Source of the DNA: a bacterium
GTDB taxonomy: Bacteria > Patescibacteriota > Microgenomatia > UBA1406 > GWC2-37-13
Length of the DNA: 64,000 nt
Assembly: GCA_021796235.1 (NCBI GenBank)
Contig: JAJYOJ010000002.1
Coordinates: forward strand, 34,660-98,659
Reading direction: 5' to 3'
Below, piece after piece: positions 1 through 64,000 of the stretch. The position numbers were made by a program, and so were the translations under genes. The number at the start of each line of letters is the position of its first letter. Within the stretch, counting starts at the first letter, position 1. The notes under the pieces were generated by a model. The model was not told where the DNA came from, made no database searches, and worked only from the letters and a program-made list of their open reading frames with translations.

Positions 1-469
1 TATATTGGATAACCGCATTCATAAGTCCCGAATCATTTTGGGGATCCATAACTTTTATGACTCGCGGGCCAGCTGCAACAATATTTTTAGCCCCGTTTGA
101 GTAACTTGAAAGAATAAAAATGCCGAGTTTACTTTGGGATAGCCGGGATGTTGCTTGAGGTGTTGGCGTTGGTATTTGCGTTGCTGTTGGGTTGGCAAAT
201 GGGGTTAGTACATAGACGGTTGGAATCGGTGTTGCCGTCGGTAAAATCGTGTAGCGTTTGGGAGGTACGGTAGGCGCCGGTTTTACCGTGACATAAGGAG
301 AGGGAAGAGGCGTAAAGGTTGGATAAGGAGTTGGAGTCAAAGTCGGCGTTGGTCTTGGCAAAAATCGTAAACTAATTCTTGGGGTATTTCCTAAAAAAAC
401 CGTTTTATTCAAAAAAATAATAATAATAAGAGATAAGGAAATAACTGCGATTATTTTTAGTCTGATCAT
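1..469 (-). CDS. Membrane-anchored Pro/Thr-rich secreted protein; N-terminal part only, the C-terminus lies beyond the window edge
   Basis: Own translation from ATG (rc) at 467-469: MIRLKIIAVISLSLIIIIFLNKTVFLGNTPRISLRFLPRPTPTLTPTPYP... It is open to position 1, which is why it is absent from the ORF track. It has a TM helix, an N(S/T)PR motif and a PT linker like the two neighbouring ORFs. Confidence 0.55.
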   Translation of the reverse strand, partial: MIRLKIIAVISLSLIIIIFLNKTVFLGNTPRISLRFLPRPTPTLTPTPYPTFTPLPSPYVTVKPAPTVPPKRYTILPTATPIPTVYVLTPFANPTATQIPTPTPQATSRLSQSKLGIFILSSYSNGAKNIVAAGPRVIKVMDPQNDSGLMNAVIQY

Positions 470-486
470 TACTGTCCTGTCCAAAA

Positions 487-1515
487 CTACCAATCTTCTT
501 TGTAACGAGTATCCATGAAAGACATCGTATCGCGGACAACTATTTTCACTTCATTACTTTGTGCAGTACCAAAGACCTGTCCAGTTGAGATAACCGGCAA
601 ACTTCCGCGTCCCGAAGCATTATCTTTTTGGTACAAAGCCAAAAGATTCGGATCAACGCAGATATCTAAAAAATAAAAAAGATAACCGCCCAAAAGACTG
701 TCGCTATTGCTGTGAGTGAAAGTTATGTCGGTTGGTGTTGCATAAAGAACCATAAAGACGTGGCCGCCACCGATATCGCGTCCGGCTTTTAGACCTAAAA
801 GCTTTTGACCTGGACTAGCTGCAAGCCCTAACATATGTACAGGATAGTTCGGAGTTGCCACCTGAGGGGCTGCGCTTTTATTATTTTGGAAATCCCATTC
901 AAAAATTTGATAAGTTTTAATGATCTGAGGAAGCGGTCCACCGTAAAGGCTGCTGATCTGCGGTGGCATTTGATTATCAAGTCCATAGTTATTGCCGTTT
1001 CTACTGATAAGGCTTGTGCCCTGATTTACTGGAGTAAATCCGCGTAAGCGCAAATTTATCTCTGGATTGTTTTCGACAGGTCCATTGATTGGTATATCGG
1101 CCGAGGAGCGTTCTGCTCCCAGACTTGTATAATTTTGGCTCGATGTGGTTGGACAAACCGTAAAAGTTGGAGGCGTAGTCACAGTCGGGGTTGGGATGGT
1201 GGGTTGAGGAATAGTGCTTGGTTGCGGGACCGAAGTTGGATTTTGGCTGACAAATTCAGTTTGAGTTAGAGTCGGCGACGGTTCGGGAGTCAGGAAATTA
1301 AACGGCTGGACTGAATAGGTTGGTAGGGGAGTAACAGCTAAAGTTGGCGTAGGAGTCGCGGTTGGTTTTGCGGCAAAAAGTGAATCAAGATATTTTGTGT
1401 TTATTCGCGGCGAATTGGCCAGAAAGAAATTTTGGAGTATAAAAGACACTCCCAAAGCAGCAAGAATTGCGAAAACCAGCTTTAAATTTGCGATTTGCGA
1501 TTTGCGATTTGACAT
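487..1515 (-). CDS. Membrane-anchored Pro/Thr-rich secreted protein (hypothetical)
   Basis: ORF 487..1554. The likely start is MSNRKSQIANLK at 1515. It has an N-terminal TM helix, the motif FFLANSPRIN, a long P/T linker and a globular C-terminal domain of unknown family. Confidence 0.7.
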   Translation of the reverse strand: MSNRKSQIANLKLVFAILAALGVSFILQNFFLANSPRINTKYLDSLFAAKPTATPTPTLAVTPLPTYSVQPFNFLTPEPSPTLTQTEFVSQNPTSVPQPSTIPQPTIPTPTVTTPPTFTVCPTTSSQNYTSLGAERSSADIPINGPVENNPEINLRLRGFTPVNQGTSLISRNGNNYGLDNQMPPQISSLYGGPLPQIIKTYQIFEWDFQNNKSAAPQVATPNYPVHMLGLAASPGQKLLGLKAGRDIGGGHVFMVLYATPTDITFTHSNSDSLLGGYLFYFLDICVDPNLLALYQKDNASGRGSLPVISTGQVFGTAQSNEVKIVVRDTMSFMDTRYKEDW

Positions 1516-1560
1516 GATATTAATATATACATTATTATAGAGATAAATAAACATAACTTC

Positions 1561-3360
1561 ATGAAAAAAAGTCAGAGAGGAGAAATAATAACGCTTTTGA
1601 TGCTTGGTACATTAGTCGTGCTCGGAGTTTCTGCCTTTATTTCTACGGTTTTTTTAAAAAATAAGGCAACGACTTCTTCTAAAGCCGAAGTGGCGCCACC
1701 TGCGTGTACATCTTGCGTAGGCAACCAATGCGTATACCATCCGGAGTTAGATTGTAATACTATTCGCGGGGGGACAAATGTCAGCGGATCAAATTGCTGC
1801 GAAAACACGGGCTGTACCTTAAATAGTCAGTGCGGTGGAGTAAATCCGACTCCTTGTCCAGGTAAAGTCGACGCATCAGGCGCCTGTAATCCTGCCTGTT
1901 GCGATCCGAAACTTGATCCAAAAAATCCCGACGCCAACTGTCCATCAGGCCAAACCTGTACTCATGCCAATGGATACTGTCAGGGAGGATTTTCCTGTGA
2001 ACCTAAGGGGAGTTTAGGAAAAAGTATCTGTACACAAAACCAATGTGCTTGGATATTGTGTGACCCTAATGATTCATCCTGCTGTTCCAGCCAATCAGAC
2101 ACCCGTTGTCAGTATTGTAAAAGCAACAGTGAATGTGTGGGTGTTAATCCGACTCCTCCGACATCGACAGCGAGCAAATGTTTCAGTTTATCAGCCCAGG
2201 TAAGCCAAAAGCCTGTTCAGGGAGGAGTGCAGTTCTCAATCCAGCCAACAATCACGAACCTTGCCAAAATCGGGGCGCACATCCAGATGTGGGTTAACGG
2301 CAATCGGACATTGTTTAATAATTGGAATAAATATCCCGGAACAATAGACTTTGTACCCGGTCAGGAATATTCCGGATCTCCAGTAACCGTATTAAAGGGC
2401 AGATCGGCATCAATAACTTACACGGTTAAGGAAGATGAATGCAATACGCTTGGCAATCAAGATTCTCTTTCCTGCACTTTTCAGGTAGACAATGCAGGCA
2501 ATCCTTATTCAAGTTGTGGCCTGACGAATCCAGCCGCAGTAATTTCAGGGTCGGTTCCACAGGAATCGTCAACTCCAACTTCTGGAAAAACAGCCAATCA
2601 ACCGTGTGTTGCTCCCGCGACTCTTCAGTACCTAGGTTCAACTTTAGAGTGTGTTACGCCAATACCAGTTGCTGAAGGATTGCAATGCACACCACCGGCA
2701 GTACCCCAGTACACCGGTGCAGAAATGCAATGTGTAACTCCGATACCTGTTCCAACTGAAGGGACCAAATCGGTTAGTACCTGTATTAACTACGGAGTAA
2801 ATCCTCCCCAAAAGGATGTCGCTTGTCCTTTTACTCGTACAGAAATCTGCTCTCGTCTTATTAGTCGAAGATTGGCATCGGGCACTCGCTATGTTAAGAT
2901 TGATTGTGGAAATGATGCAAACAAAAATTCATGTTCATATAGTTGCAAAAAAGTCGACGATCTTGTAACAAATAATTATTCTGGTGCCTGTAATTCACCC
3001 GATACCTGTCTTGGATCTTTCGATGCCGCAGAATCAACTGTAAATGCAACTATCAATGCAACACTTATTAATTGCGCCGGTAAAAGAAATATTGCGTCGA
3101 TTTTTGTCCGTGACGCCGATAGCGGAAAAACTTATTCTTCAAAAACTTACAATCAATCGGTAAGTTATAACATCATAGACACATTAAGTTTTCAACTACC
3201 CAAATATCCTTTGTCTACTGTTAATCTACAATCTTTTGTCAACCTTCAAAATGTTAGCAATCCAAATGATAACGTTGGTTATTGGTCAGAAAACAAAGAA
3301 AGCATAAATTCAGTTCAGGGTGGGTCGGTAAGTTTACAAATTTCTTATACCTGTCAATAA
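1561..3360 (+). CDS. Cys-rich secreted/surface protein with N-terminal signal anchor (hypothetical)
   Basis: 599-aa ORF with an N-terminal TM helix. I count about 40 Cys, about 25 of them within residues ~48-207. Internal repeats are NSQCGGVNPTP/NSECVGVNPTP and LQYLGSTLECVTPIPV/PQYTGAEMQCVTPIPV. Confidence 0.75.
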   Translation: MKKSQRGEIITLLMLGTLVVLGVSAFISTVFLKNKATTSSKAEVAPPACTSCVGNQCVYHPELDCNTIRGGTNVSGSNCCENTGCTLNSQCGGVNPTPCPGKVDASGACNPACCDPKLDPKNPDANCPSGQTCTHANGYCQGGFSCEPKGSLGKSICTQNQCAWILCDPNDSSCCSSQSDTRCQYCKSNSECVGVNPTPPTSTASKCFSLSAQVSQKPVQGGVQFSIQPTITNLAKIGAHIQMWVNGNRTLFNNWNKYPGTIDFVPGQEYSGSPVTVLKGRSASITYTVKEDECNTLGNQDSLSCTFQVDNAGNPYSSCGLTNPAAVISGSVPQESSTPTSGKTANQPCVAPATLQYLGSTLECVTPIPVAEGLQCTPPAVPQYTGAEMQCVTPIPVPTEGTKSVSTCINYGVNPPQKDVACPFTRTEICSRLISRRLASGTRYVKIDCGNDANKNSCSYSCKKVDDLVTNNYSGACNSPDTCLGSFDAAESTVNATINATLINCAGKRNIASIFVRDADSGKTYSSKTYNQSVSYNIIDTLSFQLPKYPLSTVNLQSFVNLQNVSNPNDNVGYWSENKESINSVQGGSVSLQISYTCQ

Positions 3361-3749
3361 TGAAACAGAGGCCGTTTTATTTAAAAATACTGGTTGCTTT
3401 AGGAATTGGTTATTTTATTGCGAGTATACTTACAAAAAATGTTTTTATAGTTAATTCTCCCAGACTTAGACAGAATCTCGGTCAATATCTTTTAGCACAA
3501 TTAACCGGAGTAATTAACAATAGTGGCAGTTTTCTTGCCAATGTAGTCGGCGGTCGAAAAACTCCAGAGCAGGCGTTGGGGAACGTACCTTTGCAACAAG
3601 TTGCTAAAGGTGTCTATGCAAAAAACGGAAACGGTTATTCCTATACTATAATTAAAGAGAACGAAGTTGAGTGGGTAGTCTACAAGACCATCTTAAATGG
3701 TAAGCAAATAACCATTAAGATTCCTAAAGGCCAGATGCCGCCGCCATAA
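3360..3749 (+). CDS. Small membrane-anchored protein (hypothetical)
   Basis: In-frame ATG at 3360 overlaps the upstream stop (TAATG). Sequence MKQRPFYLKILVALGIGYFIASILTKNVFIVNSPRLRQNL: a TM helix followed by the same NSPR motif as ORFs 1..469 and 487..1515. Confidence 0.65.
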   Translation: MKQRPFYLKILVALGIGYFIASILTKNVFIVNSPRLRQNLGQYLLAQLTGVINNSGSFLANVVGGRKTPEQALGNVPLQQVAKGVYAKNGNGYSYTIIKENEVEWVVYKTILNGKQITIKIPKGQMPPP

Positions 3750-3915
3750 AAATGATGGATTTTATAACTGAAAAAGAATCACAAAAAGGCGAAATAATAT
3801 TGTTTATATAAAAGTTGATCCGGGTACACAATACGAGGAAAAAGTTAGCAATTATAATGGTCAACAAATAAAGGTGAGATTTCCCAAGAGAACTTTTAGC
3901 GGACAATAGTTAAAA

Positions 3916-3939
3916 CTCCAATGAATCGATTCATTGGAG
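3916..3939. repeat. Perfect 24-bp palindrome ctccaatgaatc|gattcattggag
   Basis: Read directly; the left half is the exact reverse complement of the right half. It lies in the intergenic region between ORFs 3360..3749 and 3989..4285. Confidence 0.9.
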
Positions 3940-3988
3940 CAAAATAACTTTAGTTGACTTTTAACTTTTAACATTTTATATTAATTTT

Positions 3989-4285
3989 ATGTACATCGGC
4001 CCATTTTACTTCGATACCAAAGAAATCTTCCTTATTTTAGCTGCGATTTTGGTAGGGCTTGCGCTTCAGTTTGGGTGGGGGATGTACTGGTTTGACAAAA
4101 GATCGCTTTTTACAATTATTATTTTAATGCTTGTCACAAAAGGTTTACTGCCCTCGATTCATAACGAAGCATTTTTTATCCTAGCGATAGTTACTATCTT
4201 TTTGACTCTTTACTTGCCGATTTTTCAGATAGTTCTTTTCTACTTCCTAAGTTTTGTTCTTTTCCGTCTTTTGAAAGTAATATAA
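3989..4285 (+). CDS. Small integral membrane protein (hypothetical)
   Basis: 98-aa ORF with three hydrophobic segments and no recognisable motif. Confidence 0.5.
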   Translation: MYIGPFYFDTKEIFLILAAILVGLALQFGWGMYWFDKRSLFTIIILMLVTKGLLPSIHNEAFFILAIVTIFLTLYLPIFQIVLFYFLSFVLFRLLKVI

Positions 4286-4322
4286 TTGACTTTTTCTGCC
4301 AACTTCTTTATTATTGAAATTA

Positions 4323-4973
4323 ATGAAAAAAGAGTTTTTGTCGTGGTTGATTTTATTTTTTTTGACAATTTTAGTTGCGCCTTTATTTGGGACTGTTAAA
4401 GCAGCCTCATTGACTTTTGATCCTCCGAGCGTTTCAACTCCTTCTGCCCAGACTTTTAATGTTAATGTCGATATAAACGCCGGCACGACAGAGGTTAACA
4501 GTGCCACAATCTATGTTTTATACGACCAAAATCTGCTTCAGGTCCAATCGGTGAGTGCCGGAACATATTTTCCTACCGTTACACCTGATTACACGACAAC
4601 TCCCGGCAAAGTTGTAATCATAGCCATGGAAAATGATCCGTCAGTTGTCGCATCCGGCTCGGGTACAATTGCTACGATTGCTTTTTCGGGACTAACCAAC
4701 GGAAGCGGAACCTTGAGTTTTGACTGCCAGCAAAGCAGCGGCAACACCTCGCTTATTACCGATATAAACAATAATAACGTCATTAACTGCGCTCAAAATG
4801 GCACCTCGGCAATTACCATAGGTACGGGTGTTTCAACTGCCAGTTTGTCTGGCACTCTTGCTCCCAGTCCCTCCGCCTTGCCACGAACCGGATTTTTTGA
4901 TAACGTTGTCAAGGCCGCAGTACCTGGCGCCATATTATTAATTGTTGGTGGGGTAGCAAGATTGTTGTTATGA
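4323..4973 (+). CDS. Cohesin-like domain surface protein with LPXTG-type (LPRTG) C-terminal sorting signal
   Basis: Signal peptide. A beta-rich domain (FNVNVDINAGTTEVNSATIYVLYDQNLLQVQSVSAGTYF) resembles cohesin-type modules. The C-terminus ALPRTG + hydrophobic stretch + R is the classic sortase tripartite signal. ATG at 4323; the track start 4314 is TTG. Confidence 0.6.
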   Translation: MKKEFLSWLILFFLTILVAPLFGTVKAASLTFDPPSVSTPSAQTFNVNVDINAGTTEVNSATIYVLYDQNLLQVQSVSAGTYFPTVTPDYTTTPGKVVIIAMENDPSVVASGSGTIATIAFSGLTNGSGTLSFDCQQSSGNTSLITDINNNNVINCAQNGTSAITIGTGVSTASLSGTLAPSPSALPRTGFFDNVVKAAVPGAILLIVGGVARLLL

Positions 4974-5554
4974 AAGATTCTAAAACCATCAGAATAGTTG
5001 CGACAGTAGTTGGTGTAATTCTTGCAATTGGTCTTATTTTCATCGGTTTCAAGGTTTTCTCGAGTGTTTTTACCCGCGCTTCCGACGTTGAACCGCGTGA
5101 CGTAATAATTGGTACAGTTACTCAAAACTCCGCTAACATTTCCTGGTCAACCGGTGTCGTTACCCAAGGCGTGGTTGAATACGGAACGTCGCCGACTGCT
5201 CTGAATTTTTTTGCGCCTGATCAAGCGGCCACCCAAAATCACTCGATCGATCTGACGCTTTTATCGCCGACTACGACGTATTATTTTCAGATTCGGGTGG
5301 GCCAAAATAAATTTGATAACGGAGGAGTGCCCTGGACTTTTACGACCAAAGGAAGTAGTCCAACTACTCAAGCTCCGACTCTGGCTCCGACGAGCCCGGC
5401 TTCCAGTACTTTACCTACTCCAGTCCAAACCCTGGAGATTCCGGCAACCTCCTGCACGTTCACGGACTGCACTCAGATCCGGTCTCACCTAGGCAAAGGC
5501 TGCAGCACACAAGATTATTTTAGATGTCTGAAAAAATTAACGCCAACTCCTTAA
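4970..5554 (+). CDS. Membrane-anchored fibronectin type III-like domain protein
   Basis: TM helix, then NISWSTGVVTQGVVEYGTSPTALN...TTYYFQIRV, an FN3/PAP-N-like pattern. P/T/S-rich tail with 4 Cys. ATGA overlap with the upstream gene. Confidence 0.6.
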   Translation: MKDSKTIRIVATVVGVILAIGLIFIGFKVFSSVFTRASDVEPRDVIIGTVTQNSANISWSTGVVTQGVVEYGTSPTALNFFAPDQAATQNHSIDLTLLSPTTTYYFQIRVGQNKFDNGGVPWTFTTKGSSPTTQAPTLAPTSPASSTLPTPVQTLEIPATSCTFTDCTQIRSHLGKGCSTQDYFRCLKKLTPTP

Positions 5555-6210
5555 ATAGTGCCTGAAGCTCCGAAACTTCCGGGCAAAAGCAGGTTGAGAA
5601 GAAAAGTAAAAGCCGGTCGGATCAAAATATCTAGCATTGAAGTGTTGCCAAAAGGAAAAATAAGCATAAGCAAAAAGATTATTCCGTAGCGTTCGAGTCC
5701 GTACCACTCCTTGGAACGTTTTTCAGAAAGCAGACCGCCAACGATTTTGAATCCATCCAGTGGGTTGATCGGCAAAAGGTTAAAGACTCCCAGAATAACA
5801 TTTAAAGTAATTAAAGGTACAAATAAAATCATTCCTATAGTTATTAAAACAGAAAGATGTAACAATATGAACGATCTTAGTAGTAGAGAAAGTATAAAAG
5901 CTAAAAGAAAGTTAGAAATTGGGCCGGCAATTGAGATTAATGCCGCTTCCTTGCGCGGGTCCTTTAAGTTATAAGGATCAAACTGGACAGGCTTGCCCCA
6001 GCCAAAGCCGACTAAAAGCAAAAAGGCGAGACCGAGTAGGTCAAGATGAACAAATGGATTTAAACTTAGCCTTCCTTGAAGCCTTGGAGTTGGGTCGCCC
6101 AGACGGTCGGCGACGAGCGCGTGGGAAAATTCGTGAATATCGATAGCCACGAGCAAAGCCACGATGTAGATAACGAAAAGAAGTGGATTGGTAAAAAGAT
6201 AATTTAACAT
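5551..6210 (-). CDS. Site-2 protease family zinc metalloprotease (peptidase M50)
   Basis: HEFSHALVADRLGD (HExxH) and NLLPINPLDG (NxxPxxxLDG) motifs in a multi-TM protein. Confidence 0.85.
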   Translation of the reverse strand: MLNYLFTNPLLFVIYIVALLVAIDIHEFSHALVADRLGDPTPRLQGRLSLNPFVHLDLLGLAFLLLVGFGWGKPVQFDPYNLKDPRKEAALISIAGPISNFLLAFILSLLLRSFILLHLSVLITIGMILFVPLITLNVILGVFNLLPINPLDGFKIVGGLLSEKRSKEWYGLERYGIIFLLMLIFPFGNTSMLDILIRPAFTFLLNLLLPGSFGASGTI

Positions 6211-6298
6211 TTAATTTAAATCGAAAAAAAATTCAATACCTTGCTTAGTTTAATTCAGAAATTGAAAATGCTGCTTTAATATGATATCATAAATCCTT

Positions 6299-6637
6299 AT
6301 GTTAGTTTGTTATCATTGTAGAAAAGGTCTTCTTTACGGCCGGAGTCACACTCACCACAGAGGTGTTGCGGGTGGACGCTGGAAGAAAAGAGCGCCCAAA
6401 ACCAGGCGCATCTTTGAATCTAATCTACAAAGAGTAGATATTTTAGTGGGTGGGCAAGTCAAGCGCGTGGTGCTCTGCACAAGGTGTTTAAAACGGGTTA
6501 AAAAGGACATTAAAGACGGCAAAAAACCGTTTGTTCAGCTAGCTCGTTTGAGGACCAAATCCGAAACTCGAAGCACGAAACTCGAAACAAATCCTAAGCT
6601 TAAAAAAAACAAAACAAAAACTGTTTCGAAAATTTGA
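6299..6637 (+). CDS. rpmB: 50S ribosomal protein L28 with basic C-terminal extension
   Basis: N-terminal CxxC...GxxxSH pattern and ...FESNLQRV...VCTRCLKR resemble L28. The tail contains a 14-bp x2 tandem repeat at 6562-6589. Confidence 0.65.
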   Translation: MLVCYHCRKGLLYGRSHTHHRGVAGGRWKKRAPKTRRIFESNLQRVDILVGGQVKRVVLCTRCLKRVKKDIKDGKKPFVQLARLRTKSETRSTKLETNPKLKKNKTKTVSKI

Positions 6638-6641
6638 ATTT

Positions 6642-7277
6642 TTAATACTTCAGCTTCTCTAATTCTCCATCTTTTTCCTCATAAAGAGGGATGTTCTGTT
6701 CAAGCGCCCGTTGGGTGAACATGATGCCCCGGAGATGGTCGACTTCATGCTGGATTATGATTGAGTCAAATCCGCCAAACCACTGTTTTTTTACTTCTCC
6801 GGCCAAATCCTGATATTCAAGAAGAATTCTTCCGCTTCGGGTTATCGGACTCCAGATCCGAGGGATGGAAAGGCAACCTTCAAGCTTCTGGGGAGGTTTT
6901 TTCTTTTGCGACAGTTTCTGTCGCTCGTGCTGCTTCTCTTCTGCGAGGCTCTCCGCCCGGCGGGCGGAATCCGCTTCTCGAAGAGTTTCCTCACTCGCGA
7001 CACCTATTGTATCTTTTACTTGGTTTGAATGTTTTATTATTTTCGGATTTATGAAGACCTGAAGTTTCGCTTTCTTATTTTTTTTAACGATAAAAAGCGC
7101 GAGATCTTCGCCGACCTGAGGAGCTGCCAACCCGACGCCTTGCGGATCAACCTGCGCATCCAGAGTTTTTGCCATCTGATTGACCAACTCGACAATTTTT
7201 TTGTCAATTTTTTTTACAGGTTTTACAGTCGAGGTTAAAATTTTATTTGGAACTACGACTATCTTGAGCATAGGCAA
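6642..7277 (-). CDS. def: Peptide deformylase carrying an extra segment of roughly 40 aa
   Basis: Motifs GVGLAAPQVG, EGCLSIP and QHEVDHLRG are present. Motifs 1 and 2 are about 86 aa apart, versus about 45 in E. coli Def. The extra segment coincides with repeat copy 6916-7008. Confidence 0.9.
   Translation of the reverse strand: MPMLKIVVVPNKILTSTVKPVKKIDKKIVELVNQMAKTLDAQVDPQGVGLAAPQVGEDLALFIVKKNKKAKLQVFINPKIIKHSNQVKDTIGVASEETLREADSARRAESLAEEKQHERQKLSQKKKPPQKLEGCLSIPRIWSPITRSGRILLEYQDLAGEVKKQWFGGFDSIIIQHEVDHLRGIMFTQRALEQNIPLYEEKDGELEKLKY
6916..7008. repeat. Family-1 GC-rich palindromic element, copy A (inside def)
   Basis: About 79% identical (73/92 by hand alignment) to 8148-8238. The 14-nt left end and 18-nt right end are identical. 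Termini form an imperfect inverted repeat, tgtcgctcgtg/cactcgcgaca. Confidence 0.85.
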
Positions 7278-7788
7278 GAAATATGATATTTAATACAAAA
7301 GCCGTAGCCGCCATAAGAGGTATCGAGATATACCCGAGATAAAATTGGTAACCTTTTACGCAGGAAACACCTGAGGCATCGCAGGGTGAAAGTAAAGAGG
7401 AGGGAAAACGTTGTAAAATATATTGATAGATGCCCAAAGCGGCGCCGAGCGTGTTCATTACCAGTAAACAGGGTTTTAAGACCTTTTTACTGCGCAGTAT
7501 TCCAATATATAAAAGAATCGGTTGGGGATACAGTAAAATTCTTTGATACCAACAAAGAGCGCAGGGTTTAAGTTTTACGATGTCAGAGAAAAAAAGACTG
7601 CCCAATATTCCAAATAACGAGATAAGAAATACAAAATAGTACGAATTTTTGCTAAGAATTTTTTTGACCATTTTATGAAGCTCCAAAAGCTTGAATTTTT
7701 CCAGCAAAAAGAGCGTACCTAATCCAGCTATAAAAAGCTCGCCAAGAACTGTCAGGCAGGCCAAAAGCTGCGGAATAAACTTTACCAT
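7243..7788 (-). CDS. DsbB/BdbC-family disulfide bond formation protein
   Basis: Multi-TM protein with CALCWYQRILLYP (CxxC + WYQR, BdbC-like) and a second Cys pair (CDASGVSC). The likely start is MVKFIPQLL at 7788. Confidence 0.75.
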   Translation of the reverse strand: MVKFIPQLLACLTVLGELFIAGLGTLFLLEKFKLLELHKMVKKILSKNSYYFVFLISLFGILGSLFFSDIVKLKPCALCWYQRILLYPQPILLYIGILRSKKVLKPCLLVMNTLGAALGIYQYILQRFPSSLLSPCDASGVSCVKGYQFYLGYISIPLMAATAFVLNIIFLAYAQDSRSSK

Positions 7789-7810
7789 GGAGATATTATA
7801 TAATAAAATG

Positions 7811-7838
7811 TCAAAGCTCAAATCTCAAAGCTCAAATC
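7811..7838. repeat. Perfect tandem duplication tcaaagctcaaatc x2, directly abutting the GT2 start codon
   Basis: Read directly: 7811-7824 = 7825-7838. The ATG of ORF 7840 follows 1 nt later. Confidence 0.9.
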
Positions 7839-7839
7839 T

Positions 7840-8709
7840 ATGAAACTGTCTTTATGCATAGCTACCTTTAATGAAGAAAAGAATATTCACTACCCATTAG
7901 ATTCAGCTTACGATTTAGCCGACGAAGTAATTATTGTGGATGGTGGATCAACCGACAAAACGGTTGAAGGTGCTAAAAAATATGGGAAAAAAATCAGCGT
8001 AATTATTGCCGACAACCCCGCCATGTTTCATAAGAATAAGGAGAAGGCGATTGAGGCGGCAAAAGGGGAGTGGATTTTACAGCTGGATGCAGATGAAGCT
8101 TTGTCAGAAGAGTTAAAAAAAGAAATCGAGCAAATTATTGCGATAGATTCTGTCGCTCGTGATGCTTCTCTCCTGCGAGCCTCTCCTATGAAAACCGGAA
8201 TCCGGTTCTCGGAGAGTCATCTCACTCGCGACACCTATCGCAACAATGTTGCTTACTGGGTTCCCCGCAAGAATTGGTTTTTAAGTCGATTCCTCACAAA
8301 AGGTGGTCAGTATCCCGACTACACGATAAGACTTTACAAAAACGGCGTTGCTCATTTTCCCTGTAAATCAGTCCATGAAAACGTTGATGTCACAGGTACG
8401 GTTGGTTATCTGAAAAATCCAATTCTCCATTATGCCGATCCGAATTTCTCCCGTTATTTGTTGCGTTGGGACCGTTATAACAATCTTGAGGCAGAAATAC
8501 TCAAAAAAAAGATCAAAGATCAAAAATCAAAGATCAAAAATTTGCAATATTTTTTTGATTATTTGCTGATCAGACCGCCGGTTACTTTTTTTTCTATGTA
8601 TTTCAGGCACCTAGGATTAGTTGATGGGTTGCCGGGTTTCATTTTTGCCTTATTTTCCTCAATTCGATTTTGGGCAATCTATGTTAAAACTATACAACAC
8701 ACTAACTAG
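7840..8709 (+). CDS. Family 2 glycosyltransferase carrying an in-frame repeat insertion
   Basis: LSLCIATFNEEKNI..., IIVDGGSTDKT and LQLDADE are GT2 signatures. The segment DSVARDASLLRASPMKTGIRFSESHLTRDTY is encoded by repeat copy 8148-8238. Confidence 0.85.
   Translation: MKLSLCIATFNEEKNIHYPLDSAYDLADEVIIVDGGSTDKTVEGAKKYGKKISVIIADNPAMFHKNKEKAIEAAKGEWILQLDADEALSEELKKEIEQIIAIDSVARDASLLRASPMKTGIRFSESHLTRDTYRNNVAYWVPRKNWFLSRFLTKGGQYPDYTIRLYKNGVAHFPCKSVHENVDVTGTVGYLKNPILHYADPNFSRYLLRWDRYNNLEAEILKKKIKDQKSKIKNLQYFFDYLLIRPPVTFFSMYFRHLGLVDGLPGFIFALFSSIRFWAIYVKTIQHTN
8148..8238. repeat. Family-1 GC-rich palindromic element, copy B (inside GT2 gene)
   Basis: See copy A. It has the same + strand orientation, but the host gene is on the opposite strand relative to def. 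Confidence 0.85.
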
Positions 8710-9820
8710 AAAAAAAGGAAAATTCGTTCCTCTTAAAGATAAAAAAGCAACCCTTTACGTTTGCGGGATAACTCCTTACGACACGACACATTTGGGCCAT
8801 GCCTTCACCTACATTTCTTTCGACGTTTTAGTCCGTTACCTTAAGTTTAAAGGTTATGAAGTTACATACACGCAAAACGTTACCGACATGAACGATCGGG
8901 ATAATGATATTTTAGCTCGGGCGAAAAAGTTAAATATTCCCTGGACAGAACTTGTAAACTACTGGACGAATCGGTTTTTAAACGATATGCAGGCCTTAAA
9001 CTGGATCAAGCCATCCAATTATTTATGGGCCTCAAAAAATATTCCCGAAATGATTATTTTAATTAAGAAACTTCTGAAAAACGGCTATGCTTATGAAGTT
9101 TCCGGCAGTGTTTATCTTGATGTAGCTAAGAAAAAAGACTTCGGCAAGCTTTCCCGCTACAGTGTGGCTGAAATGTTAAGGGTTGCCAAAGACTTTGAAG
9201 AGGACTTAACTAATTCTGACAAGAGACATCCTTTGGATATTACTCTCTGGCGGGCAACCGAAAAAAATCAGGAGCCGCATATTCCTTCATTTGAAAGTCC
9301 GTTTGGGAAGGGCAGACCGGGCTGGCATATTGAGTGCTCAGCCATGGTGATTAAAACCTTGGGCAGTCAGATCGATATCCACGGGGGCGGCCATGATCTC
9401 ATTTATCCCCACCATGAAAGTGAGATTGCTCAGTCGGAAGGGGCAACAGGCATAGTCCCGTTTGTGAGTTACTGGCTGCATACCGGTACAGTCCATTATC
9501 AGGTTAAAAAAATGTCAAAATCGTTAGGCAACCTTGTTTTAGTCTCCGATCTTTTGAAAAAATATTCCGCCAACGCCATTCGTTATTTACTTTTATCCCA
9601 TCACTATCGGGAGCCTTGGGAATTTTTTGAAAAAGATTTAATTGTAGCGGAGCAAAAGATTAAAGTTGTTGAAAAGAGATTGGTGGATAGTTCAGAAGGA
9701 AAAGAAGAGTTTGAACAAGCGATGAATAATGATCTAGATAGTCCTAGCGCCTTAAAGATCCTTGATAGAAAACCTTCATTGGAAATTTATAAAGCCCTTG
9801 GGTTCATCTCTAATTTTTGA
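8681..9820 (+). CDS. cysS: Cysteine--tRNA ligase, short form (379 aa)
   Basis: MLKLYNTLTRKK...CGITPYDTTHLGHA (HIGH-type), HIECSAM, HGGGHDLIYPHHESE and KMSKSLGN motifs. ATG at 8681; the track N-terminal extension overlaps the GT2 gene. Confidence 0.9.
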   Translation: MLKLYNTLTRKKGKFVPLKDKKATLYVCGITPYDTTHLGHAFTYISFDVLVRYLKFKGYEVTYTQNVTDMNDRDNDILARAKKLNIPWTELVNYWTNRFLNDMQALNWIKPSNYLWASKNIPEMIILIKKLLKNGYAYEVSGSVYLDVAKKKDFGKLSRYSVAEMLRVAKDFEEDLTNSDKRHPLDITLWRATEKNQEPHIPSFESPFGKGRPGWHIECSAMVIKTLGSQIDIHGGGHDLIYPHHESEIAQSEGATGIVPFVSYWLHTGTVHYQVKKMSKSLGNLVLVSDLLKKYSANAIRYLLLSHHYREPWEFFEKDLIVAEQKIKVVEKRLVDSSEGKEEFEQAMNNDLDSPSALKILDRKPSLEIYKALGFISNF

Positions 9821-10041
9821 AGTCTATTTTCGTGATCACCCAGAACAATTCGATTGCCGCGCACTTCTATTTTAGTTTTTTTAACCTCTACCATAACGTC
9901 TCCGATATCTTGAGCTAAAGTGATGAGGACATTATCTATTTTATTATTAATCCTAGCTTCGACTTTTTTAATATCTTCTTTCGTTACAAAAGTTTTTTTA
10001 AATTCAGCAACAAGATTTTTTATATCAATTTTCGTAAGCAT
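9787..10041 (-). CDS. Small coiled-coil protein (hypothetical)
   Basis: 84-aa charged, helical-looking ORF at the 3' end of the minus-strand operon. Confidence 0.4.
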   Translation of the reverse strand: MLTKIDIKNLVAEFKKTFVTKEDIKKVEARINNKIDNVLITLAQDIGDVMVEVKKTKIEVRGNRIVLGDHENRLQKLEMNPRAL

Positions 10042-10101
10042 ACGAGCATTTTAGTTTTTCAAAAATTATAGTCAATCGCTTATAAGCGACAAAATAGAGA
10101 C

Positions 10102-12264
10102 TTAAGCCTTTCTTCCGAATTTTTCTTTGGAGAGTTTGATGATCTTTTCGCGGTTGTCGTTTTTTAGAGCGGGAAGAGGCAGGGTCGTTGCCGGGAAGGG
10201 AGCCGAAGTCATACCGTCAATTGACAGCTTCAAAACTATTTCATATTTACCGAGAGCCACCAGATCATTTTCATCATAAATTTCACCGAATTCATAAGTA
10301 AGCACATGGCCGTCACGCGCTCCTACGACAAAAGAAATTAGAGAGCCGACGTTGCCAAAAATTGCCTGGGTGACTTCTTCATCAAGCTGTTCAATATATT
10401 GGTTTGCCAGAGAAAGGGAAAGCCGATATTTCCGGGCCTCCGACAGAATTTTTATAAATGAGGTTGTTGCGAAGTTCTGAAACTCATCAACAAAAAGGAA
10501 AAAATCCCGGCGATCGCTTTCTTTGACAAATGAACGATTCATGGCAGCCAGTTGAATTTGAGTGATGATCATCGCTCCAAGTAGGGCCGCATTATCTTCA
10601 CCCAATTTTCCTTGCGAGAGGTTTAAGATTAGAATTTTTCCTTCGTTCATAATCTTTTCGAGATCGATTGAAGATTTGGGCTTGCCCAAAATATTTCTAA
10701 TCATTTTTGAGGTTACAAACTGGCCGACTTTGTTTTGGATCGGTGAGATGGCCTCGGCTTTAAGGCGGTCGGGCATTTTGGCAAACTCGTGTTCCCAAAA
10801 ATTCTTGAGTACAGGATCTGCAAGGTTGCTGACGACTTTTTTCCGGTAATTTGCATTGGACAAAAGATTCAGGATGTCAACCAGGGTTGCGTCGGGCGTT
10901 TCCAAAAGTGTAAGTATGACATTTCTTAGAATGTACTCAAGTCTCGGACCCCAGCTTTCCTTGTAAAGTTTATAAAAAATCGAGACAATCCCGGAAGCCA
11001 CCAGATCTTTCTGCTGTTTATTTTTAACTTCCAAGACATTTAAAGAAAACGGCCGTTCGGTATCGAATGGTTCAAGATAGACGACATCGTTTATTCGGCG
11101 CTTGGGAATAAAGTCCAGAATGGTTTCTGACAGGTCGCCGTGCGGATCGATAATACCAACACCGCGGTCTTTTCTGATATCGTCAATTGCCATATTGGCG
11201 ATAAGTGTTGATTTTCCGGCGCCGGTTTTTCCGATGATGTAGACGTGTTTTCTGCGGTCCTCGGTTTTTATGCCGAAAATCGTTTCTTTATTTTTAAACT
11301 CGGTCTTGGCAAAAAAATTGACGTCTTTTTTCATTTCATCTTTTATATTGTCTGCGACCGGTAGGTTTTCCGGCGGCTCACCGCTCAAAGTCTTTCCCCA
11401 GGCAATATTTTTGACTCCCGCCATAAGATATCCCGGCGGATGCCATAAAGTCGCAAGTTCTTGGGCGTTTAAAACCTGAAATCTTCGCTCAAAATAATAA
11501 GTGGTTCGCTTTTTTATCCTCTCAAGCAAAAGCGGTTTAAAAATATAAGGACGCTTAAAAACAAACTGGTTGCCTTCACCCAGAGAGAAACTTCCGAATG
11601 TCCCGGAAAGATTTTGCAGATAGGGCAGAGCCGGAAGATTTTGGGGAGTTGCAACCAGAAGCCGGACGAGCGCCTTACCACCCTGGAAGGAGGCTTTTCG
11701 CATAATTATTTGGCGCTGCGGATTTTGCGTGTACTTGTCGGCGGCCGGATCGTAGACCATGTGATGTGTCTGTTCGACCGCACGGTCCGCCCAGGCAAAA
11801 ACTGCCGGAGTTACCAGGATTTGGATGAGCATTTTGACATCGGCAGGCTGGCGTGCCAAAAAACCGATTAGCGACGACAGAGGATCAATATCTTTAAAAT
11901 CAAAATAGGTTTTTATGGGAAGGTAAAAATAGGAGTTTAGCGCAACCTCGCCGACTGCCAGATTTGCGGATTTAGTGACGATACTCATCGGATCGGTGGT
12001 TTTTTTGACGATTGAAGACGGAAACGAAGAGGTAACCAGACTTTGGATAAAAGTTTCATTTTCAGTTGGAGTGGTTACATAAAAATAAATCGTCTGGCCC
12101 ATTAAGAATATCTCAAAAGCATAGGTTTTGGGCCGTAAAAAAGGCCGCTTCCACCACGGGATATAGGGGTAAGAGAGGAGTGAGGCGAAAATCTGCGACG
12201 CCGCCTCAATCGGTGTTTCGTCGTCTTTAGGATTACGGATTTGGAGGTGCGAAAGTTTAGCCAT
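10102..12264 (-). CDS. VirD4/TraG/TrwB-like (HerA-FtsK superfamily) P-loop ATPase with no TM segments
   Basis: Walker A IIGKTGAGKSTLI, then IIDPHGDL, and Walker B FLFVDEFQNF. About 330 aa of non-hydrophobic N-terminal domain of unknown family. Confidence 0.65.
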   Translation of the reverse strand: MAKLSHLQIRNPKDDETPIEAASQIFASLLSYPYIPWWKRPFLRPKTYAFEIFLMGQTIYFYVTTPTENETFIQSLVTSSFPSSIVKKTTDPMSIVTKSANLAVGEVALNSYFYLPIKTYFDFKDIDPLSSLIGFLARQPADVKMLIQILVTPAVFAWADRAVEQTHHMVYDPAADKYTQNPQRQIIMRKASFQGGKALVRLLVATPQNLPALPYLQNLSGTFGSFSLGEGNQFVFKRPYIFKPLLLERIKKRTTYYFERRFQVLNAQELATLWHPPGYLMAGVKNIAWGKTLSGEPPENLPVADNIKDEMKKDVNFFAKTEFKNKETIFGIKTEDRRKHVYIIGKTGAGKSTLIANMAIDDIRKDRGVGIIDPHGDLSETILDFIPKRRINDVVYLEPFDTERPFSLNVLEVKNKQQKDLVASGIVSIFYKLYKESWGPRLEYILRNVILTLLETPDATLVDILNLLSNANYRKKVVSNLADPVLKNFWEHEFAKMPDRLKAEAISPIQNKVGQFVTSKMIRNILGKPKSSIDLEKIMNEGKILILNLSQGKLGEDNAALLGAMIITQIQLAAMNRSFVKESDRRDFFLFVDEFQNFATTSFIKILSEARKYRLSLSLANQYIEQLDEEVTQAIFGNVGSLISFVVGARDGHVLTYEFGEIYDENDLVALGKYEIVLKLSIDGMTSAPFPATTLPLPALKNDNREKIIKLSKEKFGRKA

Positions 12265-12267
12265 AGA

Positions 12268-15102
12268 TTAGTTGTTCTTTATCTTCAGTATACATAAGAA
12301 AGTTATTATGAGCAATCCGAAGCCTATAAATTCCAGATACTGCGGCCAGAAAATAATTGTAATTTTTTTTGTTCCCGACCCAACGGACCACCCATTTGCC
12401 CAGTTATTGACAAGGACATGATCTGTCAGAAGTTTGCCATTAGCAAAAGCGATCCAACCGAGGTCAAAGCTCTGGTTCAAAACAATATAACTACTATTTG
12501 TTGTTACTTCATAAGTGAAGTAATTGATTTTTTTGGCTTGAAAATCTAGACTGGATCGAGATGGAATTTCAAAATAGCCTTTCTTTACGAATTTTATATT
12601 TTTTAATAGATTGTAGGGGAAAAGATAAACTTCCAGAGCTTTAATTTCATTTAAAGAAGTAATTCCATTATATGAGTTATTCTGAAAGTCAAGGCTATAG
12701 CCCAATCCGTACTTATATTTTGGAGGCACGATGTAATATTCGAGATTTTTTATCAATCTATCTTCGATATACGATTGATCCTTAGTCTCATCTAGAAGAT
12801 AGAAAAATAAACGTCTTCCTGATAAATTCGTATTATTTATACTTATCAAGTAACCATAATTTTGGTCAAGAAAAGGAGCATTATAGCCAAAACAGGTTGT
12901 TTTTGAGGCGCATTTAGTTATAGCAGTTAGTTTCGGATCGAAGTTTTTAACCAAGATTTTGGGTATGTAAACAGTAAGTAGTTTATCAGTAATATCTGTG
13001 ATTAGGCTCGACGTCAAGTAGGTTATATTACCGTTGATATTAAGTATCGCTTGATTTTGCGTTGTGGGTACAACAATATTGTAGTCTTGTGGATTTATCT
13101 GCAAATTTACTTTAACGATAAAGTTACTTTGATCTTCGCTTATAGTCCAGTTCTTATTTGAAATACGTGTTTGGCTCATTAATTCTGAAAAAGGGTAGTA
13201 CTCATCATACAATCCAGATTGGTCAGTCTGAAAACCGTTGGTATCTAAATATGCCCTGTCATCATTAGTTATCCTATATTTTGGGCCAATGTTGGGAATG
13301 TTTTGGTAAGTAGTTATAAAGTTTTTAACATTAGTTTGTTTCACCTGATAAAGCGCCAGATCGGGCCATTTTTTAACAAGAGAAACCATTGGACTTTCAT
13401 TTAATAGCTTATCAATTCGATCATATTGCATGCCTTTAAGAGATGAAACTACAGGCAAGAGTGAAGAATCCACCAAAAGATAGTCTATATCATATTTTTT
13501 TAATACCATCTCGAATTCATTAATATTTTCCGACTCAGTCGCAGCTTTCATTTCCCAAAAATAACCCTCACTTTTATCACTCCAAACGTCAAATGTTCGA
13601 GAAACAATCGGTTGCTCAATCCCGTACCACAAAAAACCCGAGCCATCATAGCCCCAGTGCGTGAAGAACCAGCCCCAAAATGTATAATCGGGCAGGAGAG
13701 CAATTCTTTGGTTTTTATCTACAGTTTTCATGTAATTAATTAACTGCGCATATTCGTCTGGTATTTGTATCTTCATGGTTGGAGAAAAGAAGGAGCCTTG
13801 GAAAGCCGGAAATGCGTACAAAAAAATAAAAAAACAGATAAAAGCTTCAAATAAATGTATTCGCTTAAAGACCGGTACCAAGAGCAGAATTCCTTGAGTG
13901 AAAAAGTAACTGAATAAGAATGAATAAGGAATAATAAACTTAGTAAAAGGCGATCTAAAGATCTGATCAATGAAGTGAATGCTTCGTAATGTGTCATTGA
14001 GGGTTTGAATCAGAACCGTATTATTTAATAAAGCTACAACAATTGGAATCAGGGCTATTGTGAAAGGCAAACTATATTTATTTTTTTTAAAGTTTCCTAT
14101 GAGACCAATTAAGGCAATGCCAAAAAAAATGTAAGGTAGGGTTCCAATTAAAGATATTCGAAAATATTTTTTCCAGGGTGCAAAAAGTTGACGATTGCTT
14201 TTATCGAAAAGGTCAAAATAAAAACCTTCCATTTTAATAAAGTAGGGGAGAGTTCCTTTTTCTTTGTTTTGGTAAAAAACATCTCCGGTTGCGATTTGAT
14301 TTATCTTTGCCGATTCAACTATACTTCCACCTCCGTTTTTCAAAAAATAGAGCTGTGGCAAGATCCAGAACGAGTTAACCAGGAAAATAATGAAGAAGAC
14401 AATTAGAGACTTCTTAATCATTAATGTTGATCTTGACTGAATTAGAAGGCCTATTAATAAACAAACCAGTATGATGATGTAGACTACGAATAACGTTTGA
14501 ATATATGCCTGGCCCACTGCAAGCAGATTTATTATAAAAAGCAGAAAATAATCGCGTTTTTGAACCTGTTCTTTATTAATTGTTTTTAAGAATATCCAAA
14601 CCTCCCAAGGCAGAAAGGCAAAAAAGGTTGAGAATGCTTCAAAAGGCACATAGAAAATTTGTATTGTTCCCAGATTAAGCATATAAAATAAAGATCCTAA
14701 GAAATTAACGAAGTTATTTTTTTTATCTTTATTAGTAAAATCTAAAAGTTTTAGCATTCCCAGTCCTCCAATAAGGAATAGAAACAATTGAACAAAATAA
14801 CGGATAATATTTTGAGGTAAAGCGAAAGATATCAACCAAACGAATGTTGCTCTTACCAAATCCGAAGCATGCGCCATCCCCGCGGTTAAGCCTAAGCTTT
14901 GATATTCTTCCCAAACGGAAAATAAAGCACGCTTAAAGGCTAAAGATGGGTATAGTTCTGTTTGTAGACTGTCCCAGCCAAGAAGATAGCTACATGGTTT
15001 ATAATTTATAAAAAAAACAAGCGCAGCTATCAAGATTATTAGAATTAAAAAGAGGTTTTTTTTAAAAAAAATCTTCATGGATTTACATCTATTGTACTTC
15101 AC
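12268..15102 (-). CDS. Large polytopic membrane protein, GT-C-like (AftD/DUF3367-like) putative glycosyltransferase
   Basis: 944 aa with about 12 or more TM helices in the N-terminal ~480 aa. The early loop GWDSLQTELYPSLAFKRALFSVWEEYQSLG resembles AftD-type GT-C enzymes. Large extracytoplasmic C-terminal domain plus a final TM. Alternative start at 15078. Confidence 0.45.
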   Translation of the reverse strand: MKYNRCKSMKIFFKKNLFLILIILIAALVFFINYKPCSYLLGWDSLQTELYPSLAFKRALFSVWEEYQSLGLTAGMAHASDLVRATFVWLISFALPQNIIRYFVQLFLFLIGGLGMLKLLDFTNKDKKNNFVNFLGSLFYMLNLGTIQIFYVPFEAFSTFFAFLPWEVWIFLKTINKEQVQKRDYFLLFIINLLAVGQAYIQTLFVVYIIILVCLLIGLLIQSRSTLMIKKSLIVFFIIFLVNSFWILPQLYFLKNGGGSIVESAKINQIATGDVFYQNKEKGTLPYFIKMEGFYFDLFDKSNRQLFAPWKKYFRISLIGTLPYIFFGIALIGLIGNFKKNKYSLPFTIALIPIVVALLNNTVLIQTLNDTLRSIHFIDQIFRSPFTKFIIPYSFLFSYFFTQGILLLVPVFKRIHLFEAFICFFIFLYAFPAFQGSFFSPTMKIQIPDEYAQLINYMKTVDKNQRIALLPDYTFWGWFFTHWGYDGSGFLWYGIEQPIVSRTFDVWSDKSEGYFWEMKAATESENINEFEMVLKKYDIDYLLVDSSLLPVVSSLKGMQYDRIDKLLNESPMVSLVKKWPDLALYQVKQTNVKNFITTYQNIPNIGPKYRITNDDRAYLDTNGFQTDQSGLYDEYYPFSELMSQTRISNKNWTISEDQSNFIVKVNLQINPQDYNIVVPTTQNQAILNINGNITYLTSSLITDITDKLLTVYIPKILVKNFDPKLTAITKCASKTTCFGYNAPFLDQNYGYLISINNTNLSGRRLFFYLLDETKDQSYIEDRLIKNLEYYIVPPKYKYGLGYSLDFQNNSYNGITSLNEIKALEVYLFPYNLLKNIKFVKKGYFEIPSRSSLDFQAKKINYFTYEVTTNSSYIVLNQSFDLGWIAFANGKLLTDHVLVNNWANGWSVGSGTKKITIIFWPQYLEFIGFGLLIITFLCILKIKNN

Positions 15103-15982
15103 CGATAAATTGCAGACCCAGTCGAGAATACTTCATCGAGTAATGAAGTTTACGCATTTTCTCATAGAGCCAGAAGACAAGTGTCTGCGGTAAAAGTAAA
15201 ACTAATAGTGCTTGAAACAGCGTAAAAATTATTCCGGTTATTGTTGGACGATAATGATATTTTATAACAGCTCTAAATCTTGACAAAAGAGTGTATAAAA
15301 ATGTTTTTTTAATGTCTTTAAGTGAAGTGTTTTTATCGTGCAGTCTATAAAGTAATACGATATCTCCTAGATTTTCAACTTTTCCGTATTGGAATAGTTT
15401 AAATAATAGTTCTAACTCTTCTGCCGTATCCAGTCCGTCGTGGTAAAACTCAAAATCCTTAGGTAATCTTTTTCGCGCGATCATTAATGTGGGTTGCTGC
15501 AAAGGTACAAACTTAAAAATGTACGAATATATTTCCTTAAATTTGGTCGGAAATATTTTTTCTCCAATAACTTCACCGTTTTTATTAATTATTGAACACT
15601 GACCACCAACCGCCACTGTATTTCTGTTTTTTAACAAAAATACCACCTGTTTACTTATTCTGGTTTTAATCGCAACGTCATCAGCGTCCATTCTGGCGAT
15701 AAAATCGCCTTTTGCTTTTGTAATTGCATATTTTACAGTTTCTGAAACTCCGATATTTTTTTTGGCGATACGAAAAATTCGAATTCGTTTATCCCGTTTT
15801 TTAAATTTTTTTAAAATTTGGTATGAACTGTCGGTTGAAGCATCGTCAATGATAATAAATTCGAAATTTTTGTAGGTCTGTTTTAAGATACTTTCAATTG
15901 ATTGCACTAAGAAATCGCCAGCATTATAAACTGGCATGATGACCGAAACGAAAGGTCTTTTTGTGTTTTGATTTTTTTTCAT
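15089..15982 (-). CDS. Family 2 glycosyltransferase
   Basis: VSVIMPVYNAGDFLVQSIESILKQTYKNFEFIIIDDASTDSS and RMDADD motifs. The start MKKNQ at 15982 is preceded by GAGGAAAT. Confidence 0.85.
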   Translation of the reverse strand: MKKNQNTKRPFVSVIMPVYNAGDFLVQSIESILKQTYKNFEFIIIDDASTDSSYQILKKFKKRDKRIRIFRIAKKNIGVSETVKYAITKAKGDFIARMDADDVAIKTRISKQVVFLLKNRNTVAVGGQCSIINKNGEVIGEKIFPTKFKEIYSYIFKFVPLQQPTLMIARKRLPKDFEFYHDGLDTAEELELLFKLFQYGKVENLGDIVLLYRLHDKNTSLKDIKKTFLYTLLSRFRAVIKYHYRPTITGIIFTLFQALLVLLLPQTLVFWLYEKMRKLHYSMKYSRLGLQFIGEVQ

Positions 15983-16269
15983 ATTTCCTCTGACCACAAA
16001 GTTATTTATGGTCATAGGAAAGAGCGGAAAAATATTAGTGCTTTATGGACATTGGCGGGGAGCCAAGGTGGACCTCAAAAAGAGGTACACAAAGCATAAT
16101 ATATTCCGCTCATCGGGTTCAGGGCAGCGCATCGCGCTGTTAAAGAGCTTTACGGCCGGGGTACTGTCAGAGACAGTGTTGGTCCATCCGGACGGGGAAA
16201 GCAATCGGGGAAGCCGAGATCTCATGCGGCGATGTCAAAGAATGACATCCTTTTCTGTTTTAGCGCTGT

Positions 16270-17115
16270 CTACTGGCAGGCAGACCAACCGCTAAGCGGT
16301 GTTTCGGTGGCATGTGCCCAACCGAATTGAACCGCTTGCGCGATACGGAAGCAAAACTCCGTATTGGCCCACTCATTCTTAGTGATAGCGACAAAGCCGT
16401 CGGTGACGGTTGTGTCGAGAGTACCAGGACCCGCAACTGCCTTGTAGACGCCATTTGACGTACCATCTACGTTAAAACCGCCAACAATCGCTGTGGTTCC
16501 AGTGAGCAATGGGATTACCCAATGCTTGGTGTGGTCATTCAAGTCTGCACAGACTGTTCCTTGCGGGACATTCTTGCAGGGTACACCGGTTTCTAGATAC
16601 ACCGATGGATGACCGATCTCTGGTTGGGGCGGTAAGTTGTAAGGCGCCACGTTAGTCGTGATTGGCGACGGTGCGGGTTGGTTCCCAAAGTTCGAGTCGG
16701 ACAGTCCAGCAATTTCCTGTGGCCAAGGGTTGATTACCCCACTTGTGACGTTGCCGCCAACCGGTGTGTTGTGAATAAGACAGTTTCCGCCATCGCACAT
16801 TTGACCGCTGTCTAGGACGATCTTCCATCCAAAAACAGTGGACCCTGCATCAAAATGCAAACTGCGATTTTGACCAGTTTCCATGCGTTGTGGCGAAGAC
16901 GGCGTCGGTACGACGGGTGGCGCTACAGGCGGTGCAGGTGCGGGCGGCGCAACGGGCGCTGGTGTTGCAATGGGCGGCGTAGGCCAGTGGAACGCGAGAA
17001 CAGCATAGAAGCCGCTCACAGCGAGATAAACGATGGCCGCAACTGCGAGTACGACAACGACAGCGAGTGCTACCCAAAGTAGCAACCGCGCAATGGTTCC
17101 AAGAACTCCAAACAT
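16270..17115 (-). CDS. GC-rich island: membrane-anchored protein with Pro-rich linker and Cys-containing ectodomain (hypothetical)
   Basis: 281 aa. N-terminal TM region LLLWVALAVVVVLAVAAIVYLAVSGFYAVLAF, linker PPIATPAPVAPPAPAPPVAPPVVPTP. RBS GAGGAGG is upstream of the ATG at 17115. Confidence 0.7.
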   Translation of the reverse strand: MFGVLGTIARLLLWVALAVVVVLAVAAIVYLAVSGFYAVLAFHWPTPPIATPAPVAPPAPAPPVAPPVVPTPSSPQRMETGQNRSLHFDAGSTVFGWKIVLDSGQMCDGGNCLIHNTPVGGNVTSGVINPWPQEIAGLSDSNFGNQPAPSPITTNVAPYNLPPQPEIGHPSVYLETGVPCKNVPQGTVCADLNDHTKHWVIPLLTGTTAIVGGFNVDGTSNGVYKAVAGPGTLDTTVTDGFVAITKNEWANTEFCFRIAQAVQFGWAHATETPLSGWSACQ

Positions 17116-17152
17116 TCTAGGCCTCCTCGTACAGGATTTACGTACTCACGAC

Positions 17153-17461
17153 TCACGACTTTCCCGTCAGTTTGTCCCAGAAATCGCGGGGCGATCCAAT
17201 CCAATCCTTGCGGGATTGGGGAGCCGGCGACGGGGTGACGGGCGGGGTCGGGACAACGGGCGGGACGGGGACGAGCGTGCTGGGAGCACCACATTTGCTG
17301 CAGAAGTTCGCAGAGTACCGATTTTTGGTTCCGCAGTTAGCACACGTCCAGTCAACGGATTTTGCAACTCCGCACTCCGAGCAGAACTTAGCGCTCATAG
17401 GCGCTTTGTGACCGTTTGAACAGGTCCAAGTTCTACCACCTTTCTTCTTTGTAATAGCCAT
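17153..17461 (-). CDS. GC-rich island: double zinc-ribbon protein with Pro-rich tail
   Basis: 102 aa. CSNGH...CSECG and CANCG...CSKCG form two CxxC-type ribbon pairs, followed by PVPPVVPTPPVTPSPAP. RBS AAGGAGG is upstream. Confidence 0.75.
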   Translation of the reverse strand: MAITKKKGGRTWTCSNGHKAPMSAKFCSECGVAKSVDWTCANCGTKNRYSANFCSKCGAPSTLVPVPPVVPTPPVTPSPAPQSRKDWIGSPRDFWDKLTGKS

Positions 17462-17487
17462 TTTAGGCCTCCTTGAGAAAATAGTCG

Positions 17488-17565
17488 CTAAAAGCGACGG
17501 GTTTTTACGACACTAACTTTACTTACCTCTAAAAGAACGATTTCGGTACCGTCAGACCATTTCAT
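17488..17565 (-). CDS. Possible 25-aa leader/micro-ORF at the head of the island operon
   Basis: Own translation: MKWSDGTEIVLLEVSKVSVVKTRRF. It is preceded by AAAGGAGGTGATAA. Too short to judge coding potential. Confidence 0.25.
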   Translation of the reverse strand: MKWSDGTEIVLLEVSKVSVVKTRRF

Positions 17566-17587
17566 TTATCACCTCCTTTCAAATAGA

Positions 17588-17634
17588 ATACGTGCGCTCT
17601 AAGGACAAAAAATTTATCCTCATAGTGCACGTAT
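17588..17634. promoter_or_regulatory. 18-bp-arm inverted repeat (operator-like) upstream of the island operon
   Basis: atacgtgcgctctaagga (17588-17605) versus the rc of tcctcatagtgcacgtat (17617-17634): 15/18 match, 11-bp A/T spacer. Confidence 0.5.
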
Positions 17635-17744
17635 CCTAGAGCTTAATCAAAATAACCGTTTTGCAACAATTATTTCTTTCAGCATAAAGGATGTGATTGC
17701 TTCAAGGAGTACCATGTGGTCTATCTTTCCCACATAAAATAAAA

Positions 17745-18055
17745 TATTCCCTGTCAGCTTTTTTGAAAAGCTGATAGGCATCAATTTCTCATTTCCGCAA
17801 ACTCAAGCAAATTGAGTTTTGGATCTTCGAACGATGCCTAAACTCATTTGTAAAAGTGCGACAAGATTTGCTGCTTACGCTTGCTTGTTTTACGCAAGCC
17901 TCCTCTTGTCACCGATATCCCTCTTTTCATCGAGGGTTGGCAAAAGCTATCTTTGCCCCCTCGATGGGGGATTTCCTCGGGTTTTTAAGCCCAAGAAGTG
18001 AAGGGCAGCCCTTCTGCTGATTTAAGAGCACCCTCCACTTCCTAGACTTAAAGCC
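17745..18055. ncRNA. Candidate structured non-coding RNA (family and strand unresolved)
   Basis: About 300 nt with no ORF and many nested complementary segments: catcgaggg...ccctcgatg enclosing ggcaaa..tttgcc; gaagtg...cacttc; aggcatc...gatgcct enclosing aaactcaa..ttgagttt; tcagctttt-ttg-aaaagctga. Confidence 0.3.
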
Positions 18056-18084
18056 AAAAAAAACCCAAGAGGTTGTTTCTTGGG
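18056..18084 (-). terminator. Intrinsic terminator of the DUF11 gene
   Basis: Stem cccaaga/tcttggg with a 7-nt loop. An A8 run on the + strand gives a U-tract on the - strand. Confidence 0.7.
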
Positions 18085-18278
18085 TTCAATGACAACAATC
18101 TCAGCAGCGATTGTACTACCTATAGTAAACATATCAGCAGTTATATTTTTGCTATAGTTAAGTTTGCAAAAGTCCATATTATTTTATCCACAGACACAGC
18201 ACAATATCCTAATTAAAATTACTATATCCAATCAGCACGGATAATGATGGACTTTATGCCTAATTGTCAAAGCTGCGA

Positions 18279-18917
18279 TTAACTAATTTTTTTCTTCAAG
18301 AGCCAGCCGGCTCCAACGCCAATTAAATCGAGGGAGAGAAGTACGGCGCCGAATTCCGGTCCGGCTGACGGAGTGGTTGCCACGCCTAAAACCTGTTTTT
18401 CGATACAAAACTGCGAACTGGAGTTGTCAGATACGGTTCCGTTGGAAGCCGTAGCTGTATTTGTTTGACAAAATAATCCCTGATCAGCGGGAAGCTGATT
18501 TTGGGGTAAGACCTGCATCTGAAGATAATAAGTTTTTTGATCACCCGGATTAAAGTCGCCGGCGCCGAAGGTCAAAACTCGGCTATTGGAATCAAACGAT
18601 CCGGGGCCTGAAATAGGCTGGATGTCAGTTGGAACATTATCGGTTACAGTGACATTGGTTATTGTTACATTTGAGGTATTTTGGACCACTAATTTGAAAA
18701 AAAGCGTTTGTCCGGGTGCGAAGCGAGGATCAGAAGGTGAAAGATTGTCAACGAAGGTAGCGTTGGTTGCCTGGCCGCCCGATGTACCGGGTGTGCTTAC
18801 CATCTTTTCGATCAAAATCGACAGCGAGGGACCGGGTGCACCGTACTGTCCGTACGCAGCAGTGGCAAGGAAAAGTAAAGTAGAAATAGCCGACAGAACT
18901 AATGCCAGTTTTGTCAT
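18279..18917 (-). CDS. DUF11-like repeat-domain surface protein with C-terminal PEF + TM + KKK anchor
   Basis: Signal peptide. LVVQNTSNVTITNVTVTDNVPTD is typical of the DUF11/conserved repeat domain. The C-terminus is SAGPEFGAVLLSLDLIGVGAGWLLKKKIS. Confidence 0.6.
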   Translation of the reverse strand: MTKLALVLSAISTLLFLATAAYGQYGAPGPSLSILIEKMVSTPGTSGGQATNATFVDNLSPSDPRFAPGQTLFFKLVVQNTSNVTITNVTVTDNVPTDIQPISGPGSFDSNSRVLTFGAGDFNPGDQKTYYLQMQVLPQNQLPADQGLFCQTNTATASNGTVSDNSSSQFCIEKQVLGVATTPSAGPEFGAVLLSLDLIGVGAGWLLKKKIS

Positions 18918-19018
18918 AGGATTGTATTATACTATAAGATCAAATCGTTGTCAACTATAGGACCAATCAGAATTATTAATTATTAATTCTTAATTTTTAA
19001 AGTATAATAGAGCTCATT

Positions 19019-19612
19019 ATGAAGCTAAATGCCAGGGAGTTACGGGAGTTGGAGGAAAAACGGGCGCAGGGGAAAATTCGTGAGATTAAGCGAAATCCGA
19101 TCTATTTTATCCTGGAAAATATTTATGATACTTACAATATCGGCGGCTTATTTCGTTTGGCTGATGCTTTGGCAATTGAAAAAATGTATCTCTGCGGCGA
19201 CACCGAAATTCCTCCCAATTCGCGGATCAAAAAAGCTTCGATAGGTACCTATAAAATTGTTCCTTGGGGATATAAAAAAAATACTAAAGAAGCAGTTTCA
19301 GACTTTAAGGACGACTCGAAAAAATTTTTAGCTCGGCTCAACTTGAATGACTCTAACAACGAGTCTCGTAAAAATTTTTCCTCGTCGTCCATTATCGCAG
19401 TCGAACAGCATATCGAAGCAGTTTCCTACACAAATGCAGACTATTCATTTCCCATTGCTCTCATTTTCGGTAACGAGACCTACGGAATTTTGCCCGAAAC
19501 TTTAAAGTTAGCAGATCAGATTGTTGAAATACCGATGTGGGGGATAAATAAATCGTTGAATGTGATTGTTTCTGCGGCAATTGTGAGCTATTGGGTTATA
19601 AACAAACTTTGA
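19019..19612 (+). CDS. TrmH/SpoU-family RNA 2'-O-methyltransferase
   Basis: YNIGGLFRLADALAI, LIFGNETYGI and IPMWGINKSLNVIVSAAIVSY motifs. There is a low-complexity insertion of about 30 aa between motifs 1 and 2. Confidence 0.8.
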   Translation: MKLNARELRELEEKRAQGKIREIKRNPIYFILENIYDTYNIGGLFRLADALAIEKMYLCGDTEIPPNSRIKKASIGTYKIVPWGYKKNTKEAVSDFKDDSKKFLARLNLNDSNNESRKNFSSSSIIAVEQHIEAVSYTNADYSFPIALIFGNETYGILPETLKLADQIVEIPMWGINKSLNVIVSAAIVSYWVINKL

Positions 19613-19683
19613 GCCGACAGTGGGAATCGAACCCACAGTCTAACCCTTACCAAGGGTTTGTTTTACCACTAAACTATATCGGC
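19612..19683 (-). tRNA. tRNA-Thr (anticodon GGU)
   Basis: Hand-folded cloverleaf: acceptor GCCGATA/TGTCGGC, D stem GTTT/AAAC, anticodon stem AACCC/GGGTT with loop TTGGTAA, T arm GTGGG-TTCGATT-CCCAC. It abuts the TrmH stop codon. Confidence 0.85.
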
Positions 19684-19753
19684 TAAAAAAAGTTTTCGCT
19701 AATTATTATACCATTGAAATTGCCTAGTTCATTTGCTATCCTTTCTTCCACTT

Positions 19754-20416
19754 ATGGACATTAAATATTTGGGCCATGCTTCGTTCTTCATGAAATCCAA
19801 AGACGCAAAACTTGTAACAGATCCGTATGACGCCTCGATCGGAATAAAGTTTCCCAAAACTGAGGCAGACATTGTTACAGTTTCACACCAGCATCGTGAT
19901 CACAATCGGTCCGACCTGGTTGTTGCGCCGCCCGATCAACAGATTTTGGTTATCGACATGCCCGGAGAGTTTGAAAAAAATGGTATGCGGATTTTTGGTT
20001 TTCAGAGTTTTCACGACAAAAAAAAGGGGGCGGAACGGGGCGGAAATATATTGTATAAATTCGAAGCAGATGGCGTTTCGGTTCTTCACTGTGGCGATCT
20101 CGGAGTTGTGCCCGAAGATAGTTTTTTGGATGCGATCGGCGAGGTGGATGTTTTGATGGTGCCGGTGGGTGGTTTTTTTACAATTGACGCCGACGATGCA
20201 GCTCAACTAATTAAAAAAGTGGAACCGTCGATTGTTATTCCGATGCATTATAACCAGCCCAAACTCGATCAGAAAGTTTTTTCCAAACTGGGAACCGTAC
20301 AGGAATTCCTAAAAAAAATGGGAAAAGAAAACCTTCCTCCAGTTTCCAAACTAACAGTGAAGGCTGAAGAGTTGGAAGAAGAAATGAAAATTGTTGTGAT
20401 GGAGATTAGTAGTTAG
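19754..20416 (+). CDS. MBL-fold metal-dependent hydrolase (UPF0173-like)
   Basis: MDIKYLGHASFFMKSKDAKLVTDPY and VSHQHRDHN motifs. Confidence 0.8.
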   Translation: MDIKYLGHASFFMKSKDAKLVTDPYDASIGIKFPKTEADIVTVSHQHRDHNRSDLVVAPPDQQILVIDMPGEFEKNGMRIFGFQSFHDKKKGAERGGNILYKFEADGVSVLHCGDLGVVPEDSFLDAIGEVDVLMVPVGGFFTIDADDAAQLIKKVEPSIVIPMHYNQPKLDQKVFSKLGTVQEFLKKMGKENLPPVSKLTVKAEELEEEMKIVVMEISS

Positions 20417-20421
20417 TAAAT

Positions 20422-21756
20422 ATGCCTACCTCAAACGATGCGCTCAAGATTCCGCCTCACGATATTGAGGCCGAGAAGTCGGTTCTTGGTGCCATTCTCA
20501 TTGATTCTGCCGCTATAAACCTAGTTGCCGAATTTTTAAAGCCCGATCATTTTTATGTACCGGAACATCAGGTGGTATATGATGCGATGCTCACCTTGTT
20601 TGAAAAGCAGCAGCCTATCGACGTTGTAACCCTTCAAGACGAGCTAAAGACTGAAGGGAATTTAAAAAAAATTGGCGGAGTAGGCTATTTATCGGATTTA
20701 ATAAATACCGTGCCGACTTCAGCGTATATCGAGCATTACGGCCAAATTGTCAAAAATCACTATGTCAAACGAAAACTGATAGATCTTTCTTCTCGCCTGG
20801 TGGAAAAATCGTTTGAGGAAAAGGGAGATGTGCAGAAACTCTTAGACGAGGCAGAAGTTGAGATTTTTGCTTTATCACAGCAACATTTAAAACAGGATTT
20901 TATTGAACTTAAAGAAATTTTGGCTGAAAGTTTCGAGAGACTCGATGAATTTATGAAACGGGGTACACATCTGCGCGGTGTGCCGACCGGTTTTCCCGAA
21001 CTTGACAATAAACTTGCCGGCATGCAGGACTCAAACCTTCTGGTTTTAGCGGCGCGGCCGGGAATTGGTAAAACAACTCTGGCTTTAAATATGGCTCTTC
21101 ATATTGCGACTAAAGAAAAAATACCGGTCGGTTTTTTTTCTCTGGAAATGAGTAAGGAAGAGCTGGTTGATCGTTTATTGGTCGGCAAGGCCGATATCGA
21201 CGCCTGGCGCTTAAAAACCGGCAGACTTTCCGATGACGATTACAAAAAGCTTACCGAAAGCATGGGCGAACTTTCTGAAGCGCCGATTTATATCGACGAT
21301 ACGCCGGGAATTTCAATTTTAGAGATGCGGACAAAAGCGAGAAAGCTGAAAATCGAAAAAAAGATAAAACTTCTTATTGTTGATTATCTGCAGCTTGCCG
21401 ATGCCGGCCGCAGGTTTGACAGCCGGGTCAACGAGGTTTCTTTTGTATCGCAAGGATTAAAGAATCTGGCGCGTGAACTTCATATACCGGTTTTGGCAAT
21501 TTCCCAACTTTCCCGGGCCGTTGAACAGCGCGGAAGCAGAAAACCCCAATTGGCAGATCTTCGGGAGAGTGGAGCAATTGAACAGGATGCCGACGTTGTG
21601 ATGTTTTTATACTTTGAAGAGGAGGGCGAAGATATGTTAGATCAGAATAAACGTTTGGTCAAGCTTTACATTGCCAAACACCGAAACGGTCCGACCGGGG
21701 AGATGGATCTAATGTTTAGAGGCGACCGCATCAAATTTTATAGTGTAGAGAAATAA
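20422..21756 (+). CDS. dnaB: Replicative DNA helicase DnaB
   Basis: N-terminal PPHDIEAEKSVLGAIL, Walker A ARPGIGKTT, LIVDYLQL, and SQLSRAVEQR...DLRESGAIEQDAD. Confidence 0.95.
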   Translation: MPTSNDALKIPPHDIEAEKSVLGAILIDSAAINLVAEFLKPDHFYVPEHQVVYDAMLTLFEKQQPIDVVTLQDELKTEGNLKKIGGVGYLSDLINTVPTSAYIEHYGQIVKNHYVKRKLIDLSSRLVEKSFEEKGDVQKLLDEAEVEIFALSQQHLKQDFIELKEILAESFERLDEFMKRGTHLRGVPTGFPELDNKLAGMQDSNLLVLAARPGIGKTTLALNMALHIATKEKIPVGFFSLEMSKEELVDRLLVGKADIDAWRLKTGRLSDDDYKKLTESMGELSEAPIYIDDTPGISILEMRTKARKLKIEKKIKLLIVDYLQLADAGRRFDSRVNEVSFVSQGLKNLARELHIPVLAISQLSRAVEQRGSRKPQLADLRESGAIEQDADVVMFLYFEEEGEDMLDQNKRLVKLYIAKHRNGPTGEMDLMFRGDRIKFYSVEK

Positions 21757-21758
21757 AT

Positions 21759-22049
21759 TTAGTTAACGTGTCTAAAGGCCTGCCCCAGACCAACCGCCAT
21801 TGTTCCAATGCCCGCGACTTTCGAGGTAAAATCAACTGCCGGTTTAAATACTTCAGCCGGGATATAAGTTCCACTTGCTAAAAGGGCTGCAATTTGAGGT
21901 TGGAAAATTTGTCCGCCCAGCAAAGCGGCAATTCCTACAGCTACAAGAGTAACATCTTGCCAATGAACGCGTCTTTCAGCTCGGGGTAATTGAATTGGAG
22001 CACGTGATTCAATACAACCCCGTCCGATTTGTTGAACTTGATGCTTCAT
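21759..22049 (-). CDS. Hypothetical small protein with Gly/Ala-rich hydrophobic segments
   Basis: ORF 21759..22070; the internal start MKHQVQQIGRG is at 22049. No recognisable motif. Confidence 0.35.
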   Translation of the reverse strand: MKHQVQQIGRGCIESRAPIQLPRAERRVHWQDVTLVAVGIAALLGGQIFQPQIAALLASGTYIPAEVFKPAVDFTSKVAGIGTMAVGLGQAFRHVN

Positions 22050-22095
22050 GTAAATTACATTATAGCACATGATAAAGGCCTTTTCAACATTGAAC

Positions 22096-22124
22096 TTGAC
22101 AAAATATTTTATTCTCTCTATAAT
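22096..22124 (+). promoter_or_regulatory. Consensus sigma70-type promoter of the csoR-cop cluster
   Basis: TTGACA (22096-22101), a 17-bp spacer, then TATAAT (22119-22124). Both hexamers are perfect. Confidence 0.75.
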
Positions 22125-22143
22125 CCTATGGTAGAGGATAGGA
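22124..22143. promoter_or_regulatory. 6-8-6 inverted repeat overlapping the -10/TSS (candidate CsoR operator)
   Basis: tcctat-ggtagagg-atagga, read directly, between the -10 element and the csoR ATG. Confidence 0.4.
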
Positions 22144-22145
22144 CA

Positions 22146-22409
22146 ATGTTAAGTTCATATAAAACCAATCTGTTGCATCGTTTAAAAATATCTAAAGGTC
22201 ATCTGGACAAAGTCATTCAGATGGTTGAAAAAGAAGATTATTGTCTTGATATCACTCAACAGACTCAGGCGATAGAGAGTTCACTTCGGAAAGTTGACGA
22301 GCTTCTTTTAGAACATCACTTAAAAACCTGTGTCAGGGAAGCGGTTATGACCGACAAACATGTTGATGACAAAGTTAAAGAAATTGTCGAAATGTTTCGC
22401 AGAAAATAA
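22146..22409 (+). CDS. csoR: CsoR/RcnR/FrmR-family metal-sensing transcriptional repressor
   Basis: LLHRLKISKGHLDKVIQMVEKEDYCLDITQQTQAIESSLRKV...HHLKTCV matches the DUF156/CsoR helix pattern with C...H..C ligands. The start at 22146 lies downstream of the promoter. Confidence 0.8.
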   Translation: MLSSYKTNLLHRLKISKGHLDKVIQMVEKEDYCLDITQQTQAIESSLRKVDELLLEHHLKTCVREAVMTDKHVDDKVKEIVEMFRRK

Positions 22410-22416
22410 AAATAAA

Positions 22417-22917
22417 ATGTCAAGTAAGATTCTTATTATTGCTCTAGTTATTGTTTCAGCCTTTGTTATCGGCCTATCATATTCCTTAATCAACAAGAAC
22501 CCATCCTCGGAGGTTCGGGTCGCTTCTTATACTGCTTCGGATAAAGAAAAGCCAGAAGCCGGTGTTGTCTCAACGAGTTTTAATTTGGGGAAAATGAAGG
22601 TTTCCGATGAGAAATCGGCCGACTTCATTGTTAAAAACTCTGGAAACAAACCGCTCCAACTTTCAAATATTACATCAAGCTGCATGTGTACTGCCGGGCA
22701 GGTAATTCTCAACGGACAGGCGAGTGAGGAGTTTGGTATGCATTCCGACAGTTCTTATGTTGCGCAAATTAATCCTGGTCAGTCTGCTACTGTCCGGGTT
22801 ATCTACCGTCCCTTTCAAATGCCGGTATATGGATCAGTCGAGCGGGAAGTTTATGTCGCAACCAATGATCCCGATAATCCGAAGCTTGTATTTAGCGTTA
22901 AAGCCTACGTCCAATAA
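22417..22917 (+). CDS. DUF1573-like membrane-anchored protein
   Basis: TM anchor, then VKNSGNKPLQLSNITSSCMCT..., a DUF1573-type motif. Confidence 0.55.
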   Translation: MSSKILIIALVIVSAFVIGLSYSLINKNPSSEVRVASYTASDKEKPEAGVVSTSFNLGKMKVSDEKSADFIVKNSGNKPLQLSNITSSCMCTAGQVILNGQASEEFGMHSDSSYVAQINPGQSATVRVIYRPFQMPVYGSVEREVYVATNDPDNPKLVFSVKAYVQ

Positions 22918-22920
22918 CTA

Positions 22921-23733
22921 ATGAATAATTTTATATTCGGAATTTCGCTGACGGCTTCCTTCTTGGCGGGCGTGTTGGCACTTTTTGCCCCCTGCTGCAT
23001 CACCTTTCTTTTTCCTTCCTATCTGGGAACTATTTTTACCCAAACCAAAAGGGTTTCGTTTTATACGCTGGTTTTTTCCTTAGGACTGGCGACGATTTTA
23101 ATTCCCATAGCCTTTGGAATCCGCTTTTTCATCTTTTTCTTTAATGCATTTCATCAACCTGTTTATTATTTAGGGGGTTTGGTCCTTATTTTTATGGGGA
23201 TAATTACTCTCAAACCCCTCATCCGGTTTCCCAGCCTCTTCCACGTAAAACCACAGGTCGGGAAAAATGTTAATATATTTTCTGTTTACGGTTTGGGTCT
23301 TCTTTCCGGTCTGACTTCCTCCTGCTGTGCCCCGGTGCTTTTTGCTGCAGTCACATTGACGACACTGGCTCCCACCTTTCTTCAGGCGTTAGTTGTTGCT
23401 TCGGCCTATGTTTTAGGAATTGTTTTTCCTTTATTTATTTTGTCTTTAGGCTACAAGAAATTAACTGTACTTTTTTCCGGCAAGAAGAGGGAACGAATTT
23501 ACGGAATTTTTAAAAACCTAGGTGCCGCAATTTTTATTATGTCGGGAATAGCAATATTAATTTTAGCCTTTTTTAACAAGATTCAGATGAACCAATTTGA
23601 AGGGTATAGCAATAGCATTAGATATTTTGTGTTTGGGATGGGCCGGTATTTTCGTAATCCGCTGACTGATATTTTAAGCTTTTTCTTGATTATTTTTATT
23701 TTTTATAAATTATTAAAAAATTCCCAAAAATGA
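22921..23733 (+). CDS. ccdA: CcdA/DsbD-type thiol:disulfide transmembrane electron transfer protein
   Basis: Polytopic protein with LFAPCCITFLFPSYLG and a second SSCCAPVLF motif. Confidence 0.7.
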   Translation: MNNFIFGISLTASFLAGVLALFAPCCITFLFPSYLGTIFTQTKRVSFYTLVFSLGLATILIPIAFGIRFFIFFFNAFHQPVYYLGGLVLIFMGIITLKPLIRFPSLFHVKPQVGKNVNIFSVYGLGLLSGLTSSCCAPVLFAAVTLTTLAPTFLQALVVASAYVLGIVFPLFILSLGYKKLTVLFSGKKRERIYGIFKNLGAAIFIMSGIAILILAFFNKIQMNQFEGYSNSIRYFVFGMGRYFRNPLTDILSFFLIIFIFYKLLKNSQK

Positions 23734-24620
23734 AAAAAATAGTTTTCTTTCTGATTGTAGGTTTTTTACTCGGGTATTTTGGTCCAAAGCTTACATTGCA
23801 GTTTAAATCTTCCTCGGCGGCAAAAACAGCCGAGCAGGAAAGGAGCGATATTTTTGCGCAAATTAATCCGGAAAAGGGTTATTTATTGAATTCATCATAT
23901 GGTTATCTGGGTCCTAAGATGGTTACTGCAGGCATTATTGACCTTAATAAATTTAAGAACGTATACGCTCAAGCCAATCAAGCTCTAACGCAAAATGAGC
24001 TAAATATTTTGACCAATGGTTCTAATAAGAAAATAGCTATCAACCGCCAAAATTCCTATTTTTTGCTCAATTTTTTTTGGGCGGTAGGCTTAGGGAATAA
24101 GACTAGCATTTTAACCAACGGAGATATGACAAAATACGGTCAAAATCAGGTAGGCAATTTTGCCTCAACGGGCGGCTGGTCGCTGGCCGCGGGTAATCCT
24201 ATTGATTATTACGCAAAGTCGAACCTGGTTTCTCTAACTCCCGCCCAAGAAGCAAAAGTGTTGGCCGTTTCCTCAAACATTTATCGTCCTTGCTGCAATA
24301 ATCCAACGTCTTTTCCGGACTGCAACCACGGAATGGCACTTTTGGGGCTTCTCGAAGTCATGGCGGCTCAAGGATCAAGCGAAAATCAGATGTATGAAGC
24401 AGCCAAATACTTTAATGCCTTTTGGTTTCCAACAAATTATTATGACTTGGCTGTCTATTTCAAAAATAAAGACGGAAAAAGTTTTGCAGAAGTCCCAGGC
24501 GAAGTTATCTTAGGAAAAGACTACTCTTCGGCAACTGGTTGGCAAAATATCAAACAGTGGCTAACTGCAAAAGGAATTGAGCCGCCTCCTTCGTCGCAAG
24601 GCGCGAGTTGCGGAGTATAA
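23730..24620 (+). CDS. Membrane-anchored Cys-motif protein of unknown function within the copper cluster
   Basis: N-terminal TM helix. Contains YRPCCNNPTSFPDCNHGMALLG and a terminal ...GASCGV. Overlaps ccdA by 4 nt. Confidence 0.5.
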   Translation: MKKIVFFLIVGFLLGYFGPKLTLQFKSSSAAKTAEQERSDIFAQINPEKGYLLNSSYGYLGPKMVTAGIIDLNKFKNVYAQANQALTQNELNILTNGSNKKIAINRQNSYFLLNFFWAVGLGNKTSILTNGDMTKYGQNQVGNFASTGGWSLAAGNPIDYYAKSNLVSLTPAQEAKVLAVSSNIYRPCCNNPTSFPDCNHGMALLGLLEVMAAQGSSENQMYEAAKYFNAFWFPTNYYDLAVYFKNKDGKSFAEVPGEVILGKDYSSATGWQNIKQWLTAKGIEPPPSSQGASCGV

Positions 24621-24628
24621 TTTTAATT

Positions 24629-26560
24629 ATGGATCACTCAATGAATCACTCATCCATGCAGCAGGGGGGAGAAGATGCTGCCCGACAATTTTTGCAGAGA
24701 TTTATTATCGTTACGATTCTTCTCGTTCCTCTTATTCTTCTAAACTTCATTAGCTTCAGTTTTAAAAAATATCTGCAGTTTGGAATAGCGACCGGAATTT
24801 TTTATTTTGCCTTAATTTTTTTTGAACACGCAAGGCACGAAATTAAAATGCGGAAGTTTGGAATGATGACTCTAGTTTCTTTAGGCGTCGGATCAGGCTA
24901 TCTCTTTTCAGCTGCTTCGACGTTTATGCCGGTCTTTGCCGGTACAGAATTTTATTTAGAGATATCTACTTTAGTCTGGGTTTTGCTTTTAGGTCACTAT
25001 TTGGAGGCGCGATCTTCCTCGGCGGCCGGAGACTCTCTAGCAGAGGTCGCAAAATTACTGCCAAAACAAGCCCACCTCGTTAAAGGCGACAAACTGGTTG
25101 AAACAGATATTGATAAGTTACAAAAAAACGACATTGTTTTAGTTAAACCTGGTGAAAAAGTTCCTGCCGACGGAACAATTATTTCAGGAAAGGCTAATCT
25201 TAACGAGTCGCTGATCTCCGGCGAAGCAAAACCGGCCGAAAGAAAAGAAAGAGGAAAAGTTATCGCTGGTTCAATTTGTCTGGACGGCGCCTTAAAAATT
25301 AAACTAGAAAAAGTTGGCGAGGATTCAACGATCGGCCAAATTCAGAAGCTGATCGCGCAGGCTAAGGAAACCAAACCGTCAGCTCAAAAAATTGCAGATA
25401 AAGCGGCCTCAATTCTTACATTTACCGCGCTTGGCGTCTCTCTTTTCACTGTTTTTGTCTGGTCATTTCTCGTCGGAAAACCTCTCGTTTTTGCTATACC
25501 CTTAGCAATCACGGTTTTAGTCATCGCTTGCCCGCACGCATTAGGTCTTGCGATTCCGACGGTTTCTACTATAGCTACGACGCTAGCAATTAAAAATGGA
25601 ATATTTATTAAAGACCTGGCAAAACTTGAAGTCGTTAAAAAAATTGGTTATGTGGTTTTTGACAAAACTGGCACATTAACTCAGGGTTCATTTGAGGTCG
25701 TTGATGTTTCAGGAACCGATAAAGATAATCTTATAAAAATAGCTGCTTCGTTAGAAAAATATTCGTCTCACGTAATCGGCAGAGCAATCGTTAAATACGG
25801 AGAAGATAAAAAGATCAAGTTTATTCCCGTTTCCGATTTTAAAAATATTGCCGGAAAAGGAATCTCGGGAAACATTGGAGGTGTAAACTATCTGGTTGGT
25901 AATGCAACTTTAATGAAAGAAAAAAACCTTTCAAATGAGAAAAAAGGCGCAGATACCGCAGTCTATGTTTCTGACAATAAAAGGGTATTAGGATCCATAG
26001 TTCTGGCCGATAAGATTAAAAGAGAATCTTTTTCGGCGGTTGAAAAACTCCATGGTTTGGGAGTAAAAGTCGCAATGTTGACTGGCGATAACGAAAGGGT
26101 TGCAAAAACGGTTGCGGAAAAGCTTGGAATCGATACTTACTTCGCCAGGGTTTTGCCCGAGGATAAATATAAATACATTAAATCCCTGCAGCCAGATGGC
26201 AATAAAGTAATGATGGTGGGAGACGGAGTGAATGATGCTCCGGCTTTGACCCAGGCAGATGTCGGCGTTGCTATTGGAGCCGGTACTGACGTTGCAGTTG
26301 AGGCGGGGGACATTGTTTTAACCCGCAATAATCCGGAGGATATCGCAAGGCTAATTATTTTAGCCCGAAAAGTTTATCGGAAGATGGTTGAGAATTTACT
26401 TTGGGCTACGGGTTATAATGTCCTGGCAATTCCGGCCGCAGCCGGTCTTTTTGCTTCTTGGGGAATTTTTTTAAAACCGGAAATCGGAGCGATTTTAATG
26501 AGTCTGTCTTCAGTAATTGTTGTTGCCAACGCACTGACTCTTCGGCGTGATAGACTATAG
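24629..26560 (+). CDS. Heavy-metal (copper) translocating P1B-type ATPase with CPH motif
   Basis: ACPHALGLAIP, DKTGTLT, MLTGDN and GDGVNDAPAL motifs. His/Met-rich N-terminus MDHSMNHSSMQQ. Confidence 0.9.
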   Translation: MDHSMNHSSMQQGGEDAARQFLQRFIIVTILLVPLILLNFISFSFKKYLQFGIATGIFYFALIFFEHARHEIKMRKFGMMTLVSLGVGSGYLFSAASTFMPVFAGTEFYLEISTLVWVLLLGHYLEARSSSAAGDSLAEVAKLLPKQAHLVKGDKLVETDIDKLQKNDIVLVKPGEKVPADGTIISGKANLNESLISGEAKPAERKERGKVIAGSICLDGALKIKLEKVGEDSTIGQIQKLIAQAKETKPSAQKIADKAASILTFTALGVSLFTVFVWSFLVGKPLVFAIPLAITVLVIACPHALGLAIPTVSTIATTLAIKNGIFIKDLAKLEVVKKIGYVVFDKTGTLTQGSFEVVDVSGTDKDNLIKIAASLEKYSSHVIGRAIVKYGEDKKIKFIPVSDFKNIAGKGISGNIGGVNYLVGNATLMKEKNLSNEKKGADTAVYVSDNKRVLGSIVLADKIKRESFSAVEKLHGLGVKVAMLTGDNERVAKTVAEKLGIDTYFARVLPEDKYKYIKSLQPDGNKVMMVGDGVNDAPALTQADVGVAIGAGTDVAVEAGDIVLTRNNPEDIARLIILARKVYRKMVENLLWATGYNVLAIPAAAGLFASWGIFLKPEIGAILMSLSSVIVVANALTLRRDRL

Positions 26561-26564
26561 TTAA

Positions 26565-28436
26565 ATGCGTAAAGCCTTAACTTTGGTTGTTTTATTCCTG
26601 GTTTTAAGTTTATGCGGGAATGTTTGGGTTGCAACCAAATCCTATTATTTTCCCAAAGTTAGCGTTAATGTTCAAATAAATAAAGACGGTAGTTTTTTAG
26701 TACGCGAAGAAAGACAGGCGTATTTTTCAGGCTCATATAGCCGTATTTACTGGGATATTCCACTTAAGTCTGGTCAAGGAATAGAAGACGTTAATTTTTT
26801 TGAGGAAAATAATGGTCAAGAAACCCCTTACAACAAGCTTCAAACTACAGATACTAGTCGGCCCGTAAGTAATTATGCGGTTGTCCAATATTATGGTTAT
26901 ACTCACATAGAGGCTTATTTTAGCGCTAATAACGAATACAAAACTTTTTTACTTACCTACAAAGTTTTGGGCGGAATTACTAAATACAAAGATGTAGCTG
27001 ATTTTTATTGGCAGATCATAGGTTCAGGCTGGGCTGCAAAAACAGATTTAGTTAAGACGACAGTCAGACTTCCAAATAAAGTACAGATAAGTGACATTAA
27101 GGTCTGGGGACATGGTCCATTAAATGGAAGAGCTAAGATAGTTGACGGTCAGACTGCAACATTTAGCGCCAACAATCTTGCGCAAAATAAATTTTTTGAA
27201 ATCAGGGTTGTTTTCCCTGCAAATTTGATAGACGGTATGCCTAAAGGTGAAGATGGTCTTGCTAAAATCCAGACAGAAGAATTAAATTTTCAAAATAAAA
27301 CAAAGTTAGAGAATCAACTTAAAGTTTTTGGGCTTTTTGGATTGGGAATAGGAGTAATTCTTTGGATAGCGTTCTCGTTTATTATCTGGGAGAAGGAGGG
27401 AAAAGAATATAAAGTAGTTGATGTCCCCGATCATCTGCCGTTTCCACCCAGCCAGATTTCTCCAGCGCTTGTTGAAACCTTGGTCAGTCAAGAACAAAGG
27501 GTGACTCCGAATTCGTTTTCTGCAACGATCTTGTATCTTGGAAAAAAACACGTGCTTCGGATCGAAGAGCAACCTTATGATAGTGGAGGATTCTTAGGTA
27601 TCGGCGGCGGGAGAAAATATAGATATATCCTTCATCTATACCGCGACGTCAATGATTTCAAGAAGCTTTCACCAGCCGAGCTCTTGGTTTTTGAATTTAT
27701 TGAAGGTTTTTGCACCGATGGGAAAACTGTTTCGTTTGATGATATGAAGGACCAAATGAAAGATCAACCAGTTTCCACTTATGATTTTTTCAAATCCTGG
27801 AAAAATGAAGTTAAAAAAGAGGCAGACGAGGCTAATTTCGTTGAGGATAAAAGCAAAAAATGGCAGATGATTTTTACCGTTTCAACGGTTTTATTTATCA
27901 TTGGTTTTTTAACTGCTTTAAGTTACATTCTAGGCTTTCCGATGCCTATTGGCGGCCTCTTTAGTGTATATATTTGGTCCGGAATTTTTTTAGGTGCATT
28001 TTTATATTTTATTGGACGAATTTTTTTACGCTGGTCAAAATCCGCTGAAGTTGAGGCAAAAAAATGGTTGGCATTCAAAAAATTTATAAGTAATATCGCG
28101 AGTTTTAAAGACGAACTTCCCCAAGCTGTTGTCATCTGGGAAGATATACTGATTTATGGCACGGCATTAGGCGTCGCTAAGAAGGTGATTCAAAATCTGC
28201 CTTTAATTTTAGCCTATGCTCATACAACAACTTATCCGTACTGGTATTATTCAAGCGGCGGGACCGGTTCGTTTACCGGTTCGTCGGGACTGGGGCTGGA
28301 TTTTTCAACCAGCTTGTCGCAAAGTCTTACCTCTTTGAATACGGCATTTACATCTTCATTTAGCAGCGGTGCGGGAGGCGGATTTTCGGGGGGCGGCGGG
28401 GGAGGTGGAGGCGGCGGGGGAGGCGGAGCAGATTAA
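26565..28436 (+). CDS. DUF2207-family membrane protein with poly-Gly C-terminal tail
   Basis: Signal peptide, a large ectodomain, several TM helices and a terminal GGGFSGGGGGGGGGGGGGAD, typical of DUF2207. Confidence 0.65.
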   Translation: MRKALTLVVLFLVLSLCGNVWVATKSYYFPKVSVNVQINKDGSFLVREERQAYFSGSYSRIYWDIPLKSGQGIEDVNFFEENNGQETPYNKLQTTDTSRPVSNYAVVQYYGYTHIEAYFSANNEYKTFLLTYKVLGGITKYKDVADFYWQIIGSGWAAKTDLVKTTVRLPNKVQISDIKVWGHGPLNGRAKIVDGQTATFSANNLAQNKFFEIRVVFPANLIDGMPKGEDGLAKIQTEELNFQNKTKLENQLKVFGLFGLGIGVILWIAFSFIIWEKEGKEYKVVDVPDHLPFPPSQISPALVETLVSQEQRVTPNSFSATILYLGKKHVLRIEEQPYDSGGFLGIGGGRKYRYILHLYRDVNDFKKLSPAELLVFEFIEGFCTDGKTVSFDDMKDQMKDQPVSTYDFFKSWKNEVKKEADEANFVEDKSKKWQMIFTVSTVLFIIGFLTALSYILGFPMPIGGLFSVYIWSGIFLGAFLYFIGRIFLRWSKSAEVEAKKWLAFKKFISNIASFKDELPQAVVIWEDILIYGTALGVAKKVIQNLPLILAYAHTTTYPYWYYSSGGTGSFTGSSGLGLDFSTSLSQSLTSLNTAFTSSFSSGAGGGFSGGGGGGGGGGGGGAD

Positions 28437-28495
28437 AAAACCAGATCAATAAGCTGAAGCAAAGTTAAAGGATATTTTCGTGCTGGACAACGAAA

Positions 28496-29026
28496 TTATA
28501 AAGGCCGTTTTCTGAAGTTTCTGAACATGGACAAGAGCAGTAATTTGCTTATCATAAAACCCATAACTGATCCTCCAGCAATATCCAAAAGAAAATGACA
28601 TTGAAGATAAATTCTTGATAGAGCAATTAAAACCGCAACTAAAAAATACCCCCATTTCCTTTTTTTGTCAAATTCGGCGAGGATAGTGGCCGAAGCAAAG
28701 GCGATTGTCGCATGCCCGGAGGGAAATGAGAAATCGGTACCGCAAAGAGTTGATGGTCTAGCCCGTCGGAAAATGTCCTTTAAAACAAAAACCGCAAGTA
28801 AGCTGATTGCTATAGAAACCAAAAAATAGATAATAAATTTTTTATCGATTTTTTCTTCGAAGAAAATGAGAAGAATTATAATGACAATCCAAATCGGAAG
28901 TGAGTTAGTCCGGATCGATAGGAAAGAAAAGAATTGATTAAATAGCCAATTATGGGGAATCAATCGATTAATAAATTGGGTTAATTGTTGATCAAAAGTC
29001 AGTATAGATGAAAATATCATGAGCAT
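28496..29026 (-). CDS. PAP2-family phosphatase
   Basis: KDIFRRARP, FPSGHA and SRIYLQCHFLLD are the three PAP2 motifs. Confidence 0.85.
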   Translation of the reverse strand: MLMIFSSILTFDQQLTQFINRLIPHNWLFNQFFSFLSIRTNSLPIWIVIIILLIFFEEKIDKKFIIYFLVSIAISLLAVFVLKDIFRRARPSTLCGTDFSFPSGHATIAFASATILAEFDKKRKWGYFLVAVLIALSRIYLQCHFLLDIAGGSVMGFMISKLLLLSMFRNFRKRPL

Positions 29027-29534
29027 AGCCTTTTTTAATTGTCTCAAATTTTTTAAGACTTTTAATAGGATACATATACGAAATGACCGAGAATTTTTTA
29101 ATTTTTAATTTTAAGTTTTTAATCACTTTTTCCAGAAACCAGGGGGAGATATAAAGGAAGATTATCAGATTTGATATTTTAGATTTAAGATCTATCTTAA
29201 ACATATCAGCCCATACGATTTTTATATTTTTTTTATTCGGGTGAAAAAGATGACGGATATTCAGGATGAGAATAAGAACGGGATTTATTTCGACGGCAAC
29301 AAACTGCGTATTTAATTTTTTTTGTTGAGCCTGCTTAGCCGTTGCAAATATAACCGATCCATCACCAGCACCCAAATCATAAATAATTTGATTATTTTTC
29401 AGGTTAAAGCTTTTTATAATAAGAGGAATATCACGCTTATTGGTGGGAAAGTAGGGAATAGGTGAGAGTTTGTGAGAGGAAAAGAGAATAATTACGATAA
29501 AAAGAGTAATAATAAACAAAAAAAGAAAAATCAT
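28992..29534 (-). CDS. Membrane-anchored class I SAM-dependent methyltransferase
   Basis: N-terminal TM helix. Motif I is IIYDLGAGDGSVIF. Confidence 0.65.
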   Translation of the reverse strand: MIFLFLFIITLFIVIILFSSHKLSPIPYFPTNKRDIPLIIKSFNLKNNQIIYDLGAGDGSVIFATAKQAQQKKLNTQFVAVEINPVLILILNIRHLFHPNKKNIKIVWADMFKIDLKSKISNLIIFLYISPWFLEKVIKNLKLKIKKFSVISYMYPIKSLKKFETIKKGYAHDIFIYTDF

Positions 29535-29593
29535 GTTGTTTCATATTGTACCATTTGACAAAATCTTTATTCTCTGTTACAAATAAATCCTAA

Positions 29594-32192
<2,599 letters not shown>

Positions 32193-32202
32193 TAAATTGG
32201 AT

Positions 32203-33255
32203 ATGTTAGTAATAAAAAAAACAGGCTTAACTTTTGACGATCTTCTGTTAGTTCCGAAAAAAACCGCTCTTGTTTCTCGTTCGGATGTCGATTTATCGAC
32301 CTATTTTACGCCAAAGATAAAACTTAAAATTCCGTTTGTTTCAGCTAATATGGATACGGTGACCGAGTCGGCTATGGCGATTGCTTTAGCAAAAGAAGGC
32401 GGTATCGGGGTTATTCACAGATTTTTAACAATCGAGCAGGAAGTCAATGAGGTTAAGCTGGTAAAAAAACAGGGTTTAAAAGTCGCGGCCGCAATAGGTA
32501 TTTCAGACGACTGCAAAGAACGGACAGCGGCTTTAGTGAAAGCCAAAACCGACGCTATAGTTATCGATATTGCACACGGTCATAGCGCATTTTTGCTTTC
32601 GGTTTTAAAGGATTTGGTAAAAAAATACCCCAAGGTGGAATTTATTGCCGGTAATGTCGCGACCGCCGAGGGAGCAGCCGAACTGGTAAAAAACGGAGCC
32701 TCTTCGGTAAAAGTCGGGATCGGACCCGGGGCTTTATGTACGACTAGAGTCGTTACCGGTGCAGGTGTTCCGCAAATGACCGCAGTTGACGACTGTGCAA
32801 GAGCCGTTGGAGCTAATGTTCCGATCATAGCCGATGGCGGAATTAGAATGTCAGGTGATGTCGTTAAGGCTCTGGCGGCTGGAGCTTCAAGCGTTATGAT
32901 CGGCGCTATGTTCGCCGGTTGTGATGAAAGCCCCGCCCTGACAATTTATCGAAATAACAGAAAATTCAAACTAACTCGCGGCATGGCATCGTTACTGGCC
33001 AATTATGACCGCCAGAAAAATGAGGGGAAGATCCGGAAAGATTTAAAAGCTTATGCTGCCGAGGGTGTTGAAGCGATTGTGCCGTACAGAGGTTCTGTGG
33101 TTGATCTGTTAAAACAATTCTTAGGCGGAATACGTTCGGGTTTTTCCTATTGTGGTTCAAAAGATATTAAAGAACTTTGGGAAAAAGCTGAGTTTATTCA
33201 GATCACGCAAAGTTCGCTTATCGAATCAAAGCCGCATGATGTGGAAGTGTTATAA
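32203..33255 (+). CDS. IMP dehydrogenase/GMP reductase family protein lacking the CBS subdomain
   Basis: [21 protein letters not shown] and IADGGIR motifs. About 350 aa, so there is no Bateman insert. IMPDH versus GMP reductase cannot be decided by eye. Confidence 0.8.
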
Positions 33256-33326
33256 AAGGCTTGACAGTAATAAAAAATGTGTAATAATAATATATGGGTG
33301 TCAGCCAAAAAGACATCAAAAATTAG

Positions 33327-33351
33327 ATCGGCCACTGCGGCCGATTTTTTT
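33327..33351 (+). terminator. Intrinsic terminator after the purB-purA-IMPDH-like operon
   Basis: atcggcc-actgc-ggccgat followed by T6. Confidence 0.7.
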
Positions 33352-33372
33352 ATAAGTTAAAGAGGCTTAATT

Positions 33373-33975
33373 ATGTCAGCTGAACTGAAAGGAATTGATT
33401 TAACAACTTTGACTCCGGAAATGTTTAAACCAGGTGAGATTTTAATTCATAATAAAGATGTAACAAAAAGATTGAAAGAGCTGGGTCCTTATATAGCCGA
33501 AAGATTTAAAGGTCAAAATTTATTAGTAGTTGGTGTATTAAAAGGAGCTGGAATGGTTACTCACGATCTTATAAGCGAAGCTGAGGAGGCCGGTTTAGAT
33601 GACGTCACCTTAGACTATTTAACTATAGAAAGTTACGGCAGTTCAACTCAAAGTTCTGGCAATATCGGGTTGGTTTACGATTTAAACCCCAATACGCAAG
33701 TCGTCGGAAGGCGTGTATTAATAGTAGAAGATATTGCAGACACCAATAGAAGTCTTGCTTTTTTGCAAACCCATATGCAAAGCAAAGGGGCCGCTTCTGT
33801 TAGTATGTTTACTTTATTAGAAAAACCATCTAGACATGAATTTCCTTTTGATATAGATTATGTTGGTTTTAAAATTGCAAATATCTTTGTCCAAGGTTAC
33901 GGGTTGGATTATCAACAATATGGAAGATTTAAGAAAAACATTATCGTCGGTCCTTTTATCCCACCAGGCAGATGA
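33373..33975 (+). CDS. hpt: Hypoxanthine(-guanine) phosphoribosyltransferase
   Basis: The PRPP-binding motif VLIVEDIADTNRSL and the overall length fit the 6-oxopurine PRTases. Confidence 0.8.
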   Translation: MSAELKGIDLTTLTPEMFKPGEILIHNKDVTKRLKELGPYIAERFKGQNLLVVGVLKGAGMVTHDLISEAEEAGLDDVTLDYLTIESYGSSTQSSGNIGLVYDLNPNTQVVGRRVLIVEDIADTNRSLAFLQTHMQSKGAASVSMFTLLEKPSRHEFPFDIDYVGFKIANIFVQGYGLDYQQYGRFKKNIIVGPFIPPGR

Positions 33976-34012
33976 TACGTTGATACACTAGCAGACTTAT
34001 AATTTATTGTTG

Positions 34013-34097
34013 TGCCGGGGGAGGGAGTCGAACCCTCATGAGAATAAATCCTCATAGGTTTTTGAGACCTACGCGTCTGCCATTCCGCCACCCCGGC
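34013..34097 (-). tRNA. tRNA-Leu (anticodon CAA)
   Basis: Acceptor GCCGGGG/CCCCGGC, anticodon stem TAGGT/ACCTA with loop CTCAAAA, a long variable arm, T arm GAGGG-TTCGACT-CCCTC. Confidence 0.85.
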
Positions 34098-34173
34098 TTA
34101 TTCGTCTGCTCCTTCATTGCATTCAGGACTAACTCGCAGTAATGCTCACATTGTTCGCAAACTGTGAGTTGAG

Positions 34174-34190
34174 CATTCCGCCACCCCGGC
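34174..34190 (-). repeat. 17-nt duplicate of the tRNA-Leu 5' end (non-functional fragment)
   Basis: cattccgccaccccggc at 34174-34190 is identical to 34081-34097. No T arm or anticodon arm follows it. Confidence 0.85.
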
Positions 34191-34221
34191 CGTACACAAA
34201 TTATATCAGCTGAAAATGCTC

Positions 34222-34250
34222 TTGACAAATTTTCTAAAAGTCTTTAATAT
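34222..34250 (+). promoter_or_regulatory. Sigma70-type promoter upstream of the pyr cluster
   Basis: TTGACA (34222-34227), a 17-bp spacer, then TAATAT (34245-34250). Confidence 0.6.
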
Positions 34251-34300
34251 CTTTATTTCAGAATATGAAAATTCTGAAATTAAAATTTATAAGACAAATG

Positions 34301-34325
34301 ATCCGCCGAAGGGCGGATTTTTTTT
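34301..34325 (+). terminator. Intrinsic terminator in the pyr leader
   Basis: atccgcc-gaag-ggcggat followed by T7. It is preceded by a perfect 9-bp hairpin, tttcagaat-atgaaa-attctgaaa (34256-34279). Confidence 0.7.
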
Positions 34326-34344
34326 ATTTCTTATTTATTCAATT

Positions 34345-34581
34345 ATGATTGATAAATTACAACTTTCCCGTAAGTCTCCCGAAGATATAATTGGTGCTGC
34401 TGATAAAGGTCAACTTAACAGTTTAGCAGTAGCAATATTTTGTGGTCCCGGTTCTCCAAGACATATGACAAAGCATCCTCTGATTTGGCAACACGACGCT
34501 GGCGAGTTGGTAGAGATTGAGGACTGTCGGAAATGTGGATCTTTATCTATATGTCAGGCAAAACCATTATTTAGGTTTTAA
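34345..34581 (+). CDS. 78-aa ORF, possibly a degenerate remnant of the PyrK (DHODH-B electron-transfer subunit) C-terminus
   Basis: AVAIFCGPGSPRHM resembles the CGPxxM motif of ferredoxin-reductase-type NAD domains. EDCRKCGSLSIC is a Cys cluster in the position of the PyrK 2Fe-2S motif, but with different spacing. The ORF lies immediately upstream of pyrD. Confidence 0.3.
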   Translation: MIDKLQLSRKSPEDIIGAADKGQLNSLAVAIFCGPGSPRHMTKHPLIWQHDAGELVEIEDCRKCGSLSICQAKPLFRF

Positions 34582-34582
34582 T

Positions 34583-35500
34583 ATGAATATTCATTTGAAA
34601 ACGAAATTTTGTGGAGTTCTTTTTTCAACTCCCTTAGTGTCGCTTTCCGGAATTGTGGTTGATATCTCTGGTAATACCAGGTTGGCAAAGTTTAAGGGCA
34701 TCGGAGGAATTACAACTAAGTCGGCTAGTATTTTACCCCGGGAAGGACATCCGATTCCGCGTATCGCCAGTTTCGGGGCAGGATATTTGAATAATGTCGG
34801 TCTGCGAAATCCCGGCATCGATAAAAGCGTTAAAGAGCTAATCGAATTAAAAAAAACCACAAAAAAACCAATAATCGCCTCGATAGTCGGTTTTCAACTT
34901 CAGGAGTTACCAATCCTTGCCCAAAAAATTGCTGCAGCAAAACCGGAATTTATCGAGCTAAATCTTTCTTGTCCCAATGTCGATGATGAGGCAGGAAAAC
35001 CAATCGCTTCCGATCCATTGCTGTCGGCGATTGCTGTTTCCGAAGTAAAAAAAGTTGTTAAAAACATTCCCATCATTGCTAAATTGACCCCGAATGTTGT
35101 TGACATAAAGAAAGTTGCGTATGAAGTTGAAGAAGCAGGAGTTGATGCGATTTCAGCTATAAATACGGTCGGCCCCGGCATGCTGATCGATTTCAAAAGA
35201 CGAAGAGCGGTTTTAGGAAGCAGGGTAGGCGGAGTTTCTGGTGCGGCGATCAAGCCGGTAGCTTTACGCTGTGTCAATGATATTTATAAAACAGTTAAGG
35301 TGCCGATTTTGGGTATGGGAGGCATTGAAACCGGTAGGGACGCTCTAGAAATGATTATGGCCGGAGCAACCTTGGTAGGAGTTGGGTCTGCAATCTATAA
35401 AGGTGGACAACAGGTATTTGATAAAATATTTTCCGAGATGCAAGAACTTTGCCAGGAAGAAAAAATCGGGTCATTAAAAAAAATTAGAGGAATTATTTAA
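34583..35500 (+). CDS. pyrD: Dihydroorotate dehydrogenase, class 1
   Basis: ELNLSCPNV (catalytic Cys type), NTVGPGM, GGVSGAAIKP and GMGGIETGRDALEMIMAGA motifs. ATG at 34583. Confidence 0.9.
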   Translation: MNIHLKTKFCGVLFSTPLVSLSGIVVDISGNTRLAKFKGIGGITTKSASILPREGHPIPRIASFGAGYLNNVGLRNPGIDKSVKELIELKKTTKKPIIASIVGFQLQELPILAQKIAAAKPEFIELNLSCPNVDDEAGKPIASDPLLSAIAVSEVKKVVKNIPIIAKLTPNVVDIKKVAYEVEEAGVDAISAINTVGPGMLIDFKRRRAVLGSRVGGVSGAAIKPVALRCVNDIYKTVKVPILGMGGIETGRDALEMIMAGATLVGVGSAIYKGGQQVFDKIFSEMQELCQEEKIGSLKKIRGII

Positions 35501-35505
35501 CACCT

Positions 35506-36030
35506 ATGCCGTTTAATCAAATTCTCAAAGAACTTAAAAAAGTTTTTAGTCATGTCGAAGAAAAAGATGTAAAAATATTCATTCAAGAAATTATAGCTGC
35601 CAAGCGCGTTTATGTAGTTGGCGCAGGTCGTTCTGGTCTTATTGCCAAAAATCTGGCGATGCGTTTAGTCCGCGTGGGTAAAGATACATTTGTTGTCCAT
35701 GAAACGGTCAATCCCCAGATGAAAAAAGGTGACCTTTTAGTTGTAATATCGGGATCTGGGGAAACGAGCGATATTCTTGATGCTGCTAAGGTGGCGCGTG
35801 TCATGGGAGCGCGTGTTATAAGTTTAACTGCAGACAGCCAATCTCCAATTGTAAAAATTTCTCACACAACTATTGTCATTCCGAGTCAGATCCCCAAGCG
35901 TCTAGGTCAACACTATTATCTGCGCGAATTAATCGGGGTACCCGAACGCTCAGCGATAAAATCTCTTTTTGAAGTTTGTGCTCTAATTTTTGTCGAGGTA
36001 GCAACAAGTAGGATTAATGGAGAAAAATAA
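35506..36030 (+). CDS. SIS-domain protein, 6-phospho-3-hexuloisomerase-like
   Basis: VGAGRSGLIAKNLAMRLVRVG ... VISGSGETSD ... matches the PHI/SIS pattern. Confidence 0.65.
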   Translation: MPFNQILKELKKVFSHVEEKDVKIFIQEIIAAKRVYVVGAGRSGLIAKNLAMRLVRVGKDTFVVHETVNPQMKKGDLLVVISGSGETSDILDAAKVARVMGARVISLTADSQSPIVKISHTTIVIPSQIPKRLGQHYYLRELIGVPERSAIKSLFEVCALIFVEVATSRINGEK

Positions 36031-36034
36031 AAAA

Positions 36035-36283
36035 ATGGAAATAATAACTCATATTATTAACTTTCCCGCAGACTCGAGAGAGGCGAGAGTGCTGCACGGA
36101 GCTTCCGCCACAAGTTGTGATACATCTTTTGACACCTGCGGACAGTTTAAACTTTCAGGTCGGCAAGTTCTTAAAGATGTACTAGGTTCAACTAATTTTG
36201 ATAATATCGAAATTGGAAAATGTAAAATCACCGGATATGCATGTTTAGCCATGGCAAGAAAAGTTACAAGTTCCTTAAAATGA
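36035..36283 (+). CDS. Small Cys-containing protein (hypothetical)
   Basis: 82-aa ORF between the SIS gene and pyrE, with 4 Cys. No recognisable motif. Confidence 0.35.
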   Translation: MEIITHIINFPADSREARVLHGASATSCDTSFDTCGQFKLSGRQVLKDVLGSTNFDNIEIGKCKITGYACLAMARKVTSSLK

Positions 36284-36287
36284 AAAT

Positions 36288-36923
36288 ATGAAAAAAAATG
36301 TGGTTGATATTCTAAAACAAGCCGGTGCGATTATTACTAATGATCATATTGTTCTGGTTTCGGGCCGTCACTCAGACGCCTACATTAATCCTGACGCGCT
36401 ACTACCACATACTTTAGCCTGTTCTCAGGTCGGAAAATTATTTGCAGAGCTCTATAAAAATGCCAACATTGATGTTGTTGTAGGTCCAGCTTATGGAGGA
36501 ATTATTCTGTCTCAATGGGCCGCATATCATTTATCCGGGATAAAAAAGAAAGATATTCTGGGCCTCTTTACTGAAAAAACACCCGATAAAAACCAAATCT
36601 TTGAACGCGGTTTTGACAAACTTGTTAAAGGAAAAAGAGTTTTAGTAGTTGAAGATATCGGAACCACTGGTGGTTCAGTTAGAAAAAGCGTTGATCGGGT
36701 TAAAGCAGCTGGTGGAAAAGTTGTTGCCGTTAGTATAATGGTTAACCGTGATACAAAATTAGTGACATCCAAAGCAGTCGGTGGACCTTTGAAATCTCTT
36801 GCAACCTTTAAAATAGCTTCCTATGAAGAAAAAGATTGCCCTTTGTGTAAAAAAAATATTCCGGTAAATCCCAACTTAGGACACGGAAAAGAATTTTTAG
36901 AGTCCAGACGAAGAAAATTATGA
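36288..36923 (+). CDS. pyrE: Orotate phosphoribosyltransferase
   Basis: PRPP motif VLVVEDIGTTGGS; context between pyrD and pyrF. Confidence 0.8.
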   Translation: MKKNVVDILKQAGAIITNDHIVLVSGRHSDAYINPDALLPHTLACSQVGKLFAELYKNANIDVVVGPAYGGIILSQWAAYHLSGIKKKDILGLFTEKTPDKNQIFERGFDKLVKGKRVLVVEDIGTTGGSVRKSVDRVKAAGGKVVAVSIMVNRDTKLVTSKAVGGPLKSLATFKIASYEEKDCPLCKKNIPVNPNLGHGKEFLESRRRKL

Positions 36924-37720
36924 CTTTTCAGCAAAAACTCGACAAAATCGTAAAAAAAAACAATTCTTTGGTTTGTGTTGGACTGGATTCTGATATTGAT
37001 AAGATTCCGGAAAAAATTCGAAACGGTGAACATTCACAAACTACATTCAACAAGACGATTATTGATTCTACCCACGATCTGGTTTGTACCTACAAACCAA
37101 ATACAGCCTTTTATGAACAACGGGGTAAGGGAGGAATTGAGGCTTTGAAGATGACCTGTGATTATATCAGGGAAAAATATCCGGAAATCGTTATTATTAT
37201 TGATGCTAAACGGGGCGATATTGGAAATACTAACGAAGGTTATACCAAATTTATTTTCGATTATTTGGGTGCTGATGCAGTTACACTTCATCCATATTTG
37301 GGAAAAGAAGCTTTGGCGCCATTTTTTGAACGGAAAGATAAAGGCTGCATCATACTTTGCCGGACATCCAACAAAGGAGCGGGGGAATTCCAGGATTTAA
37401 TAATAAACGGCAAAGAACTTTACAAAATTGTTGCAAATCGGGTTGTCAAAGACTGGAACTTCAATAATAACTGTTTTTTGGTCGTTGGTGCGACATTCCC
37501 TAAAGAGTTGAAAGAAGTTAGAAAAATTGCTGGCGACATGACGTTTTTAGTTCCGGGAATTGGGACACAGGGAGGGGACGTTGAAACAACCGTCAGAGCA
37601 GGGCTTAACTCTAAAGGGGCAGGAATGATTATCAACTCGGCCCGAGGAATTATTTTTAGCGCTAATCCGAGAGTTGAGGCGAAAAAACTGCGTGATGCGA
37701 TCAATAAATATCGTATATAA
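36920..37720 (+). CDS. pyrF: Orotidine 5'-phosphate decarboxylase (type 2)
   Basis: VCVGLDSD, IIIDAKRGDIGNT and LVPGIGTQGG motifs. Confidence 0.85.
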   Translation: MTFQQKLDKIVKKNNSLVCVGLDSDIDKIPEKIRNGEHSQTTFNKTIIDSTHDLVCTYKPNTAFYEQRGKGGIEALKMTCDYIREKYPEIVIIIDAKRGDIGNTNEGYTKFIFDYLGADAVTLHPYLGKEALAPFFERKDKGCIILCRTSNKGAGEFQDLIINGKELYKIVANRVVKDWNFNNNCFLVVGATFPKELKEVRKIAGDMTFLVPGIGTQGGDVETTVRAGLNSKGAGMIINSARGIIFSANPRVEAKKLRDAINKYRI

Positions 37721-37729
37721 TAGTGTCTT

Positions 37730-39190
37730 ATGCAAAAACAACTTCTAGAGATTCTTTCTCTTATTCCGAAAGTCCAGTATGCCGACCTGCGAATTGTCGA
37801 AAAGAAAAACCAGAATATCGAAACGAAAGACGGTGTAGTTGAGGCTTTGGCGTCATCTACAAGTTTAGGATATGGAGTTAGGGTTTTGGTCACCGGCGCT
37901 TGGGGATTTGCTGCTTCCTACGACTTTTCCAGATCCGGAATTGAAAGGACTATTAAAAAAGCTGTTTCTATTGCTAAAGAATCGGCCAGATTTAAAACAA
38001 AAAATGTAGTTTTAACCAAACAAAAACCAATAAAGGCATCGTATAAAACTCCGGTAAAAGAAGATCCGTTTAATGTTCCAATTAAAGACAAAATAAAATT
38101 ATTATTGGAAGCAGATCGGGCCCAGCGGGTAAGCCCCGAGATCGTTATTTCCCAGTCCTTTTTTTCTGCCAACTCGGAAAAGAAATGGTTTGCCTCGACC
38201 GAAGGGTCGATTATTGACCAGGAAATTATTTGGACAGGAATAGGTATAGAGGCTTCTGCAGCAGGCAATAGCGACTTTCAAAATCGAAGCTACCCAAACT
38301 CATTCCGAGGTCAAAATCAAACGAGAGGTTATGAACTTGTTAGGGAATTGAAATTGATTGAAAATGCCCCAAAAATTGGCGAAGAGGCGGTAAAACTTTT
38401 GCGGGCAGACCTTTGTCCAACAGGCGATTTTGACATTATTTTAGACGGTAATCAGGTAGCTTTGCAGATTCACGAAAGTTGCGGACATGCCTCCGAATTG
38501 GATCGAGTTTTCGGTTATGAAGCCTCTTATGCCGGTACGAGTTTTTTGACCGCTGAAAAATTAGCAAATTTTCAATACGGTTCAAAAGCTGTAAATATAA
38601 CAGCCGACGCGACAATCCCGGGCGGATTGGGAACGTTTGGCTATGATGATGAAGGAGTAGCTGCGGAGCGTACATTTCTTGTTAAAAACGGGTTATTTTC
38701 CGACTATCTGACCTCAAGAGAAACGGCAACTGAGCTTGGGGAAATTCATCCCGGATACAAAAAAGGAAGCACAGGTGCGATGCGGGCTTCATCTTGGGAT
38801 AGAATTCCTCTTATTAGAATGACCAATGTGAATCTGGAGCCTGGAAATTGGAAGCTGGCTGATTTGATTGCCGATACGAAATATGGAATCTTTATGTCAA
38901 CCAATCGTTCCTGGAGTATTGATGACCGCCGTTATAACTTTCAATTTGGTACAGAAATCGGCTGGGAGATAAAAAATGGCAAACTGGGGAAAATGCTTAA
39001 AAACCCTACTTATCAAGGAATAACGCCCGAATTCTGGAACAGATGTGACGCGGTTTGTGATAAAAGTCACTGGGAAGTTTGGGGAACGCCGAACTGCGGC
39101 AAAGGCCAACCTCAACAGGTTATGTATACAGGCCACGGAGCGAGTCCTACAAGGTTTAGGAAAATAAAAGTTGGAGTAGTCAGATGGTAG
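37730..39190 (+). CDS. tldD: TldD-family metalloprotease
   Basis: The HESCGH motif, GTSF, and a C-terminal Gly-rich beta domain are typical of TldD/PmbA. Confidence 0.8.
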   Translation: MQKQLLEILSLIPKVQYADLRIVEKKNQNIETKDGVVEALASSTSLGYGVRVLVTGAWGFAASYDFSRSGIERTIKKAVSIAKESARFKTKNVVLTKQKPIKASYKTPVKEDPFNVPIKDKIKLLLEADRAQRVSPEIVISQSFFSANSEKKWFASTEGSIIDQEIIWTGIGIEASAAGNSDFQNRSYPNSFRGQNQTRGYELVRELKLIENAPKIGEEAVKLLRADLCPTGDFDIILDGNQVALQIHESCGHASELDRVFGYEASYAGTSFLTAEKLANFQYGSKAVNITADATIPGGLGTFGYDDEGVAAERTFLVKNGLFSDYLTSRETATELGEIHPGYKKGSTGAMRASSWDRIPLIRMTNVNLEPGNWKLADLIADTKYGIFMSTNRSWSIDDRRYNFQFGTEIGWEIKNGKLGKMLKNPTYQGITPEFWNRCDAVCDKSHWEVWGTPNCGKGQPQQVMYTGHGASPTRFRKIKVGVVRW

Positions 39191-40521
39191 GAGAACAAAA
39201 ACTCAAACAAATAGCTAAAGACGTTTTAGCCTTATCAAAGGGAGACGAAACGGAAGTTATTTTAATGGTTTCTGAAAATGCTTTGACGCGTTTTGCCAAT
39301 TCCCAGATTCATCAGAATATGGAATGGGAAGATCTGGGCATATCTGTACGCGTTATTTTAGGCAAGCGAATCGGCGTTGCGTCGGGAAATAATTTTGCAA
39401 AAAAAGCCCTGGAAGATATAGTCGAGAGAGCCACAGAGCTTGCGAAACTACAAAAAGAAGACTTACATTTTCAAGGGTTGCCTAAGCCGCAAAAAATTCC
39501 AAGACTGAAGGAGCGAGTCTATCGTTCTTCGGAAAAATTACGGGCCGAAGTTGTCAACGCAGTAATTCAGCAGGCCAAGAAAAAAAATATTATTGCCTCC
39601 GGCGCATTTAGTTGTCCGATTACAGAAATCGCCGTAGCCAATTCCCATGGCATTTTTGCTTATCATAGCAGTAGTGCGGCCGATTTGTCGACTATTATGT
39701 TGGGCGTGACGTCAACCGGATTTGCTTCAGACGTCGGTCCAGATCCAAAAAAAATTAATCCGGAAAAGGTTGCAGACACAGCTCTCAATAAAGTAATAAA
39801 AGGGGAGAACCCGATCGATGTCGCGCCGGGAGACTGGGATGTTATTCTTGAACCGCAGGCAGTTTCCGAACTCATGGCGTTTTTTTCCTGGCTTGGGCCC
39901 AATGCGCGCATATATTATGAACAGGCAAGTTGCTTATCGGGAAAACTGGGGAAAAAAGTCTTTGGCGAAAATGTTTCAATAATTGACGACCCTCTAAACC
40001 AGGATTCGATGCCGCTCCCATTCGATTTTGAGGGTGTGCCAAAAAAACGATTAGAGATAATTAAAAACGGCGTTTTGAAAAACTTAGTCTACGACTCATA
40101 TTATGCCAACCGCTATAAACAAAAAAATACCGGTCACGCTTTGCCCGCTCCAAATACCGCAGGTCCGATCCCAATTCATCTCACAATGACTCCAGGTAAA
40201 AAATCCATAAAAGACATTATTGCCCGTACGAAGAAAGGCCTTTTAGTAAGCAGATTATGGTATGTACGGGTTTTAAATACCAAGCAGTTGTCTTTGACCG
40301 GAATGACCAGAGACGGAACATTTTTAATTGAAAATGGCAAACTGCTGGCCGGGGTAAAAAATCTGCGCTTCAACCAAAGCATTCCCGAGACATTTAACAA
40401 TGTTTTGGAGGTCAGTCGGCAGATCGAACCGGTAGCCAGTTTTGAGGCAGAACTCGGTATTTCCCGTATGCCATACCTTAAAATCAAAAACTGGCATTTT
40501 TCCAGCGGTACCCTCTTTTAG
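39184..40521 (+). CDS. pmbA: PmbA/TldE-family protein (partner of TldD)
   Basis: Paralogous fold without HExxxH. Overlaps tldD by 7 nt. Confidence 0.75.
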   Translation: MVGEQKLKQIAKDVLALSKGDETEVILMVSENALTRFANSQIHQNMEWEDLGISVRVILGKRIGVASGNNFAKKALEDIVERATELAKLQKEDLHFQGLPKPQKIPRLKERVYRSSEKLRAEVVNAVIQQAKKKNIIASGAFSCPITEIAVANSHGIFAYHSSSAADLSTIMLGVTSTGFASDVGPDPKKINPEKVADTALNKVIKGENPIDVAPGDWDVILEPQAVSELMAFFSWLGPNARIYYEQASCLSGKLGKKVFGENVSIIDDPLNQDSMPLPFDFEGVPKKRLEIIKNGVLKNLVYDSYYANRYKQKNTGHALPAPNTAGPIPIHLTMTPGKKSIKDIIARTKKGLLVSRLWYVRVLNTKQLSLTGMTRDGTFLIENGKLLAGVKNLRFNQSIPETFNNVLEVSRQIEPVASFEAELGISRMPYLKIKNWHFSSGTLF

Positions 40522-40565
40522 AGTGACTATTGATTTTCTTTAATTTTTTTATAAAATAAGTCATA

Positions 40566-41579
40566 TTGCGAAATCTTACTAGAGCTAATAAATTAATTGG
40601 AAATATTGCTAAAAAGCATAAAGAGATTACTCCTATCTCCCTAAAAGATATCTCGCTCTTCGAAAAATTTTTTAAAAAAGAACCGCATACGTATGGCAAT
40701 TCTTGGACTTATGTAACCCAAGGTATGTATGGAATAGGACCATACGGTTTGGGTTATAAATATTATGACGGTAAAAATCTTTCCGCAGTCTGCGTTTATC
40801 CAAAGTTAGAGCACCCTAATATATTTTGTTTTTATTGGGTAAGACCGATGGGGAATCAAATCCTAAATATTATTGATGAATTTTCCAAAGATTTGTTAAA
40901 AACAAAATCTATGCCAACCTATGTAAAAAAAATCTTTAAAGAACAATTTTTATTTCTTAAAAAAAAAGGTTTTAAAGATCCAGCAAAGTTTCCTTGGTAT
41001 TCTAAATGCCCTTTGGAAGACGATTCGTTACCCGAATTAATTGTTGATATTGATCTATTATTGAAAGAAATTAGTACTAATAAAAAAAGTAAGAGATTGA
41101 AAAGGATTATGAAGAATTATTTATCATTTCCATTAGAACATGAGGTGAAAATTCGAGATATAAATAAGACAAATTCAAAGAAAATATGGAAAGCAACGAT
41201 TGATTTTTTTGTATATAGAAAAGAGAACCCGAATGAGTATATGATTTCAAGAGAATACGATTTCTATAACATGATTTTCTATCCCTGCAGAAACAGATTA
41301 AGAATGGCTAAAGAAATAATAATAGGTAAAGAAACAGTTGGTTTTTATAGCGCTGAGATTCAATCAGATAAAACCGCAGGAATATATGGTGTAATTTTAC
41401 ATAGGTATAAATATAAAAATTTAACAGAATACGCTATGATTGATGCTTTTCTTAATCTTAAGAAAAAGGGAGTTAAGTATATAAATCTAGGTGGATCAGA
41501 ATACCAAGGAGTTGAAGATGCAAAACTTAAATATCATCCTTCTATTATTCAACCAATGTATTGGGCGTGTTTATATTAG
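40566..41579 (+). CDS. DUF2156-like (lysyl-PG synthase C-terminal domain-like, GNAT fold) protein
   Basis: Weak pattern match only: ...LFEKFFKKEPHTYGNSWTYVTQ... The size is about 337 aa. Confidence 0.35.
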   Translation: MRNLTRANKLIGNIAKKHKEITPISLKDISLFEKFFKKEPHTYGNSWTYVTQGMYGIGPYGLGYKYYDGKNLSAVCVYPKLEHPNIFCFYWVRPMGNQILNIIDEFSKDLLKTKSMPTYVKKIFKEQFLFLKKKGFKDPAKFPWYSKCPLEDDSLPELIVDIDLLLKEISTNKKSKRLKRIMKNYLSFPLEHEVKIRDINKTNSKKIWKATIDFFVYRKENPNEYMISREYDFYNMIFYPCRNRLRMAKEIIIGKETVGFYSAEIQSDKTAGIYGVILHRYKYKNLTEYAMIDAFLNLKKKGVKYINLGGSEYQGVEDAKLKYHPSIIQPMYWACLY

Positions 41580-41582
41580 ATC

Positions 41583-42338
41583 TTAAGAAAGAAGATTCCA
41601 CAATAAATCAAATATGGACTTAAGTCCTTCAAACAAAGTTGGATTAGTGATACTCACTCCGAGTGGTTCATGTTGTTTATAATCGATAAGAGCGACAGTA
41701 TTTTTGAACAACATAAAATCCATCTTTGAAACGTGGGTATTTTTAGGTAGTCGTTTACTATGATAATAATTTGTATTTAATGTTTGTAAATATGTATGCT
41801 TTTCGCTATCTTTATCTAATATTTCCCACATTTTTAAACCTTTTTTTATCGAATCGCTGAATTTTCTTTCATTTTCTGGAAATGTTGAAAGCACCTCATC
41901 AATATTAACAATTGACCAAAGTTTTTTTGTCTTAGAGGTTTCATCGTAGAGCCTTTGCAATTGTTTTTTTCCTTGGTAATACTTAATTTCCATAGTTCCT
42001 TTTGATTGTTGAGTACGTGCTGTTTTTTGTAGCATGTTGAGAATTTCAGAATAGCCCTGTTTAAGATTTTTGATATCGTATTCTTTTTTTTCCACAAGAT
42101 AATATAAATATCTTGGTTCCTCGGGAATAATCTGCCGGCGCGATCCTTTTATACTTTGAATAACTAATCCTTTTTTGATAAGACTTTCGATATTGAAATG
42201 CGTTGTTATCCGCTTAATGCCGGTATGTTCGGAAAGATCCATAACCGTTGTAGGTCCGGTTTCCAAGAGTCCTTCATAGAGTAGAGCCTCTATTTCCGTA
42301 AGACCGAGCTCTTGTAGGTAGTCGGTGACTTTCTTCAT
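41583..42338 (-). CDS. TrmB-family transcriptional regulator
   Basis: N-terminal wHTH: LGLTEIEALLYEGLLETGPTTVMDLSEHTGIKRITTHFNIESLIKKGLV. Confidence 0.75.
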   Translation of the reverse strand: MKKVTDYLQELGLTEIEALLYEGLLETGPTTVMDLSEHTGIKRITTHFNIESLIKKGLVIQSIKGSRRQIIPEEPRYLYYLVEKKEYDIKNLKQGYSEILNMLQKTARTQQSKGTMEIKYYQGKKQLQRLYDETSKTKKLWSIVNIDEVLSTFPENERKFSDSIKKGLKMWEILDKDSEKHTYLQTLNTNYYHSKRLPKNTHVSKMDFMLFKNTVALIDYKQHEPLGVSITNPTLFEGLKSIFDLLWNLLS

Positions 42339-42526
42339 AATTCGACTAGATTATACCAAAAATTTTGTTGTATGATGGAAACTGTTAAATTTGTATAACA
42401 TGTTTTCTAGGTTCGACAGAGTCAAAGTGTTTTTGTTAATTGACATGTTGTTTGATTAAAACAACAACCGCCTTGACAAGAATTTGCTAAAGAAGGATAA
42501 TATATCTGGCTGAAGTTAAATAAGAG

Positions 42527-42555
42527 TTGACAGACGTAAAGATTAAGTTTATTAT
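42527..42555 (+). promoter_or_regulatory. Sigma70-type promoter upstream of the CBS-domain gene
   Basis: TTGACA (42527-42532), a 17-bp spacer, then TATTAT (42550-42555), overlapping TATAAT. Confidence 0.6.
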
Positions 42556-42595
42556 AATTTTTACCAACAGAATTGCATAATATTTTGTTGATATT

Positions 42596-43663
42596 ATGAC
42601 AAAAACGGATAGTTTTATTAAAAATGATGTTCTTAAGCTTAATACTCAAGAAACGCTGCCGTCCGCCCTGTCAAAATTAAGCACTTCGCATGATGCTGGT
42701 TTTGTTTTTTCCGATAATAATGAATTTATGGGAGTAATAAACCCCTATTATTGCTTAATAAAATCTTCCTATCCGAGTAATGCGAAAGTCGAGCATTGTC
42801 TTTACCATCCTCCGCACGTGCATGCTTCAGATTCGATCACGAGGATTGCCAGATACTTTATAGACACTAAAATTCATTATCTTCCCGTATTTGACAATCA
42901 GGAGAAATTTCTCGGTATTGTTTCAGCTCGTCACATAATTTCATTATTTAAGGATTATTCCGTTTTTAAGGTCAAGATACAAGAAGTGTTACAGATGAAG
43001 AATAAAGCTTTGATAACGATATTTGAAGACGACCCAATCAATCACGCAATAAACATATTTAAGAAAGAAAAGATTTCAAAACTGGTCGTGGTCGGAAAGT
43101 CCCTCAAATTAAAGGGAATTCTCAGTTATTATGACCTTATTTCCTATCTATCCAGACCAAAAGATTCGCAGCATCGGGGAGAAAGGGAAGGGAATAAAGT
43201 AAGTTTTTTCCATCTTAAGGTCAAGAATTTTCAGAAAAATTATGTGCTTACTTTGACTCCAGATAACCTAGTTTCGGATGCTATGGACTTGATAATAGAA
43301 AAAAAAATTGGGAGCGTTGTCATAGTGAACGAAGAGCGTTATCCGATTGGAATTATAACTACCAAAGACCTCCTCCGTTTTTTTATTTCCAAGAATATCG
43401 GAAAGCGAATTGAGGTCGTGAGTCAAAACCTTACACCGGAAAACCGCCGCACCTTGGGCGGTTTTTTTGATGGGCTGTCAGCCTGGGTCAAAAAAGTTCC
43501 CGATGTTAATGGCGCCCGTCTTTTTGTGAAAGAAGAGAAGGGAGGAAACCTATTCAAAGTAGTTTTATCCTTATTTTTCAATCACGGTCAACCTACCGTC
43601 ATTGAAAGAGAAGGAAGAGATCTTCGTTTTGTCCTCAAAGATGTTGAGAAAAAAAAGAATTGA
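42596..43663 (+). CDS. CBS-domain protein
   Basis: Repeated CBS-like segments, e.g. IHYLPVFDNQEKFLGIVSARHII and GSVVIVNEERYPIGIITTKDLL. Confidence 0.65.
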   Translation: MTKTDSFIKNDVLKLNTQETLPSALSKLSTSHDAGFVFSDNNEFMGVINPYYCLIKSSYPSNAKVEHCLYHPPHVHASDSITRIARYFIDTKIHYLPVFDNQEKFLGIVSARHIISLFKDYSVFKVKIQEVLQMKNKALITIFEDDPINHAINIFKKEKISKLVVVGKSLKLKGILSYYDLISYLSRPKDSQHRGEREGNKVSFFHLKVKNFQKNYVLTLTPDNLVSDAMDLIIEKKIGSVVIVNEERYPIGIITTKDLLRFFISKNIGKRIEVVSQNLTPENRRTLGGFFDGLSAWVKKVPDVNGARLFVKEEKGGNLFKVVLSLFFNHGQPTVIEREGRDLRFVLKDVEKKKN

Positions 43664-43679
43664 TATAATTTCATAATGT

Positions 43680-45353
43680 ATGAAGTTTAAAAAACTCCTG
43701 TTTCTTGCAATATTATTACTAGCTTATCTTTTTCGCTTCAATAATCTGAACTGGGATTCCAATTTTCACCTCCAGCCAGACGAGAGATTTTTAACCATGA
43801 TAGGGTTGGCGGCTAAAATACCAACCAATCTCAGCAATTATTTTAATTCTGGAGTATCCTCACTAAATCCCAGCAATATCGGATTCAAATTTTTTGTCTA
43901 TGGAATATTGCCAATCACTTTTACCAAAGTTGTCTCAATTATTACAAATCAGCAGACCTATGATCAATTTACGTTGCTTGGAAGACAGCTTTCGGCATTC
44001 AGCGATGTTTTAGTTCTTATCGTGGTTTACAAAATAGTAGAGATATTTGAAATAAAGTTAAAGCTTAATAAATCAGTCAAATTTTGGGCAAGTTTTTTTT
44101 ACGCCGTTTCGGTTCTTCCAATACAGTTATCGCACTTTTTTACTACGGATTCATTTCTAAATTTTTTTTTGCTGCTATCCTTTTATTTTTCGTTAAGATA
44201 TTGGGAGAAAAGACGAGATAAAAACCTATTCTTAAGTGCAGTTTTCTTTGCCTTAGCTCTTGCAACAAAGCTTAACGCAGTTTTTATTTTGCCTCTTAAT
44301 CTTTATTTTATTTTGATTAATTCAACTAAAGAAAAGAAATGGAATTTTTTAATTCGAAACCTAGTTGCTTACGGGTTGGTATCTTTTATTACGTTATTTA
44401 TTGCCGATCCATATTATTTTTCCCAAGATTTCATAAATAGCATTAAAGAATTAGTCTCGTTTGACAATCCAAATATCTGGTATCCGCCCGGCGTACAATG
44501 GATTCATAAAACACCAGTTCTCTTTAGTCTGATCAATCTTGCAGTCTTCGGAGTTGGAATACCTTACTTCATTTATATAATTCTAGGAATAATAAAAATA
44601 ATTAAAAATTTTAAATTAAAAATTAAAAATTTAACCTTGCCTATTATCTTAGTTTGGATGGCCCTTTTTTTCCTTTATCAATCGACTGTTTATGTTAAGA
44701 CAGTCCGCTATTTTATTTTCCTCTATCCGTTTTTAGCAATTTTTGCAGCTTTTGGTGTTGTTACATTATTAAAATTTTTTAAAGACAATTTTTTTATTAA
44801 AGTTGCGATTGTCATTTCACTTCTGATCTGGCCGGTTATGTTTTCTTCCATATATTTACATGAGCATACAAGAGTTACGGCATCTAAATGGATTTATCAA
44901 AATTTACCAGATAACAGTTTGATCTTAAGCGAATCCTGGGACGATGCTTTGCCATTGCCGGTAGACAATATTTATAACAAGAGGTTTACTATAGAAGCTC
45001 TTCCGGTTTTTGATCAAGACACCCAAGAAAAATGGGAGGTCATGAATCTGATGCTGAAAACTGCTGATTATTACGTCTTATCATCCAATAGGGGATGGGG
45101 GAGTATTCCTACGGCGCCGGAAAAATATCCATTAATGAGCAAGTTTTATAATGACTTACTGGCCAATAAAACACCTTACAAGAAGATTGCGGAATTTACA
45201 TCTTATCCCCAATTTAAAGTTTTCAATTTTCAGTTTAATTTTAATGATGACTGGGCAGAAGAAGCATTCACTGTTTATGATCACCCGAAGGTAATGGTTT
45301 TTGCGAAGCAAAAATTTGTCTTACTTAAAACAGAGGGAAGAACTGAAAAATAA
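43680..45353 (+). CDS. GT-C fold glycosyltransferase (ArnT/PMT family 39-like)
   Basis: Polytopic membrane protein with an early loop containing PDERF, and a soluble C-terminal domain. Confidence 0.55.
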   Translation: MKFKKLLFLAILLLAYLFRFNNLNWDSNFHLQPDERFLTMIGLAAKIPTNLSNYFNSGVSSLNPSNIGFKFFVYGILPITFTKVVSIITNQQTYDQFTLLGRQLSAFSDVLVLIVVYKIVEIFEIKLKLNKSVKFWASFFYAVSVLPIQLSHFFTTDSFLNFFLLLSFYFSLRYWEKRRDKNLFLSAVFFALALATKLNAVFILPLNLYFILINSTKEKKWNFLIRNLVAYGLVSFITLFIADPYYFSQDFINSIKELVSFDNPNIWYPPGVQWIHKTPVLFSLINLAVFGVGIPYFIYIILGIIKIIKNFKLKIKNLTLPIILVWMALFFLYQSTVYVKTVRYFIFLYPFLAIFAAFGVVTLLKFFKDNFFIKVAIVISLLIWPVMFSSIYLHEHTRVTASKWIYQNLPDNSLILSESWDDALPLPVDNIYNKRFTIEALPVFDQDTQEKWEVMNLMLKTADYYVLSSNRGWGSIPTAPEKYPLMSKFYNDLLANKTPYKKIAEFTSYPQFKVFNFQFNFNDDWAEEAFTVYDHPKVMVFAKQKFVLLKTEGRTEK

Positions 45354-45378
45354 TAAGATAAAGCTGAACCTCTCATAT

Positions 45379-46152
45379 TTATCGATTTTTCTGCAAGTAG
45401 AAAAAAAGCGATGCAGACTCTGCTGCCGGCACATTTTGCTTAGTTATTTCATTTATTTTAGCAACAAAGAGGTCATTCGACCAAAATTTCGGAAGCAAAA
45501 CCCATTTACGCAATAAGATATAACTGACTAGGGAATATGCGGACAGATAGTGAGAAAGATCAAGGAGTTGCGAATTTTGTTTTGCTAGATATCCGACTTC
45601 CTTAATTACACGAAAACCTGATCCTTTAAATAACTTTTTCCAGTTATTTTGCGATAAAAGGTGATAGTGTTTTTGTTTTTGACGCAAAAAGTTGAGATAT
45701 CGTTTCCCAAAGAGTTTTCTGCCAACCAGGTAATCTTCCCATTTGTCGGTCATAACAGTTGTAAGCAATGTGCCGCGTGGTTTGAGGATTCTCGCGATTT
45801 CTTTAAGCGAATTGTTAATATTAGGCACATGTTCGAATACAGAATTAGAAATGACAGAATTGACGCTACAAGTTGGAAGCGGTAAAACCGAACCGTCGTA
45901 TCTTATTATTTTTTTGTAACAATTAAGCTTTTCAGCTTGCCTGAGACGTCTTTCATCTTCAAGATCAACTCCGAAATCCAAGGTTTTTTTAAAACAGGAA
46001 CGACTAAAAAAGCCATCGCCACAGCCAAAGTCAAGTATTGGCGGTTTTAAATACCGACTATATTTATGCATCAAATAGGCTTCTTGAGGTCTGATAAAGG
46101 AAAAAAAAAGAGGACGGTTTCCAAGATATTTTTTAATGTAATATTTCAGCAT
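45379..46152 (-). CDS. Class I SAM-dependent methyltransferase
   Basis: Motif I is ILDFGCGDGFF. Confidence 0.75.
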   Translation of the reverse strand: MLKYYIKKYLGNRPLFFSFIRPQEAYLMHKYSRYLKPPILDFGCGDGFFSRSCFKKTLDFGVDLEDERRLRQAEKLNCYKKIIRYDGSVLPLPTCSVNSVISNSVFEHVPNINNSLKEIARILKPRGTLLTTVMTDKWEDYLVGRKLFGKRYLNFLRQKQKHYHLLSQNNWKKLFKGSGFRVIKEVGYLAKQNSQLLDLSHYLSAYSLVSYILLRKWVLLPKFWSNDLFVAKINEITKQNVPAAESASLFFYLQKNR

Positions 46153-47266
46153 AAAATTTGTACGTTTTTTGAATATTGAATAATTTTTTGGCGTTAGCCA
46201 TTAATTTTCGGCTGCTGAATTGATTTTTATGGGTTAGAACTTCCTCAATTTCGGTTGCTAATGCCTTGGAATTTTTTGGCGGTACACTTTTTCCCATTTT
46301 GGTGAGATTAATTGGAATACGTACTCCCGGCAAATTGCTCGCGACGACGGGCGTTCCCAAAAGCATTGCTTCGGCCTGAACCATTCCAAACGCCTCGGTG
46401 CTGTTTAGCGATGGTAGGACCAAGAGATCCAGTGATTTATATAATGCTCCTAAGTCTTTTTCTGCAACCTGGCCAAAAAAAATGTGGGGGATTTTTTTAC
46501 TTGCCAAGAGTTTTTTTATGTAAAAAAAATATTTATCTTCTCCCGCTACATTTTTTCCCTGCGGACCTGCAAAAACAAGAACTGCATTTCGCTTAGTAGT
46601 TCTTAGATTGGAAAAGGCCTCAATAAGAAAATCAATGCCTTTTTCCGAAGCGATTCTGCCGACATAGCCAATCCAAATATTATTTTTTTTAAGCTTCTGA
46701 AAAGAAGTTAAAGATTTTAAATTAACTTCTTTTTTTTCGATGGGGGGAAGTACGGTTTTTATCTTCATTTTGAAGAACCTTCCAAAGGAAACGTTTTCCA
46801 TATAATCTGGATGACCTATTATCAAATCACTTAAGAAGAGCTGAAAAAAAACGGAAGCATTAAGGAATAGAGCAACAAAATTCGAAGGTAAACTTTTCCC
46901 CAGTTTCACCTCGCAATGAAAAATTATAATTACTTTTTTTCTTAAAAGCTTACTCAATATTACCAAAGGTAACCCTTCGAAATTAGGTACATTAATAACA
47001 AGAATATCCGCTTCTTTTATTTGATTTAAAAAGTATAGGAGAGATTGGGGCGAAATGAAGCCTTTTGAAACTTTAAAAAGGAATGGCATTCTAACAACCT
47101 TAATTTTATTTATATATTGACGCGGGGGCAGGGAGCTGTCGAACCGGAATGTTAATACCGTTACGCTATTTTTTTTACTTTCGTTGTTTAATATCGTATA
47201 TAAGTATGTTGTCATTCCGGATAGGTATGGGGTAAAATAGGTAGAGAAGACTAGAATTCTTTTCAT
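46133..47266 (-). CDS. GT4-family (GT-B) glycosyltransferase
   Basis: The C-terminal motif EAFGMVQAEAMLLGTPVVASNLPG is the EX7E region. Confidence 0.85.
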   Translation of the reverse strand: MKRILVFSTYFTPYLSGMTTYLYTILNNESKKNSVTVLTFRFDSSLPPRQYINKIKVVRMPFLFKVSKGFISPQSLLYFLNQIKEADILVINVPNFEGLPLVILSKLLRKKVIIIFHCEVKLGKSLPSNFVALFLNASVFFQLFLSDLIIGHPDYMENVSFGRFFKMKIKTVLPPIEKKEVNLKSLTSFQKLKKNNIWIGYVGRIASEKGIDFLIEAFSNLRTTKRNAVLVFAGPQGKNVAGEDKYFFYIKKLLASKKIPHIFFGQVAEKDLGALYKSLDLLVLPSLNSTEAFGMVQAEAMLLGTPVVASNLPGVRIPINLTKMGKSVPPKNSKALATEIEEVLTHKNQFSSRKLMANAKKLFNIQKTYKFYAEILH

Positions 47267-47823
47267 CGCAGTTTTGCTAACGCTTTCTTAAGTGTAGGAA
47301 ATTTATTAGGATATCGTATATTACGGTCAAAAATGTTATAAATCCAAAAAATTTTTGCTGCTAATTTTTGGGCTGTTAAGTATTTAACAATATCCCAGTT
47401 ATCTTCAACGAAAACATCTATTTTTAGTTTCTTAATCATCTTTTCCTTAAAAAAATGAGGTTGTTCATTGGTGTCATTATAAAACCATCCGGTAAAAAGA
47501 TTATCCGGGTCAATTTTTTTTTGCCAGCTTTTGAAATCACTTTTTAAAAATTCATAGCGTGCCGAGATAATATAAACCTCGATGTTCTTGTTGACAATAA
47601 GTTTCTTTATATCGTTGAGACCTCCAGCCGGCCAGATACTAGTTCGATGGAGAAATAACCAAACTGTTTGTTGCAGTTTATCGGCTGGATAGTGAAACGT
47701 ATATTTTTCTTTAGGAAAGAATATTTTTTTGAAGAGAACAATAATCGGTCGTGCAATGCGAGCTGGATTATAAAGAAGGACGCCATCAAGATCGAGGCCA
47801 ACACGCAATGGTTGTTTTTTCAC
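47263..47823 (-). CDS. HAD-superfamily hydrolase-like protein
   Basis: N-terminal VGLDLDGVL (DxDG motif I). Confidence 0.5.
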   Translation of the reverse strand: MKKQPLRVGLDLDGVLLYNPARIARPIIVLFKKIFFPKEKYTFHYPADKLQQTVWLFLHRTSIWPAGGLNDIKKLIVNKNIEVYIISARYEFLKSDFKSWQKKIDPDNLFTGWFYNDTNEQPHFFKEKMIKKLKIDVFVEDNWDIVKYLTAQKLAAKIFWIYNIFDRNIRYPNKFPTLKKALAKLR

Positions 47824-47847
47824 AATTCATAAATTATACTAAAACGT

Positions 47848-48702
47848 ATGCTGCCAATCCTTTTAGATCTGGGATTTGTCAAGATTTATACTTTCGGGGT
47901 ATTTTTGGTACTGGCTTTTTTCTGGGGCGCGTTCCTATTATGGAAAAATATAAGGCTGACTTCATACAAGGAAACTGACATTTTTGATGGATTATTTATC
48001 GCGCTTTTTGGCTCCCTGTTTTTAAGTCGGCTAGTCTACGTAATTTTAAATTTTAACAGTTTTGGATTTGATATTTTAAAGATCATTTTGATTAACGGTT
48101 ATCCAGGACTATCTTTATATGGCGGGATCTTCGGCGGCGTGATTAGTCTCTGGCTATTTTTTTATTTAAAAAAAATTGATTTTCGAAAGATCGTCGATTA
48201 CTTTGTAAGTCCAGTTTTCCTGGCCCTTACAATCGGCAAAATTGGGAGTTTTTTTTCAGGGGCAGAGATTGGTACGCAGACGAAATTGTTGCTGGCTGTT
48301 CATTATGCCGGATTCCCAGGGAGTCGTCATCTCACGTCGTTTTATGAGGCACTCTTATTTGCCATTGCTGGATATATTTCCTACAAACTTATATACGAAA
48401 TAAGGAAGGAGAAATATGAAGATGGAGTTGCTTTTGTTTTCATGCTCTGGTATATTAGTGCGGTTGTTTTGCTCTTTGATCCTTTATACGAAACTCATTT
48501 GATAATTTTACGGCTAAATTTTAATCGTACAGTTTCGGGAGTTTTACTCTTGACAACTAGTGTTTATTTCCTATATCATTTTAAGAACCTAATTTTAAAA
48601 AGAAGCAAACTTATTATTGATTCAATAAAATTATATGGCACAAAAAATATCGCAAGAATTACTAAAAGATCTGCGAGGAAAGCTTCTTCTGACAAAAGCT
48701 AA
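47848..48702 (+). CDS. lgt: Prolipoprotein diacylglyceryl transferase
   Basis: IYTFGVFLVLAFFWG, GLSLYGGIFGG and GKIGSFFSGAEIG are Lgt-like motifs. Confidence 0.75.
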   Translation: MLPILLDLGFVKIYTFGVFLVLAFFWGAFLLWKNIRLTSYKETDIFDGLFIALFGSLFLSRLVYVILNFNSFGFDILKIILINGYPGLSLYGGIFGGVISLWLFFYLKKIDFRKIVDYFVSPVFLALTIGKIGSFFSGAEIGTQTKLLLAVHYAGFPGSRHLTSFYEALLFAIAGYISYKLIYEIRKEKYEDGVAFVFMLWYISAVVLLFDPLYETHLIILRLNFNRTVSGVLLLTTSVYFLYHFKNLILKRSKLIIDSIKLYGTKNIARITKRSARKASSDKS

Positions 48703-49000
48703 AATTGAGGCGCAGGTTGAAGGATTGAAGAAAGATGATCCTTTCGCCGATCCAGATCACGCATCGGATAACGCTGCCGTCGATACCGACGTGCGTGAGG
48801 AAGTCGGACATGAGACGATTGAAGCGCAGATTAAAGACTTACAGATAAAGCTTGAAAATATTGACATGGCTCTGCGTAAAATAACTAAAGGTAAATATGG
48901 GATTTGTGAGAGATGTGGCAAGACTATTCCTATTGCACGTCTTAAAATTCTTCCTGAGGCGCTCTACTGTGTGGACTGTGAAGAAAAACTGCGCAAATAG
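48635..49000 (+). CDS. TraR/DksA-family C4 zinc-finger protein
   Basis: CERCGKTIPIARLKILPEALYCVDC. Confidence 0.8.
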   Translation: MAQKISQELLKDLRGKLLLTKAKIEAQVEGLKKDDPFADPDHASDNAAVDTDVREEVGHETIEAQIKDLQIKLENIDMALRKITKGKYGICERCGKTIPIARLKILPEALYCVDCEEKLRK

Positions 49001-49027
49001 CCTAAACCTGTTATACTAAAATTTAGT

Positions 49028-50752
49028 ATGACTGATATTTCCTACAATCTTCTCCTTGGCGCGTTGCTGTTTTTTACATTTCCACTGATAACGGGGTATT
49101 TGGCGGTAAAATACAGGCTTTCACCGCTTATTGGTTACATTGCGGGAGGAATTTTGCTTAATCTTTTTTTGGGACAATTATTACCGCAGTCATTTGTTAC
49201 TAACTTTTCAATGCTTGGTCTTGTGCTTCTGGTTTTTACAGTTGGTTTGGAAACCAATCTCGGCATGATTCGTCGTTTTGGCAAATTCGTGCTTTTAGGA
49301 GGTATTTTACAGATAGTTCTAAGCGGTTTTGCCATAATGATCCTGTCTTTTTTATTCAACTTCACTTTTATCGAATCGTTATTTTTCGGTTTTGCTTTTG
49401 CTTTGTCTTCGACGGCAATAGTCAGCAAGATTATCCAAGAGACCGGAATAGAGGATTCGCTGTTAGGCGGGCTGGCAACCGGCGTTCTTATCCTTCAAGA
49501 TCTAGCTTTCATTCCTATCTTGATTGTTTTTTCTTCTTTTGATCATCATACAAGCACTTTTGATCTAATAAGGGATATTTTTTTCAATGGAATAAAAGCA
49601 ACCTTAGTGTTAGCAGTCGTATACTATTTTGGTTTGCAGATAGTTCCGTTTGTCTTCAATCGAATTGCCAAAATATCGCGTGAAATCCTCAACCTTCTTA
49701 TGATTGTATTTATTTTAGCTTCTTTAACGCTTTTCTCTTTCTTTGGACTATCAAGCTTGTTGGCAGCTTTCATGGCCGGAGTTTTAGTCGGGCAGACACT
49801 CGAGCACTATCATATTTTTTCGGAGATAAGACCCCTTCGCGATCTTCTCTTAATAATGTTCTTTGTTTTCTTAGGTCTTACGGTCAAAGTTGGCTTTGTG
49901 GCTACGCACCTTCTCCCGATACTGCTTTTTACAGTCGCAATAATTCTTATCAAAATGGTTATCGTGCTTTTAATTTACCTATTTTTCAAATTCCATTCCC
50001 GCACAGCTTTTTCGTTATCTGTGCTTTTGTTTCAAATAGGTGAGGACGCCTTCATCTTGATCTATCAAGGTTTATTAATTGGCGTTATTCGGTCGGACAG
50101 TTACTATTTTGCCATCACGTCGGTTCTTATAACTTTGTTCTTAACTCCGATTCTTATCCATGAGAAGGATAGAATGTATGGGATTATTCGCAAATTCATT
50201 AAAAAGTATCTTCCTTTCCTGGAAAATTTTATAGCCTACAGGCTGGATAGAGATGTTCCAAATATTGATGTTTTGCCTTTAAAAAACCATATTGTGCTTT
50301 GCGGTTATGGCAGGGTAGGGAGGTATATAGGGCAAGCTCTAATGTCTTCCAACATTCCGTTTATAGCTGTCGATTACAACTTTCATGTGGTAGAGCGTGC
50401 CAAAAAGGAAGGTGTCACTATCATGTATGGAGATCCAACTGAAATAGATGTTTTGGACTACGCCCAATGCGAAACTGCAAGTATTCTTATCTCAGCAGTT
50501 CCGGAACGTTTTTCCCAAGAGCAGATCATTTTTAATGCCCGTAAATTAAATCCTAAAATTATCATATTTACCCGTGTACACCGGGAAGATGACCACTTAA
50601 GGATGAAGGATTTAGGTGTTCAGGTTGTCGTGCAGCCGGAGTTTGAAGCTTCTCTATCGATAATAAGGAGGGTTCTGCATTACAAAGGTTTATCTACAGA
50701 TAAGATTAGCTCTGAGATCAAAAGGTTAAAGGTAGAGCACGGGATGCTATGA
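49028..50752 (+). CDS. CPA2-family cation:proton antiporter with C-terminal RCK/TrkA-N domain
   Basis: About 12 TM helices, then a Rossmann motif VLCGYGRVGRYIG. Confidence 0.85.
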   Translation: MTDISYNLLLGALLFFTFPLITGYLAVKYRLSPLIGYIAGGILLNLFLGQLLPQSFVTNFSMLGLVLLVFTVGLETNLGMIRRFGKFVLLGGILQIVLSGFAIMILSFLFNFTFIESLFFGFAFALSSTAIVSKIIQETGIEDSLLGGLATGVLILQDLAFIPILIVFSSFDHHTSTFDLIRDIFFNGIKATLVLAVVYYFGLQIVPFVFNRIAKISREILNLLMIVFILASLTLFSFFGLSSLLAAFMAGVLVGQTLEHYHIFSEIRPLRDLLLIMFFVFLGLTVKVGFVATHLLPILLFTVAIILIKMVIVLLIYLFFKFHSRTAFSLSVLLFQIGEDAFILIYQGLLIGVIRSDSYYFAITSVLITLFLTPILIHEKDRMYGIIRKFIKKYLPFLENFIAYRLDRDVPNIDVLPLKNHIVLCGYGRVGRYIGQALMSSNIPFIAVDYNFHVVERAKKEGVTIMYGDPTEIDVLDYAQCETASILISAVPERFSQEQIIFNARKLNPKIIIFTRVHREDDHLRMKDLGVQVVVQPEFEASLSIIRRVLHYKGLSTDKISSEIKRLKVEHGML

Positions 50753-51648
50753 TAATTAAATCAAAAGGCAAGAATAACAGGTCAAAAAAAGCCTTAAATA
50801 TAGGATTTATACTTGTTGTTTTCATTATTTTGATAAGTGTTATTAACGCGTTACGCTCCTCTTTGTTTTTCCAAACCAAGGATAGAATAAATCTGGTTTT
50901 TTATCAAAAAATTCCAGTTCTTTATTCATTGGGCCTGGTTGACAACGTCAACTACAGTATAGTCTTCTATCCTGATCTTCAGATGCTTGTTCCCGGCGGC
51001 TATGGCAAATATAGAGTTGGGGCATTTGGTAAGCTCGTCAGTCTTGAAAAAGATCCGGAAATTTTCAAAAGAACATTCTCCTTGGCGACAAGTAGTTTTG
51101 TCAACTTTTATTTTTATCCAAAGAGCCCTGATATTTATTTTGGAAAGGGTTCGGAAAACGGTTTAAAACTACCAACCTTGTCGCAAATTTTTCTTGAAAA
51201 CTCAAATGTCAATTTTTTTGATCGAGTTTACATCTTTCTACTTTTTTGGGGGAAGACAACCGGGTCATTTCAAATAATTAATCAATTACCTATAGTCAAC
51301 GGTGAACAATTTGATGCAACAGAGTTTGCTAATCGCTATACGGGTTATTTTTATCGAAGAACCTATAGAACTGAAAGTCAAAACGTTCAAATACTTTATA
51401 CAAACGACTATAATACGGCTGAAAGTCTTTCAAATATTTTGGAGGGAAATGGTATCAGGGTTGGGGATGTGAGCCAGCAAGATTCAGGTAGCTCGGGCTG
51501 TGAAGTTTTAGAAAACTCCCAAAATTTTTCAAAAACTGCTTCCGATTTGAACCGGTTTTTTGACTGTCCTTTAAAACCCGGGGACACAGGCGCTTATGAT
51601 ATAATTTTAAAATTGGGTAGTCTTGAAAAGACATGGAAACTGCAATAA
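50749..51648 (+). CDS. Membrane-anchored hypothetical protein (weakly LCP-like N-terminus)
   Basis: TM helix followed by DRINLVFY, reminiscent of the start of LytR-CpsA-Psr domains. Not otherwise recognisable. Confidence 0.35.
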   Translation: MIIKSKGKNNRSKKALNIGFILVVFIILISVINALRSSLFFQTKDRINLVFYQKIPVLYSLGLVDNVNYSIVFYPDLQMLVPGGYGKYRVGAFGKLVSLEKDPEIFKRTFSLATSSFVNFYFYPKSPDIYFGKGSENGLKLPTLSQIFLENSNVNFFDRVYIFLLFWGKTTGSFQIINQLPIVNGEQFDATEFANRYTGYFYRRTYRTESQNVQILYTNDYNTAESLSNILEGNGIRVGDVSQQDSGSSGCEVLENSQNFSKTASDLNRFFDCPLKPGDTGAYDIILKLGSLEKTWKLQ

Positions 51649-51803
51649 TTTTATTAGGAATTCTAGTAATCGCATTTATCTTATCTCTGCGATCGATGAA
51701 AGATTTTGCCATACCTAAAGAGGTTAGAAGAATTCTTGAAACGCGGAAAATTAAAGGAACGATAGTTTTTTTAAGAGGCAGAATTACTCATTACCATAGA
51801 TAA
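51633..51803 (+). CDS. Possible 56-aa single-TM protein
   Basis: Own translation: METAIILLGILVIAFILSLRSMKDF...ITHYHR. It is below the ORF-track cutoff and overlaps the upstream stop. Confidence 0.3.
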   Translation: METAIILLGILVIAFILSLRSMKDFAIPKEVRRILETRKIKGTIVFLRGRITHYHR

Positions 51804-51812
51804 AAGTCAGGA

Positions 51813-52613
51813 TCATTCCTCCTCATCCTCGTTTTCGTCTTTATCTTCTGGTTTAAAAGGCATATATTCTTTTTCCTCTGAGGTTAGTGTTTCGGCAAGT
51901 TTTTCTATATCGCTTTCGGTAAGCTCCTCGCCGTCGGAAGTGTCATCCTCTGGTGTATTTAGTGTGACCTGACTAATGCTTTCGCCAATTTTTTGCGGCG
52001 GGAAAGAAAGATATTTGGCTACTTTTTTACCTTTTGTTTCTTCTTTAATGAATATGATTATTCGATTAAGAGCCGCTTCTTTGATGTAGGCGTTATATTT
52101 ACTTTTGAATTTCAAAAAAAAGAGAAGCCGTTTGGAAAGATCGTCGGGCAGACAACCAATATAGTCCTGATCGGTCGTTCGTATCTCAACTCGACGTTTT
52201 TTGGGCCGAAGTATTACTTCCTGGCCGATGATAAGTTGGGCCAAAATATTTTTTTGACCTATGTTTACGAGGGCGACCGTGCGTGTTTTACCGGGAATTT
52301 CAAGGAACAGGCTTGGGCTTAAAGATGAAGAGGTAAAGGCCTTCTTTTTTGATTTCTTTAACTCAAGTATTTTTATACGCTCAAGATTTTCTTTGGCAAC
52401 ATTGTTGGTCGGTTGAATTTTAATTACTTTGCGGTAAATTTTTTTAGCTTTTTCCCATTCACCAAGCTGCAGATAGGCAAAACCCAAACGTAGGTGTGCA
52501 CCCAAATTGTTTTTTTCTAGATTGATAACTCTCTTATTTGTGTCAATTGCTTTGGTCCATTCCAGATTGATTGCGGCATTTACTGCGATCTCCTCAAGTA
52601 TGTTAATATCCAT
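51813..52613 (-). CDS. TPR-repeat protein with acidic C-terminal tail
   Basis: TPR-like LGAHLRLGFAYLQLGEWEKAKKIYRKVIKIQP; tail DKDENEDEEE. Confidence 0.6.
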   Translation of the reverse strand: MDINILEEIAVNAAINLEWTKAIDTNKRVINLEKNNLGAHLRLGFAYLQLGEWEKAKKIYRKVIKIQPTNNVAKENLERIKILELKKSKKKAFTSSSLSPSLFLEIPGKTRTVALVNIGQKNILAQLIIGQEVILRPKKRRVEIRTTDQDYIGCLPDDLSKRLLFFLKFKSKYNAYIKEAALNRIIIFIKEETKGKKVAKYLSFPPQKIGESISQVTLNTPEDDTSDGEELTESDIEKLAETLTSEEKEYMPFKPEDKDENEDEEE

Positions 52614-52670
52614 AGTCGTATGTTACAGTATATTTTAATTTAGTTGGTTGTCAAGTATAATAGAGACGAA

Positions 52671-53417
52671 ATGTCAGGTCATTCTAAGTGGTCACAGATT
52701 AAGAGAAAAAAAGGGATAGCGGACCAGGCGCGCGGTAACCTTTTCTCCAAACTTTCTCGCATTATTACGCTTGCAGTTTTGGAAGGCGGAGGCATTACCG
52801 ATCCAGATAATAACGTGAAGCTTCGTTTGGCTGTAGAAAAAGCCAAACAATCCAATATGCCAAAGGAGAATGTTTTACGCGCGATAGAGCGGGGAGTCGG
52901 TCCAAATAAAGCCATGATCAAAGAAGTCGTGTATGAAGTTTTTGCTCAGGAAGGTGTGTCCCTTATAATTTTAGCTACATCTGACAATGTTAATAGAACT
53001 TTAAGCGATATAAAAAATATCTTGGAGCGAAACGGCGCGAAACTCGCCGGTCAAGGTTCTGTGGATTATCTTTTTCAAAAATGCGGTTTGGTTACATTTC
53101 ATAAATCAAATACTTCGGAAGAGAAGGTTCTAAATTTTGCCGAGAGATTAATGGCGCAAGACATTGATCAAGATAACGAACTTTATTACGTTTATATACC
53201 TTTCGAGGCTCTAGGACACGTCAAAGATAATTTGAATGGATTGGTTCCAGACGTTGTAGAACTTGATTACAGGCCAAAAGCTAAGATTGAGGTGAAAACT
53301 TCGAGCGATGCCAAAAAAATTCTTAATCTTGTAGATTCGTTAGAAGAACTAGACGATGTCCACAAAGTTTTTGGAAATTTTGATATTCCCGATGAAACAA
53401 TTCAATCACTTGCTTAA
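52671..53417 (+). CDS. yebC: YebC/PmpR-family DNA-binding regulator
   Basis: MSGHSKWSQIKRKKG N-terminus and family-typical length. Confidence 0.9.
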   Translation: MSGHSKWSQIKRKKGIADQARGNLFSKLSRIITLAVLEGGGITDPDNNVKLRLAVEKAKQSNMPKENVLRAIERGVGPNKAMIKEVVYEVFAQEGVSLIILATSDNVNRTLSDIKNILERNGAKLAGQGSVDYLFQKCGLVTFHKSNTSEEKVLNFAERLMAQDIDQDNELYYVYIPFEALGHVKDNLNGLVPDVVELDYRPKAKIEVKTSSDAKKILNLVDSLEELDDVHKVFGNFDIPDETIQSLA

Positions 53418-54207
53418 ATTCATAGAAAAAAAAGCTGTAAAGATTGAGAAGCGGCTGCGTTTCGCTTTATCCTCTTTGTGTTTGGCGCTCCTACTGCTTT
53501 TTTCAACTTTCTTCTATTTTGATAAGGCTTTTATTTTTATTCCATTATTGGTGGTAACGACATATGTACTAACGTATTTTTCGGTTTTGGAAGGGATTCA
53601 TGACATTGAATGGTTTACCTTATTTTTTATGCCGATCGTTGTCTCTGTCTCATTTTATCTTTTCTACTTTCTTTTTCCGGTAAGGTGGTTGACGAGATTA
53701 CCATTTATCGTGATTTATGGAATTTCGACATACGCAATTCTTTTAACGGCAAATATTTTTAACATCGGGGTAGAGAAGAGCCTTCAACTTTATCGAGCTG
53801 CCTTTTCCGTTAATTTTTTTTATCAAACGGTGTGCAGTTTTTTACTTTTTAATATTATTTTATTTTTTCGTCTAAATTTCTTATACAACGCAATTTTGGC
53901 GGGGGGAATAGGGTTTTTGTTGGATATTCATCTGTTTTGGACATTAAAGCTCGATAAAACAATTGAGAAGCGACTTTTACTTTTTGCTTTCCTTATCGGT
54001 AGCGTAATTTTTGAAGCAGCATCTCTAATGTCGTTTGTGCCCATTAACTCCACAATATTTTCTCTTTTTTTGACCGGGATCTTATATTCCCTAAGCGGGC
54101 TAAGTTACAGCTACCTTGACCAACGGTTATTTAAAGAAACGATTCGTGAATATTTAATTGTGCTCGGATTTATTTTTGTAATCACATTATTATCTATAAG
54201 TTGGTAA
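53392..54207 (+). CDS. Polytopic membrane protein (hypothetical)
   Basis: About 8 hydrophobic helices. No motif recognised. Confidence 0.55.
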   Translation: MKQFNHLLKFIEKKAVKIEKRLRFALSSLCLALLLLFSTFFYFDKAFIFIPLLVVTTYVLTYFSVLEGIHDIEWFTLFFMPIVVSVSFYLFYFLFPVRWLTRLPFIVIYGISTYAILLTANIFNIGVEKSLQLYRAAFSVNFFYQTVCSFLLFNIILFFRLNFLYNAILAGGIGFLLDIHLFWTLKLDKTIEKRLLLFAFLIGSVIFEAASLMSFVPINSTIFSLFLTGILYSLSGLSYSYLDQRLFKETIREYLIVLGFIFVITLLSISW

Positions 54208-54381
54208 GTTCTTTATGTAAATCTGCCCGGCGGCGAGTAGAGAACAGGGTAGAGGCCCAGACTAGATGGGTAAGGGAAGTGTACGGACGTGAAGTATTTA
54301 TCCTATAGTATATTAAATACTATAGGGTATTAAATAAATGTAAGAATCCGGCTCCAAACTTAATATTATTAGTTTTAAATC

Positions 54382-54682
54382 GAGGCTAATTTAATAAGTT
54401 TAGTAAGCTACTACGCTCCAAAGTTGAGTATCACTCTATGTGGATAACTGCCAGGATTTGAGGCTAAAAATTAGAATTTAGATCTGTATGACGCTCTAAA
54501 TTACATTCATTCTTACATTGTTTAGCGTTCTAATTTATTAAAATTTAGCCTCAAAAATTATATTTTAGACCAATATTATCTTCTAAACTTAATAGGGTTC
54601 TATTTCTCGTGCGTTCCTTATGTGCTATTTCTTAATAATTTAGCCTCGAAATCGATAGTTTAGAGCAATTATATGTTCTAAA
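54382..54682. repeat. Degenerate array of four 41-42-bp units, each ending in a 24-bp TTTAGN-N12-NCYAAA palindrome
   Basis: The units are 54382-54422, 54460-54500, 54546-54587 and 54641-54682. Each has a core gaggcta (units 1-2) or its complement tagcctc (units 3-4) plus an A/T tract, followed by tttag(a/t)-N12-tc(t/c)aaa. Confidence 0.7.
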
Positions 54683-55259
54683 TATAACGACGTTTCTAGC
54701 CTCAATTTAGCCTCAAAAAAAGAGTGCGAGAGAGGTTAAAAAAAGGTTGAAATAACTGAGTTATAACCGGAGAAAATAAAGTTTATTCACGTCATGTTAA
54801 GAGAAGAGAAAGATTCTGTTCTCTCCTAAAATGTAGTAATAAAAAATAAAAATACCCCAATCGGCAGCCGGCTAAAAAATGAAATACAACTCCGGGAGCA
54901 GAAGCATGTATAACGTCGTAAATTGTATCTTTTACGACGTCAACCGTGGCTAGTTCCAGGCGAGTGGTTTAAAATTAGAAATTAATAATTTTAAATTTAT
55001 TTAAAAATAATTCATTTCTTTCTTTTCTCCCCTAATTTATCTCTCTGTTATCTTCAGAGATCCGGGGTCCTTTTTAGCCCTTTAAAACCTGCTAACTCTC
55101 CCCCGGATTCCGCCTTTTTTAGCCTTATAACAATCTAATTCTTCCCTATCCCCTAAAGAATTGCTAGATTGGGGAGTGCTTAAAAATAAGCCAACATAAT
55201 TATTGGAATGATAATCAGGCACTTGATACGGGCTAACTTTAATATATAATCTATCTATC

Positions 55260-56189
55260 GTGCAGGAAGGATACAGTCCAGTAAAACAGGCTAATTTGAA
55301 ACAAGGTTTAATCGACAGAGCATTAAATATTATTGCCAATTCAGTTGAGATGGATTTCCCTCAGGATACATTACGTCAGACCGCTCTTCAAATAGCCTCC
55401 GGTATTCCGGTCATACTTGTTTCCAATCATCAAAGTCATGTTGACGTAATGCCTTTAGCGGTTATTGCTAATCAGGTCAGAAGAGCCGCCAATGATTATA
55501 TCTCTACCGGTAAATACCCTCGTAAAAAGGCATTTTCTCATTTCTTATGTCCGATGGCCTCTTCGGTAGTGACTGGTGGACAGACGCAGGACATCACAGC
55601 CGGATACATCAATACCAGAGATTGGTTATTAAAAAACGGAATCGTGACAGTGCCGGTCACTCGTGACAGAGACATAAAATATTATGGAGGTCAAGGACTT
55701 CCGCCAACAATCGATTCTATGAGAGCTCTTTTAACCGCTTTTAAAGATGGTCACGGATTAGCTATAACTATTGCCGGTACCGTCGAGGAAGGCAGGCGGA
55801 AAAAAGGTGGTCGCTCGGGAAAAAGAATCGGACTGAAGAAGCTCTCTAGCAAAAATTTGCTGACTGAAACTGTCGTGAGACAACATGCGGCCGGTATTAA
55901 TACGTTGATTGTCCCAATTGCCATTTCGGGCACATACCTCTTATTTGATCCCGATGAAAGAAAAGTTACTTTATCTTCGGTTAGAACTTTAGTTAGAAAT
56001 TTAGTCCCTTTCTCTTTAACCAAAGCTACGACTGTTAAAGTAGCACAACCGATAATGACCGAAGAACTATGGGCAGATGCACCGGAAGATGAGGCAGATC
56101 TTCATACTTTTTTGAATAACCGTTTATTGGTAATTATTGCTAGCAAATTACCTCCTGAAGCACGGGGTGAATTCGCCAACATGGTTTGA
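55260..56189 (+). CDS. PlsC/LPLAT-family acyltransferase
   Basis: The NHQSHVD (HX4D) motif and a later AGTVEEG block. GTG start; an alternative ATG is at 55350. Confidence 0.65.
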   Translation: MQEGYSPVKQANLKQGLIDRALNIIANSVEMDFPQDTLRQTALQIASGIPVILVSNHQSHVDVMPLAVIANQVRRAANDYISTGKYPRKKAFSHFLCPMASSVVTGGQTQDITAGYINTRDWLLKNGIVTVPVTRDRDIKYYGGQGLPPTIDSMRALLTAFKDGHGLAITIAGTVEEGRRKKGGRSGKRIGLKKLSSKNLLTETVVRQHAAGINTLIVPIAISGTYLLFDPDERKVTLSSVRTLVRNLVPFSLTKATTVKVAQPIMTEELWADAPEDEADLHTFLNNRLLVIIASKLPPEARGEFANMV

Positions 56190-56207
56190 TTAAGATAAGT
56201 GTCAATA

Positions 56208-57308
56208 TTACACTCCTCTTCGCCAAGCTAAATATTTTTCGTAAAGATAAGTTAAATAATATTTTGGTGAGATAATGAAATCCTGCGTTGCTAAATAATC
56301 GAGCTGTTTTCCGCCGAAACCTTGTTTAAAGAGAGTTAAACCAGTCCAAGCTTTAGGAGTTCGACCCGGTTCGTGTATACCCCAAAAGTTATAAAGTTTA
56401 CAACCACGTTTTTTGGCTTCCTTGATTGCTTCCCACTGAAGCAAATACGGAACCGGAATTTTGCTGTGGATCGAGGCGCCCTGATGATAAAAGGAAGTTG
56501 TTTTTGTAAAAATAATTAAAGCCGAAGCTAAGGCGGTGGGTGTCGAGGCGTCAGGGCTCCTGGCAGCGCGCAGATCAGGCGATATTCGCCGCCTGTCAAG
56601 CACTGACGGGAAAGACGAAGAGACAGGTCCAGCCGCCCCAGTCCTTACTTTACCAAATAAAAACAAGGCATTTCCGGTTTTATTAAACGCGTCAAACTCG
56701 TTTCTGATGAATTCTTCTGAAAACGGAATAAAAGCTTCACGTTTAGTCGTTTCCTCATAGATTTTGTAAAAATCATGGACGGCATTTTTGTCGGTTCTTT
56801 TTTCTATAGTTACTCCATCACGGTCGATCCTTCTAATTAGATAGCGGGTTGTCTTTCGCATGTCTGCCAAAAGTTCCTCTTCTGATTTTTCAAGCGGCAG
56901 GACCCACATCCGTTCGGCATGCATATATATTGGTCCTTCTTTAAACCCTAAGGCTTTAAAAATTTTTCTATTTGTTTCCGTAGCTTCGAGATTAGGCGCA
57001 ATACGAATGAACGAATAGTTTTCCTCCCGAGCCAGTTTTAAAAGATAGTTTTTGAAAGCGCTAAAACAATTCTGAATTGTTAGCGGTCCGTATGGAACAA
57101 ACAAAAAATTGCCCCGCCGAGTTTTCATCTTTTCAACCAAAGCGATGCCAATGAGCTTGTTTTTGTCATAGATTCCCAATCGTAATATTTCGTAGCCTTG
57201 AAGTTTTTCGAACTCTCCCCATTCCCAAGACTGAAGGAATATAGGTGATCCGGCTTCTTCAAAAAAATTTTGCCAGATTTTTTTATCGGTAACCTCTTTG
57301 ATTTTCAT
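56208..57308 (-). CDS. FemAB-family peptidoglycan interpeptide-bridge aminoacyltransferase with an in-frame GC-rich insertion
   Basis: N-terminal WQNFFEEAGSPIFLQSWEWGEFEK and C-terminal YNFWGI are family-like. The segment RTGAAGPVSSSFPSVLDRRRISPDLRAARSPDASTPTALAS is encoded by repeat 56538-56639. Confidence 0.7.
   Translation of the reverse strand: MKIKEVTDKKIWQNFFEEAGSPIFLQSWEWGEFEKLQGYEILRLGIYDKNKLIGIALVEKMKTRRGNFLFVPYGPLTIQNCFSAFKNYLLKLAREENYSFIRIAPNLEATETNRKIFKALGFKEGPIYMHAERMWVLPLEKSEEELLADMRKTTRYLIRRIDRDGVTIEKRTDKNAVHDFYKIYEETTKREAFIPFSEEFIRNEFDAFNKTGNALFLFGKVRTGAAGPVSSSFPSVLDRRRISPDLRAARSPDASTPTALASALIIFTKTTSFYHQGASIHSKIPVPYLLQWEAIKEAKKRGCKLYNFWGIHEPGRTPKAWTGLTLFKQGFGGKQLDYLATQDFIISPKYYLTYLYEKYLAWRRGV
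56538..56639. repeat. Family-2 GC-rich element, copy A (inside the FemAB gene)
   Basis: The head gggtgtcgaggcgtcagggctcctggcagcgcgca matches the rc of 58527-58561 at 29/36. The tails gacgggaa...cagg(t/a)cc also match. Confidence 0.75.
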
Positions 57309-58474
57309 AAGACGTCGTTTAATGTTTTTACTACCTTTTCAGCTTCTTTGAGCGAAATATTCGTCGGTAAATTAATTATTTTTTTGCTTAGTTCTTCAGC
57401 GACAGGACAGTTGCCTTTTTTATACCCTACCCTATCGAGATTTAGGGCAATAGGAGCTACAACTTGCTCATACCAATTACCTAAAAAGATATTCTTTTTA
57501 GCAAGCTTTGCTATTATCTGATTGCGATTTGCTATTAACAGTGGGTATCTAAGCAGGGCCCCTTCATAGCTATTGCCAGAAAAATAATGATTGTAAAGGC
57601 TGACAGTTCGGGCTCTTTGTTTTTGTGCACGTGATAATTTATCCAACTGATTTAGTAAAAGGATTGCAAAAGCGTTTGGATAGGCCTTATCGAGCCAGTG
57701 GTCAAAATTCCCACCCTTTTCTTTAGTGGTTATTTCAGGAATTAGAAAGTTTAATTTAAGTAATATTTTATGAATTATTTTTCCCAAATAAATATAATAG
57801 GTTTTTTTAATAAAATAGGTAAGGGGTTTATAAAGGAGAGCCCGGAAGATAAATAATTTAGAGGGCATATTCAAGTTTATCGTTAGCGGTTTTTGTGAAA
57901 CAACTGCTCCACCAAACACCGAGGAAATAGCCTTCGAACGCCCAAAAGACATTAATAAATATGAATTCCCGATTTGCGATTTACGATCTGCGATTTTATC
58001 TTTATTATATCCGTGCGCTATATCTTCAATTAGCACCAAGTTATGCTTTTTGACAACGGAGTGTATTTCCGCTCTTTGGGCCGGTGTCAAACCAAAAGTA
58101 TGTTGGAGAATGACTACTCTTGAGCTTGGGCCTATCCGTCTTTCCAGTTCTATAGGGTTCATTGAAAAAGTTTTTTTCTCGATATCAACGTAAACGGCCT
58201 TTAAGCTATTTGCTAGTATCGGCAGTACAACGGCTTCGCAAGTAAAAGCCTGAATCAAAATTTCACTATTTTTTGGCAGTCTCATAGTTTTAAGGAGGTG
58301 AAACAAAGCAGATCTACCGGTTAAAAAGAGAGAAACATTAAGATTTGGGAAAAGAACCTTTTTGAGCTCATTTAACTCTTTTCCCGTCTTCCATCGCCAC
58401 GGTTGCCAGAGAAGCTTAAGGCTTAATAACGCGTCATCCAGCTCTTCATTTGGAGCAAAATCTGTGCTGATCAT
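57305..58474 (-). CDS. DegT/DnrJ/EryC1/StrS-family PLP-dependent aminotransferase
   Basis: IEDIAHG..., the SFGRSKAIS lysine motif and a length of about 389 aa from MISTDF at 58474. The track N-terminal extension runs through repeat copy B. Confidence 0.7.
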   Translation of the reverse strand: MISTDFAPNEELDDALLSLKLLWQPWRWKTGKELNELKKVLFPNLNVSLFLTGRSALFHLLKTMRLPKNSEILIQAFTCEAVVLPILANSLKAVYVDIEKKTFSMNPIELERRIGPSSRVVILQHTFGLTPAQRAEIHSVVKKHNLVLIEDIAHGYNKDKIADRKSQIGNSYLLMSFGRSKAISSVFGGAVVSQKPLTINLNMPSKLFIFRALLYKPLTYFIKKTYYIYLGKIIHKILLKLNFLIPEITTKEKGGNFDHWLDKAYPNAFAILLLNQLDKLSRAQKQRARTVSLYNHYFSGNSYEGALLRYPLLIANRNQIIAKLAKKNIFLGNWYEQVVAPIALNLDRVGYKKGNCPVAEELSKKIINLPTNISLKEAEKVVKTLNDVL

Positions 58475-58482
58475 AAGTTTTA

Positions 58483-58561
58483 GGGTCCTGCCGCGGCTCT
58501 CATTCCCGTCGATCCTCACTTCCGTTGCGCGCTGCCGGGATCCCTTTCGCCCGCGCCACCC
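58483..58561. repeat. Family-2 GC-rich element, copy B (inverted; fills the TGase-DegT intergenic spacer)
   Basis: The rc reads gggtggcgcgggcgaaagggatcccggcagcgcgcaacggaagtgaggatcgacgggaatgagagccgcggcaggaccc. See copy A. Confidence 0.75.
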
Positions 58562-58562
58562 T

Positions 58563-59402
58563 TCAAATATATACAGGGCTCTGAAACAAATCAATTTTAT
58601 AATTTTTAGTTCCAATATTTAAGTCGAAGTCTTCCCCATAAGAAAGTACAAGCCGGTCATCCGGGATTATTCCAAAGTCTCCTTGGGAGCTTGTAAAATT
58701 ATTAACTCGCTGCCATTCGATCGAAGGATCAAGGGGAAACCAGGAGTCATCCGGTAATAATATTTCAACCCAGACGTGCATGGATAGTGAACGGAATGTC
58801 AATGAATCGATTCTTAATTTTGTCAGAAAAAGTTTGGAAAGGCTTGGTCGTAAAAGATATCCTACAACTAGCCGAGACGGTATGTTGACCGATTGTAAAA
58901 GTGATAATAAAAGAGTTGAAAAGCCACCACAATCTGTTGTCCTCTCCCTCAATGCCTGTTTATATGTATAAAGTGCTTTGTTGGGTTTGCCGTAAGTCAA
59001 GTACGTTAAAACAAATCGATAGATGTTTTTTATTGTCTTAGCGAGCGATTTTTCTTCCCCGACAATTTTTTTTGCTAAACGTTGTATTTGCACATCCTTA
59101 CCATTAATAAACCGATCGGGATTTGTAATTCTTGAATATTCGTTTATTTTAAATGTTGAGTCAATCGTCTGATTGATCGAGATAGCTTTGTGATTAAAAT
59201 TGATGCAGGCATAATGTTTAACGTCGTTTAATGTAAAAGATACGATATCATTCCCCCACTTGTTTTCTTTGAATCTTTTATACTTTCTTGGTTCAATTTC
59301 CAAACTCGTTATTTTTTGATACTGATTGGTTTGAGGAAGTGAAAACAAGACATACTCCCCGGCTTTTTTAGGAAGCTCGAGTCTAAATTCTAGTTGAGAC
59401 AT
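58563..59402 (-). CDS. Transglutaminase-like cysteine protease-fold protein
   Basis: TTDCGGFSTLLLSLLQSVNIPSRLVVGY ... HVWVEILL...WFPLDPS gives a Cys-His-Asp arrangement. Confidence 0.8.
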   Translation of the reverse strand: MSQLEFRLELPKKAGEYVLFSLPQTNQYQKITSLEIEPRKYKRFKENKWGNDIVSFTLNDVKHYACINFNHKAISINQTIDSTFKINEYSRITNPDRFINGKDVQIQRLAKKIVGEEKSLAKTIKNIYRFVLTYLTYGKPNKALYTYKQALRERTTDCGGFSTLLLSLLQSVNIPSRLVVGYLLRPSLSKLFLTKLRIDSLTFRSLSMHVWVEILLPDDSWFPLDPSIEWQRVNNFTSSQGDFGIIPDDRLVLSYGEDFDLNIGTKNYKIDLFQSPVYI

Positions 59403-60052
59403 TATGGCGATAAAAGGAGCGTCTTAAATTGGTCAAATGACGTAATGGAAAGTTTTTTTCCGTTTAAATAAAAGGTTGGCGTTGCATCAACTCCGGCTTG
59501 CTGGCCGGACAAGAGATCATTATTTACCTTATCTTTGACTTCTTTCGAGTTCCAGTCTTTTTGGAACTGATCAACATTCAAACCAAGCTGTTTTGCGAAG
59601 GAGACAAAAGTGTTTTTATAGTTTGGATCATTTTCCCATCTCTGTTGATTGGTAAAAAGCAAATCCGCCATTTCGAAGTACTTGCCCTGCAGTCCGGCAG
59701 CTTCGGCGGCATAGGCAGAATCATAGGCTTTATCGTGAATTTGATAAAGCGGAAAATCGCGTTCCACAAAAGTTATATTTTTGATAATCTTGGAATCTGC
59801 ACTGCCTGAAGCTTCCATCTGTTTTAAAAATGCATGAAACTCCGCACAGCTTGGGCACTGAAAATCCGCATACTCAACCAAAATATTTTTTTTATCTGGC
59901 GACCACTCCACATGATCGGTTGCGTTTATTACGCTAACATTGGGATTTACAACCGAAGAGGATTGTCCGTTATTAGTTAACTGGTATGCAACAAATAAAA
60001 ATCCGACTATAGCGATGGCAGAAACTACAGTTATTAATATTTTGTTATTCAT
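59402..60052 (-). CDS. DsbA/BdbD-like thioredoxin-fold thiol:disulfide oxidoreductase
   Basis: TM anchor. YADFQCPSCAEFH contains the CxxC motif; C-terminal VDATPTFYLNGKK. Confidence 0.8.
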   Translation of the reverse strand: MNNKILITVVSAIAIVGFLFVAYQLTNNGQSSSVVNPNVSVINATDHVEWSPDKKNILVEYADFQCPSCAEFHAFLKQMEASGSADSKIIKNITFVERDFPLYQIHDKAYDSAYAAEAAGLQGKYFEMADLLFTNQQRWENDPNYKNTFVSFAKQLGLNVDQFQKDWNSKEVKDKVNNDLLSGQQAGVDATPTFYLNGKKLSITSFDQFKTLLLSP

Positions 60053-60077
60053 AAATAATGATTATATCAAATACTGA

Positions 60078-60872
60078 TTAACCACTAGCTGAAGTATAAT
60101 ATCGGAGTGCAAATTTCCAAAACCAGCGAGAAATTAAAAAAATAAGCACCGAAAAAAACAATAATCCTGAAATATCACCTAAAAGTACCTTATGCAAAAG
60201 CACTTTAGTCGGAGTGGCCATGATAAACGTTAAGGGCACAAGAAAAAAAAGAAAATAGTTCTTTATTTCATAAACCATTTGAGGCGGAAATTTGCTTACA
60301 CTGCTTACGTTATATAGAAGATCGATCAGGTTGGATAAGCGTGGATACCAAATAAGCGTGGTTGCAACAATAAACCAAAAGGAATAAATAAGAACTAAAC
60401 CAAAGAGGCCAAGAACCAAAAAACCGATTATATTTATTGCAGAAACGCCGGTATGAGTAATAATCAACATATAAATAAGCACAGCTGTTCCCAGAAGTAT
60501 TCGGAATATGCCGGCAAAATTAATAATCCAAAGGCTTAAACTAAACTGGGAATCAATTGGTTTAACCAATATAGTATCGAGTTCTCCGTAATCTATAACT
60601 CGCGAAAGACGACCAAAATTTCTGGCAAAAATAAAGTGAAAAATCCCCCAAAAAAAAGTGTAAGCAGCAGTAAGAATTATTAGCTCATCTCTTGTCCAGC
60701 CATAAACAGTCTTGGTTTTTGAGGTTAAAAGAAGAATTAATATAAATTGTAAAGACGACCAGACAATTGCACCTGCCAACCTACTGTAAAAACCACCTAA
60801 ATAGGCAGTTGTTCTTGAAAGATTCATATCAATGATTTTTTTGTAAACGCGCAAATATTTTCCTAGTTTCAT
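60078..60872 (-). CDS. ABC-2-type transporter permease
   Basis: 6-TM protein, translationally coupled to the upstream permease and ATPase. Confidence 0.6.
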   Translation of the reverse strand: MKLGKYLRVYKKIIDMNLSRTTAYLGGFYSRLAGAIVWSSLQFILILLLTSKTKTVYGWTRDELIILTAAYTFFWGIFHFIFARNFGRLSRVIDYGELDTILVKPIDSQFSLSLWIINFAGIFRILLGTAVLIYMLIITHTGVSAINIIGFLVLGLFGLVLIYSFWFIVATTLIWYPRLSNLIDLLYNVSSVSKFPPQMVYEIKNYFLFFLVPLTFIMATPTKVLLHKVLLGDISGLLFFSVLIFLISRWFWKFALRYYTSASG

Positions 60873-61666
60873 TGTCCGATTGCCGTAAATTTTTTAATGC
60901 CAGCTGACCAAGCCTTCTTATAAACAAGACTCAAAACAAGGAGCCAAGCGAATTGAATAAATATTACATTCAGAGCTTCTTGGTTTGTTAAACGACCGAT
61001 AAAAGCGATGACCGGGTAATAAATCATATAGGCAAAGGGCGAAAGGTTAGCTGCGACTTTAACAAACGATGGTAAGAGTACGACCGGCATTGCAAATCCG
61101 GCGAGAACAACCTGGGCAACCTCAACAACATCAAAGATTCCCCACACCTCAACTATCCAGAAGGCCAAAAGTCCCAGTATTTCTTTAAAGGTATTGGATA
61201 AAAAAAAACCAAGTACCGCAATTATTACTGCCAATGTCAAGCTTACGAAGTTATTGGTAATTGTAATAAATTTACTAAAAAAGAAATAAATAATAACCAG
61301 AACAATTATGCCGTATATTCCCTGAAGCAACCGATATGGCATTTCCTCAAAAAGCTTTATCCAATAATAAGGAAAAGGTTTAACAAGATAGCGTACGAGT
61401 TCTCCTTTTTGAATGTCGTACTCAGAGATATCTTCTTCGATATGGGAAATCAGGAAGGCGCCGGCGATTGCCACTAAAAAATAATACGAGGTAATTGTTG
61501 AGATATTCCAACCCGGAAGTATTTCTTTATTGCTTGTTAAGGCACCGCGCCAGAAAAGAATCATAACAAGCGGGTTTACAAAAGTCACAATGAACCAGAT
61601 TAAAGAACGTAACCGTTGTTCAAAAACATGCTCAAAATGCAGAAATAAAATTCTAAGGTAGCGCAT
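60869..61666 (-). CDS. ABC-2-type transporter permease
   Basis: 6-TM paralogue-like partner with a 4-nt overlap. Confidence 0.6.
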   Translation of the reverse strand: MRYLRILFLHFEHVFEQRLRSLIWFIVTFVNPLVMILFWRGALTSNKEILPGWNISTITSYYFLVAIAGAFLISHIEEDISEYDIQKGELVRYLVKPFPYYWIKLFEEMPYRLLQGIYGIIVLVIIYFFFSKFITITNNFVSLTLAVIIAVLGFFLSNTFKEILGLLAFWIVEVWGIFDVVEVAQVVLAGFAMPVVLLPSFVKVAANLSPFAYMIYYPVIAFIGRLTNQEALNVIFIQFAWLLVLSLVYKKAWSAGIKKFTAIGQ

Positions 61667-61668
61667 AG

Positions 61669-62649
61669 CTATTTTTGTTTCCCGGAAAAAATCTTGCGTA
61701 TAACGTCTTCAATTTCAGGATTTTCAATATTGATGTCTTCAACCGGAAACTCTTCTAAAAGCTTGGCAGCAACCCTTTTTACCTGAGCAAGAGAAACCGT
61801 TAAGGTTACCTTAGGAAAATCATAAGCTTCAATTTTTCCCAGTTTTTCTAGTTTTTCACGACTTACCTGATCGGAAAAAACTATCAAAAGCTGTTTTTCC
61901 GGTGAATATTTTTTGACAACATTTTCTAAAAGTCCATCATAAATTATTTTTCCGTAACTAATTATGATAACTCGTTTACAAAGCTCTTTTACATCATCCA
62001 TATAATGACTGGTTAAAATTATTGTTGCGTTGAAACGGCGGTTATATTCACGGATGAAATCGCGCAGTTTTTTTTGCATAAAAACATCAAGCCCAATTGT
62101 CGGCTCATCCAAAAAAAGCACTCTAGGTCGGTGTAGTAATGATCCAATCAGCTCCATTTTCATGCGCTGTCCGAGCGATAATTTACGGACCTGGACGTTT
62201 AAAATTTTTTTTACATCCAGAAGTGTCGCCAGCTCATCCAGAGTTTCGTTAAATTCCGGCGTTGGTATTTCATAGATTTCTTTATTGAGGAGAAATGTTT
62301 CGACTGCGGGAAGATCCCACCAAAGTTGGTTTTTTTGGCCCATGACAATTGCCATCTGTTTCAAATAAGCGTCTTTTCTGTCATATGGAGTAAAACCTAA
62401 AACTGAAATTTCACCACTTGTTGGCCATAAGAGACCGGAAAGACATTTTAAGGTTGTAGTCTTCCCTGCTCCGTTGGGGCCGATAAAGCCCACGAGTTCG
62501 CCTTCATTTATCTCAAAAGAAATGGCGTCGACAGCTTTTGTTTCAAAATATTTTCGATTAACCAAAGACTTTATTGACCCAAAAATTCCAGGTTCTTTTT
62601 TGTAACTTTGGTAAGCTTTTACAAGACGTCTAACCGTGATTATGGCCAT
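61669..62649 (-). CDS. ABC transporter ATP-binding protein
   Basis: GPNGAGKTT, LSLGQRMK and LFLDEPTIGLD motifs. The start MAIITVRR at 62649 is used because the longer track ORF would overlap tRNA-Ser. Confidence 0.9.
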   Translation of the reverse strand: MAIITVRRLVKAYQSYKKEPGIFGSIKSLVNRKYFETKAVDAISFEINEGELVGFIGPNGAGKTTTLKCLSGLLWPTSGEISVLGFTPYDRKDAYLKQMAIVMGQKNQLWWDLPAVETFLLNKEIYEIPTPEFNETLDELATLLDVKKILNVQVRKLSLGQRMKMELIGSLLHRPRVLFLDEPTIGLDVFMQKKLRDFIREYNRRFNATIILTSHYMDDVKELCKRVIIISYGKIIYDGLLENVVKKYSPEKQLLIVFSDQVSREKLEKLGKIEAYDFPKVTLTVSLAQVKRVAAKLLEEFPVEDINIENPEIEDVIRKIFSGKQK

Positions 62650-62699
62650 AAGACCATTATAGCTAAAATGCTCGGGAATTGATAAAATATAGCTGCAAA

Positions 62700-62786
62700 G
62701 GAGAAGTCGCATAGTGGACGAGTGCGTACGCCTGGAAAGCGTATAAGACCGCAAGGTCTTCGCGGGTTCGAATCCCGCCTTCTCCG
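62700..62786 (+). tRNA. tRNA-Ser (anticodon GGA)
   Basis: Acceptor GGAGAAG/CTTCTCC, anticodon stem TACGC/GCGTA with loop CTGGAAA, long variable arm AGACC-GCA-GGTCT, T arm GCGGG-TTCGAAT-CCCGC. Confidence 0.85.
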
Positions 62787-62887
62787 CCCTGATTTGGAGC
62801 GTCTCAGCGACCTGAATACTACCATTAAACAGCTCGCTGGGGCTTGCTCAAAATCTTGGGATTCAAGACTTTTCGGTTTTACATCCT

Positions 62888-62935
62888 GGAGAAGGAAAAA
62901 GAGAAAAACACCTGAGAATCTCTTTTTCCTTCTCC
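62888..62935 (+). terminator. 17-bp perfect-stem hairpin followed by a T-rich run
   Basis: ggagaaggaaaaagaga (62888-62904) and tctctttttccttctcc (62919-62935) with a 14-nt loop, followed by ttttctttc. Confidence 0.5.
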
Positions 62936-63024
62936 TTTTCTTTCAAACTGTCATGTATTTACAAAATTACTCTCAAAAATAGATAATCCTGTAACAGTTG
63001 GAAAAGACCGCTATAAGGATCCAC

Positions 63025-63120
63025 TTACTTTATTTCCCAGACAACACGTCCTTCTTTCAGACGTTGCACCGGCCGAAAGCCTACCAGAATAAGCCAAAGA
63101 ATTATTTGTTTAGCTTCCAT
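63025..63120 (-). CDS. Possible 31-aa ORF downstream of the recombinase
   Basis: Own translation: MEAKQIILWLILVGFRPVQRLKEGRVVWEIK. GGGAGG lies about 8 nt upstream of the ATG. Confidence 0.2.
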   Translation of the reverse strand: MEAKQIILWLILVGFRPVQRLKEGRVVWEIK

Positions 63121-63194
63121 ATAGAAAACCTCCCTTCATAAATATATTTTAAGTAATTCTTGTCAAGTTTTTTTTAAACCTTCTGAAAAGAAAG

Positions 63195-64000
63195 CTAAAT
63201 TATTCGCAGTTCCCGGTTATGAAGAATGAATTTGGTTCTGATAACAACCATGATTTGCTGTCGCTCCTCCGGAGTTCCGGCTTTGAGAATATGGAGAAGG
63301 TATGATTTTGCCATTTCTGGCGATAAGGTACCAGAAGCTACTGATACCTCCGCCTCTTCTTGCAGATTGCCGGTTATATATTCCTGATGAAGCACTTGCG
63401 TTCTTAATGTATGGAACCGCTCAATCTCTGATTTGATGGATTTAGATAGCAATCGTTCGTCGATTTTAATCTGGTCAATATGGGAAATCAACTGTTTAAT
63501 CAAGTCTGCTTCGGTGATGTACGGTTCTTCACAATCATAATCAATGGCTCGGGCACAGTGGTAATAGATATGTTTTGAGTACCCGTTATATTTAAGTTTC
63601 TTAAACTTTTCCTCAGCGGTTACACTTCCTCCGCATGATCCACATTTGCAGACGGATTTAAAAGGAAAGATGTTTTTGTGCCATTCCCTGGGAGGAACTA
63701 TTAGTTGATTTTGAACTTTATTAAATATTTCTTTTGTTGTTAATGGTTGATGTTTGCCGGTATATTTCATTCCATTAAAGGTAAAGACACCGTAGTAAAA
63801 AGGGTTCTTAAGGGTAGCATAAATACGACTTAATGATAGTTTCTTTCCATTTTTAGTAGTAAAGCCTATGGTATCAAGCCATTTCTTGATGGTTCTTCCC
63901 GAATGACCACGGTTAGCTACCCTGTGAAACATTTGGGTTACAACTGGTCCTCTCTCTTTATCTATGTCAATCCATTCAATACGATTATTCTCCATAATGT
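63195..64000 (-). CDS. Large serine recombinase; recombinase and zinc-ribbon domains only, with the catalytic N-terminal domain beyond the window edge
   Basis: ...SLSRIYATLKNPFYYGVF...GKHQPL... is the recombinase domain. CKCGSCGG...YYHCARA is the zinc ribbon, followed by a coiled-coil tail. The frame stays open to position 64000. Confidence 0.75.
   Translation of the reverse strand, partial: IMENNRIEWIDIDKERGPVVTQMFHRVANRGHSGRTIKKWLDTIGFTTKNGKKLSLSRIYATLKNPFYYGVFTFNGMKYTGKHQPLTTKEIFNKVQNQLIVPPREWHKNIFPFKSVCKCGSCGGSVTAEEKFKKLKYNGYSKHIYYHCARAIDYDCEEPYITEADLIKQLISHIDQIKIDERLLSKSIKSEIERFHTLRTQVLHQEYITGNLQEEAEVSVASGTLSPEMAKSYLLHILKAGTPEERQQIMVVIRTKFILHNRELRII

Follow-up and report, generated by a model that had tools for sequence, protein, structure and literature searches.

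The closest described counterparts of the elements reported here are the Rickettsia palindromic elements RPE-1 to RPE-10 (Ogata et al. 2000 Science 290:347; 2002 Genome Res 12:808; summarised in PMC10969869 and PMC6649704). As these summaries present them, the RPEs are palindromic repeats of about 100-150 nt without genes of their own, found in the small AT-rich genomes of host-dependent bacteria. Many copies lie in frame in unrelated housekeeping genes and others are non-coding, the extra peptide is compatible with the fold and function of the protein, and no clear transposase or target duplication is described. The family analysed here, Family-1, shares these features, the compatibility of its extra peptide with fold and function being a prediction from sequence. 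The RPEs are also reported to lose their repeat identity over time (PMC6649704).

Other systems resemble Family-1 in part. Bacterial MITEs, such as the Correia elements of Neisseria and the QMITEs of Coxiella (PMC10969869, PMC5896051), are likewise short, multi-copy and non-autonomous, have terminal inverted repeats, give transcripts that form hairpins, and are occasionally fused in frame with host ORFs. The small size and terminal inverted repeats without transposase coding that characterise MITEs are found in Family-1 as a palindrome of 105-125 nt. REP/BIME elements, including GTAG-tagged REPs, are mobilised by RAYT (TnpA-REP) transposases (PMC3733652). REPs and Family-1 elements are both imperfect palindromes that form DNA hairpins, on which the mobilising activity would act, and that show no target duplication; moreover, many Family-1 copies start with GTAG or ATAG. 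However, REPs are extragenic sequences of 20-40 nt, usually clustered and present in hundreds of copies beside a RAYT gene, whereas Family-1 elements are at least 100 nt long, frequently intragenic and solitary, and no RAYT gene was present among the genes around the window copies. GC-rich palindromic clusters also occur in fungal mitochondrial genes, and coding palindromes are known from the mitochondrial genes of Nematomorpha (PMC6649704). These resemble Family-1 in being hairpin-forming inverted repeats in coding sequence that are apparently maintained and are translated, as Family-1 presumably is. They are organellar, and the two arms in Nematomorpha code for conserved residues of the host protein, without a dispersed sequence family with intergenic copies, whereas the Family-1 element is an inserted, presumably dispensable loop. 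A search of the available literature found no prior description of such elements for CPR/Patescibacteria, in keeping with the earlier note on this DNA, which knew of none for such genomes.

The window, that is, the whole 64-kb stretch of Candidatus Roizmanbacteria DNA that we analysed, contains two Family-1 elements about 1.2 kb apart. Copy A (6906..7012, + strand) consists of an outer stem, TTGCGACAG / CTATTGTAT, and a 95-nt core, CAG..CTA (6912-7006), and lies in the peptide deformylase gene def (6642..7271, - strand; 209 aa; Pfam PF01327, E 1e-38). Copy B (8138..8243, + strand) consists of an outer stem, TTGCGATAG / CTATCGCAA, and a 94-nt core, TAG..CTA (8144-8237), and lies in a family 2 glycosyltransferase (GT2) gene (7840..8709, + strand; 289 aa; Pfam PF00535). 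As the earlier note had stated, both copies have the + orientation while their hosts lie on opposite strands, and neither interrupts the frame: copy A is read from the minus strand as DTIGVASEETLREADSARRAESLAEEKQHERQKLSQ and copy B from the plus strand as AIDSVARDASLLRASPMKTGIRFSESHLTRDTYRN. Peptides that would span the insert junctions are, for example, ...VKDTIGVASEETLR / EADSAR..., ...QHERQK / LSQK... and ...IIAIDSVAR.

The similarity of the two copies is significant, as had been claimed. A repeat search of the window aligned 6906-6954 with 8138-8186 (90% over 49 nt) and 6965-7007 with 8196-8238 (88% over 43 nt); blastn within the window gave E values of 2e-11 and 8e-8, and nhmmer gave 1e-33. 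The mean column identity of the copies with their flanks was 86% over 125 columns (MAFFT). The identical ends of 14 nt (left) and 18 nt (right) were reproduced, and the 18-mer is expected 0.01 times in the window by chance. The limits first proposed, 6916-7008 and 8148-8238, were too narrow, because the flanking inverted repeat given above as the outer stem is part of each copy. With a covariance model of the family, copy A scored 103.6 bits (E 9e-25) and copy B 119 bits (E 7e-29), and no third copy was found in the 64-kb window by covariance model R1 with filters off or by nhmmer/blastn. The arms of each copy match those of copies from other genomes and genes (93-95%) better than those of its neighbour; for example, the arms of copy A are 93.5% identical to those of a copy in a GT1/GT4 gene from another metagenome.

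A Family-1 element is about 105-125 nt long and forms a single long imperfect hairpin. Its outer stem of 8-13 bp is specific to each copy and ends in (A/G/C)TAG...CTA(T/C/G). Inside it lie the conserved arms, TTCTGTC[G/A]CTCGTGA ... TCACTCG[C/T]GACACC and CTTCTCTNCTGCGAGGCTC ... ATCCGCTTCTCGNAGAG, and an apical stem that is hypervariable, yet always paired; the element owes its polarity to bulges and to a G-T mismatch that is fixed. Whichever strand is folded, copies A and B each give a single long hairpin of -40 to -50 kcal/mol (z -3.6 to -6.7); none of 200 shuffles folded equally well. In an alignment of 87 copies, 95.3% of the cells at 33 predicted pairs were paired, and 24 of the 33 pairs showed double compensatory changes. 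The covariation score was 0.437, compared with 0.144 in shuffles, none of 500 shuffles reaching the observed score; with slid partners it was at most 0.174. These results support the hairpin fold that had been suggested from the two copies. The compensation of ctcttc/gaagag by ctctcc/ggagag was correctly recognised. That between gcgga-a-tccgc and ccgga-a-tccgg is also real, but it belongs to the GAGGC/GCTTC helix of the family-wide fold (alignment columns 53/90) and not to a small local hairpin. One-sided (G-U) intermediates were almost absent from the 87-copy alignment, which points to a palindrome at the DNA level.

Public genomes were scanned with a pattern keyed on both termini, and metagenomes with an exact internal pattern of 23 nt, a selection that inflates the apparent conservation of the metagenome copies. 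The genome scan gave 4 members, which shared the internal sequence too, and the metagenome scan at least 120 loci; viral contigs scanned with the internal pattern gave no match. From these 124 loci nhmmer returned at least 132 matches, representing at least 112 unique copies, and nearly all listed copies were full length (HMM positions ~3-104). Among the 112 unique copies listed, 28-38 (about one third) lay inside long ORFs and the rest (about two thirds) were intergenic. The coding copies were in frame, in both orientations, and their hosts belonged to 12 or more unrelated gene families. The hosts identified by Pfam were def, GT2, MiaB-like radical SAM, GT1/GT4, Fmt, acetyl-CoA synthetase, P-type ATPase, SAM methyltransferase, a second radical SAM protein and DHFR; others were membrane proteins without a Pfam match. 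Vertical inheritance accounts for some coding copies: many are orthologous (miaB, GT1, GT2), so that independent insertions are fewer than copies. The window holds 2 copies per 64 kb, and contigs of 57-896 kb carried only 1-2 exact-pattern matches each; given this low apparent density, recent activity of the elements is unproven. There was no Rfam match at gathering thresholds, and a permissive Rfam scan of 6850-8300 gave only sub-threshold, chance-level matches outside the element cores. A two-module profile of the '-' and '+' frame peptides, a short query of low power, gave 3 trivial matches among 147 candidates. Family-1 is probably a family of dispersed non-autonomous palindromic repeats of Candidatus Roizmanbacteria and related Microgenomates (CPR/Patescibacteria).

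Coding and intergenic copies were compared in frame and length. The '-' mirror frame was open in 25 of 25 coding copies but in only 22 of 62 intergenic ones, and the '+' mirror frame in 23/25 and 46/62, respectively. Core length modulo 3 equalled 2 in 19 of the 25 coding copies, compared with 15 of the 62 intergenic ones. From these frame and stop-codon statistics we infer that the segment is retained in mRNA and protein, where it would form a surface-loop peptide of about 30-35 extra residues. Inversion of the core would exchange the loop peptide for its mirror-frame counterpart, which the lack of stops in both mirror frames of the coding copies makes possible.

In Def, the insert from copy A lies between FINPKII and KLEGCLS. 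The called start of def is the downstream ATG, which gives a protein of 209 aa and not the 211-aa ORF; an identical protein is present in GCA_027328685.1. Def homologues usually have 175-190 aa and possess a hypervariable loop at the site of copy A, with loop lengths of 14-55 residues. The earlier note had remarked on the unusual distance between the Def motifs on either side of the element. Only about 35 of the approximately 41 extra residues come from the element; the remainder is a Lys-rich linker, which is variable across all Roizmanbacteria Def proteins. In Def, the host examined structurally, the insert is predicted to lie in a surface loop: it coincides with a loop of 6 residues in solved Def structures, 48 residues of the window Def corresponding to 6 residues in 1WS0. 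An AF2 model of the window Def had a mean pLDDT of 67.5, with values below 60 over residues 86-142. The 36-aa insert itself, a short query of low power, had 0 matches at E <=0.001 in a phmmer search of 1.84 billion representatives.

In GT2, the insert from copy B lies between DADE..LKKEIEQII and VAYWVPRKNWF. This loop spans 36 to 81 aa among 120 homologues, and its shortest state (P0221) is without any insert. GT2 orthologues with an element at the copy B site show 64-70% amino-acid identity to the window GT2. Copy B is thus an old insertion common to diverged orthologues, whereas the def genes of the syntenic loci L129 and L130 lack the element. The loops of def and GT2 both appear, from the sequences compared, as hot spots for several element families, which the earlier note had not seen.

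Comparing the orthologous sites, we found that the orientation of an element can apparently flip at a fixed position, a possibility absent from the earlier note. The GT2 orthologues of L130 and L129 both carry a 94-nt core at the copy B site, in the same orientation as the window in L130 and inverted in L129; that is, the site is '+' in the window and L130 and '-' in L129 and L071. The inverted core of L129 has the same length as in the window and L130 and keeps the GT2-specific loop TATGAAAGCCGG, which indicates inversion in place. At the miaB site, 3 loci were '+' and 8 were '-' among the matches listed, and a site upstream of a purD-like gene had opposite orientations in L057 and L084. Simple inversion as the sole route was rejected from the miaB genes of L022 and L031, whose flanks are 89-93% identical while orientation and apical loop both differ, indicating replacement.

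The palindrome itself is probably maintained actively, a further point that the earlier note lacks. In the GT2 trio (window, L129, L130), which was collected by protein homology and is free of the bias of the pattern scan, element identity was 86-87%, compared with 70-77% for the host genes. Between the window and L130 the outer stem had undergone a compensated change in place, from GCGATAG/CTATCGC to GGGATAG/CTATCCC. The conservation above the host gene is observed directly.

The distribution of the copies suggests mobility. Intergenic empty sites were found in L063 (compared with L057/L084) and in L086 (compared with L098). In both comparisons the flank identity was about 80%, too diverged to define junctions, and no clean target-site duplication was found, a result that is ambiguous at this divergence. 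The orthologue comparison proposed earlier succeeded for empty sites, with element-free def in L129/L130 and short-loop homologues of Def and GT2, but was ambiguous for target duplication. The flanks of the elements are inverted and not direct repeats. A TA...TA boundary (TAAAATTCTTATAG...CTATAAGAATTTTA) is present in many of the intergenic copies and resembles the TA target duplication of IS630-type MITEs. No transposase or autonomous parent with matching ends was seen, and there were no solitary ends in about 0.9 Mb of fetched loci. An intein was rejected because the insert is only about 35 aa long, is read from opposite strands and has intergenic copies.

In our view Family-1 is likely to be a new family of palindromic repeats in CPR Microgenomates that behaves like the RPEs and is mobile or undergoes recombination. 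The RPE-like behaviour proposed from the window held on every testable point, namely dispersed copies, in-frame hosts, empty orthologues and the hairpin; for the Def insert a surface loop is predicted. According to this explanation, copies would spread or be exchanged at the DNA level, most of them landing between genes. Those arriving in coding DNA would survive only in tolerant surface loops, with the host frame kept open by length and sequence, and would, like the Rickettsia RPEs, stay in the mRNA and add about 30-35 residues to the protein. In the resident palindrome compensatory changes occur in place, and the core can be turned round or exchanged without a change of site. Transposition and recombination are both conceivable as mechanism, and the insert may be neutral or functional.

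Other explanations were weighed against the same data. The hairpin may be a functional cis-element selected by cells, with coding copies as by-products or in dual use; it could be a bidirectional terminator or a stem that stabilises mRNA, could bind a protein, could serve in replication or recombination, or could be the precursor of a small RNA. The very strong covariation agrees with this, as strong structural conservation could mean that the hairpin has its own function rather than being selfish DNA. The GT2 element is conserved above its flanking coding DNA in the unbiased set, and the pattern-selected pairs agree. In addition, copies often lie within 20 nt of gene ends, and some intergenic copies have outer stems of A-runs and T-runs (AAAAAAATAG...CTATTTTTTT) resembling bidirectional intrinsic terminators. 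However, intergenic copies have no preferred orientation with respect to genes (20 '>E>' and 17 '<E<'), and 11 lie between divergent genes but only 3 between convergent ones, so that a terminator role as the sole explanation was rejected. A stable terminator-type hairpin within def, fmt, miaB or acs would be counter-productive, the near absence of G-U intermediates better fits a DNA palindrome or templated correction of the arms than selection on an RNA fold, and no Rfam family matches. We regard a cis-element as unlikely.

It is very unlikely that the element is excised or skipped so that the extra peptide is never made, whether by stem-guided RNA excision (intron-like or bulge-helix-bulge-like, guided by the flanking outer stem) or by translational bypassing, for which the mitochondrial GC-rich 'byp' elements offer a comparison. 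The outer stem does flank the conserved core directly and varies with each copy, as an exon-like flank stem would, and ribosomes would need to unwind a very stable hairpin. But an excised or bypassed sequence would not need to be open, and all 25 coding copies are stop-free and in frame, while 40 of the 62 intergenic copies contain stops in that frame; coding core lengths are also biased modulo 3. Moreover, the gene context revealed no gene split by a stop-containing copy among tightly flanked intergenic cases. It is extremely improbable that the similarity in the window stems from duplication or gene conversion between the neighbouring genes, or from a protein segment of ancestral or convergent origin, even though the copies are only 1.2 kb apart on the same strand without a third in the window. 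Translation from opposite strands makes peptide homology impossible, other assemblies hold more than 100 further copies, within other genes and between genes, each window copy is nearer to foreign copies than to its neighbour, and copy B is old, being shared with GT2 orthologues of 64-70% identity, and copy A is missing from syntenic def. The dispersed copies, the syntenic comparison and the arm identities refute local duplication. The ancestral protein segment, which the earlier note had named as the finding that would overturn its claim, is rejected by the opposite strands in two hosts, the empty orthologues and the at least 112 copies, intergenic ones included.

Compared with its nearest counterparts, the RPE-like family proposed here has features of its own. 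It occurs in a phylum unrelated to Rickettsia, and its sequence looks different; given the different phylum, we do not assign it to the RPE-1 to RPE-10 sequence families. In contrast to the RPEs, its hairpin is kept (95% paired, in-place compensation, GT2 copies conserved above the host), it stands in either orientation at the same site with both mirror frames open, and its outer stem is copy-specific. In contrast to MITEs, Family-1 has no parent insertion sequence that we found and shows no clean target duplication; it is entirely one hairpin and not terminal repeats around unrelated DNA, and its coding fraction of about one third is far above the MITE norm.

A bolder and rather doubtful proposal, which we rate low, is that these are more than tolerated junk, namely a maintained, orientation-switching system of coding hairpins. 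If so, correction templated by the hairpin, recombination of one arm with the other or a specialised enzyme acting on the TAG/CTA ends would keep the palindrome perfect, lengthen it outwards and invert or exchange the core where it stands. The surface loops of the essential CPR enzymes Def, Fmt, MiaB, Acs and glycosyltransferases would toggle between two unrelated peptides, and the few permissive loops would be hot spots colonised by successive element families. Such a system could give episymbiotic bacteria with tiny genomes a general path to rapid diversification of surface loops.

A large part of bacterial diversity belongs to the CPR/Patescibacteria, whose genomes are small and streamlined, so that dispersed selfish repeats inside their essential genes were unexpected. 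The likely presence of such repeats would extend the 'protein-coding palindrome' phenomenon of Rickettsia to an unrelated uncultured radiation and may explain a part of CPR protein length variation, as in the loops of Def (14-55 residues) and GT2 (36-81 residues). Annotators and users of structure prediction should be aware that loops of this kind may be translated repeat DNA. The upkeep of the palindrome and its inversion in place offer a tractable case for the persistence of hairpin DNA in coding sequence and the birth of peptide segments. The Family-1 covariance model could also serve to locate polymorphism between strains, and break points of assemblies, in CPR metagenomes. Among the loci collected, L005 and L006 are labelled 'uncultured Gammaproteobacteria'; their flanks resemble CPR metagenome contigs, and these labels therefore look doubtful.

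Two copies of a GC-rich imperfect palindrome, here called Family-1, were found on the + strand of the window. Copy A (6906-7012) lies inside the peptide deformylase gene def (6642-7271, minus strand) and copy B (8138-8243) inside a family-2 glycosyltransferase (GT2) gene (7840-8709, plus strand); their GC content is 0.52-0.59, compared with 0.39 window-wide. The repeat search matched the copies in blocks of 49 nt (90% identity) and 43 nt (88%), and MAFFT gave 86% column identity with the flanks included. The 18-nt right end occurs twice in the window versus 0.01 times expected by chance, and nhmmer (E ~1e-33), blastn (E 2e-11 and 8e-8) and a covariance-model scan with filters off located exactly these two copies. 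The earlier note was right about the similarity of two same-strand segments, but it drew them too short: the repeat runs further, through the flanking inverted repeat (TTGCGATAG / CTATCGCAA in copy B). It was also right that the copies keep the frame in opposite-strand genes. With both copies on one strand and the host genes on opposite strands, one repeat sequence gives two different readings, ...GVASEETLREADSARRAESLAEEKQHERQKL... in Def and ...DSVARDASLLRASPMKTGIRFSESHLTRDTY... in GT2.

Genes on DAHWTW010000004.1 (GCA_027328685.1) encode Def and GT2 proteins identical to those of the window, and homologues of these proteins are labelled Candidatus Roizmanbacteria, Microgenomates or Patescibacteria in the source records. 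This places the source genome among the CPR bacteria.

A scan of a genome collection that required both termini found 4 loci, which are true members since all four also share internal sequence: an acetyl-CoA synthetase gene in Roizmanbacteria RIFCSPLOWO2_01_FULL_37_12 and a P-type ATPase gene hold one each, and two are intergenic. A second scan, of metagenomes, used internal words and made no use of the termini; it found at least 120 loci. When an HMM built from five seeds was run on the loci of both scans, 132 matches, 112 of them unique, were obtained among the matches listed. Almost all cover the full model, so the termini accompany the core. Several contigs end within a copy, as expected for an assembly-breaking repeat. 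Copies elsewhere, which a mobile repeat such as the earlier note proposed should have, number more than 100 and are both coding and intergenic.

Among the matches listed, long open reading frames enclose 28-38 of the 112 unique copies. The reading follows the element's '-' strand (...GVASEE.LREAD..SLAEEK.HERQNLP...) in about three quarters of them and its '+' strand (DSVARD.SLLRGS..NPLLEE..HSRHL) in the others. Pfam confirmed as hosts def, GT2, a MiaB-like methylthiotransferase, GT1/GT4, methionyl-tRNA formyltransferase, acetyl-CoA synthetase, P-type ATPase, a SAM methyltransferase, another radical-SAM protein and DHFR; further hosts are membrane proteins without a Pfam match. The intergenic copies are closely hemmed by genes (37 tandem, 11 divergent, 3 convergent) and have no orientation bias. 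Two carriers, L005 (CAZBEJ010000007.1) and L006 (CAYZAZ010000041.1), are labelled 'uncultured Gammaproteobacteria'; the flanks match those of CPR-like metagenome contigs at 72-80% identity, and probably the label is wrong or the contigs are mis-binned.

Orthologous empty sites were found. The loci L129 (GCA_041643075.1) and L130 share the gene order M50 peptidase - L28 - def - GT2 with the window, and def there (182-183 aa) is free of the element. The Def loop between FINPKI and KLEGCLS ranges from about 14 to 55 residues across Roizmanbacteria, and comparison with a solved Def bore out the extension that the earlier note had seen, with 48 residues in the window Def versus 6 in 1WS0; the AF2 model of the window Def has low confidence over this loop. 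The corresponding GT2 loop runs from 36 residues, in the shortest homologues, to as many as 81. Intergenic empty sites were also present (L063 versus L057/L084; L086 versus L098), although the junctions of L063 and L086 have diverged too far to decide for or against a target duplication, which the note had proposed to look for. On these alignments, we regard the element as an insertion and not as an ancestral peptide. A DsbB-family gene (7243-7821, minus strand) stands between def and GT2, as it does in L131 and L132; it is absent from the otherwise syntenic L129 and L130, and at its 3' end it shares about 29 nt with the start of def.

The proximity and likeness of copies A and B might suggest a local duplication. 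In their arms, both window copies are closer to copies in other genomes and genes (93.5% and 94.8%) than to each other. Alternatively, the element might be removed by excision or passed over by bypass, in which case its frame would be free. We compared 25 coding with 62 intergenic copies, anchoring the frames on the palindrome's GTC codon. The '-' mirror frame was stop-free in 25/25 coding versus 22/62 intergenic copies, the '+' mirror frame in 23/25 versus 46/62, and the TAG..CTA core had a length of 3n+2 in 19/25 versus 15/62, counts that are not independent because many coding copies are orthologous. The stop-free frames and the core-length pattern argue that ribosomes would read through the coding copies, without excision or bypass.

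The remaining alternative, a functional RNA or DNA hairpin, also agrees with the structural data but is considered unlikely. Copies A and B each fold as a single long hairpin on either strand (z-scores -3.6 to -6.7). When 87 unique full-length copies were aligned along with 10-nt flanks, they gave a single hairpin of 33 pairs with 95.3% of cells paired; 24 of the 33 pairs change on both sides. The covariation score was 0.437, versus 0.144 for shuffled alignments (0/500 reach it) and at most 0.174 with partners slid. Ascertainment makes the words CTGCGAGSCTC and ATCCGSTTCTCG invariant, and the covarying pairs lie outside them, in the outer stem, GTC[A/G]C/G[T/C]GAC, CTCT[TC][TC]/[GA][GA]AGAG and the apical stem; the third of these was among the compensatory changes that the note had pointed out. 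One-sided G-U intermediates are nearly absent from this alignment, and for this reason we read the pattern as constraint at the level of double-stranded or hairpin DNA, or as templated arm-to-arm correction, and not as classical selection on RNA structure. The outermost 8-13 bp vary in sequence between copies and keep complementarity (AATTCTTATAG/CTATAAGAATT, AAAAAGTAG/CTACTTTTT, TGCGGTAG/CTACCGCA, CTAAAGGTAG/CTACCTTTAG). In the orthologous GT2 copies, a change in this stem was compensated in place, with GCGATAG/CTATCGC in the window versus GGGATAG/CTATCCC in L130.

The same site can hold either orientation. At the GT2 site the element is '+' in the window and L130, and '-' in L129 and L071. 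All three syntenic GT2 copies have a core of exactly 94 nt and a common loop variant, CTCTCCTATGAAA[A/G]CCGGAATCC, not seen in the rest of the set. The simplest reading is that one ancestral insertion was later inverted in place. At the miaB site (NSYGADLI[..]LKPIYVK), the element is '+' in 3 loci and '-' in 8; L022 and L031 have flanks 89-93% identical and differ in both orientation and apical loop, meaning that resident copies can be replaced too. An intergenic site upstream of a purD-like gene behaves likewise (L057 versus L084). Orthologous coding copies are generally 78-98% alike versus 54-86% for coding flanks, a difference that the 23 forced bases inflate. The GT2 trio escapes this bias, and its elements are 86-87% identical versus 70-77% for the host genes.

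These observations fit a non-autonomous palindromic repeat family that may spread or recombine at the DNA level. In coding DNA, survival would require a permissive loop and an in-frame position, and the copies would be translated. The palindromic symmetry would permit recombination or template switching between copies in either orientation, and by this route, which we favour, the core could be inverted and replaced. No transposase, parent element or clear target duplication was found for Family-1 in the loci examined. In-frame survival in permissive loops and translation of coding copies are described for Rickettsia palindromic elements (RPEs) (PMC10969869, PMC6649704), and the RPE-like behaviour proposed in the earlier note is upheld by in-frame copies in unrelated hosts, intergenic copies and def orthologues without the element. 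However, the Family-1 palindrome is kept whereas RPEs are said to decay (PMC6649704); moreover, its core flips or swaps in place and its flanking stem is copy-specific. Full-text searches, of incomplete coverage, that paired palindromic elements or MITEs with CPR or Patescibacteria gave nothing relevant, and the RPE and MITE literature makes no mention of such bacteria; novelty in CPR bacteria is probable, not certain.

The Def loop (about 6890-7030) and the GT2 loop (about 8100-8260) are insertion hot spots in Roizmanbacteria and Microgenomates. Among the homologues (P0001-P0120 for Def, P0121-P0240 for GT2), the recurring inserts are Family-1 and Family-2 in both orientations and AT-rich K/N/S/Q-rich segments. 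Family-2 is a GC-rich hairpin (consensus GGTGGCGGAGGT..CCCGACAGCGCGCAG..AGCACTGGCGGGA..CCTCCGACAGGACCC). Its window copy (about 56531-56640; about 110 nt, -48.8 kcal/mol) lies in frame in a FemAB-family gene (ORF 56208-57308, minus strand), read as ...GPVSSSFPSVLDRRRISPDLRAARSPDASTP... In other Roizmanbacteria it occupies the Def loop (L131) and the GT2 loop (L132); these two copies are about 85% identical to each other, with copy-specific outer stems, and GT2 homologues carry both readings ('GGRAPDSAQ..STGG.ETSDR' versus 'GPVS.SFPSVL..SRHPS'). The AT-rich Lys/Asn/Ser-rich inserts look like a further repeat class. Since all three kinds occur at the same loops, acquisition of in-frame repeats by a few permissive loops appears to be general in these genomes.

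AT-rich short tandem or palindromic tracts occur at 6562-6600, 7806-7840 and 8503-8545 (CGAAACTCGAAGCA twice, AAATGTCAAAGCTC twice, GATCAAAGATCAAAAATCAAAGATCAAAAAT). One encodes the C-terminal tail of L28 (KSETRSTKLETNPK), another lies upstream of GT2, and the third is in frame within GT2 (KKKIKDQKSKIKN) and absent from the L129/L130 orthologues; similar K/N/S-rich inserts fill the GT2 loop in other genomes, e.g. NLESKIQNSESKEKNKKILNSKF. Inverted-repeat pairs with 16-22-nt arms and 38-72-nt spacing (19309-19390, 54457-54555, 15769-15874, 46878-46984, 40819-40912; e.g. GGACGACTCGAAAAAATTTTTA / TAAAAATTTTTCCTCGTCGTCC) may represent terminators or further families of palindromic elements. The region 16100-18900 (GC 0.5-0.7 versus 0.39) contains several of the window's most stable local folds and may hold a compositionally foreign gene or genes. 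Downstream of cysS, at about 10000-20000, are a DUF87/TrwB-type ATPase (720 aa) and large proteins without Pfam domains, genes seen in L001/L003, with a MerR/HTH_17 gene upstream; together these could be an integrated mobile element.

Follow-up and report, generated by a model that had tools for sequence, protein, structure and literature searches.

Gene content of the operon

The DNA analyzed here, a 64-kb stretch referred to as the window, carries a compact minus-strand operon in a slot bounded upstream by a DUF11/CLIPPER gene and downstream by a GT2 glycosyltransferase gene. The features of the locus are listed from the upstream border onward.

18279..18917, minus strand: DUF11/CLIPPER surface protein, upstream slot border (Pfam DUF11, E = 2.6e-10; syntenic in relatives)
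17929..18044, minus strand: conserved non-coding element with three hairpins, located between DUF11 and the slot (covariance model)
17584..17638, minus strand: long inverted repeat that opens the leader, predicted to form a hairpin (arms of 26 nt, 81% complementary)
17569..17579, minus strand: extended SD-like sequence AAAGGAGGTGA (inside GAAAGGAGGTGAT), 118 nt upstream of the zinc-ribbon start
17488..17565, minus strand: 25-codon leader micro-ORF (ORF; peptide not conserved)
17484..17498, minus strand: GC hairpin (GTCGC-TTTTA-GCGAC) followed by a U-rich tract, a terminator-like site
17153..17461, minus strand: 102-aa double zinc-ribbon protein with a Pro-rich tail (Pfam Zn_Ribbon_1 and DZR)
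16270..17115, minus strand: 281-aa membrane-anchored protein (ORF, AF2 model, homologs)
16016..16269, minus strand: GC-rich (50.4%) non-coding spacer from the 281-aa stop to the GT2 start (fold z-score −5.25)
15089..16015, minus strand: GT2 glycosyltransferase, downstream slot border (Pfam Glycos_transf_2, E = 1.5e-33)
12268..15102, minus strand: 944-aa GT-C-fold membrane glycosyltransferase, AftD-like (AF2 and Foldseek)
10102..12264, minus strand: VirD4/TrwB/HerA-like ATPase beside the cluster (Pfam TrwB_AAD_bind and DUF87; synteny)

An earlier note on this DNA had described an operon composed of an inverted repeat, a micro-ORF, a zinc-ribbon protein, and an anchored, Pro-rich, Cys-containing ectodomain protein, and this organization was verified. 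The inverted repeat exists, as do the three ORFs (25, 102, and 281 aa), each preceded by GGAGG. The SD sequences of the zinc-ribbon gene (AAGGAGG, 17468-17474) and of the 281-aa gene (GAGGAGG, 17122-17128) belong to the only GGAGG (strong SD) start sites in the window, all of which lie in this operon. The note had further assigned two CxxC...CxxC ribbons to the 102-aa protein; the double ribbon was borne out by Pfam (Zn_Ribbon_1, PF13240, 38.6 bits with a cut-off of 25; DZR, PF12773, 30.0 bits with a cut-off of 27.3), but the first knuckle is C-x3-H rather than CxxC. The putative zinc ligands form two sets of four, C14, H18, C27, and C30 followed by C40, C43, C54, and C57. The single homolog of this protein, P0032, is ∼74 to 78% identical, occupies the same position in related locus L007, likewise exceeds the Pfam double zinc-ribbon gathering thresholds, and retains the C-x3-H knuckle. 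Because amino-acid identity is 74% and third-position identity only 52%, we conclude that the 102-aa gene, which was not called in the public annotation (L001), is under purifying selection. The zinc ribbon is encoded by a separate gene in the window and in L007. Some orthologs are fusions: in P0005 and L008 a zinc finger of another kind, DUF5763, is joined through a Pro-rich linker to the TM helix and the ectodomain in a single polypeptide. The 102-aa protein is best read as a predicted cytoplasmic partner of the 281-aa protein.

The AF2 model of the 281-aa protein (pLDDT 70.8) comprises a helix at residues 2-39 and two beta domains, and the chain runs from a hydrophobic N-terminal helix through a Pro-rich linker to ectodomain A (∼77-140) and then ectodomain B (∼161-281). 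Three Cys pairs are present (107/112, 180/189, and 255/280), and a DsbB gene is encoded near the operon. The family includes 31 close homologs and reached 417 representatives in a wider search; its alignment shows domains A and B to be well conserved, with many invariant columns. No matches to the protein were obtained in Pfam, NCBIfam, PHROGs, or PADLOC or in a sequence-profile search of the PDB, and Foldseek comparison of the AF2 model with the PDB and BFVD returned nothing at E ≤ 0.001 and only weak jelly-roll/cupin noise. The best reading of the model and sequence features is that of a membrane-anchored, disulfide-bonded surface protein, probably an abundant one. The N-terminal helix would anchor the protein, and the Pro-rich stalk would display the two small Cys-bridged beta domains outside the cell.

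Leader, spacer, and expression signals

The extended SD-like element is unusual for the window, in which GAAAGGAGGTGAT occurs once. If the anti-SD is the canonical one (the 16S gene lies outside the window), the element is complementary to the 3′ end of 16S rRNA, as in a STAB-SD. Among related loci, four of six extended-SD occurrences are located 107 to 193 nt upstream of the first slot gene, and the position is kept in L007, L008, L009, and L021. L007 also possesses an equivalent leader hairpin with changed pairs. The place of the micro-ORF is taken in L007 by an unrelated 38-codon ORF, in L009 by ATG-TAA (one codon), and in L021 by an 11-codon ORF; such non-conserved short ORFs behind the extended SD are consistent with a STAB-SD that would yield no functional product. 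The stop codon of the micro-ORF sits inside the loop of the 17484..17498 hairpin, and L007 has an analogous small hairpin immediately upstream of its zinc-ribbon SD.

At the other end of the operon, the 3′ spacer folds much more stably than its dinucleotide shuffles, against which the z-score was computed, and a scan of the spacer for an ORF or a coding remnant found none. All 12 related loci compared have a strongly structured spacer at this position (z from −3.5 to −7.7); alignment showed that the structure is common and that the sequence is not conserved. Most other intergenic regions in the window have fold z-scores between +2 and −2.8, and the coding sequences exceed their shuffles just modestly (−2.5 for the 281-aa gene and −1.0 for the zinc ribbon). 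The spacer probably acts as a stabilizing or terminating structure. Rfam searches of the block produced no credible match, either at the gathering threshold or with the limit relaxed to E ≤ 5. The covariance model of the three-hairpin element, built from L004, L007, L009, and L021, matches the window over its full length (22.1 bits, E ∼0.004); this element has no family matches in Rfam.

Composition of the GC-rich block

The GC jump reported in the earlier note is real. A block of ∼1.45 kb stands out from the 39.0% GC of the window as a whole: in a sliding-window scan the best 1450-nt segment, which starts at 16051, has 54.6% GC, or +4.1 SD, and the runner-up outside this block has 45.7%; the same 54.6% applies to the block taken as 16016-17465. 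The span that had been proposed, 16040-17640, contains 53.0% GC, and 16921-16980 is GC-rich as claimed (73%). The 281-aa and 102-aa ORFs reach 54.8% and 56.6%, respectively. The AT-rich flanking genes, GT2 and DUF11, were confirmed by Pfam, and the GT2 gene (32.8% GC) and the 944-aa gene (33.7%) illustrate the low GC of the flanks. A background in the mid-30s, as stated at the time, thus describes the immediate flanks (32-34%) but not the window overall (39%). The tetranucleotide profile also deviates; the block correlates with the remainder of the window at 0.006, against a mean of 0.90 and a minimum of 0.58 for 82 other segments. The composition changes sharply where GT2 begins (16015) and where the zinc-ribbon ORF begins (17461), and the leader further upstream (17462-17640) has merely 39% GC.

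A conserved slot beside glycosyltransferase genes

The gene order DUF11/CLIPPER – slot – GT2 – GT-C – VirD4-like ATPase is conserved in ∼30 Patescibacteria loci, which are phylogenetically non-independent and include some near-duplicates. In all loci long enough to show it, the gene immediately downstream of the family gene is GT2. For the 944-aa protein, the AF2 model (pLDDT 86.1, pTM 0.86) was matched by Foldseek to AftD (6w98, E = 3.7e-16, probability 1.0), with further matches to STT3, DPY19, PglB, AglB, AftA, and ArnT. At the sequence level this protein fails Pfam AftD (PF11847) and YfhO (PF09586), reaches only DUF6541 at E = 0.018 (below the cut-off), and has no matches in NCBIfam or the PDB; of its more than 472 homologs, a few carry precomputed matches to PF11847, PF20176, or PF09586. 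A G-W-D motif near its N terminus is invariant across 29 homologs, and its D21 would be a candidate for the acidic residue that GT-C enzymes keep in the first extracytoplasmic loop. The neighboring ATPase gives VirD4-like NCBIfam matches that fall below the cut-off.

The content of the slot is plastic. Ectodomains occur in the orders A-B, B-A, and B-B, other families are also found, and in L021 the slot is filled by other GC-rich secreted proteins. The survey newly defines a modular Cys-bridged ectodomain family of ∼400 representatives that has no Pfam entry and is linked to a single conserved envelope cluster in Microgenomates, DUF11 – GT2 – GT-C – VirD4-like.

Maintenance of the GC excess

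The family gene lies 10 to 28 GC points above its flanks in every one of the ∼30 loci; slot genes have GC fractions of 0.51-0.66, and the remainder of each locus has 0.25-0.51. For the slot genes of the window, the observed GC is 0.550, the expectation from amino-acid composition is 0.504, and background genes have 0.395. Approximately 70% of the excess in the window therefore reflects a composition rich in Pro, Ala, Gly, Val, and Thr (GARP residues account for 33% versus 20% in other genes, and FYMINK residues for 19% versus 34%), and the remainder is a synonymous preference for GC. Amino-acid composition as the sole cause was rejected because GC3 exceeds the expectation from amino acids and local codon usage, by +0.1 to +0.47, in each locus tested. 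Adaptation to tRNAs that favors C-ending codons alone was likewise rejected, since G-ending codons rise too: both C3 and G3 are elevated in 12 of 12 loci. This joint rise would also be compatible with a force unrelated to translation.

Fourfold synonymous sites between orthologs are saturated, and polarized synonymous changes are balanced (28 S>W, GC→AT, versus 29 W>S, AT→GC). Throughout the clade, the synonymous GC preference stays at equilibrium. Such a clade-wide excess in genomes as low as 25-30% GC provides a clean case in which to ask what opposes AT mutation pressure in reduced genomes.

The most likely maintaining cause, we infer, is selection on mRNA stability and translation, which would keep GC high if the mRNA of an abundant envelope protein must be very stable and heavily translated. 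This view draws on the GGAGG starts, the STAB-SD-like leader, the 5′ hairpin, and the structured 3′ spacer. In cry3A-type mRNAs, a STAB-SD in the 5′ UTR and a 3′ stem-loop retroregulator stabilize the transcript (PMC4113751). The operon resembles these in its perfect extended SD, set over 100 nt ahead of the main start codon, and in its strongly structured 3′ end, with both signals flanking a gene expected to be abundantly expressed (by prediction in the case of the operon). It differs in that its extended SD precedes a short non-conserved ORF and in that its host is a Patescibacterium. The modest folding of the coding sequences noted above counts against this cause. Two conventional markers of high expression, L28 in the window and S1 in L020, lack a GC3 rise (0.389 and 0.382, respectively), so GC-rich codons are not demonstrably the optimal ones. 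The synonymous effect is also not universal, as indicated by the cluster relative L022, which has a Pro/Thr-rich slot protein of low GC3 (0.256).

A persistent GC gap is known from the vls locus of Borrelia, whose cassettes have 49% GC within genomes of 28.6% GC and a coding-strand GC skew of +0.52 (PMC11499132). The slot is like vls in being a surface-protein locus ∼20 GC points above an AT-rich genome throughout a clade, and such persistence points to a maintained, locus-specific force. It is doubtful, but worth stating, that the slot, including its saturated synonymous sites and its 3′ spacer, is kept GC-high by a locus-specific force that is new for CPR bacteria. Candidates for it are GC-biased conversion, acting at a recombination hot spot for surface proteins, and selection for GC-rich, nuclease-resistant mRNA. 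If such a force exists, the locus would let selection and biased conversion be told apart in a natural setting, that of streamlined episymbionts.

GC-biased gene conversion (gBGC) has been documented in bacteria (PMC4450053). An explanation in which the slot is a recombination hot spot, with surface alleles swapped through the DUF11 and GT2 flanks and gBGC keeping GC high, would account for the joint rise of G3 and C3, for the variable slot content, and for the GC enrichment of the non-coding 3′ spacer, which exceeds the flanks in GC in all 12 loci compared. We consider it unlikely, because the leader shows no GC enrichment, the divergence of the slot gene follows that of the flanks, and paralogous cassettes are absent from the window.

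Residence or acquisition

The block had been taken for a foreign island or insertion. This idea was overturned by related genomes of low GC (25-44%) that carry the same gene in the same slot at similarly high GC, which is the observation that the earlier note itself had named as counting against a recent transfer. The suggestion of a high-GC or host-lineage donor fares no better: all homologs that carry a taxon name belong to Patescibacteria, Roizmanbacteria, Levyibacteriota, or Microgenomates, and the three homolog contigs labeled Gammaproteobacteria nevertheless bear a Patescibacteria-type cluster. For the distant family members, a look-up of cluster members yielded no taxon names. No empty site was detected among loci carrying the family, the slot being occupied in the ∼30 related loci. 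Distances for domain B correlate with those for GT2 (rho 0.66, Mantel p 0.0035) and for GT-C (rho 0.43, Mantel p 0.0065). We conclude that the operon is, with high probability, a resident, vertically inherited gene pair whose composition is maintained. The best explanation as a whole, a resident envelope operon in an ancient plastic slot of a Microgenomates-type Patescibacterium, is held with somewhat better than even confidence.

Transfer into the ancestor of the Microgenomates clade, with the composition then kept by another force, is improbable. Outside the slot no relatives of the family were detected, its composition is alien to the genomes that carry it, and the slot content is plastic, all of which such an event would accommodate. 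However, searches of 5.8 billion and of 1.84 billion proteins revealed no donor lineage, and a maintaining force would still be required, as transfer would not explain undecayed GC. With synonymous sites saturated, the origin is unreadable from composition.

Recent horizontal acquisition from a high-GC donor (Actinobacteria, Chloroflexi, or a host) is very improbable. The highly atypical GC and tetranucleotide profiles, the SD sites that are unusually strong for the window, and the Pro-rich linkers like those of high-GC Gram-positive bacteria would all suit it. It is contradicted by the ∼30 low-GC loci with an occupied GC-rich slot, by synonymous saturation, and by divergence congruent with the flanks. 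Searches also found no integrase or transposase domains (Pfam) or direct repeats flanking the block, no homolog in a GC-rich background, and no viral or phage carriers of the family. The nearest tRNA (19611-19683) is separated from the block by the syntenic DUF11 and SpoU genes. The operon thus shares with classical genomic islands sharp borders and a GC content, tetranucleotide profile, and codon usage far from those of the host, but it lacks mobility genes, att-like repeats, and a border tRNA. It differs further in that its site is occupied in all relatives examined, its divergence is flank-congruent, and its composition shows no decay. A textbook-looking foreign island, deviant in GC, tetranucleotides, and SD usage, can therefore be an ancient resident, and anyone judging CPR genomes by composition alone would diagnose horizontal transfer wrongly.

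Programmed diversification, whether by vls-like cassette gene conversion or as the target of a DGR, has in its favor the vls precedent of GC-rich cassettes in AT-rich genomes (PMC11499132) and the Avd-like 23S_rRNA_IVP genes found in the slot only in L007, L010, and L020. It is equally hard to sustain. Within the 64 kb there is no TR/VR-type repeat, silent cassette, or paralog, and no reverse transcriptase appears in any locus gene list. [quoted passage not shown] The slot protein domains, with their many invariant columns, are conserved and thus unlike a variable antigen. An assembly chimera or mis-join, suggested by the abrupt composition changes at 16.0 kb and 17.5 kb, can be dismissed, as the earlier note had thought likely, because three assemblies, namely the NCBI MAG contig and two from Logan that stem from different runs, agree with 100% identity over 5.7 to 6 kb around the block, including both junctions, and the same gene order recurs in many other genomes.

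Relation to glycosylated and zinc-ribbon surface proteins

The conserved neighborhood raises the question of modification, and the Pro/Thr/Ser-rich stalks may serve as substrates of the adjacent GT2/GT-C pair. Precedents for GT-C enzymes and protein O-glycosylation include mycobacterial AftD, actinobacterial Pmt, and Streptococcus mutans Pgf. As in GT2 plus GT-C systems, both enzymes adjoin secreted or anchored proteins with Pro/Thr/Ser-rich linkers; unlike AftD, the GT-C protein of the window matches by fold alone, and its acceptor could be a glycan rather than a protein. The expression and mRNA-stability cause, and glycosylation by the GT2/GT-C pair as read only from their conserved adjacency, are both offered tentatively, at rather less than even confidence. 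In episymbiotic bacteria, members of the 281-aa family are candidates for major proteins of the surface or of host contact, and they may be glycoproteins.

Proteins that join a zinc ribbon, a TM helix, and an ectodomain, with DZR or Zn_Ribbon_1 N termini, are exemplified by TcaA-like proteins. The window and L007 depart from the TcaA type in having an unfused zinc ribbon and ectodomains of an undescribed family. The predicted layout is otherwise alike: a zinc ribbon in the cytoplasm is followed by a Pro-rich linker, one TM helix, and a domain outside the cell, and in P0005 and L008, which use DUF5763, these parts are fused.

Composition and boundaries of the GC-rich block

The earlier note reported a GC-rich island at 16040-17640, and composition bore this out, with 53.0% GC over that span against a window mean of 39.0%. 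Its ORFs, three GGAGG sites, and inverted repeat were likewise found as described.

Features of the island
17584-17638: inverted repeat with 26-nt arms
17488-17565, minus strand: 25-aa micro-ORF
17153-17461, minus strand: 102-aa double zinc-ribbon protein, 56.6% GC
16270-17115, minus strand: 281-aa protein, 54.8% GC

The adjacent GT2 and 944-aa genes had 32.8% and 33.7% GC, respectively. A 1450-nt sliding window reached its maximum of 54.6% GC at a start of 16051 (+4.1 SD; runner-up outside the island, 45.7%), and positions 16921-16980 reached 73%. The tetranucleotide vector of the block was uncorrelated with the rest of the window (r = 0.006), as against a mean of 0.90 and a minimum of 0.58 for 82 other segments. 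The edges of the block coincide with the start codons of the GT2 gene (16015) and the zinc-ribbon gene (17461), and GC content in the leader (17462-17640) is only 39%. Because both junctions were 100% identical among three assemblies, the block is not an assembly chimera.

A resident locus of related AT-rich genomes

Searches with the 281-aa protein gave 31 close homologs and, in a 50%-clustered library, 417 representatives. Homolog loci were drawn from the encoding contigs, a species-genome collection, and metagenomes. In every locus, a GT2 gene and a gene for a membrane protein of ∼950-1120 aa lie directly downstream of the family gene; a DUF11/CLIPPER gene is usually upstream, and a VirD4/TrwB-like ATPase is encoded close by. 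Record titles and source names were Patescibacteria group, Roizmanbacteria, Levyibacteriota, or Microgenomates. Three MAG contigs (L012, L015, and L018) are titled "uncultured Gammaproteobacteria bacterium" yet have a GC content of 33-44% and the same Patescibacteria-type DUF11 – slot – GT2 – GT-C cluster; mis-binning or a wrong label is the probable cause.

The family gene is GC-rich against AT-rich surroundings in every locus: 53.8% versus 25-27% for the flanking genes in L010, 51.8% versus 33% in L004, and 65.6% versus 38-41% in L013. In 18 more metagenomic loci the values were 50.5-63.9%, with 26-51% for the remainder of the locus. We found no homologs in a GC-rich background and none in IMG/VR or GenBank phages, and the island lacks integrase and transposase genes as well as flanking direct repeats. 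The earlier note had read the island as a foreign insertion, possibly from a high-GC host, and had named as contrary evidence the same genes at similar GC in relatives of normal composition. Such relatives exist: low-GC genomes hold the same gene in the same slot, similarly GC-rich, and the insertion reading is unsupported. We conclude that the island is an undescribed, clade-specific envelope-protein operon within a conserved glycosylation cluster.

Sources and persistence of the GC excess

From its amino acids and the codon usage of the window, the 281-aa gene is predicted to have 50.4% GC, compared with 55.0% observed and a gene mean of 39.5%; thus amino-acid composition accounts for ∼70% of the excess. 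The protein has 33% GARP and 19% FYMINK residues, where other genes have 20% and 34%, respectively. The rest of the excess is synonymous. GC3 was 0.52 versus 0.40 expected for the 281-aa gene (+2.6 SD of other genes) and 0.62 versus 0.41 for the zinc-ribbon gene (+4.5 SD), and it stayed at ∼0.5 throughout the segments of the 281-aa protein, not in the Pro linker alone. Relatives show a larger synonymous excess (+0.1 to +0.47). Further slot genes are GC-rich, encoding a coiled-coil membrane protein (L020), a domain-A protein (L019), and a lipoprotein (L021); the Pro/Thr-rich slot protein of L022 does not have GC-rich third positions. C-ending and G-ending codons were both up in 12 of 12 loci. 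This joint rise of G3 and C3, together with a GC-enriched 3' spacer, is as expected if GC-biased gene conversion at a recombination-prone surface locus (PMC4450053) keeps GC high, a rival explanation that the 39% GC leader does not fit.

Four-fold synonymous sites of the window gene and its orthologs were 15-45% identical, at or near saturation, as were those of the flanking GT2 and membrane-protein genes. Across 12 loci, pairwise identities of ectodomain B correlated with GT2 identities (Spearman 0.66, Mantel p ∼0.0035) and with membrane-protein identities (Spearman 0.43, Mantel p ∼0.0065), which argues for co-inheritance of the family gene with its flanks; the two flanks correlated with each other at 0.53. 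Synonymous changes in the family gene were polarised by parsimony on three ingroup-pair/outgroup triplets. Relaxation from a GC3 of ∼0.55 to that of the flanks (∼0.2-0.35) would make GC→AT changes roughly three times commoner; the 28 GC→AT and 29 AT→GC changes gave no sign of amelioration, the triplets overlapping and the method being rough at such divergence. The GC-rich composition of the operon is long-lived and partly synonymous. An ancient transfer into the ancestor of the clade is possible but leaves the maintenance of GC unexplained. A vls-like or DGR-type diversification system is not supported, as the 64-kb window has no cassettes and no TR/VR pair, no RT was seen in any locus, the family domains are conserved, and the coding-strand skew is -0.05, whereas the vls locus (49.1% GC vs 28.6%) is strongly skewed at 0.52 (PMC11499132). 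The operon shows that HGT calls based on composition need care in CPR genomes, and it may help to reveal what counteracts AT pressure when genomes are reduced.

The slot proteins and their glycosyltransferase neighbours

The AF2 model of the 281-aa protein (pLDDT 70.8) has an N-terminal helix (2-39) and two beta domains, with Pro-rich linkers that are disordered. The protein matched no known family, fold, or structure. Domain arrangements across the family are modular (A-B, B-A, B-B, and A×4-5, A and B being the ectodomains). The paired Cys residues (107/112, 180/189, and 255/280) and a nearby DsbB gene fit an extracytoplasmic location.

Of the two CxxC...CxxC ribbons ascribed to the 102-aa protein, the zinc-ribbon assignment held, with scores above the Pfam Zn_Ribbon_1 and DZR thresholds; the first knuckle is C-x3-H, not CxxC. 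Its ORF, with 74% amino-acid versus 52% third-position identity, is under purifying selection. In the window and L007, this separate gene with a Pro-rich tail lies immediately upstream, each gene having its own SD; ortholog P0005 and the extended L008 ORF join an N-terminal DUF5763 zinc finger, a Pro-rich linker, and a TM helix in one polypeptide. A cytoplasmic zinc module would thus work with a membrane anchor. The zinc-ribbon ORF (17153-17461, minus) is uncalled in the public annotation of the contig (L001 9094-10001), and the exact protein is absent from a 5.8-billion-protein collection, which returned a single homolog (P0032); annotation seems to have overlooked a real gene here. The deposited P0003 ("Candidatus Roizmanbacteria", 251 aa; L008 1217-2329) looks truncated at its N-terminus, an upstream in-frame extension coding DUF5763 (29.8 bits; cut-off, 26.3) as in P0005. 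Genes for 23S_rRNA_IVP-type four-helix bundles, a family that includes DGR Avd proteins, occur inside the slot in L007 (145-489, minus), L010 (5974-6342, minus; 7221-7427, plus), and L020 (8046-8396, plus), with no reverse transcriptase or template repeat seen.

The 944-aa neighbour fails against curated sequence models but is, by its AF2 model (pLDDT 86, pTM 0.86), a GT-C-fold glycosyltransferase; Foldseek placed AftD at the top (E = 3.7e-16), followed by STT3, DPY19, PglB, AglB, AftA, and ArnT. Secreted proteins rich in Pro/Thr/Ser are constantly encoded beside GT2 and GT-C, an arrangement suggestive of a module for surface glycosylation. Beside the GT-C gene, a conserved VirD4/TrwB/HerA-like ATPase (10102-12264, minus) has the top GC3 excess of the window's non-island genes (+0.10 over expectation) and matches PADLOC mad8 (E = 4e-17).

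Expression signals and predicted structured RNAs

Within the 64-kb window, GGAGG precedes the start of only the three island ORFs. The 11-mer AAAGGAGGTGA is single-copy in the window, 118 nt ahead of the zinc-ribbon start codon. Four of six copies in related loci precede the first slot gene by 107-193 nt and are followed by unrelated mini-ORFs of 38, 11, or 1 codons. This leader resembles the STAB-SD 5' stabiliser of cry3A, which also has a 3' stem-loop retroregulator (PMC4113751). L007 has counterparts, with changed pairs, of both the leader hairpin (17584-17638) and a small hairpin over the micro-ORF stop (17484-17498). Behind the 281-aa gene, a 254-nt spacer (50% GC) had a fold z of -5.25, and in all 12 loci compared the equivalent spacer showed strong structure (z -3.5 to -7.7) without sequence conservation; most other intergenic regions in the window gave z of +2 to -2.8. 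Taken together, the GGAGG sites, AAAGGAGGTGA, hairpins, and structured spacer point to an operon mRNA that may be stable and heavily translated. The conventional high-expression genes L28 and S1 are without a GC3 shift.

A non-coding element of ∼120 nt with three hairpins is conserved in the interval that separates the DUF11 gene from the slot.

Copies of the three-hairpin element
Window 17929-18044, minus strand
L004 7840-7960
L007 1127-1250
L009 1088-1211
L021 6630-6751
L008 241-355

Compensatory changes occur in the variable P1, P2 pairs CUUGGGC with GCCCAAG, and P3 consists of a nested stem rich in GC. When the window copy was left out of the covariance model, the model matched it over its full length (22 bits, E ∼0.004), with different stem sequences. 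No Rfam family matches the element, and at the gathering threshold Rfam gave tRNAs only across the whole window. Just downstream of the DUF11 gene, a promoter-like site (18270-18241, minus; TTGACA-18-CATTAT, 10/12 matches) and a terminator-like hairpin (18087-18061, minus) enclose ∼170 nt that could correspond to a small transcript; an ORF of 51 aa called in this stretch reads through the hairpin and is probably spurious. Two other intergenic regions, 62789-63194 next to tRNA-Ser (fold z of about -5.6 on one strand and -4.5 on the other) and 54208-55259 (about -4.2, plus strand), fold much more stably than shuffled sequence and may hold unannotated structured RNAs.

Follow-up and report, generated by a model that had tools for sequence, protein, structure and literature searches.

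The gene-free gap at positions 54208-55259 of the window (the 64-kb stretch of DNA analyzed here) is a DNA module that, judging from sequence comparison, has been conserved in hundreds of genomes of Microgenomates (CPR). We consider it fairly probable that this module is a double-stranded-DNA nucleoprotein site at the replication terminus, whose 28-bp palindromic core would serve as a dif-like site for dimer resolution by a single recombinase. The original prediction of a functional non-coding locus is thus sustained, and its suggestion of a replication or partition locus only in part: a DNA-level site for chromosome maintenance is close to our preferred reading, whereas an origin, an iteron array or a centromere is not.

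The gap is the largest stretch of the window devoid of an ORF of at least 100 aa, and re-checking the sequence recovered both the gap and every feature previously listed in it, each at the expected position. The sole ORF within it (55082-55339, minus strand, 85 aa) has no Pfam match. Within 1 kb there are three different perfect hairpins whose stems measure 9 bp or more, when about five hairpin counts are expected across 64 kb, and the word TTAGCCTC occurs five times in 330 bp compared to 1.6 copies expected in the whole window; given this enrichment, the features exceed chance. What had been described as a degenerate repeat array does consist of repeated short motifs, but they are not arranged in tandem (Tandem Repeats Finder reported none), and a self-similarity comparison of the gap with the rest of the window revealed no second copy of any part of it. 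The features are, from left to right:

53356..54207, plus strand: DUF5656 membrane-protein gene (Pfam PF18900), the constant upstream neighbor of the module
54221-54290: GC-richer patch (GC 0.586 versus 0.39 for the window)
54235..54255, plus strand: purine-rich block GAGTAGAGAACAGGGTAGAGG, here a weak version of the conserved GAGGAGAGGGGAG block with which the module begins
54283..54291, plus strand: ACGGACGTG box (family consensus CACGRACGTG), about 10 nt before a CCTATAGTA motif
54302-54326: perfect 9-bp inverted repeat CCTATAGTA/TACTATAGG, the first hairpin of the original prediction
54351..54720, both strands: short-motif array with dispersed copies
54351, 54415 and 54493, plus strand: GCTCYAAA
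54382-54389 and 54460-54467, minus strand; 54545-54552, 54640-54647 and 54707-54714, plus strand: TTAGCCTC copies
54439..54447, minus strand: perfect DnaA box TTATCCACA (TGTGGATAA on the plus strand), previously overlooked
54659-54666: TTTAGAGC
54698-54704, plus strand: TAGCCTC
54894..54904, plus strand: purine motif GGGAGCAGAAG, just 5' of the core
54913-54940: 28-bp core palindrome ACGTCGTAAA-TTGTATCT-TTTACGACGT, the second hairpin of the original prediction (ACGTCGTAAA-N8-TTTACGACGT)
54959..54967, plus strand: purine motif GGCGAGTGG (family consensus GGAGGAGTGG), about 20 nt past the core
54965-55020: AT-rich stretch (GC 0.089), AT-rich in all relatives
54968-54995: third perfect hairpin, made of A and T only, within the AT-rich stretch (54968-55020), previously overlooked
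55017..55056, minus strand: pyrimidine-rich block TCTTTCTTTTCTCCCC..., i.e. a purine motif on the minus strand, at the right-hand end of the module
55060-55108: 8-nt inverted repeat ATCCGGGG...CCCCGGAT
55223-55250, plus strand: strong promoter-like site TTGATA-16-TATAAT (11 of 12 consensus matches), previously overlooked

The last two features appear to be foreign to the module. The alignment with relatives L005 and L006 shows no equivalent of the inverted repeat at 55060-55108, which probably lies outside it, and the promoter-like site would serve the acyltransferase-like gene and mark the start of a variable gene slot.

A homologue search with this acyltransferase-like gene came back empty; because the right-hand gene is an orphan, synteny was traced from the left side. 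The module was found downstream of the DUF5656 gene at more than 170 Microgenomates/Roizmanbacteria loci. The DUF5656 gene is upstream and co-directional in 97 of the 111 loci that could be oriented, the remainder being truncated or belonging to distant lineages. On the right, the slot holds genes that differ between genomes (0 to about 6 kb), with no constant downstream gene and often a convergent one. When a minus-strand gene separates DUF5656 from the module, the module stays whole, and at locus L065, where a gene is inserted after DUF5656, the purine block stays with the module. Two ways in which the gap could have been trivial are dismissed: the relatives carry no gene here of which it might be a degraded copy, and its conservation, far from lacking, is extreme.

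The core has the architecture of a dif-type site, that is, two inverted arms of about 10-11 bp around a center of 6-11 bp: its arms are perfectly inverted over 10 bp (11 bp with the flanking A/T), and its asymmetric center of 6-8 bp is partly conserved ([AT]T[GA]NA[TG]CT). Of the ten arm pairs, nine show no variation among 136 non-redundant sequences, so that the arms are nearly unchanged while the flanking DUF5656 proteins are only 53-64% identical. The core appears to occur once per chromosome: it is single-copy in the 64-kb window and its 7.8-kb extension, present once per locus, and matched in more than 119 GTDB contigs with essentially one contig per assembly. A scan allowing up to 5 arm mismatches detected no degenerate second core in the window or in the loci scanned. 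Conversely, the core was found in all 66 DUF5656-selected metagenome loci that reach far enough downstream. In complete Roizmanbacteria chromosomes it maps to 904,135 of 1,103,789 in CP066689.1, to 677,727 of 1,216,931 in MGBH01000001.1 and to about 778,006 of 938,475 in OZ246401.1. De Bruijn-graph assemblies break precisely at the shared 30-mer formed by TA plus the core. The word CGTCGTTTAAT found elsewhere in the window is coding sequence for the peptide LNDV.

Purine motifs surround the core. On the plus strand, one is present no more than 30 nt upstream in 65 of the 136 loci and no more than 30 nt downstream in 122 of them; minus-strand copies in the relatives are concentrated between +90 and +240 relative to the core, and the next gene usually starts or ends about 250 nt past it. 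A fine map did not bear out a KOPS-like convergence of these motifs: plus-strand copies occur on both sides and paired plus and minus copies are seen, with no clean flip.

The core is linked to a recombinase gene in several lineages. The gene order yebC-ruvC-DUF5656-site-xer is found at L081, from a distant Microgenomates lineage, and at L076 and L124, from WWE3, and at these three loci xer adjoins the core directly. The gene lies 3.6-4.6 kb downstream of the core at L042 and L079, and 13-14 kb downstream, co-directionally, at L005, L006 and L212. A half-site-like CGTCGT precedes the start codon of xer by about 10 nt, also at loci where the gene is no longer close to the core. The linked Xer protein combines a Phage_integrase domain with a SAM-like N-terminal domain, has XerD as its closest solved structure and is 74-86% identical across Roizmanbacteria, a high identity that matches the invariance of the putative target site. 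It scores 236 bits for both the XerC and XerD NCBIfam equivalogs, whose cut-offs are 330 and 335. A 'Cand' subgroup of Xer-like proteins is restricted to candidate phyla (10.1101/542381), and the linked Xer fits in this subgroup.

The site also lies where a terminus would be expected. In the window genome, a GC skew of +0.081 over 19-54 kb turns to -0.046 over 55-72 kb, and the cumulative G-C curve peaks 1.7 kb from the core. The genes change from mostly plus-strand to exclusively minus-strand, the latter over at least 15 kb. Four other long contexts have interior cumulative maxima 3.8-17 kb from the core, so that the site is at or near the GC-skew shift point in each case; the reversal to the right of the core is weak in these four contexts (-0.014 to -0.022). 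Known dif sites are reported to lie within 0-1.4% of genome length from the skew shift, with outliers below 3% (PMC3025954), and the 17-kb case, which corresponds to about 1.7% of a genome of about 1 Mb, is close to this range. On average, no skew reversal is apparent in the immediate ±4-kb flanks of the core; this null result misleads, as these flanks consist of the same syntenic genes at every locus and the switch is located 2-17 kb farther right. The skew inflection that the original prediction proposed to look for is real, except that it is a cumulative maximum, as at a terminus, and not the minimum that signals an origin.

Upstream of the core extends a 0.65-kb array, which is ordered, polar and one-sided: a purine block is followed by the CACGRACGTG box, the CCTATAGTA motifs, the DnaA box, and one to five TTAGCCTC/GCTCTAAA units with purine motifs. 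Among the motif words of the array are TTTAGCCTCAAA, ACGCTCTAAA, CCTATAGTA and CACGRACGTG. Across 162 elements, GGAGAG[GA]GGA occurs 56 times on the plus strand and never on the minus strand, and the CACGRACGTG box, present in 117 of them, has 129 plus-strand versus 23 minus-strand copies. The orientation of TTAGCCTC, of which each genome has one to five copies, varies (154 on the plus strand and 68, or 31%, flipped). The motifs, 8-12 nt long and found in both orientations, are irregularly spaced by 67-95 bp. In the relatives, the CCTATAGTA 9-mer forms either an inverted pair or two to four direct copies, which makes it a sequence motif rather than an obligatory stem. The DnaA box is a well-known double-stranded-DNA site; a single perfect box in a fixed orientation is present in 124 of the 162 elements, never clustered, and the WWE3 locus L076 also has one between the DUF5656-like gene and the palindrome. 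The array is not a CRISPR array, as there is no tandem or periodic structure (the spacing being 67-95 bp) and no cas gene nearby, nor is it a TIGR-Tas array, the units being too long and a Tas gene absent.

These observations have to be weighed against the possibility that the module functions as RNA. It could be the gene for a large non-coding RNA, or a long 3' UTR with structure, transcribed from the plus strand and partnering with the membrane protein in the manner of OLE RNA and OapA, in which case the 28-mer would be a stem-loop and the motifs protein-binding RNA elements. Like OLE RNA, the module is a large conserved non-coding stretch beside the gene of a polytopic membrane protein, here in a fixed place and co-directional; the purine and ACGCTCYAAA motifs are strictly on the plus strand, which folds 16 kcal/mol better than the minus strand; one variable arm pair is G-T 14 times and A-C 3 times; and the post-core purine motif makes a stem followed by a T-run in some lineages, a T-run being present at many loci. 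Yet OLE RNA displays abundant covariation and is in Rfam, whereas the region has no Rfam match even at E<=1, a search of the whole window and 18 related loci at gathering score yielding only tRNAs. RNAalifold applied to the 136 sequences retained no structure but the invariant hairpin (covariation term -0.07), and in the 164 unit 'hairpins' TTTAGAnn-N8-nnTCTAAA the pair frequencies equal the product of the marginals, which led us to reject these units as RNA stems for want of any pairing constraint. The nested helices 54380-98/54631-49 and 54457-73/54539-55 were discarded as well: their changes in the closest relative, L004, are non-compensatory, and some genomes carry all copies in one orientation. 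Around the core, pairing falls to chance within 2 bp of the stem, the closing helix that the eye discerns in one subfamily is unsupported family-wide (unbiased scan and RNAalifold), and a pseudoknot pairing the loop with the 5' flank was ruled out by geometry and missing covariation. Furthermore, the z-score is -4.74 on both strands; TTAGCCTC and CCTATAGTA occur flipped or direct, when flipping changes the sequence that an RNA would carry; the module remains intact when a minus-strand gene splits off DUF5656; and an RNA would account neither for the DnaA box, which is perfect, nor for the linkage to xer and ruvC. With its flipped motifs and lack of covariation, the array thus behaves as double-stranded-DNA protein sites would, and we regard the RNA option, one of those raised originally, as quite unlikely.

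Other DNA-level explanations differ in what they leave unexplained. The module could be a control region only, i.e. the ancestral promoter/operator of xer (and perhaps of the yebC-ruvC-DUF5656 cluster), with the palindrome as operator, the DnaA box as cell-cycle input and no recombination. Indeed, it fills the intergenic space between DUF5656 and xer, just upstream of xer, at L081 and in WWE3; the half-site-like CGTCGT before the start codon of xer also speaks for this option; DnaA is a known transcription factor, and the ACGRACGTG-N10-CCTATAGTA geometry is roughly promoter-like. However, an operator that has lost its gene would be expected to decay, and the Roizmanbacteria module has long been kept intact 3.6-14 kb from xer with no constant gene downstream. 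Moreover, this explanation predicts neither the terminus position nor the perfection of a 28-bp recombinase-type site whose conservation is stricter than that of any promoter element, and we deem it unlikely. For a mobile-element remnant or attachment site (an integrative element exploiting Xer, a MITE or an IS end), also among the initial suggestions, one can invoke the variable slot right of the module with the orphan gene of the window, an IS200/RAYT-like ORF inserted nearby at L115, and the occurrence of the same 34-nt sequence in two GC-rich Dormibacteria contigs. Against it, the module is vertically conserved as one copy per genome, its synteny and order are the same throughout a phylum-level lineage, the variable genes are not flanked by a second core, whether full or partial, and no part of the region recurs within the window; this explanation is very improbable. 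A replication origin or a partition locus of the centromere or iteron type deserves still less credence, despite a composition that superficially recalls iteron-type origins, with repeated short motifs close to a perfect DnaA box and a stretch of 9% GC. The box is solitary and no dnaA gene was found in about 200 loci; genes converge on the site instead of diverging from it; the skew maximum, and not the minimum, is at or near it in all five long contexts; no rep or par gene is adjacent; and the motif spacing is irregular. The locus therefore lacks the hallmarks of an oriC or an iteron origin, no test revealed any iteron or centromere likeness, and the origin reading is largely refuted.

Comparison with known systems helps to place the putative dif-like site. 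Canonical dif has an ATAA-N6-TTATG core and dissimilar XerC and XerD arms, and the center of E. coli dif is TGTATA. The palindrome shares with the XerCD/dif sites of E. coli and B. subtilis a length of 28 bp made up of 11-bp arms and a short center, its own center, TGTATC, resembling that of E. coli. It is nonetheless no canonical XerCD site, since its arms are identical, the ATAA/TTATG core is absent and the linked Xer scores below both cut-offs; the perfect dyad symmetry points to one recombinase, not two. Canonical dif, like the core, is found at the GC-skew shift point (PMC3025954).

Single-recombinase systems offer a closer parallel: difSL and difH, used by XerS in streptococci and lactococci and by XerH in Helicobacter and Campylobacter, respectively, depend on one recombinase and are linked to its gene (PMC5357621). 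They have near-symmetric arms of about 10-11 bp, as the core does, and their arms, TTTCCGAAAA and AGTTATGAAAA, end in A-runs towards the center, another trait of the core arms (PMC5357621). The core is likewise single-copy, near the terminus and, at L081, L076 and L124, linked to xer. By contrast, its arm ACGTCGTAAA is unrelated to TTTCCGAAAA and AGTTATGAAAA, its center is 8 bp long compared to 11 bp in difSL, the linked Xer resembles XerC/D and XerA more than it does XerS or XerH, and in most Roizmanbacteria, including the window genome, xer has drifted 4 to >17 kb away. The difSL and difH sites are not known to have a large conserved flanking array, unlike the core. More generally, we know of no chromosomal dif site with a 0.65-kb accessory array.

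Two further systems bear on the array. The datA and DARS loci known from E. coli and B. subtilis are non-coding DnaA-binding loci with 3-5 or more boxes; the module is similarly a conserved intergenic locus away from oriC with a consensus DnaA box in a fixed orientation, but has exactly one box. The accessory sequences of the plasmid sites cer and psi impose resolution selectivity. The module resembles these sites in that a candidate core Xer site is accompanied on one side by a polar block of candidate accessory sequences; it differs in being chromosomal and located at the terminus, in the length of its array (3-4 times longer) and in its unrelated motifs, and any functional analogy is speculation. 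The cer site itself comprises a 30-bp core with an 8-bp center, beside ArgR/PepA-bound sequences (PMC5357621). The literature searched holds no report of a dif site for Patescibacteria/CPR.

In the dif-like reading, two Xer monomers would bind the identical ACGTCGTAAA arms, cleave the DNA and exchange strands across the asymmetric 6-8-bp center. Should the sister chromosomes form a dimer, the two copies of the core that it contains would recombine, yielding monomers again ahead of division. The upstream array would provide sites for other proteins, accessory or regulatory; alternatively, it may be the ancestral promoter/operator region of xer, coupling the system to the replication cycle via DnaA. 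Several observations count against this reading. Neither the window nor the other 17 kb of its contig contains an xer gene, and in the Roizmanbacteria contexts L210 and L211, xer is present with no palindrome within 10 kb and is off the skew maximum. To these are added the weak rightward skew reversal outside the window genome, the missing average reversal in the ±4-kb flanks, the dissimilarity between the core and the canonical XerCD dif consensus, the lack of a comparable array at known chromosomal dif sites, and the plus-strand transcript features considered above (G-T bias, strand-specific motifs and T-run).

A bolder version, which we put forward as doubtful, is that the Microgenomates dif is a symmetric single-Xer core governed by the array of about 0.65 kb with its DnaA box, the array acting as a plasmid-style topological filter or as a DnaA-coupled checkpoint, instead of or besides FtsK.

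If the dif-like reading is correct, the 28-mer would provide a one-line test to orient CPR metagenome assemblies and check their completeness, would anchor the terminus for coverage-based growth-rate estimates, and would predict a hotspot for mobile elements that exploit Xer. The site already accounts for an assembly nuisance, namely the breaks at the shared 30-mer. Finally, the array and its single DnaA box, next to a putative recombination core, may offer an entry point to cell-cycle control in organisms that are not culturable alone.

The gene-free gap at positions 54208-55259 contains no ORF of at least 100 aa, and no other gap of this kind in the window is as large; ORF 55082-55339 (-), suspected from the outset of being spurious, has no Pfam match. 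Every feature listed in the original prediction was recovered in place. The window as a whole has a GC content of 0.39, compared with 0.586 in the GC-rich patch (54221-54290) and 0.089 in the AT-rich stretch (54965-55020). This one kilobase contains three distinct perfect hairpins whose stems reach 9 bp or more, where all 64 kb would be expected to give about 5 hairpin counts, and TTAGCCTC occurs five times inside 330 bp, for a window-wide expectation of 1.6. The proposed repeat array stands only in part: the short motifs are present, but they are dispersed in both orientations instead of being arranged in tandem. The second hairpin, hereafter the core, and three features that had been overlooked are as follows:

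54913-54940, core, a 28-nt palindrome
54439-54447, - strand, perfect DnaA box TTATCCACA
54968-54995, AT-only hairpin
55223-55250, strong promoter-like site for the downstream gene

The downstream ORF (55260-56189), originally called an acyltransferase, has only a sub-threshold Pfam match (22.2 bits for a cut-off of 23), and a search of 5.8 billion proteins returned no homologue except the ORF itself. Its slot is filled by differing genes across relatives, and its strong promoter-like site is its own. Note that the second-largest ORF-free gap of the window (17462-18278) contains CCTATAGTA (18119), TGCTATAGT (~18150) and a perfect DnaA box, TTATCCACA (18184-18192, +); two words are thus common to this gap and the region under study, the remaining motifs being absent.

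Since the right-hand gene is an orphan, relatives were traced via the left-hand membrane-protein gene, which encodes a DUF5656 protein. At only ~60% DUF5656 identity, upstream synteny is kept (DksA-type zinc-finger, Na/H exchanger, hypothetical, TPR, yebC, DUF5656), as is a gap of 850-970 bp with recognisable sequence blocks. A scan for the core in one genome per GTDB species returned at least 119 stretches; among the matches listed, nearly all belong to Microgenomates, Roizmanbacteria, Woesebacteria or WWE3, with essentially one contig per assembly, and DUF5656 lies immediately upstream in 97 of the 111 oriented loci, the exceptions being truncated loci or distant lineages. In a further sample of 80 loci selected on DUF5656 alone, the hairpin was present in all 66 that reach far enough downstream. 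The region is therefore neither a degraded gene nor an unconserved stretch, two outcomes that the original prediction had allowed for.

Several observations concern the distribution of the core sequence. Dozens of records labelled "uncultured Gammaproteobacteria" (TPA_asm co-assemblies, among GTDB loci L008-L126) show the Microgenomates synteny of yebC, DUF5656 and downstream region, and are evidently mislabelled. In two GC-rich "Candidatus Dormibacteria" contigs (L021:1596-1623 and L039:7913-7940), the 34-nt sequence TATA-core-TAT recurs unaltered, TTGTATCT centre included, in unrelated contexts; the former copy has a toxin-antitoxin pair on one side and a GGDEF/EAL gene on the other. Several contigs of the Prevotellaceae MAG CAMZAE01 (L019, L032, L088, L098, L125) carry ~21-bp tandem arrays of ACGTCGTAAA / TTTACGACGT words, an iteron-like, unrelated repeat family. 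Finally, Logan contigs begin or stop exactly at the 30-mer formed by TA and the core (L002:1-30, L003:1-30, L007:7474-7503); co-occurring species share this exact 30-mer, which is why k=31 de Bruijn assemblies break at the site.

The core belongs to a non-coding module whose order and polarity are fixed across relatives:

1, purine block, consensus GAGGAGAGGGGAG
2, CACGRACGTG box
3, CCTATAGTA, ~10 nt after the CACGRACGTG box, as an inverted pair or 2-4 direct copies
4, one perfect DnaA box, TGTGGATAA on the + strand, in 124 of 162 elements (module copies)
5, 1-5 units of TTTAGCCTCAAAA + TTTAGAnn-N8-nnTCTAAA
6, more purine motifs, before the core
7, invariant core, ACGTCGTAAA-N8-TTTACGACGT
8, GGAGGAGTGG, at most 30 nt past the core, in 122 of 136 loci
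9, AT-rich stretch, after GGAGGAGTGG
10, purine motifs on the - strand, ending the module

Among the 162 elements, one has a DnaA box copy in the opposite orientation and none has a cluster of DnaA boxes; a clean KOPS-like flip of the purine motifs is not seen at the core. The near boundary of the next gene, be it start or end, falls ~250 nt past the core, and the slot beyond the module holds 0 to ~6 kb of varying genes, followed by FemAB/DegT. Insertions can separate DUF5656 from the module: an IS200/RAYT-like ORF in one relative (L115, ~-1400 to -700 from the core) and a 598-aa gene on the - strand in another (L065, ~-2667 to -871), both loci being read in fixed orientation. The module is unchanged in both, and its integrity despite a - strand gene inserted after DUF5656 indicates that it is more than a 3' UTR.

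A constant position beside the membrane-protein gene, strand-specific motifs and better folding of the + than of the - strand could denote an RNA gene, but no Rfam family matches, and flipping of the motifs (TTAGCCTC in 31% of copies; CCTATAGTA copies direct or inverted) argues against RNA, since protein sites on duplex DNA tolerate a flip, which in RNA yields a different sequence. RNAalifold applied to 136 non-redundant sequences gave the core hairpin alone, and the supposed long-range helices carry non-compensatory changes in the closest relative. Nine of the ten core pairs never vary in this set; the sole variable pair is G-T 14 times and A-C three times, a bias that would suit an RNA, as would the stem and T-run found past the core in some lineages. 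By contrast, pair frequencies in 164 unit "hairpins" equal the product of the marginals (observed AT 113, GT 33, AC 14, GC 4; expected 113, 33, 14, 4), and a DnaA box that is perfect and fixed in orientation is a signal read in duplex DNA. The tests thus went against an RNA gene, and the region probably acts as DNA.

In the ±4-kb flanks of ~90 loci, skew is positive on both sides; the resulting impression of no skew switch was overturned by longer contexts. With the sequence extended to the contig end, skew in the window genome is +0.081 over 19-54 kb, -0.046 over 55-72 kb and -0.082 past 64 kb, with the cumulative G-C maximum at 56,627, 1.7 kb from the core; all genes from FemAB through Nramp (~15 kb) are on the - strand. 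In four other contexts (21-36 kb), the reversal is weak; all four have an interior cumulative maximum to the right of the core, at 3.8-17 kb. The distance between known dif sites and the skew shift point is 0-1.4% of genome length, outliers staying under 3% (PMC3025954); for a ~1-Mb genome, 1.4% is ~14 kb and the 17-kb case ~1.7%. The inflection envisaged in the original prediction is thus present, but as a mark of the terminus instead of an origin. Further along, a tRNA-Ser(GGA) gene (62700-62788) and then a large serine recombinase gene (Resolvase/Recombinase/Zn_ribbon; 63195-64000, to 64508 in the contig), on the - strand, may form the edge of an integrated element near the terminus.

The module is linked to a tyrosine recombinase gene. 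In a distant locus (L081, DUF5656 29% identical), the order is yebC, hypothetical, ruvC, DUF5656, module with the identical 28-mer and, 278 nt farther along, the recombinase; two WWE3 loci (L076, L124) share this order (yebC, ruvC, DUF5656-like gene, DnaA box, palindrome, recombinase). Pfam confirmed RuvC, DUF5656 and the Xer architecture (SAM-like N domain + Phage_integrase). The orthologous xer of Roizmanbacteria is located downstream and co-directional, at a distance of 3.6-4.6 kb in L042 and L079 and of 13-14 kb in L005, L006 and L212, a variable block of - strand genes being inserted in between; the variable genes are not flanked by a second copy of the core. The window contig has no xer gene, and the palindrome is absent within 10 kb of xer in L210 and L211, two points that count against a dif-like site. 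Identity of the recombinase across the lineage is 74-86%, far above DUF5656 conservation, as expected if the enzyme is locked to a site that does not vary. Its nearest matches are XerD, XerC and XerA, and it scores equally against NCBIfam XerC and XerD, under both cut-offs, which fits the "Cand" Xer-like subgroup described from candidate phyla only (10.1101/542381). In the single-recombinase systems XerS/difSL and XerH/difH, the site adjoins the gene and has near-symmetric arms ending in A-runs (PMC5357621).

Two observations concern xer itself. In Roizmanbacteria GW2011_GWC2_37_13 (L211:1-10000), it lies at a sharp V-shaped GC-skew minimum, adjoining a - strand ribosomal-protein operon, an origin-like or inversion-breakpoint signature contrary to the other genomes. 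In five Roizmanbacteria (L207-L211, locus position ~9975-9995), a conserved word, (A/C)(T/C)GTCGTTTAATAT, precedes the xer start codon by ~10-25 nt; since it includes a CGTCGT resembling a palindrome half-site, the word may be an autoregulatory site.

The core, a recombinase-type palindrome, is invariant, present in single copy and located at the terminus; an ordered array of duplex-DNA motifs including one DnaA box surrounds it, and linkage of the module to xer and ruvC is ancestral. In the literature searched, neither a Patescibacteria dif site nor DUF5656 nor this sequence is described. The Xer/dif principle is known; what would be new are the core sequence, its perfect symmetry and the large conserved, putatively accessory module, which known chromosomal dif sites lack. 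The conserved array (~650 bp) might provide accessory or architectural sites, by analogy with the accessory sequences of plasmid cer/psi; alternatively, it could be a retained ancestral xer control region with DnaA input. As for the core, we lean slightly towards a dif-like site of a single Xer: two monomers of the one enzyme would bind the identical arms and swap strands across the asymmetric 6-8-bp centre, thereby resolving chromosome dimers.
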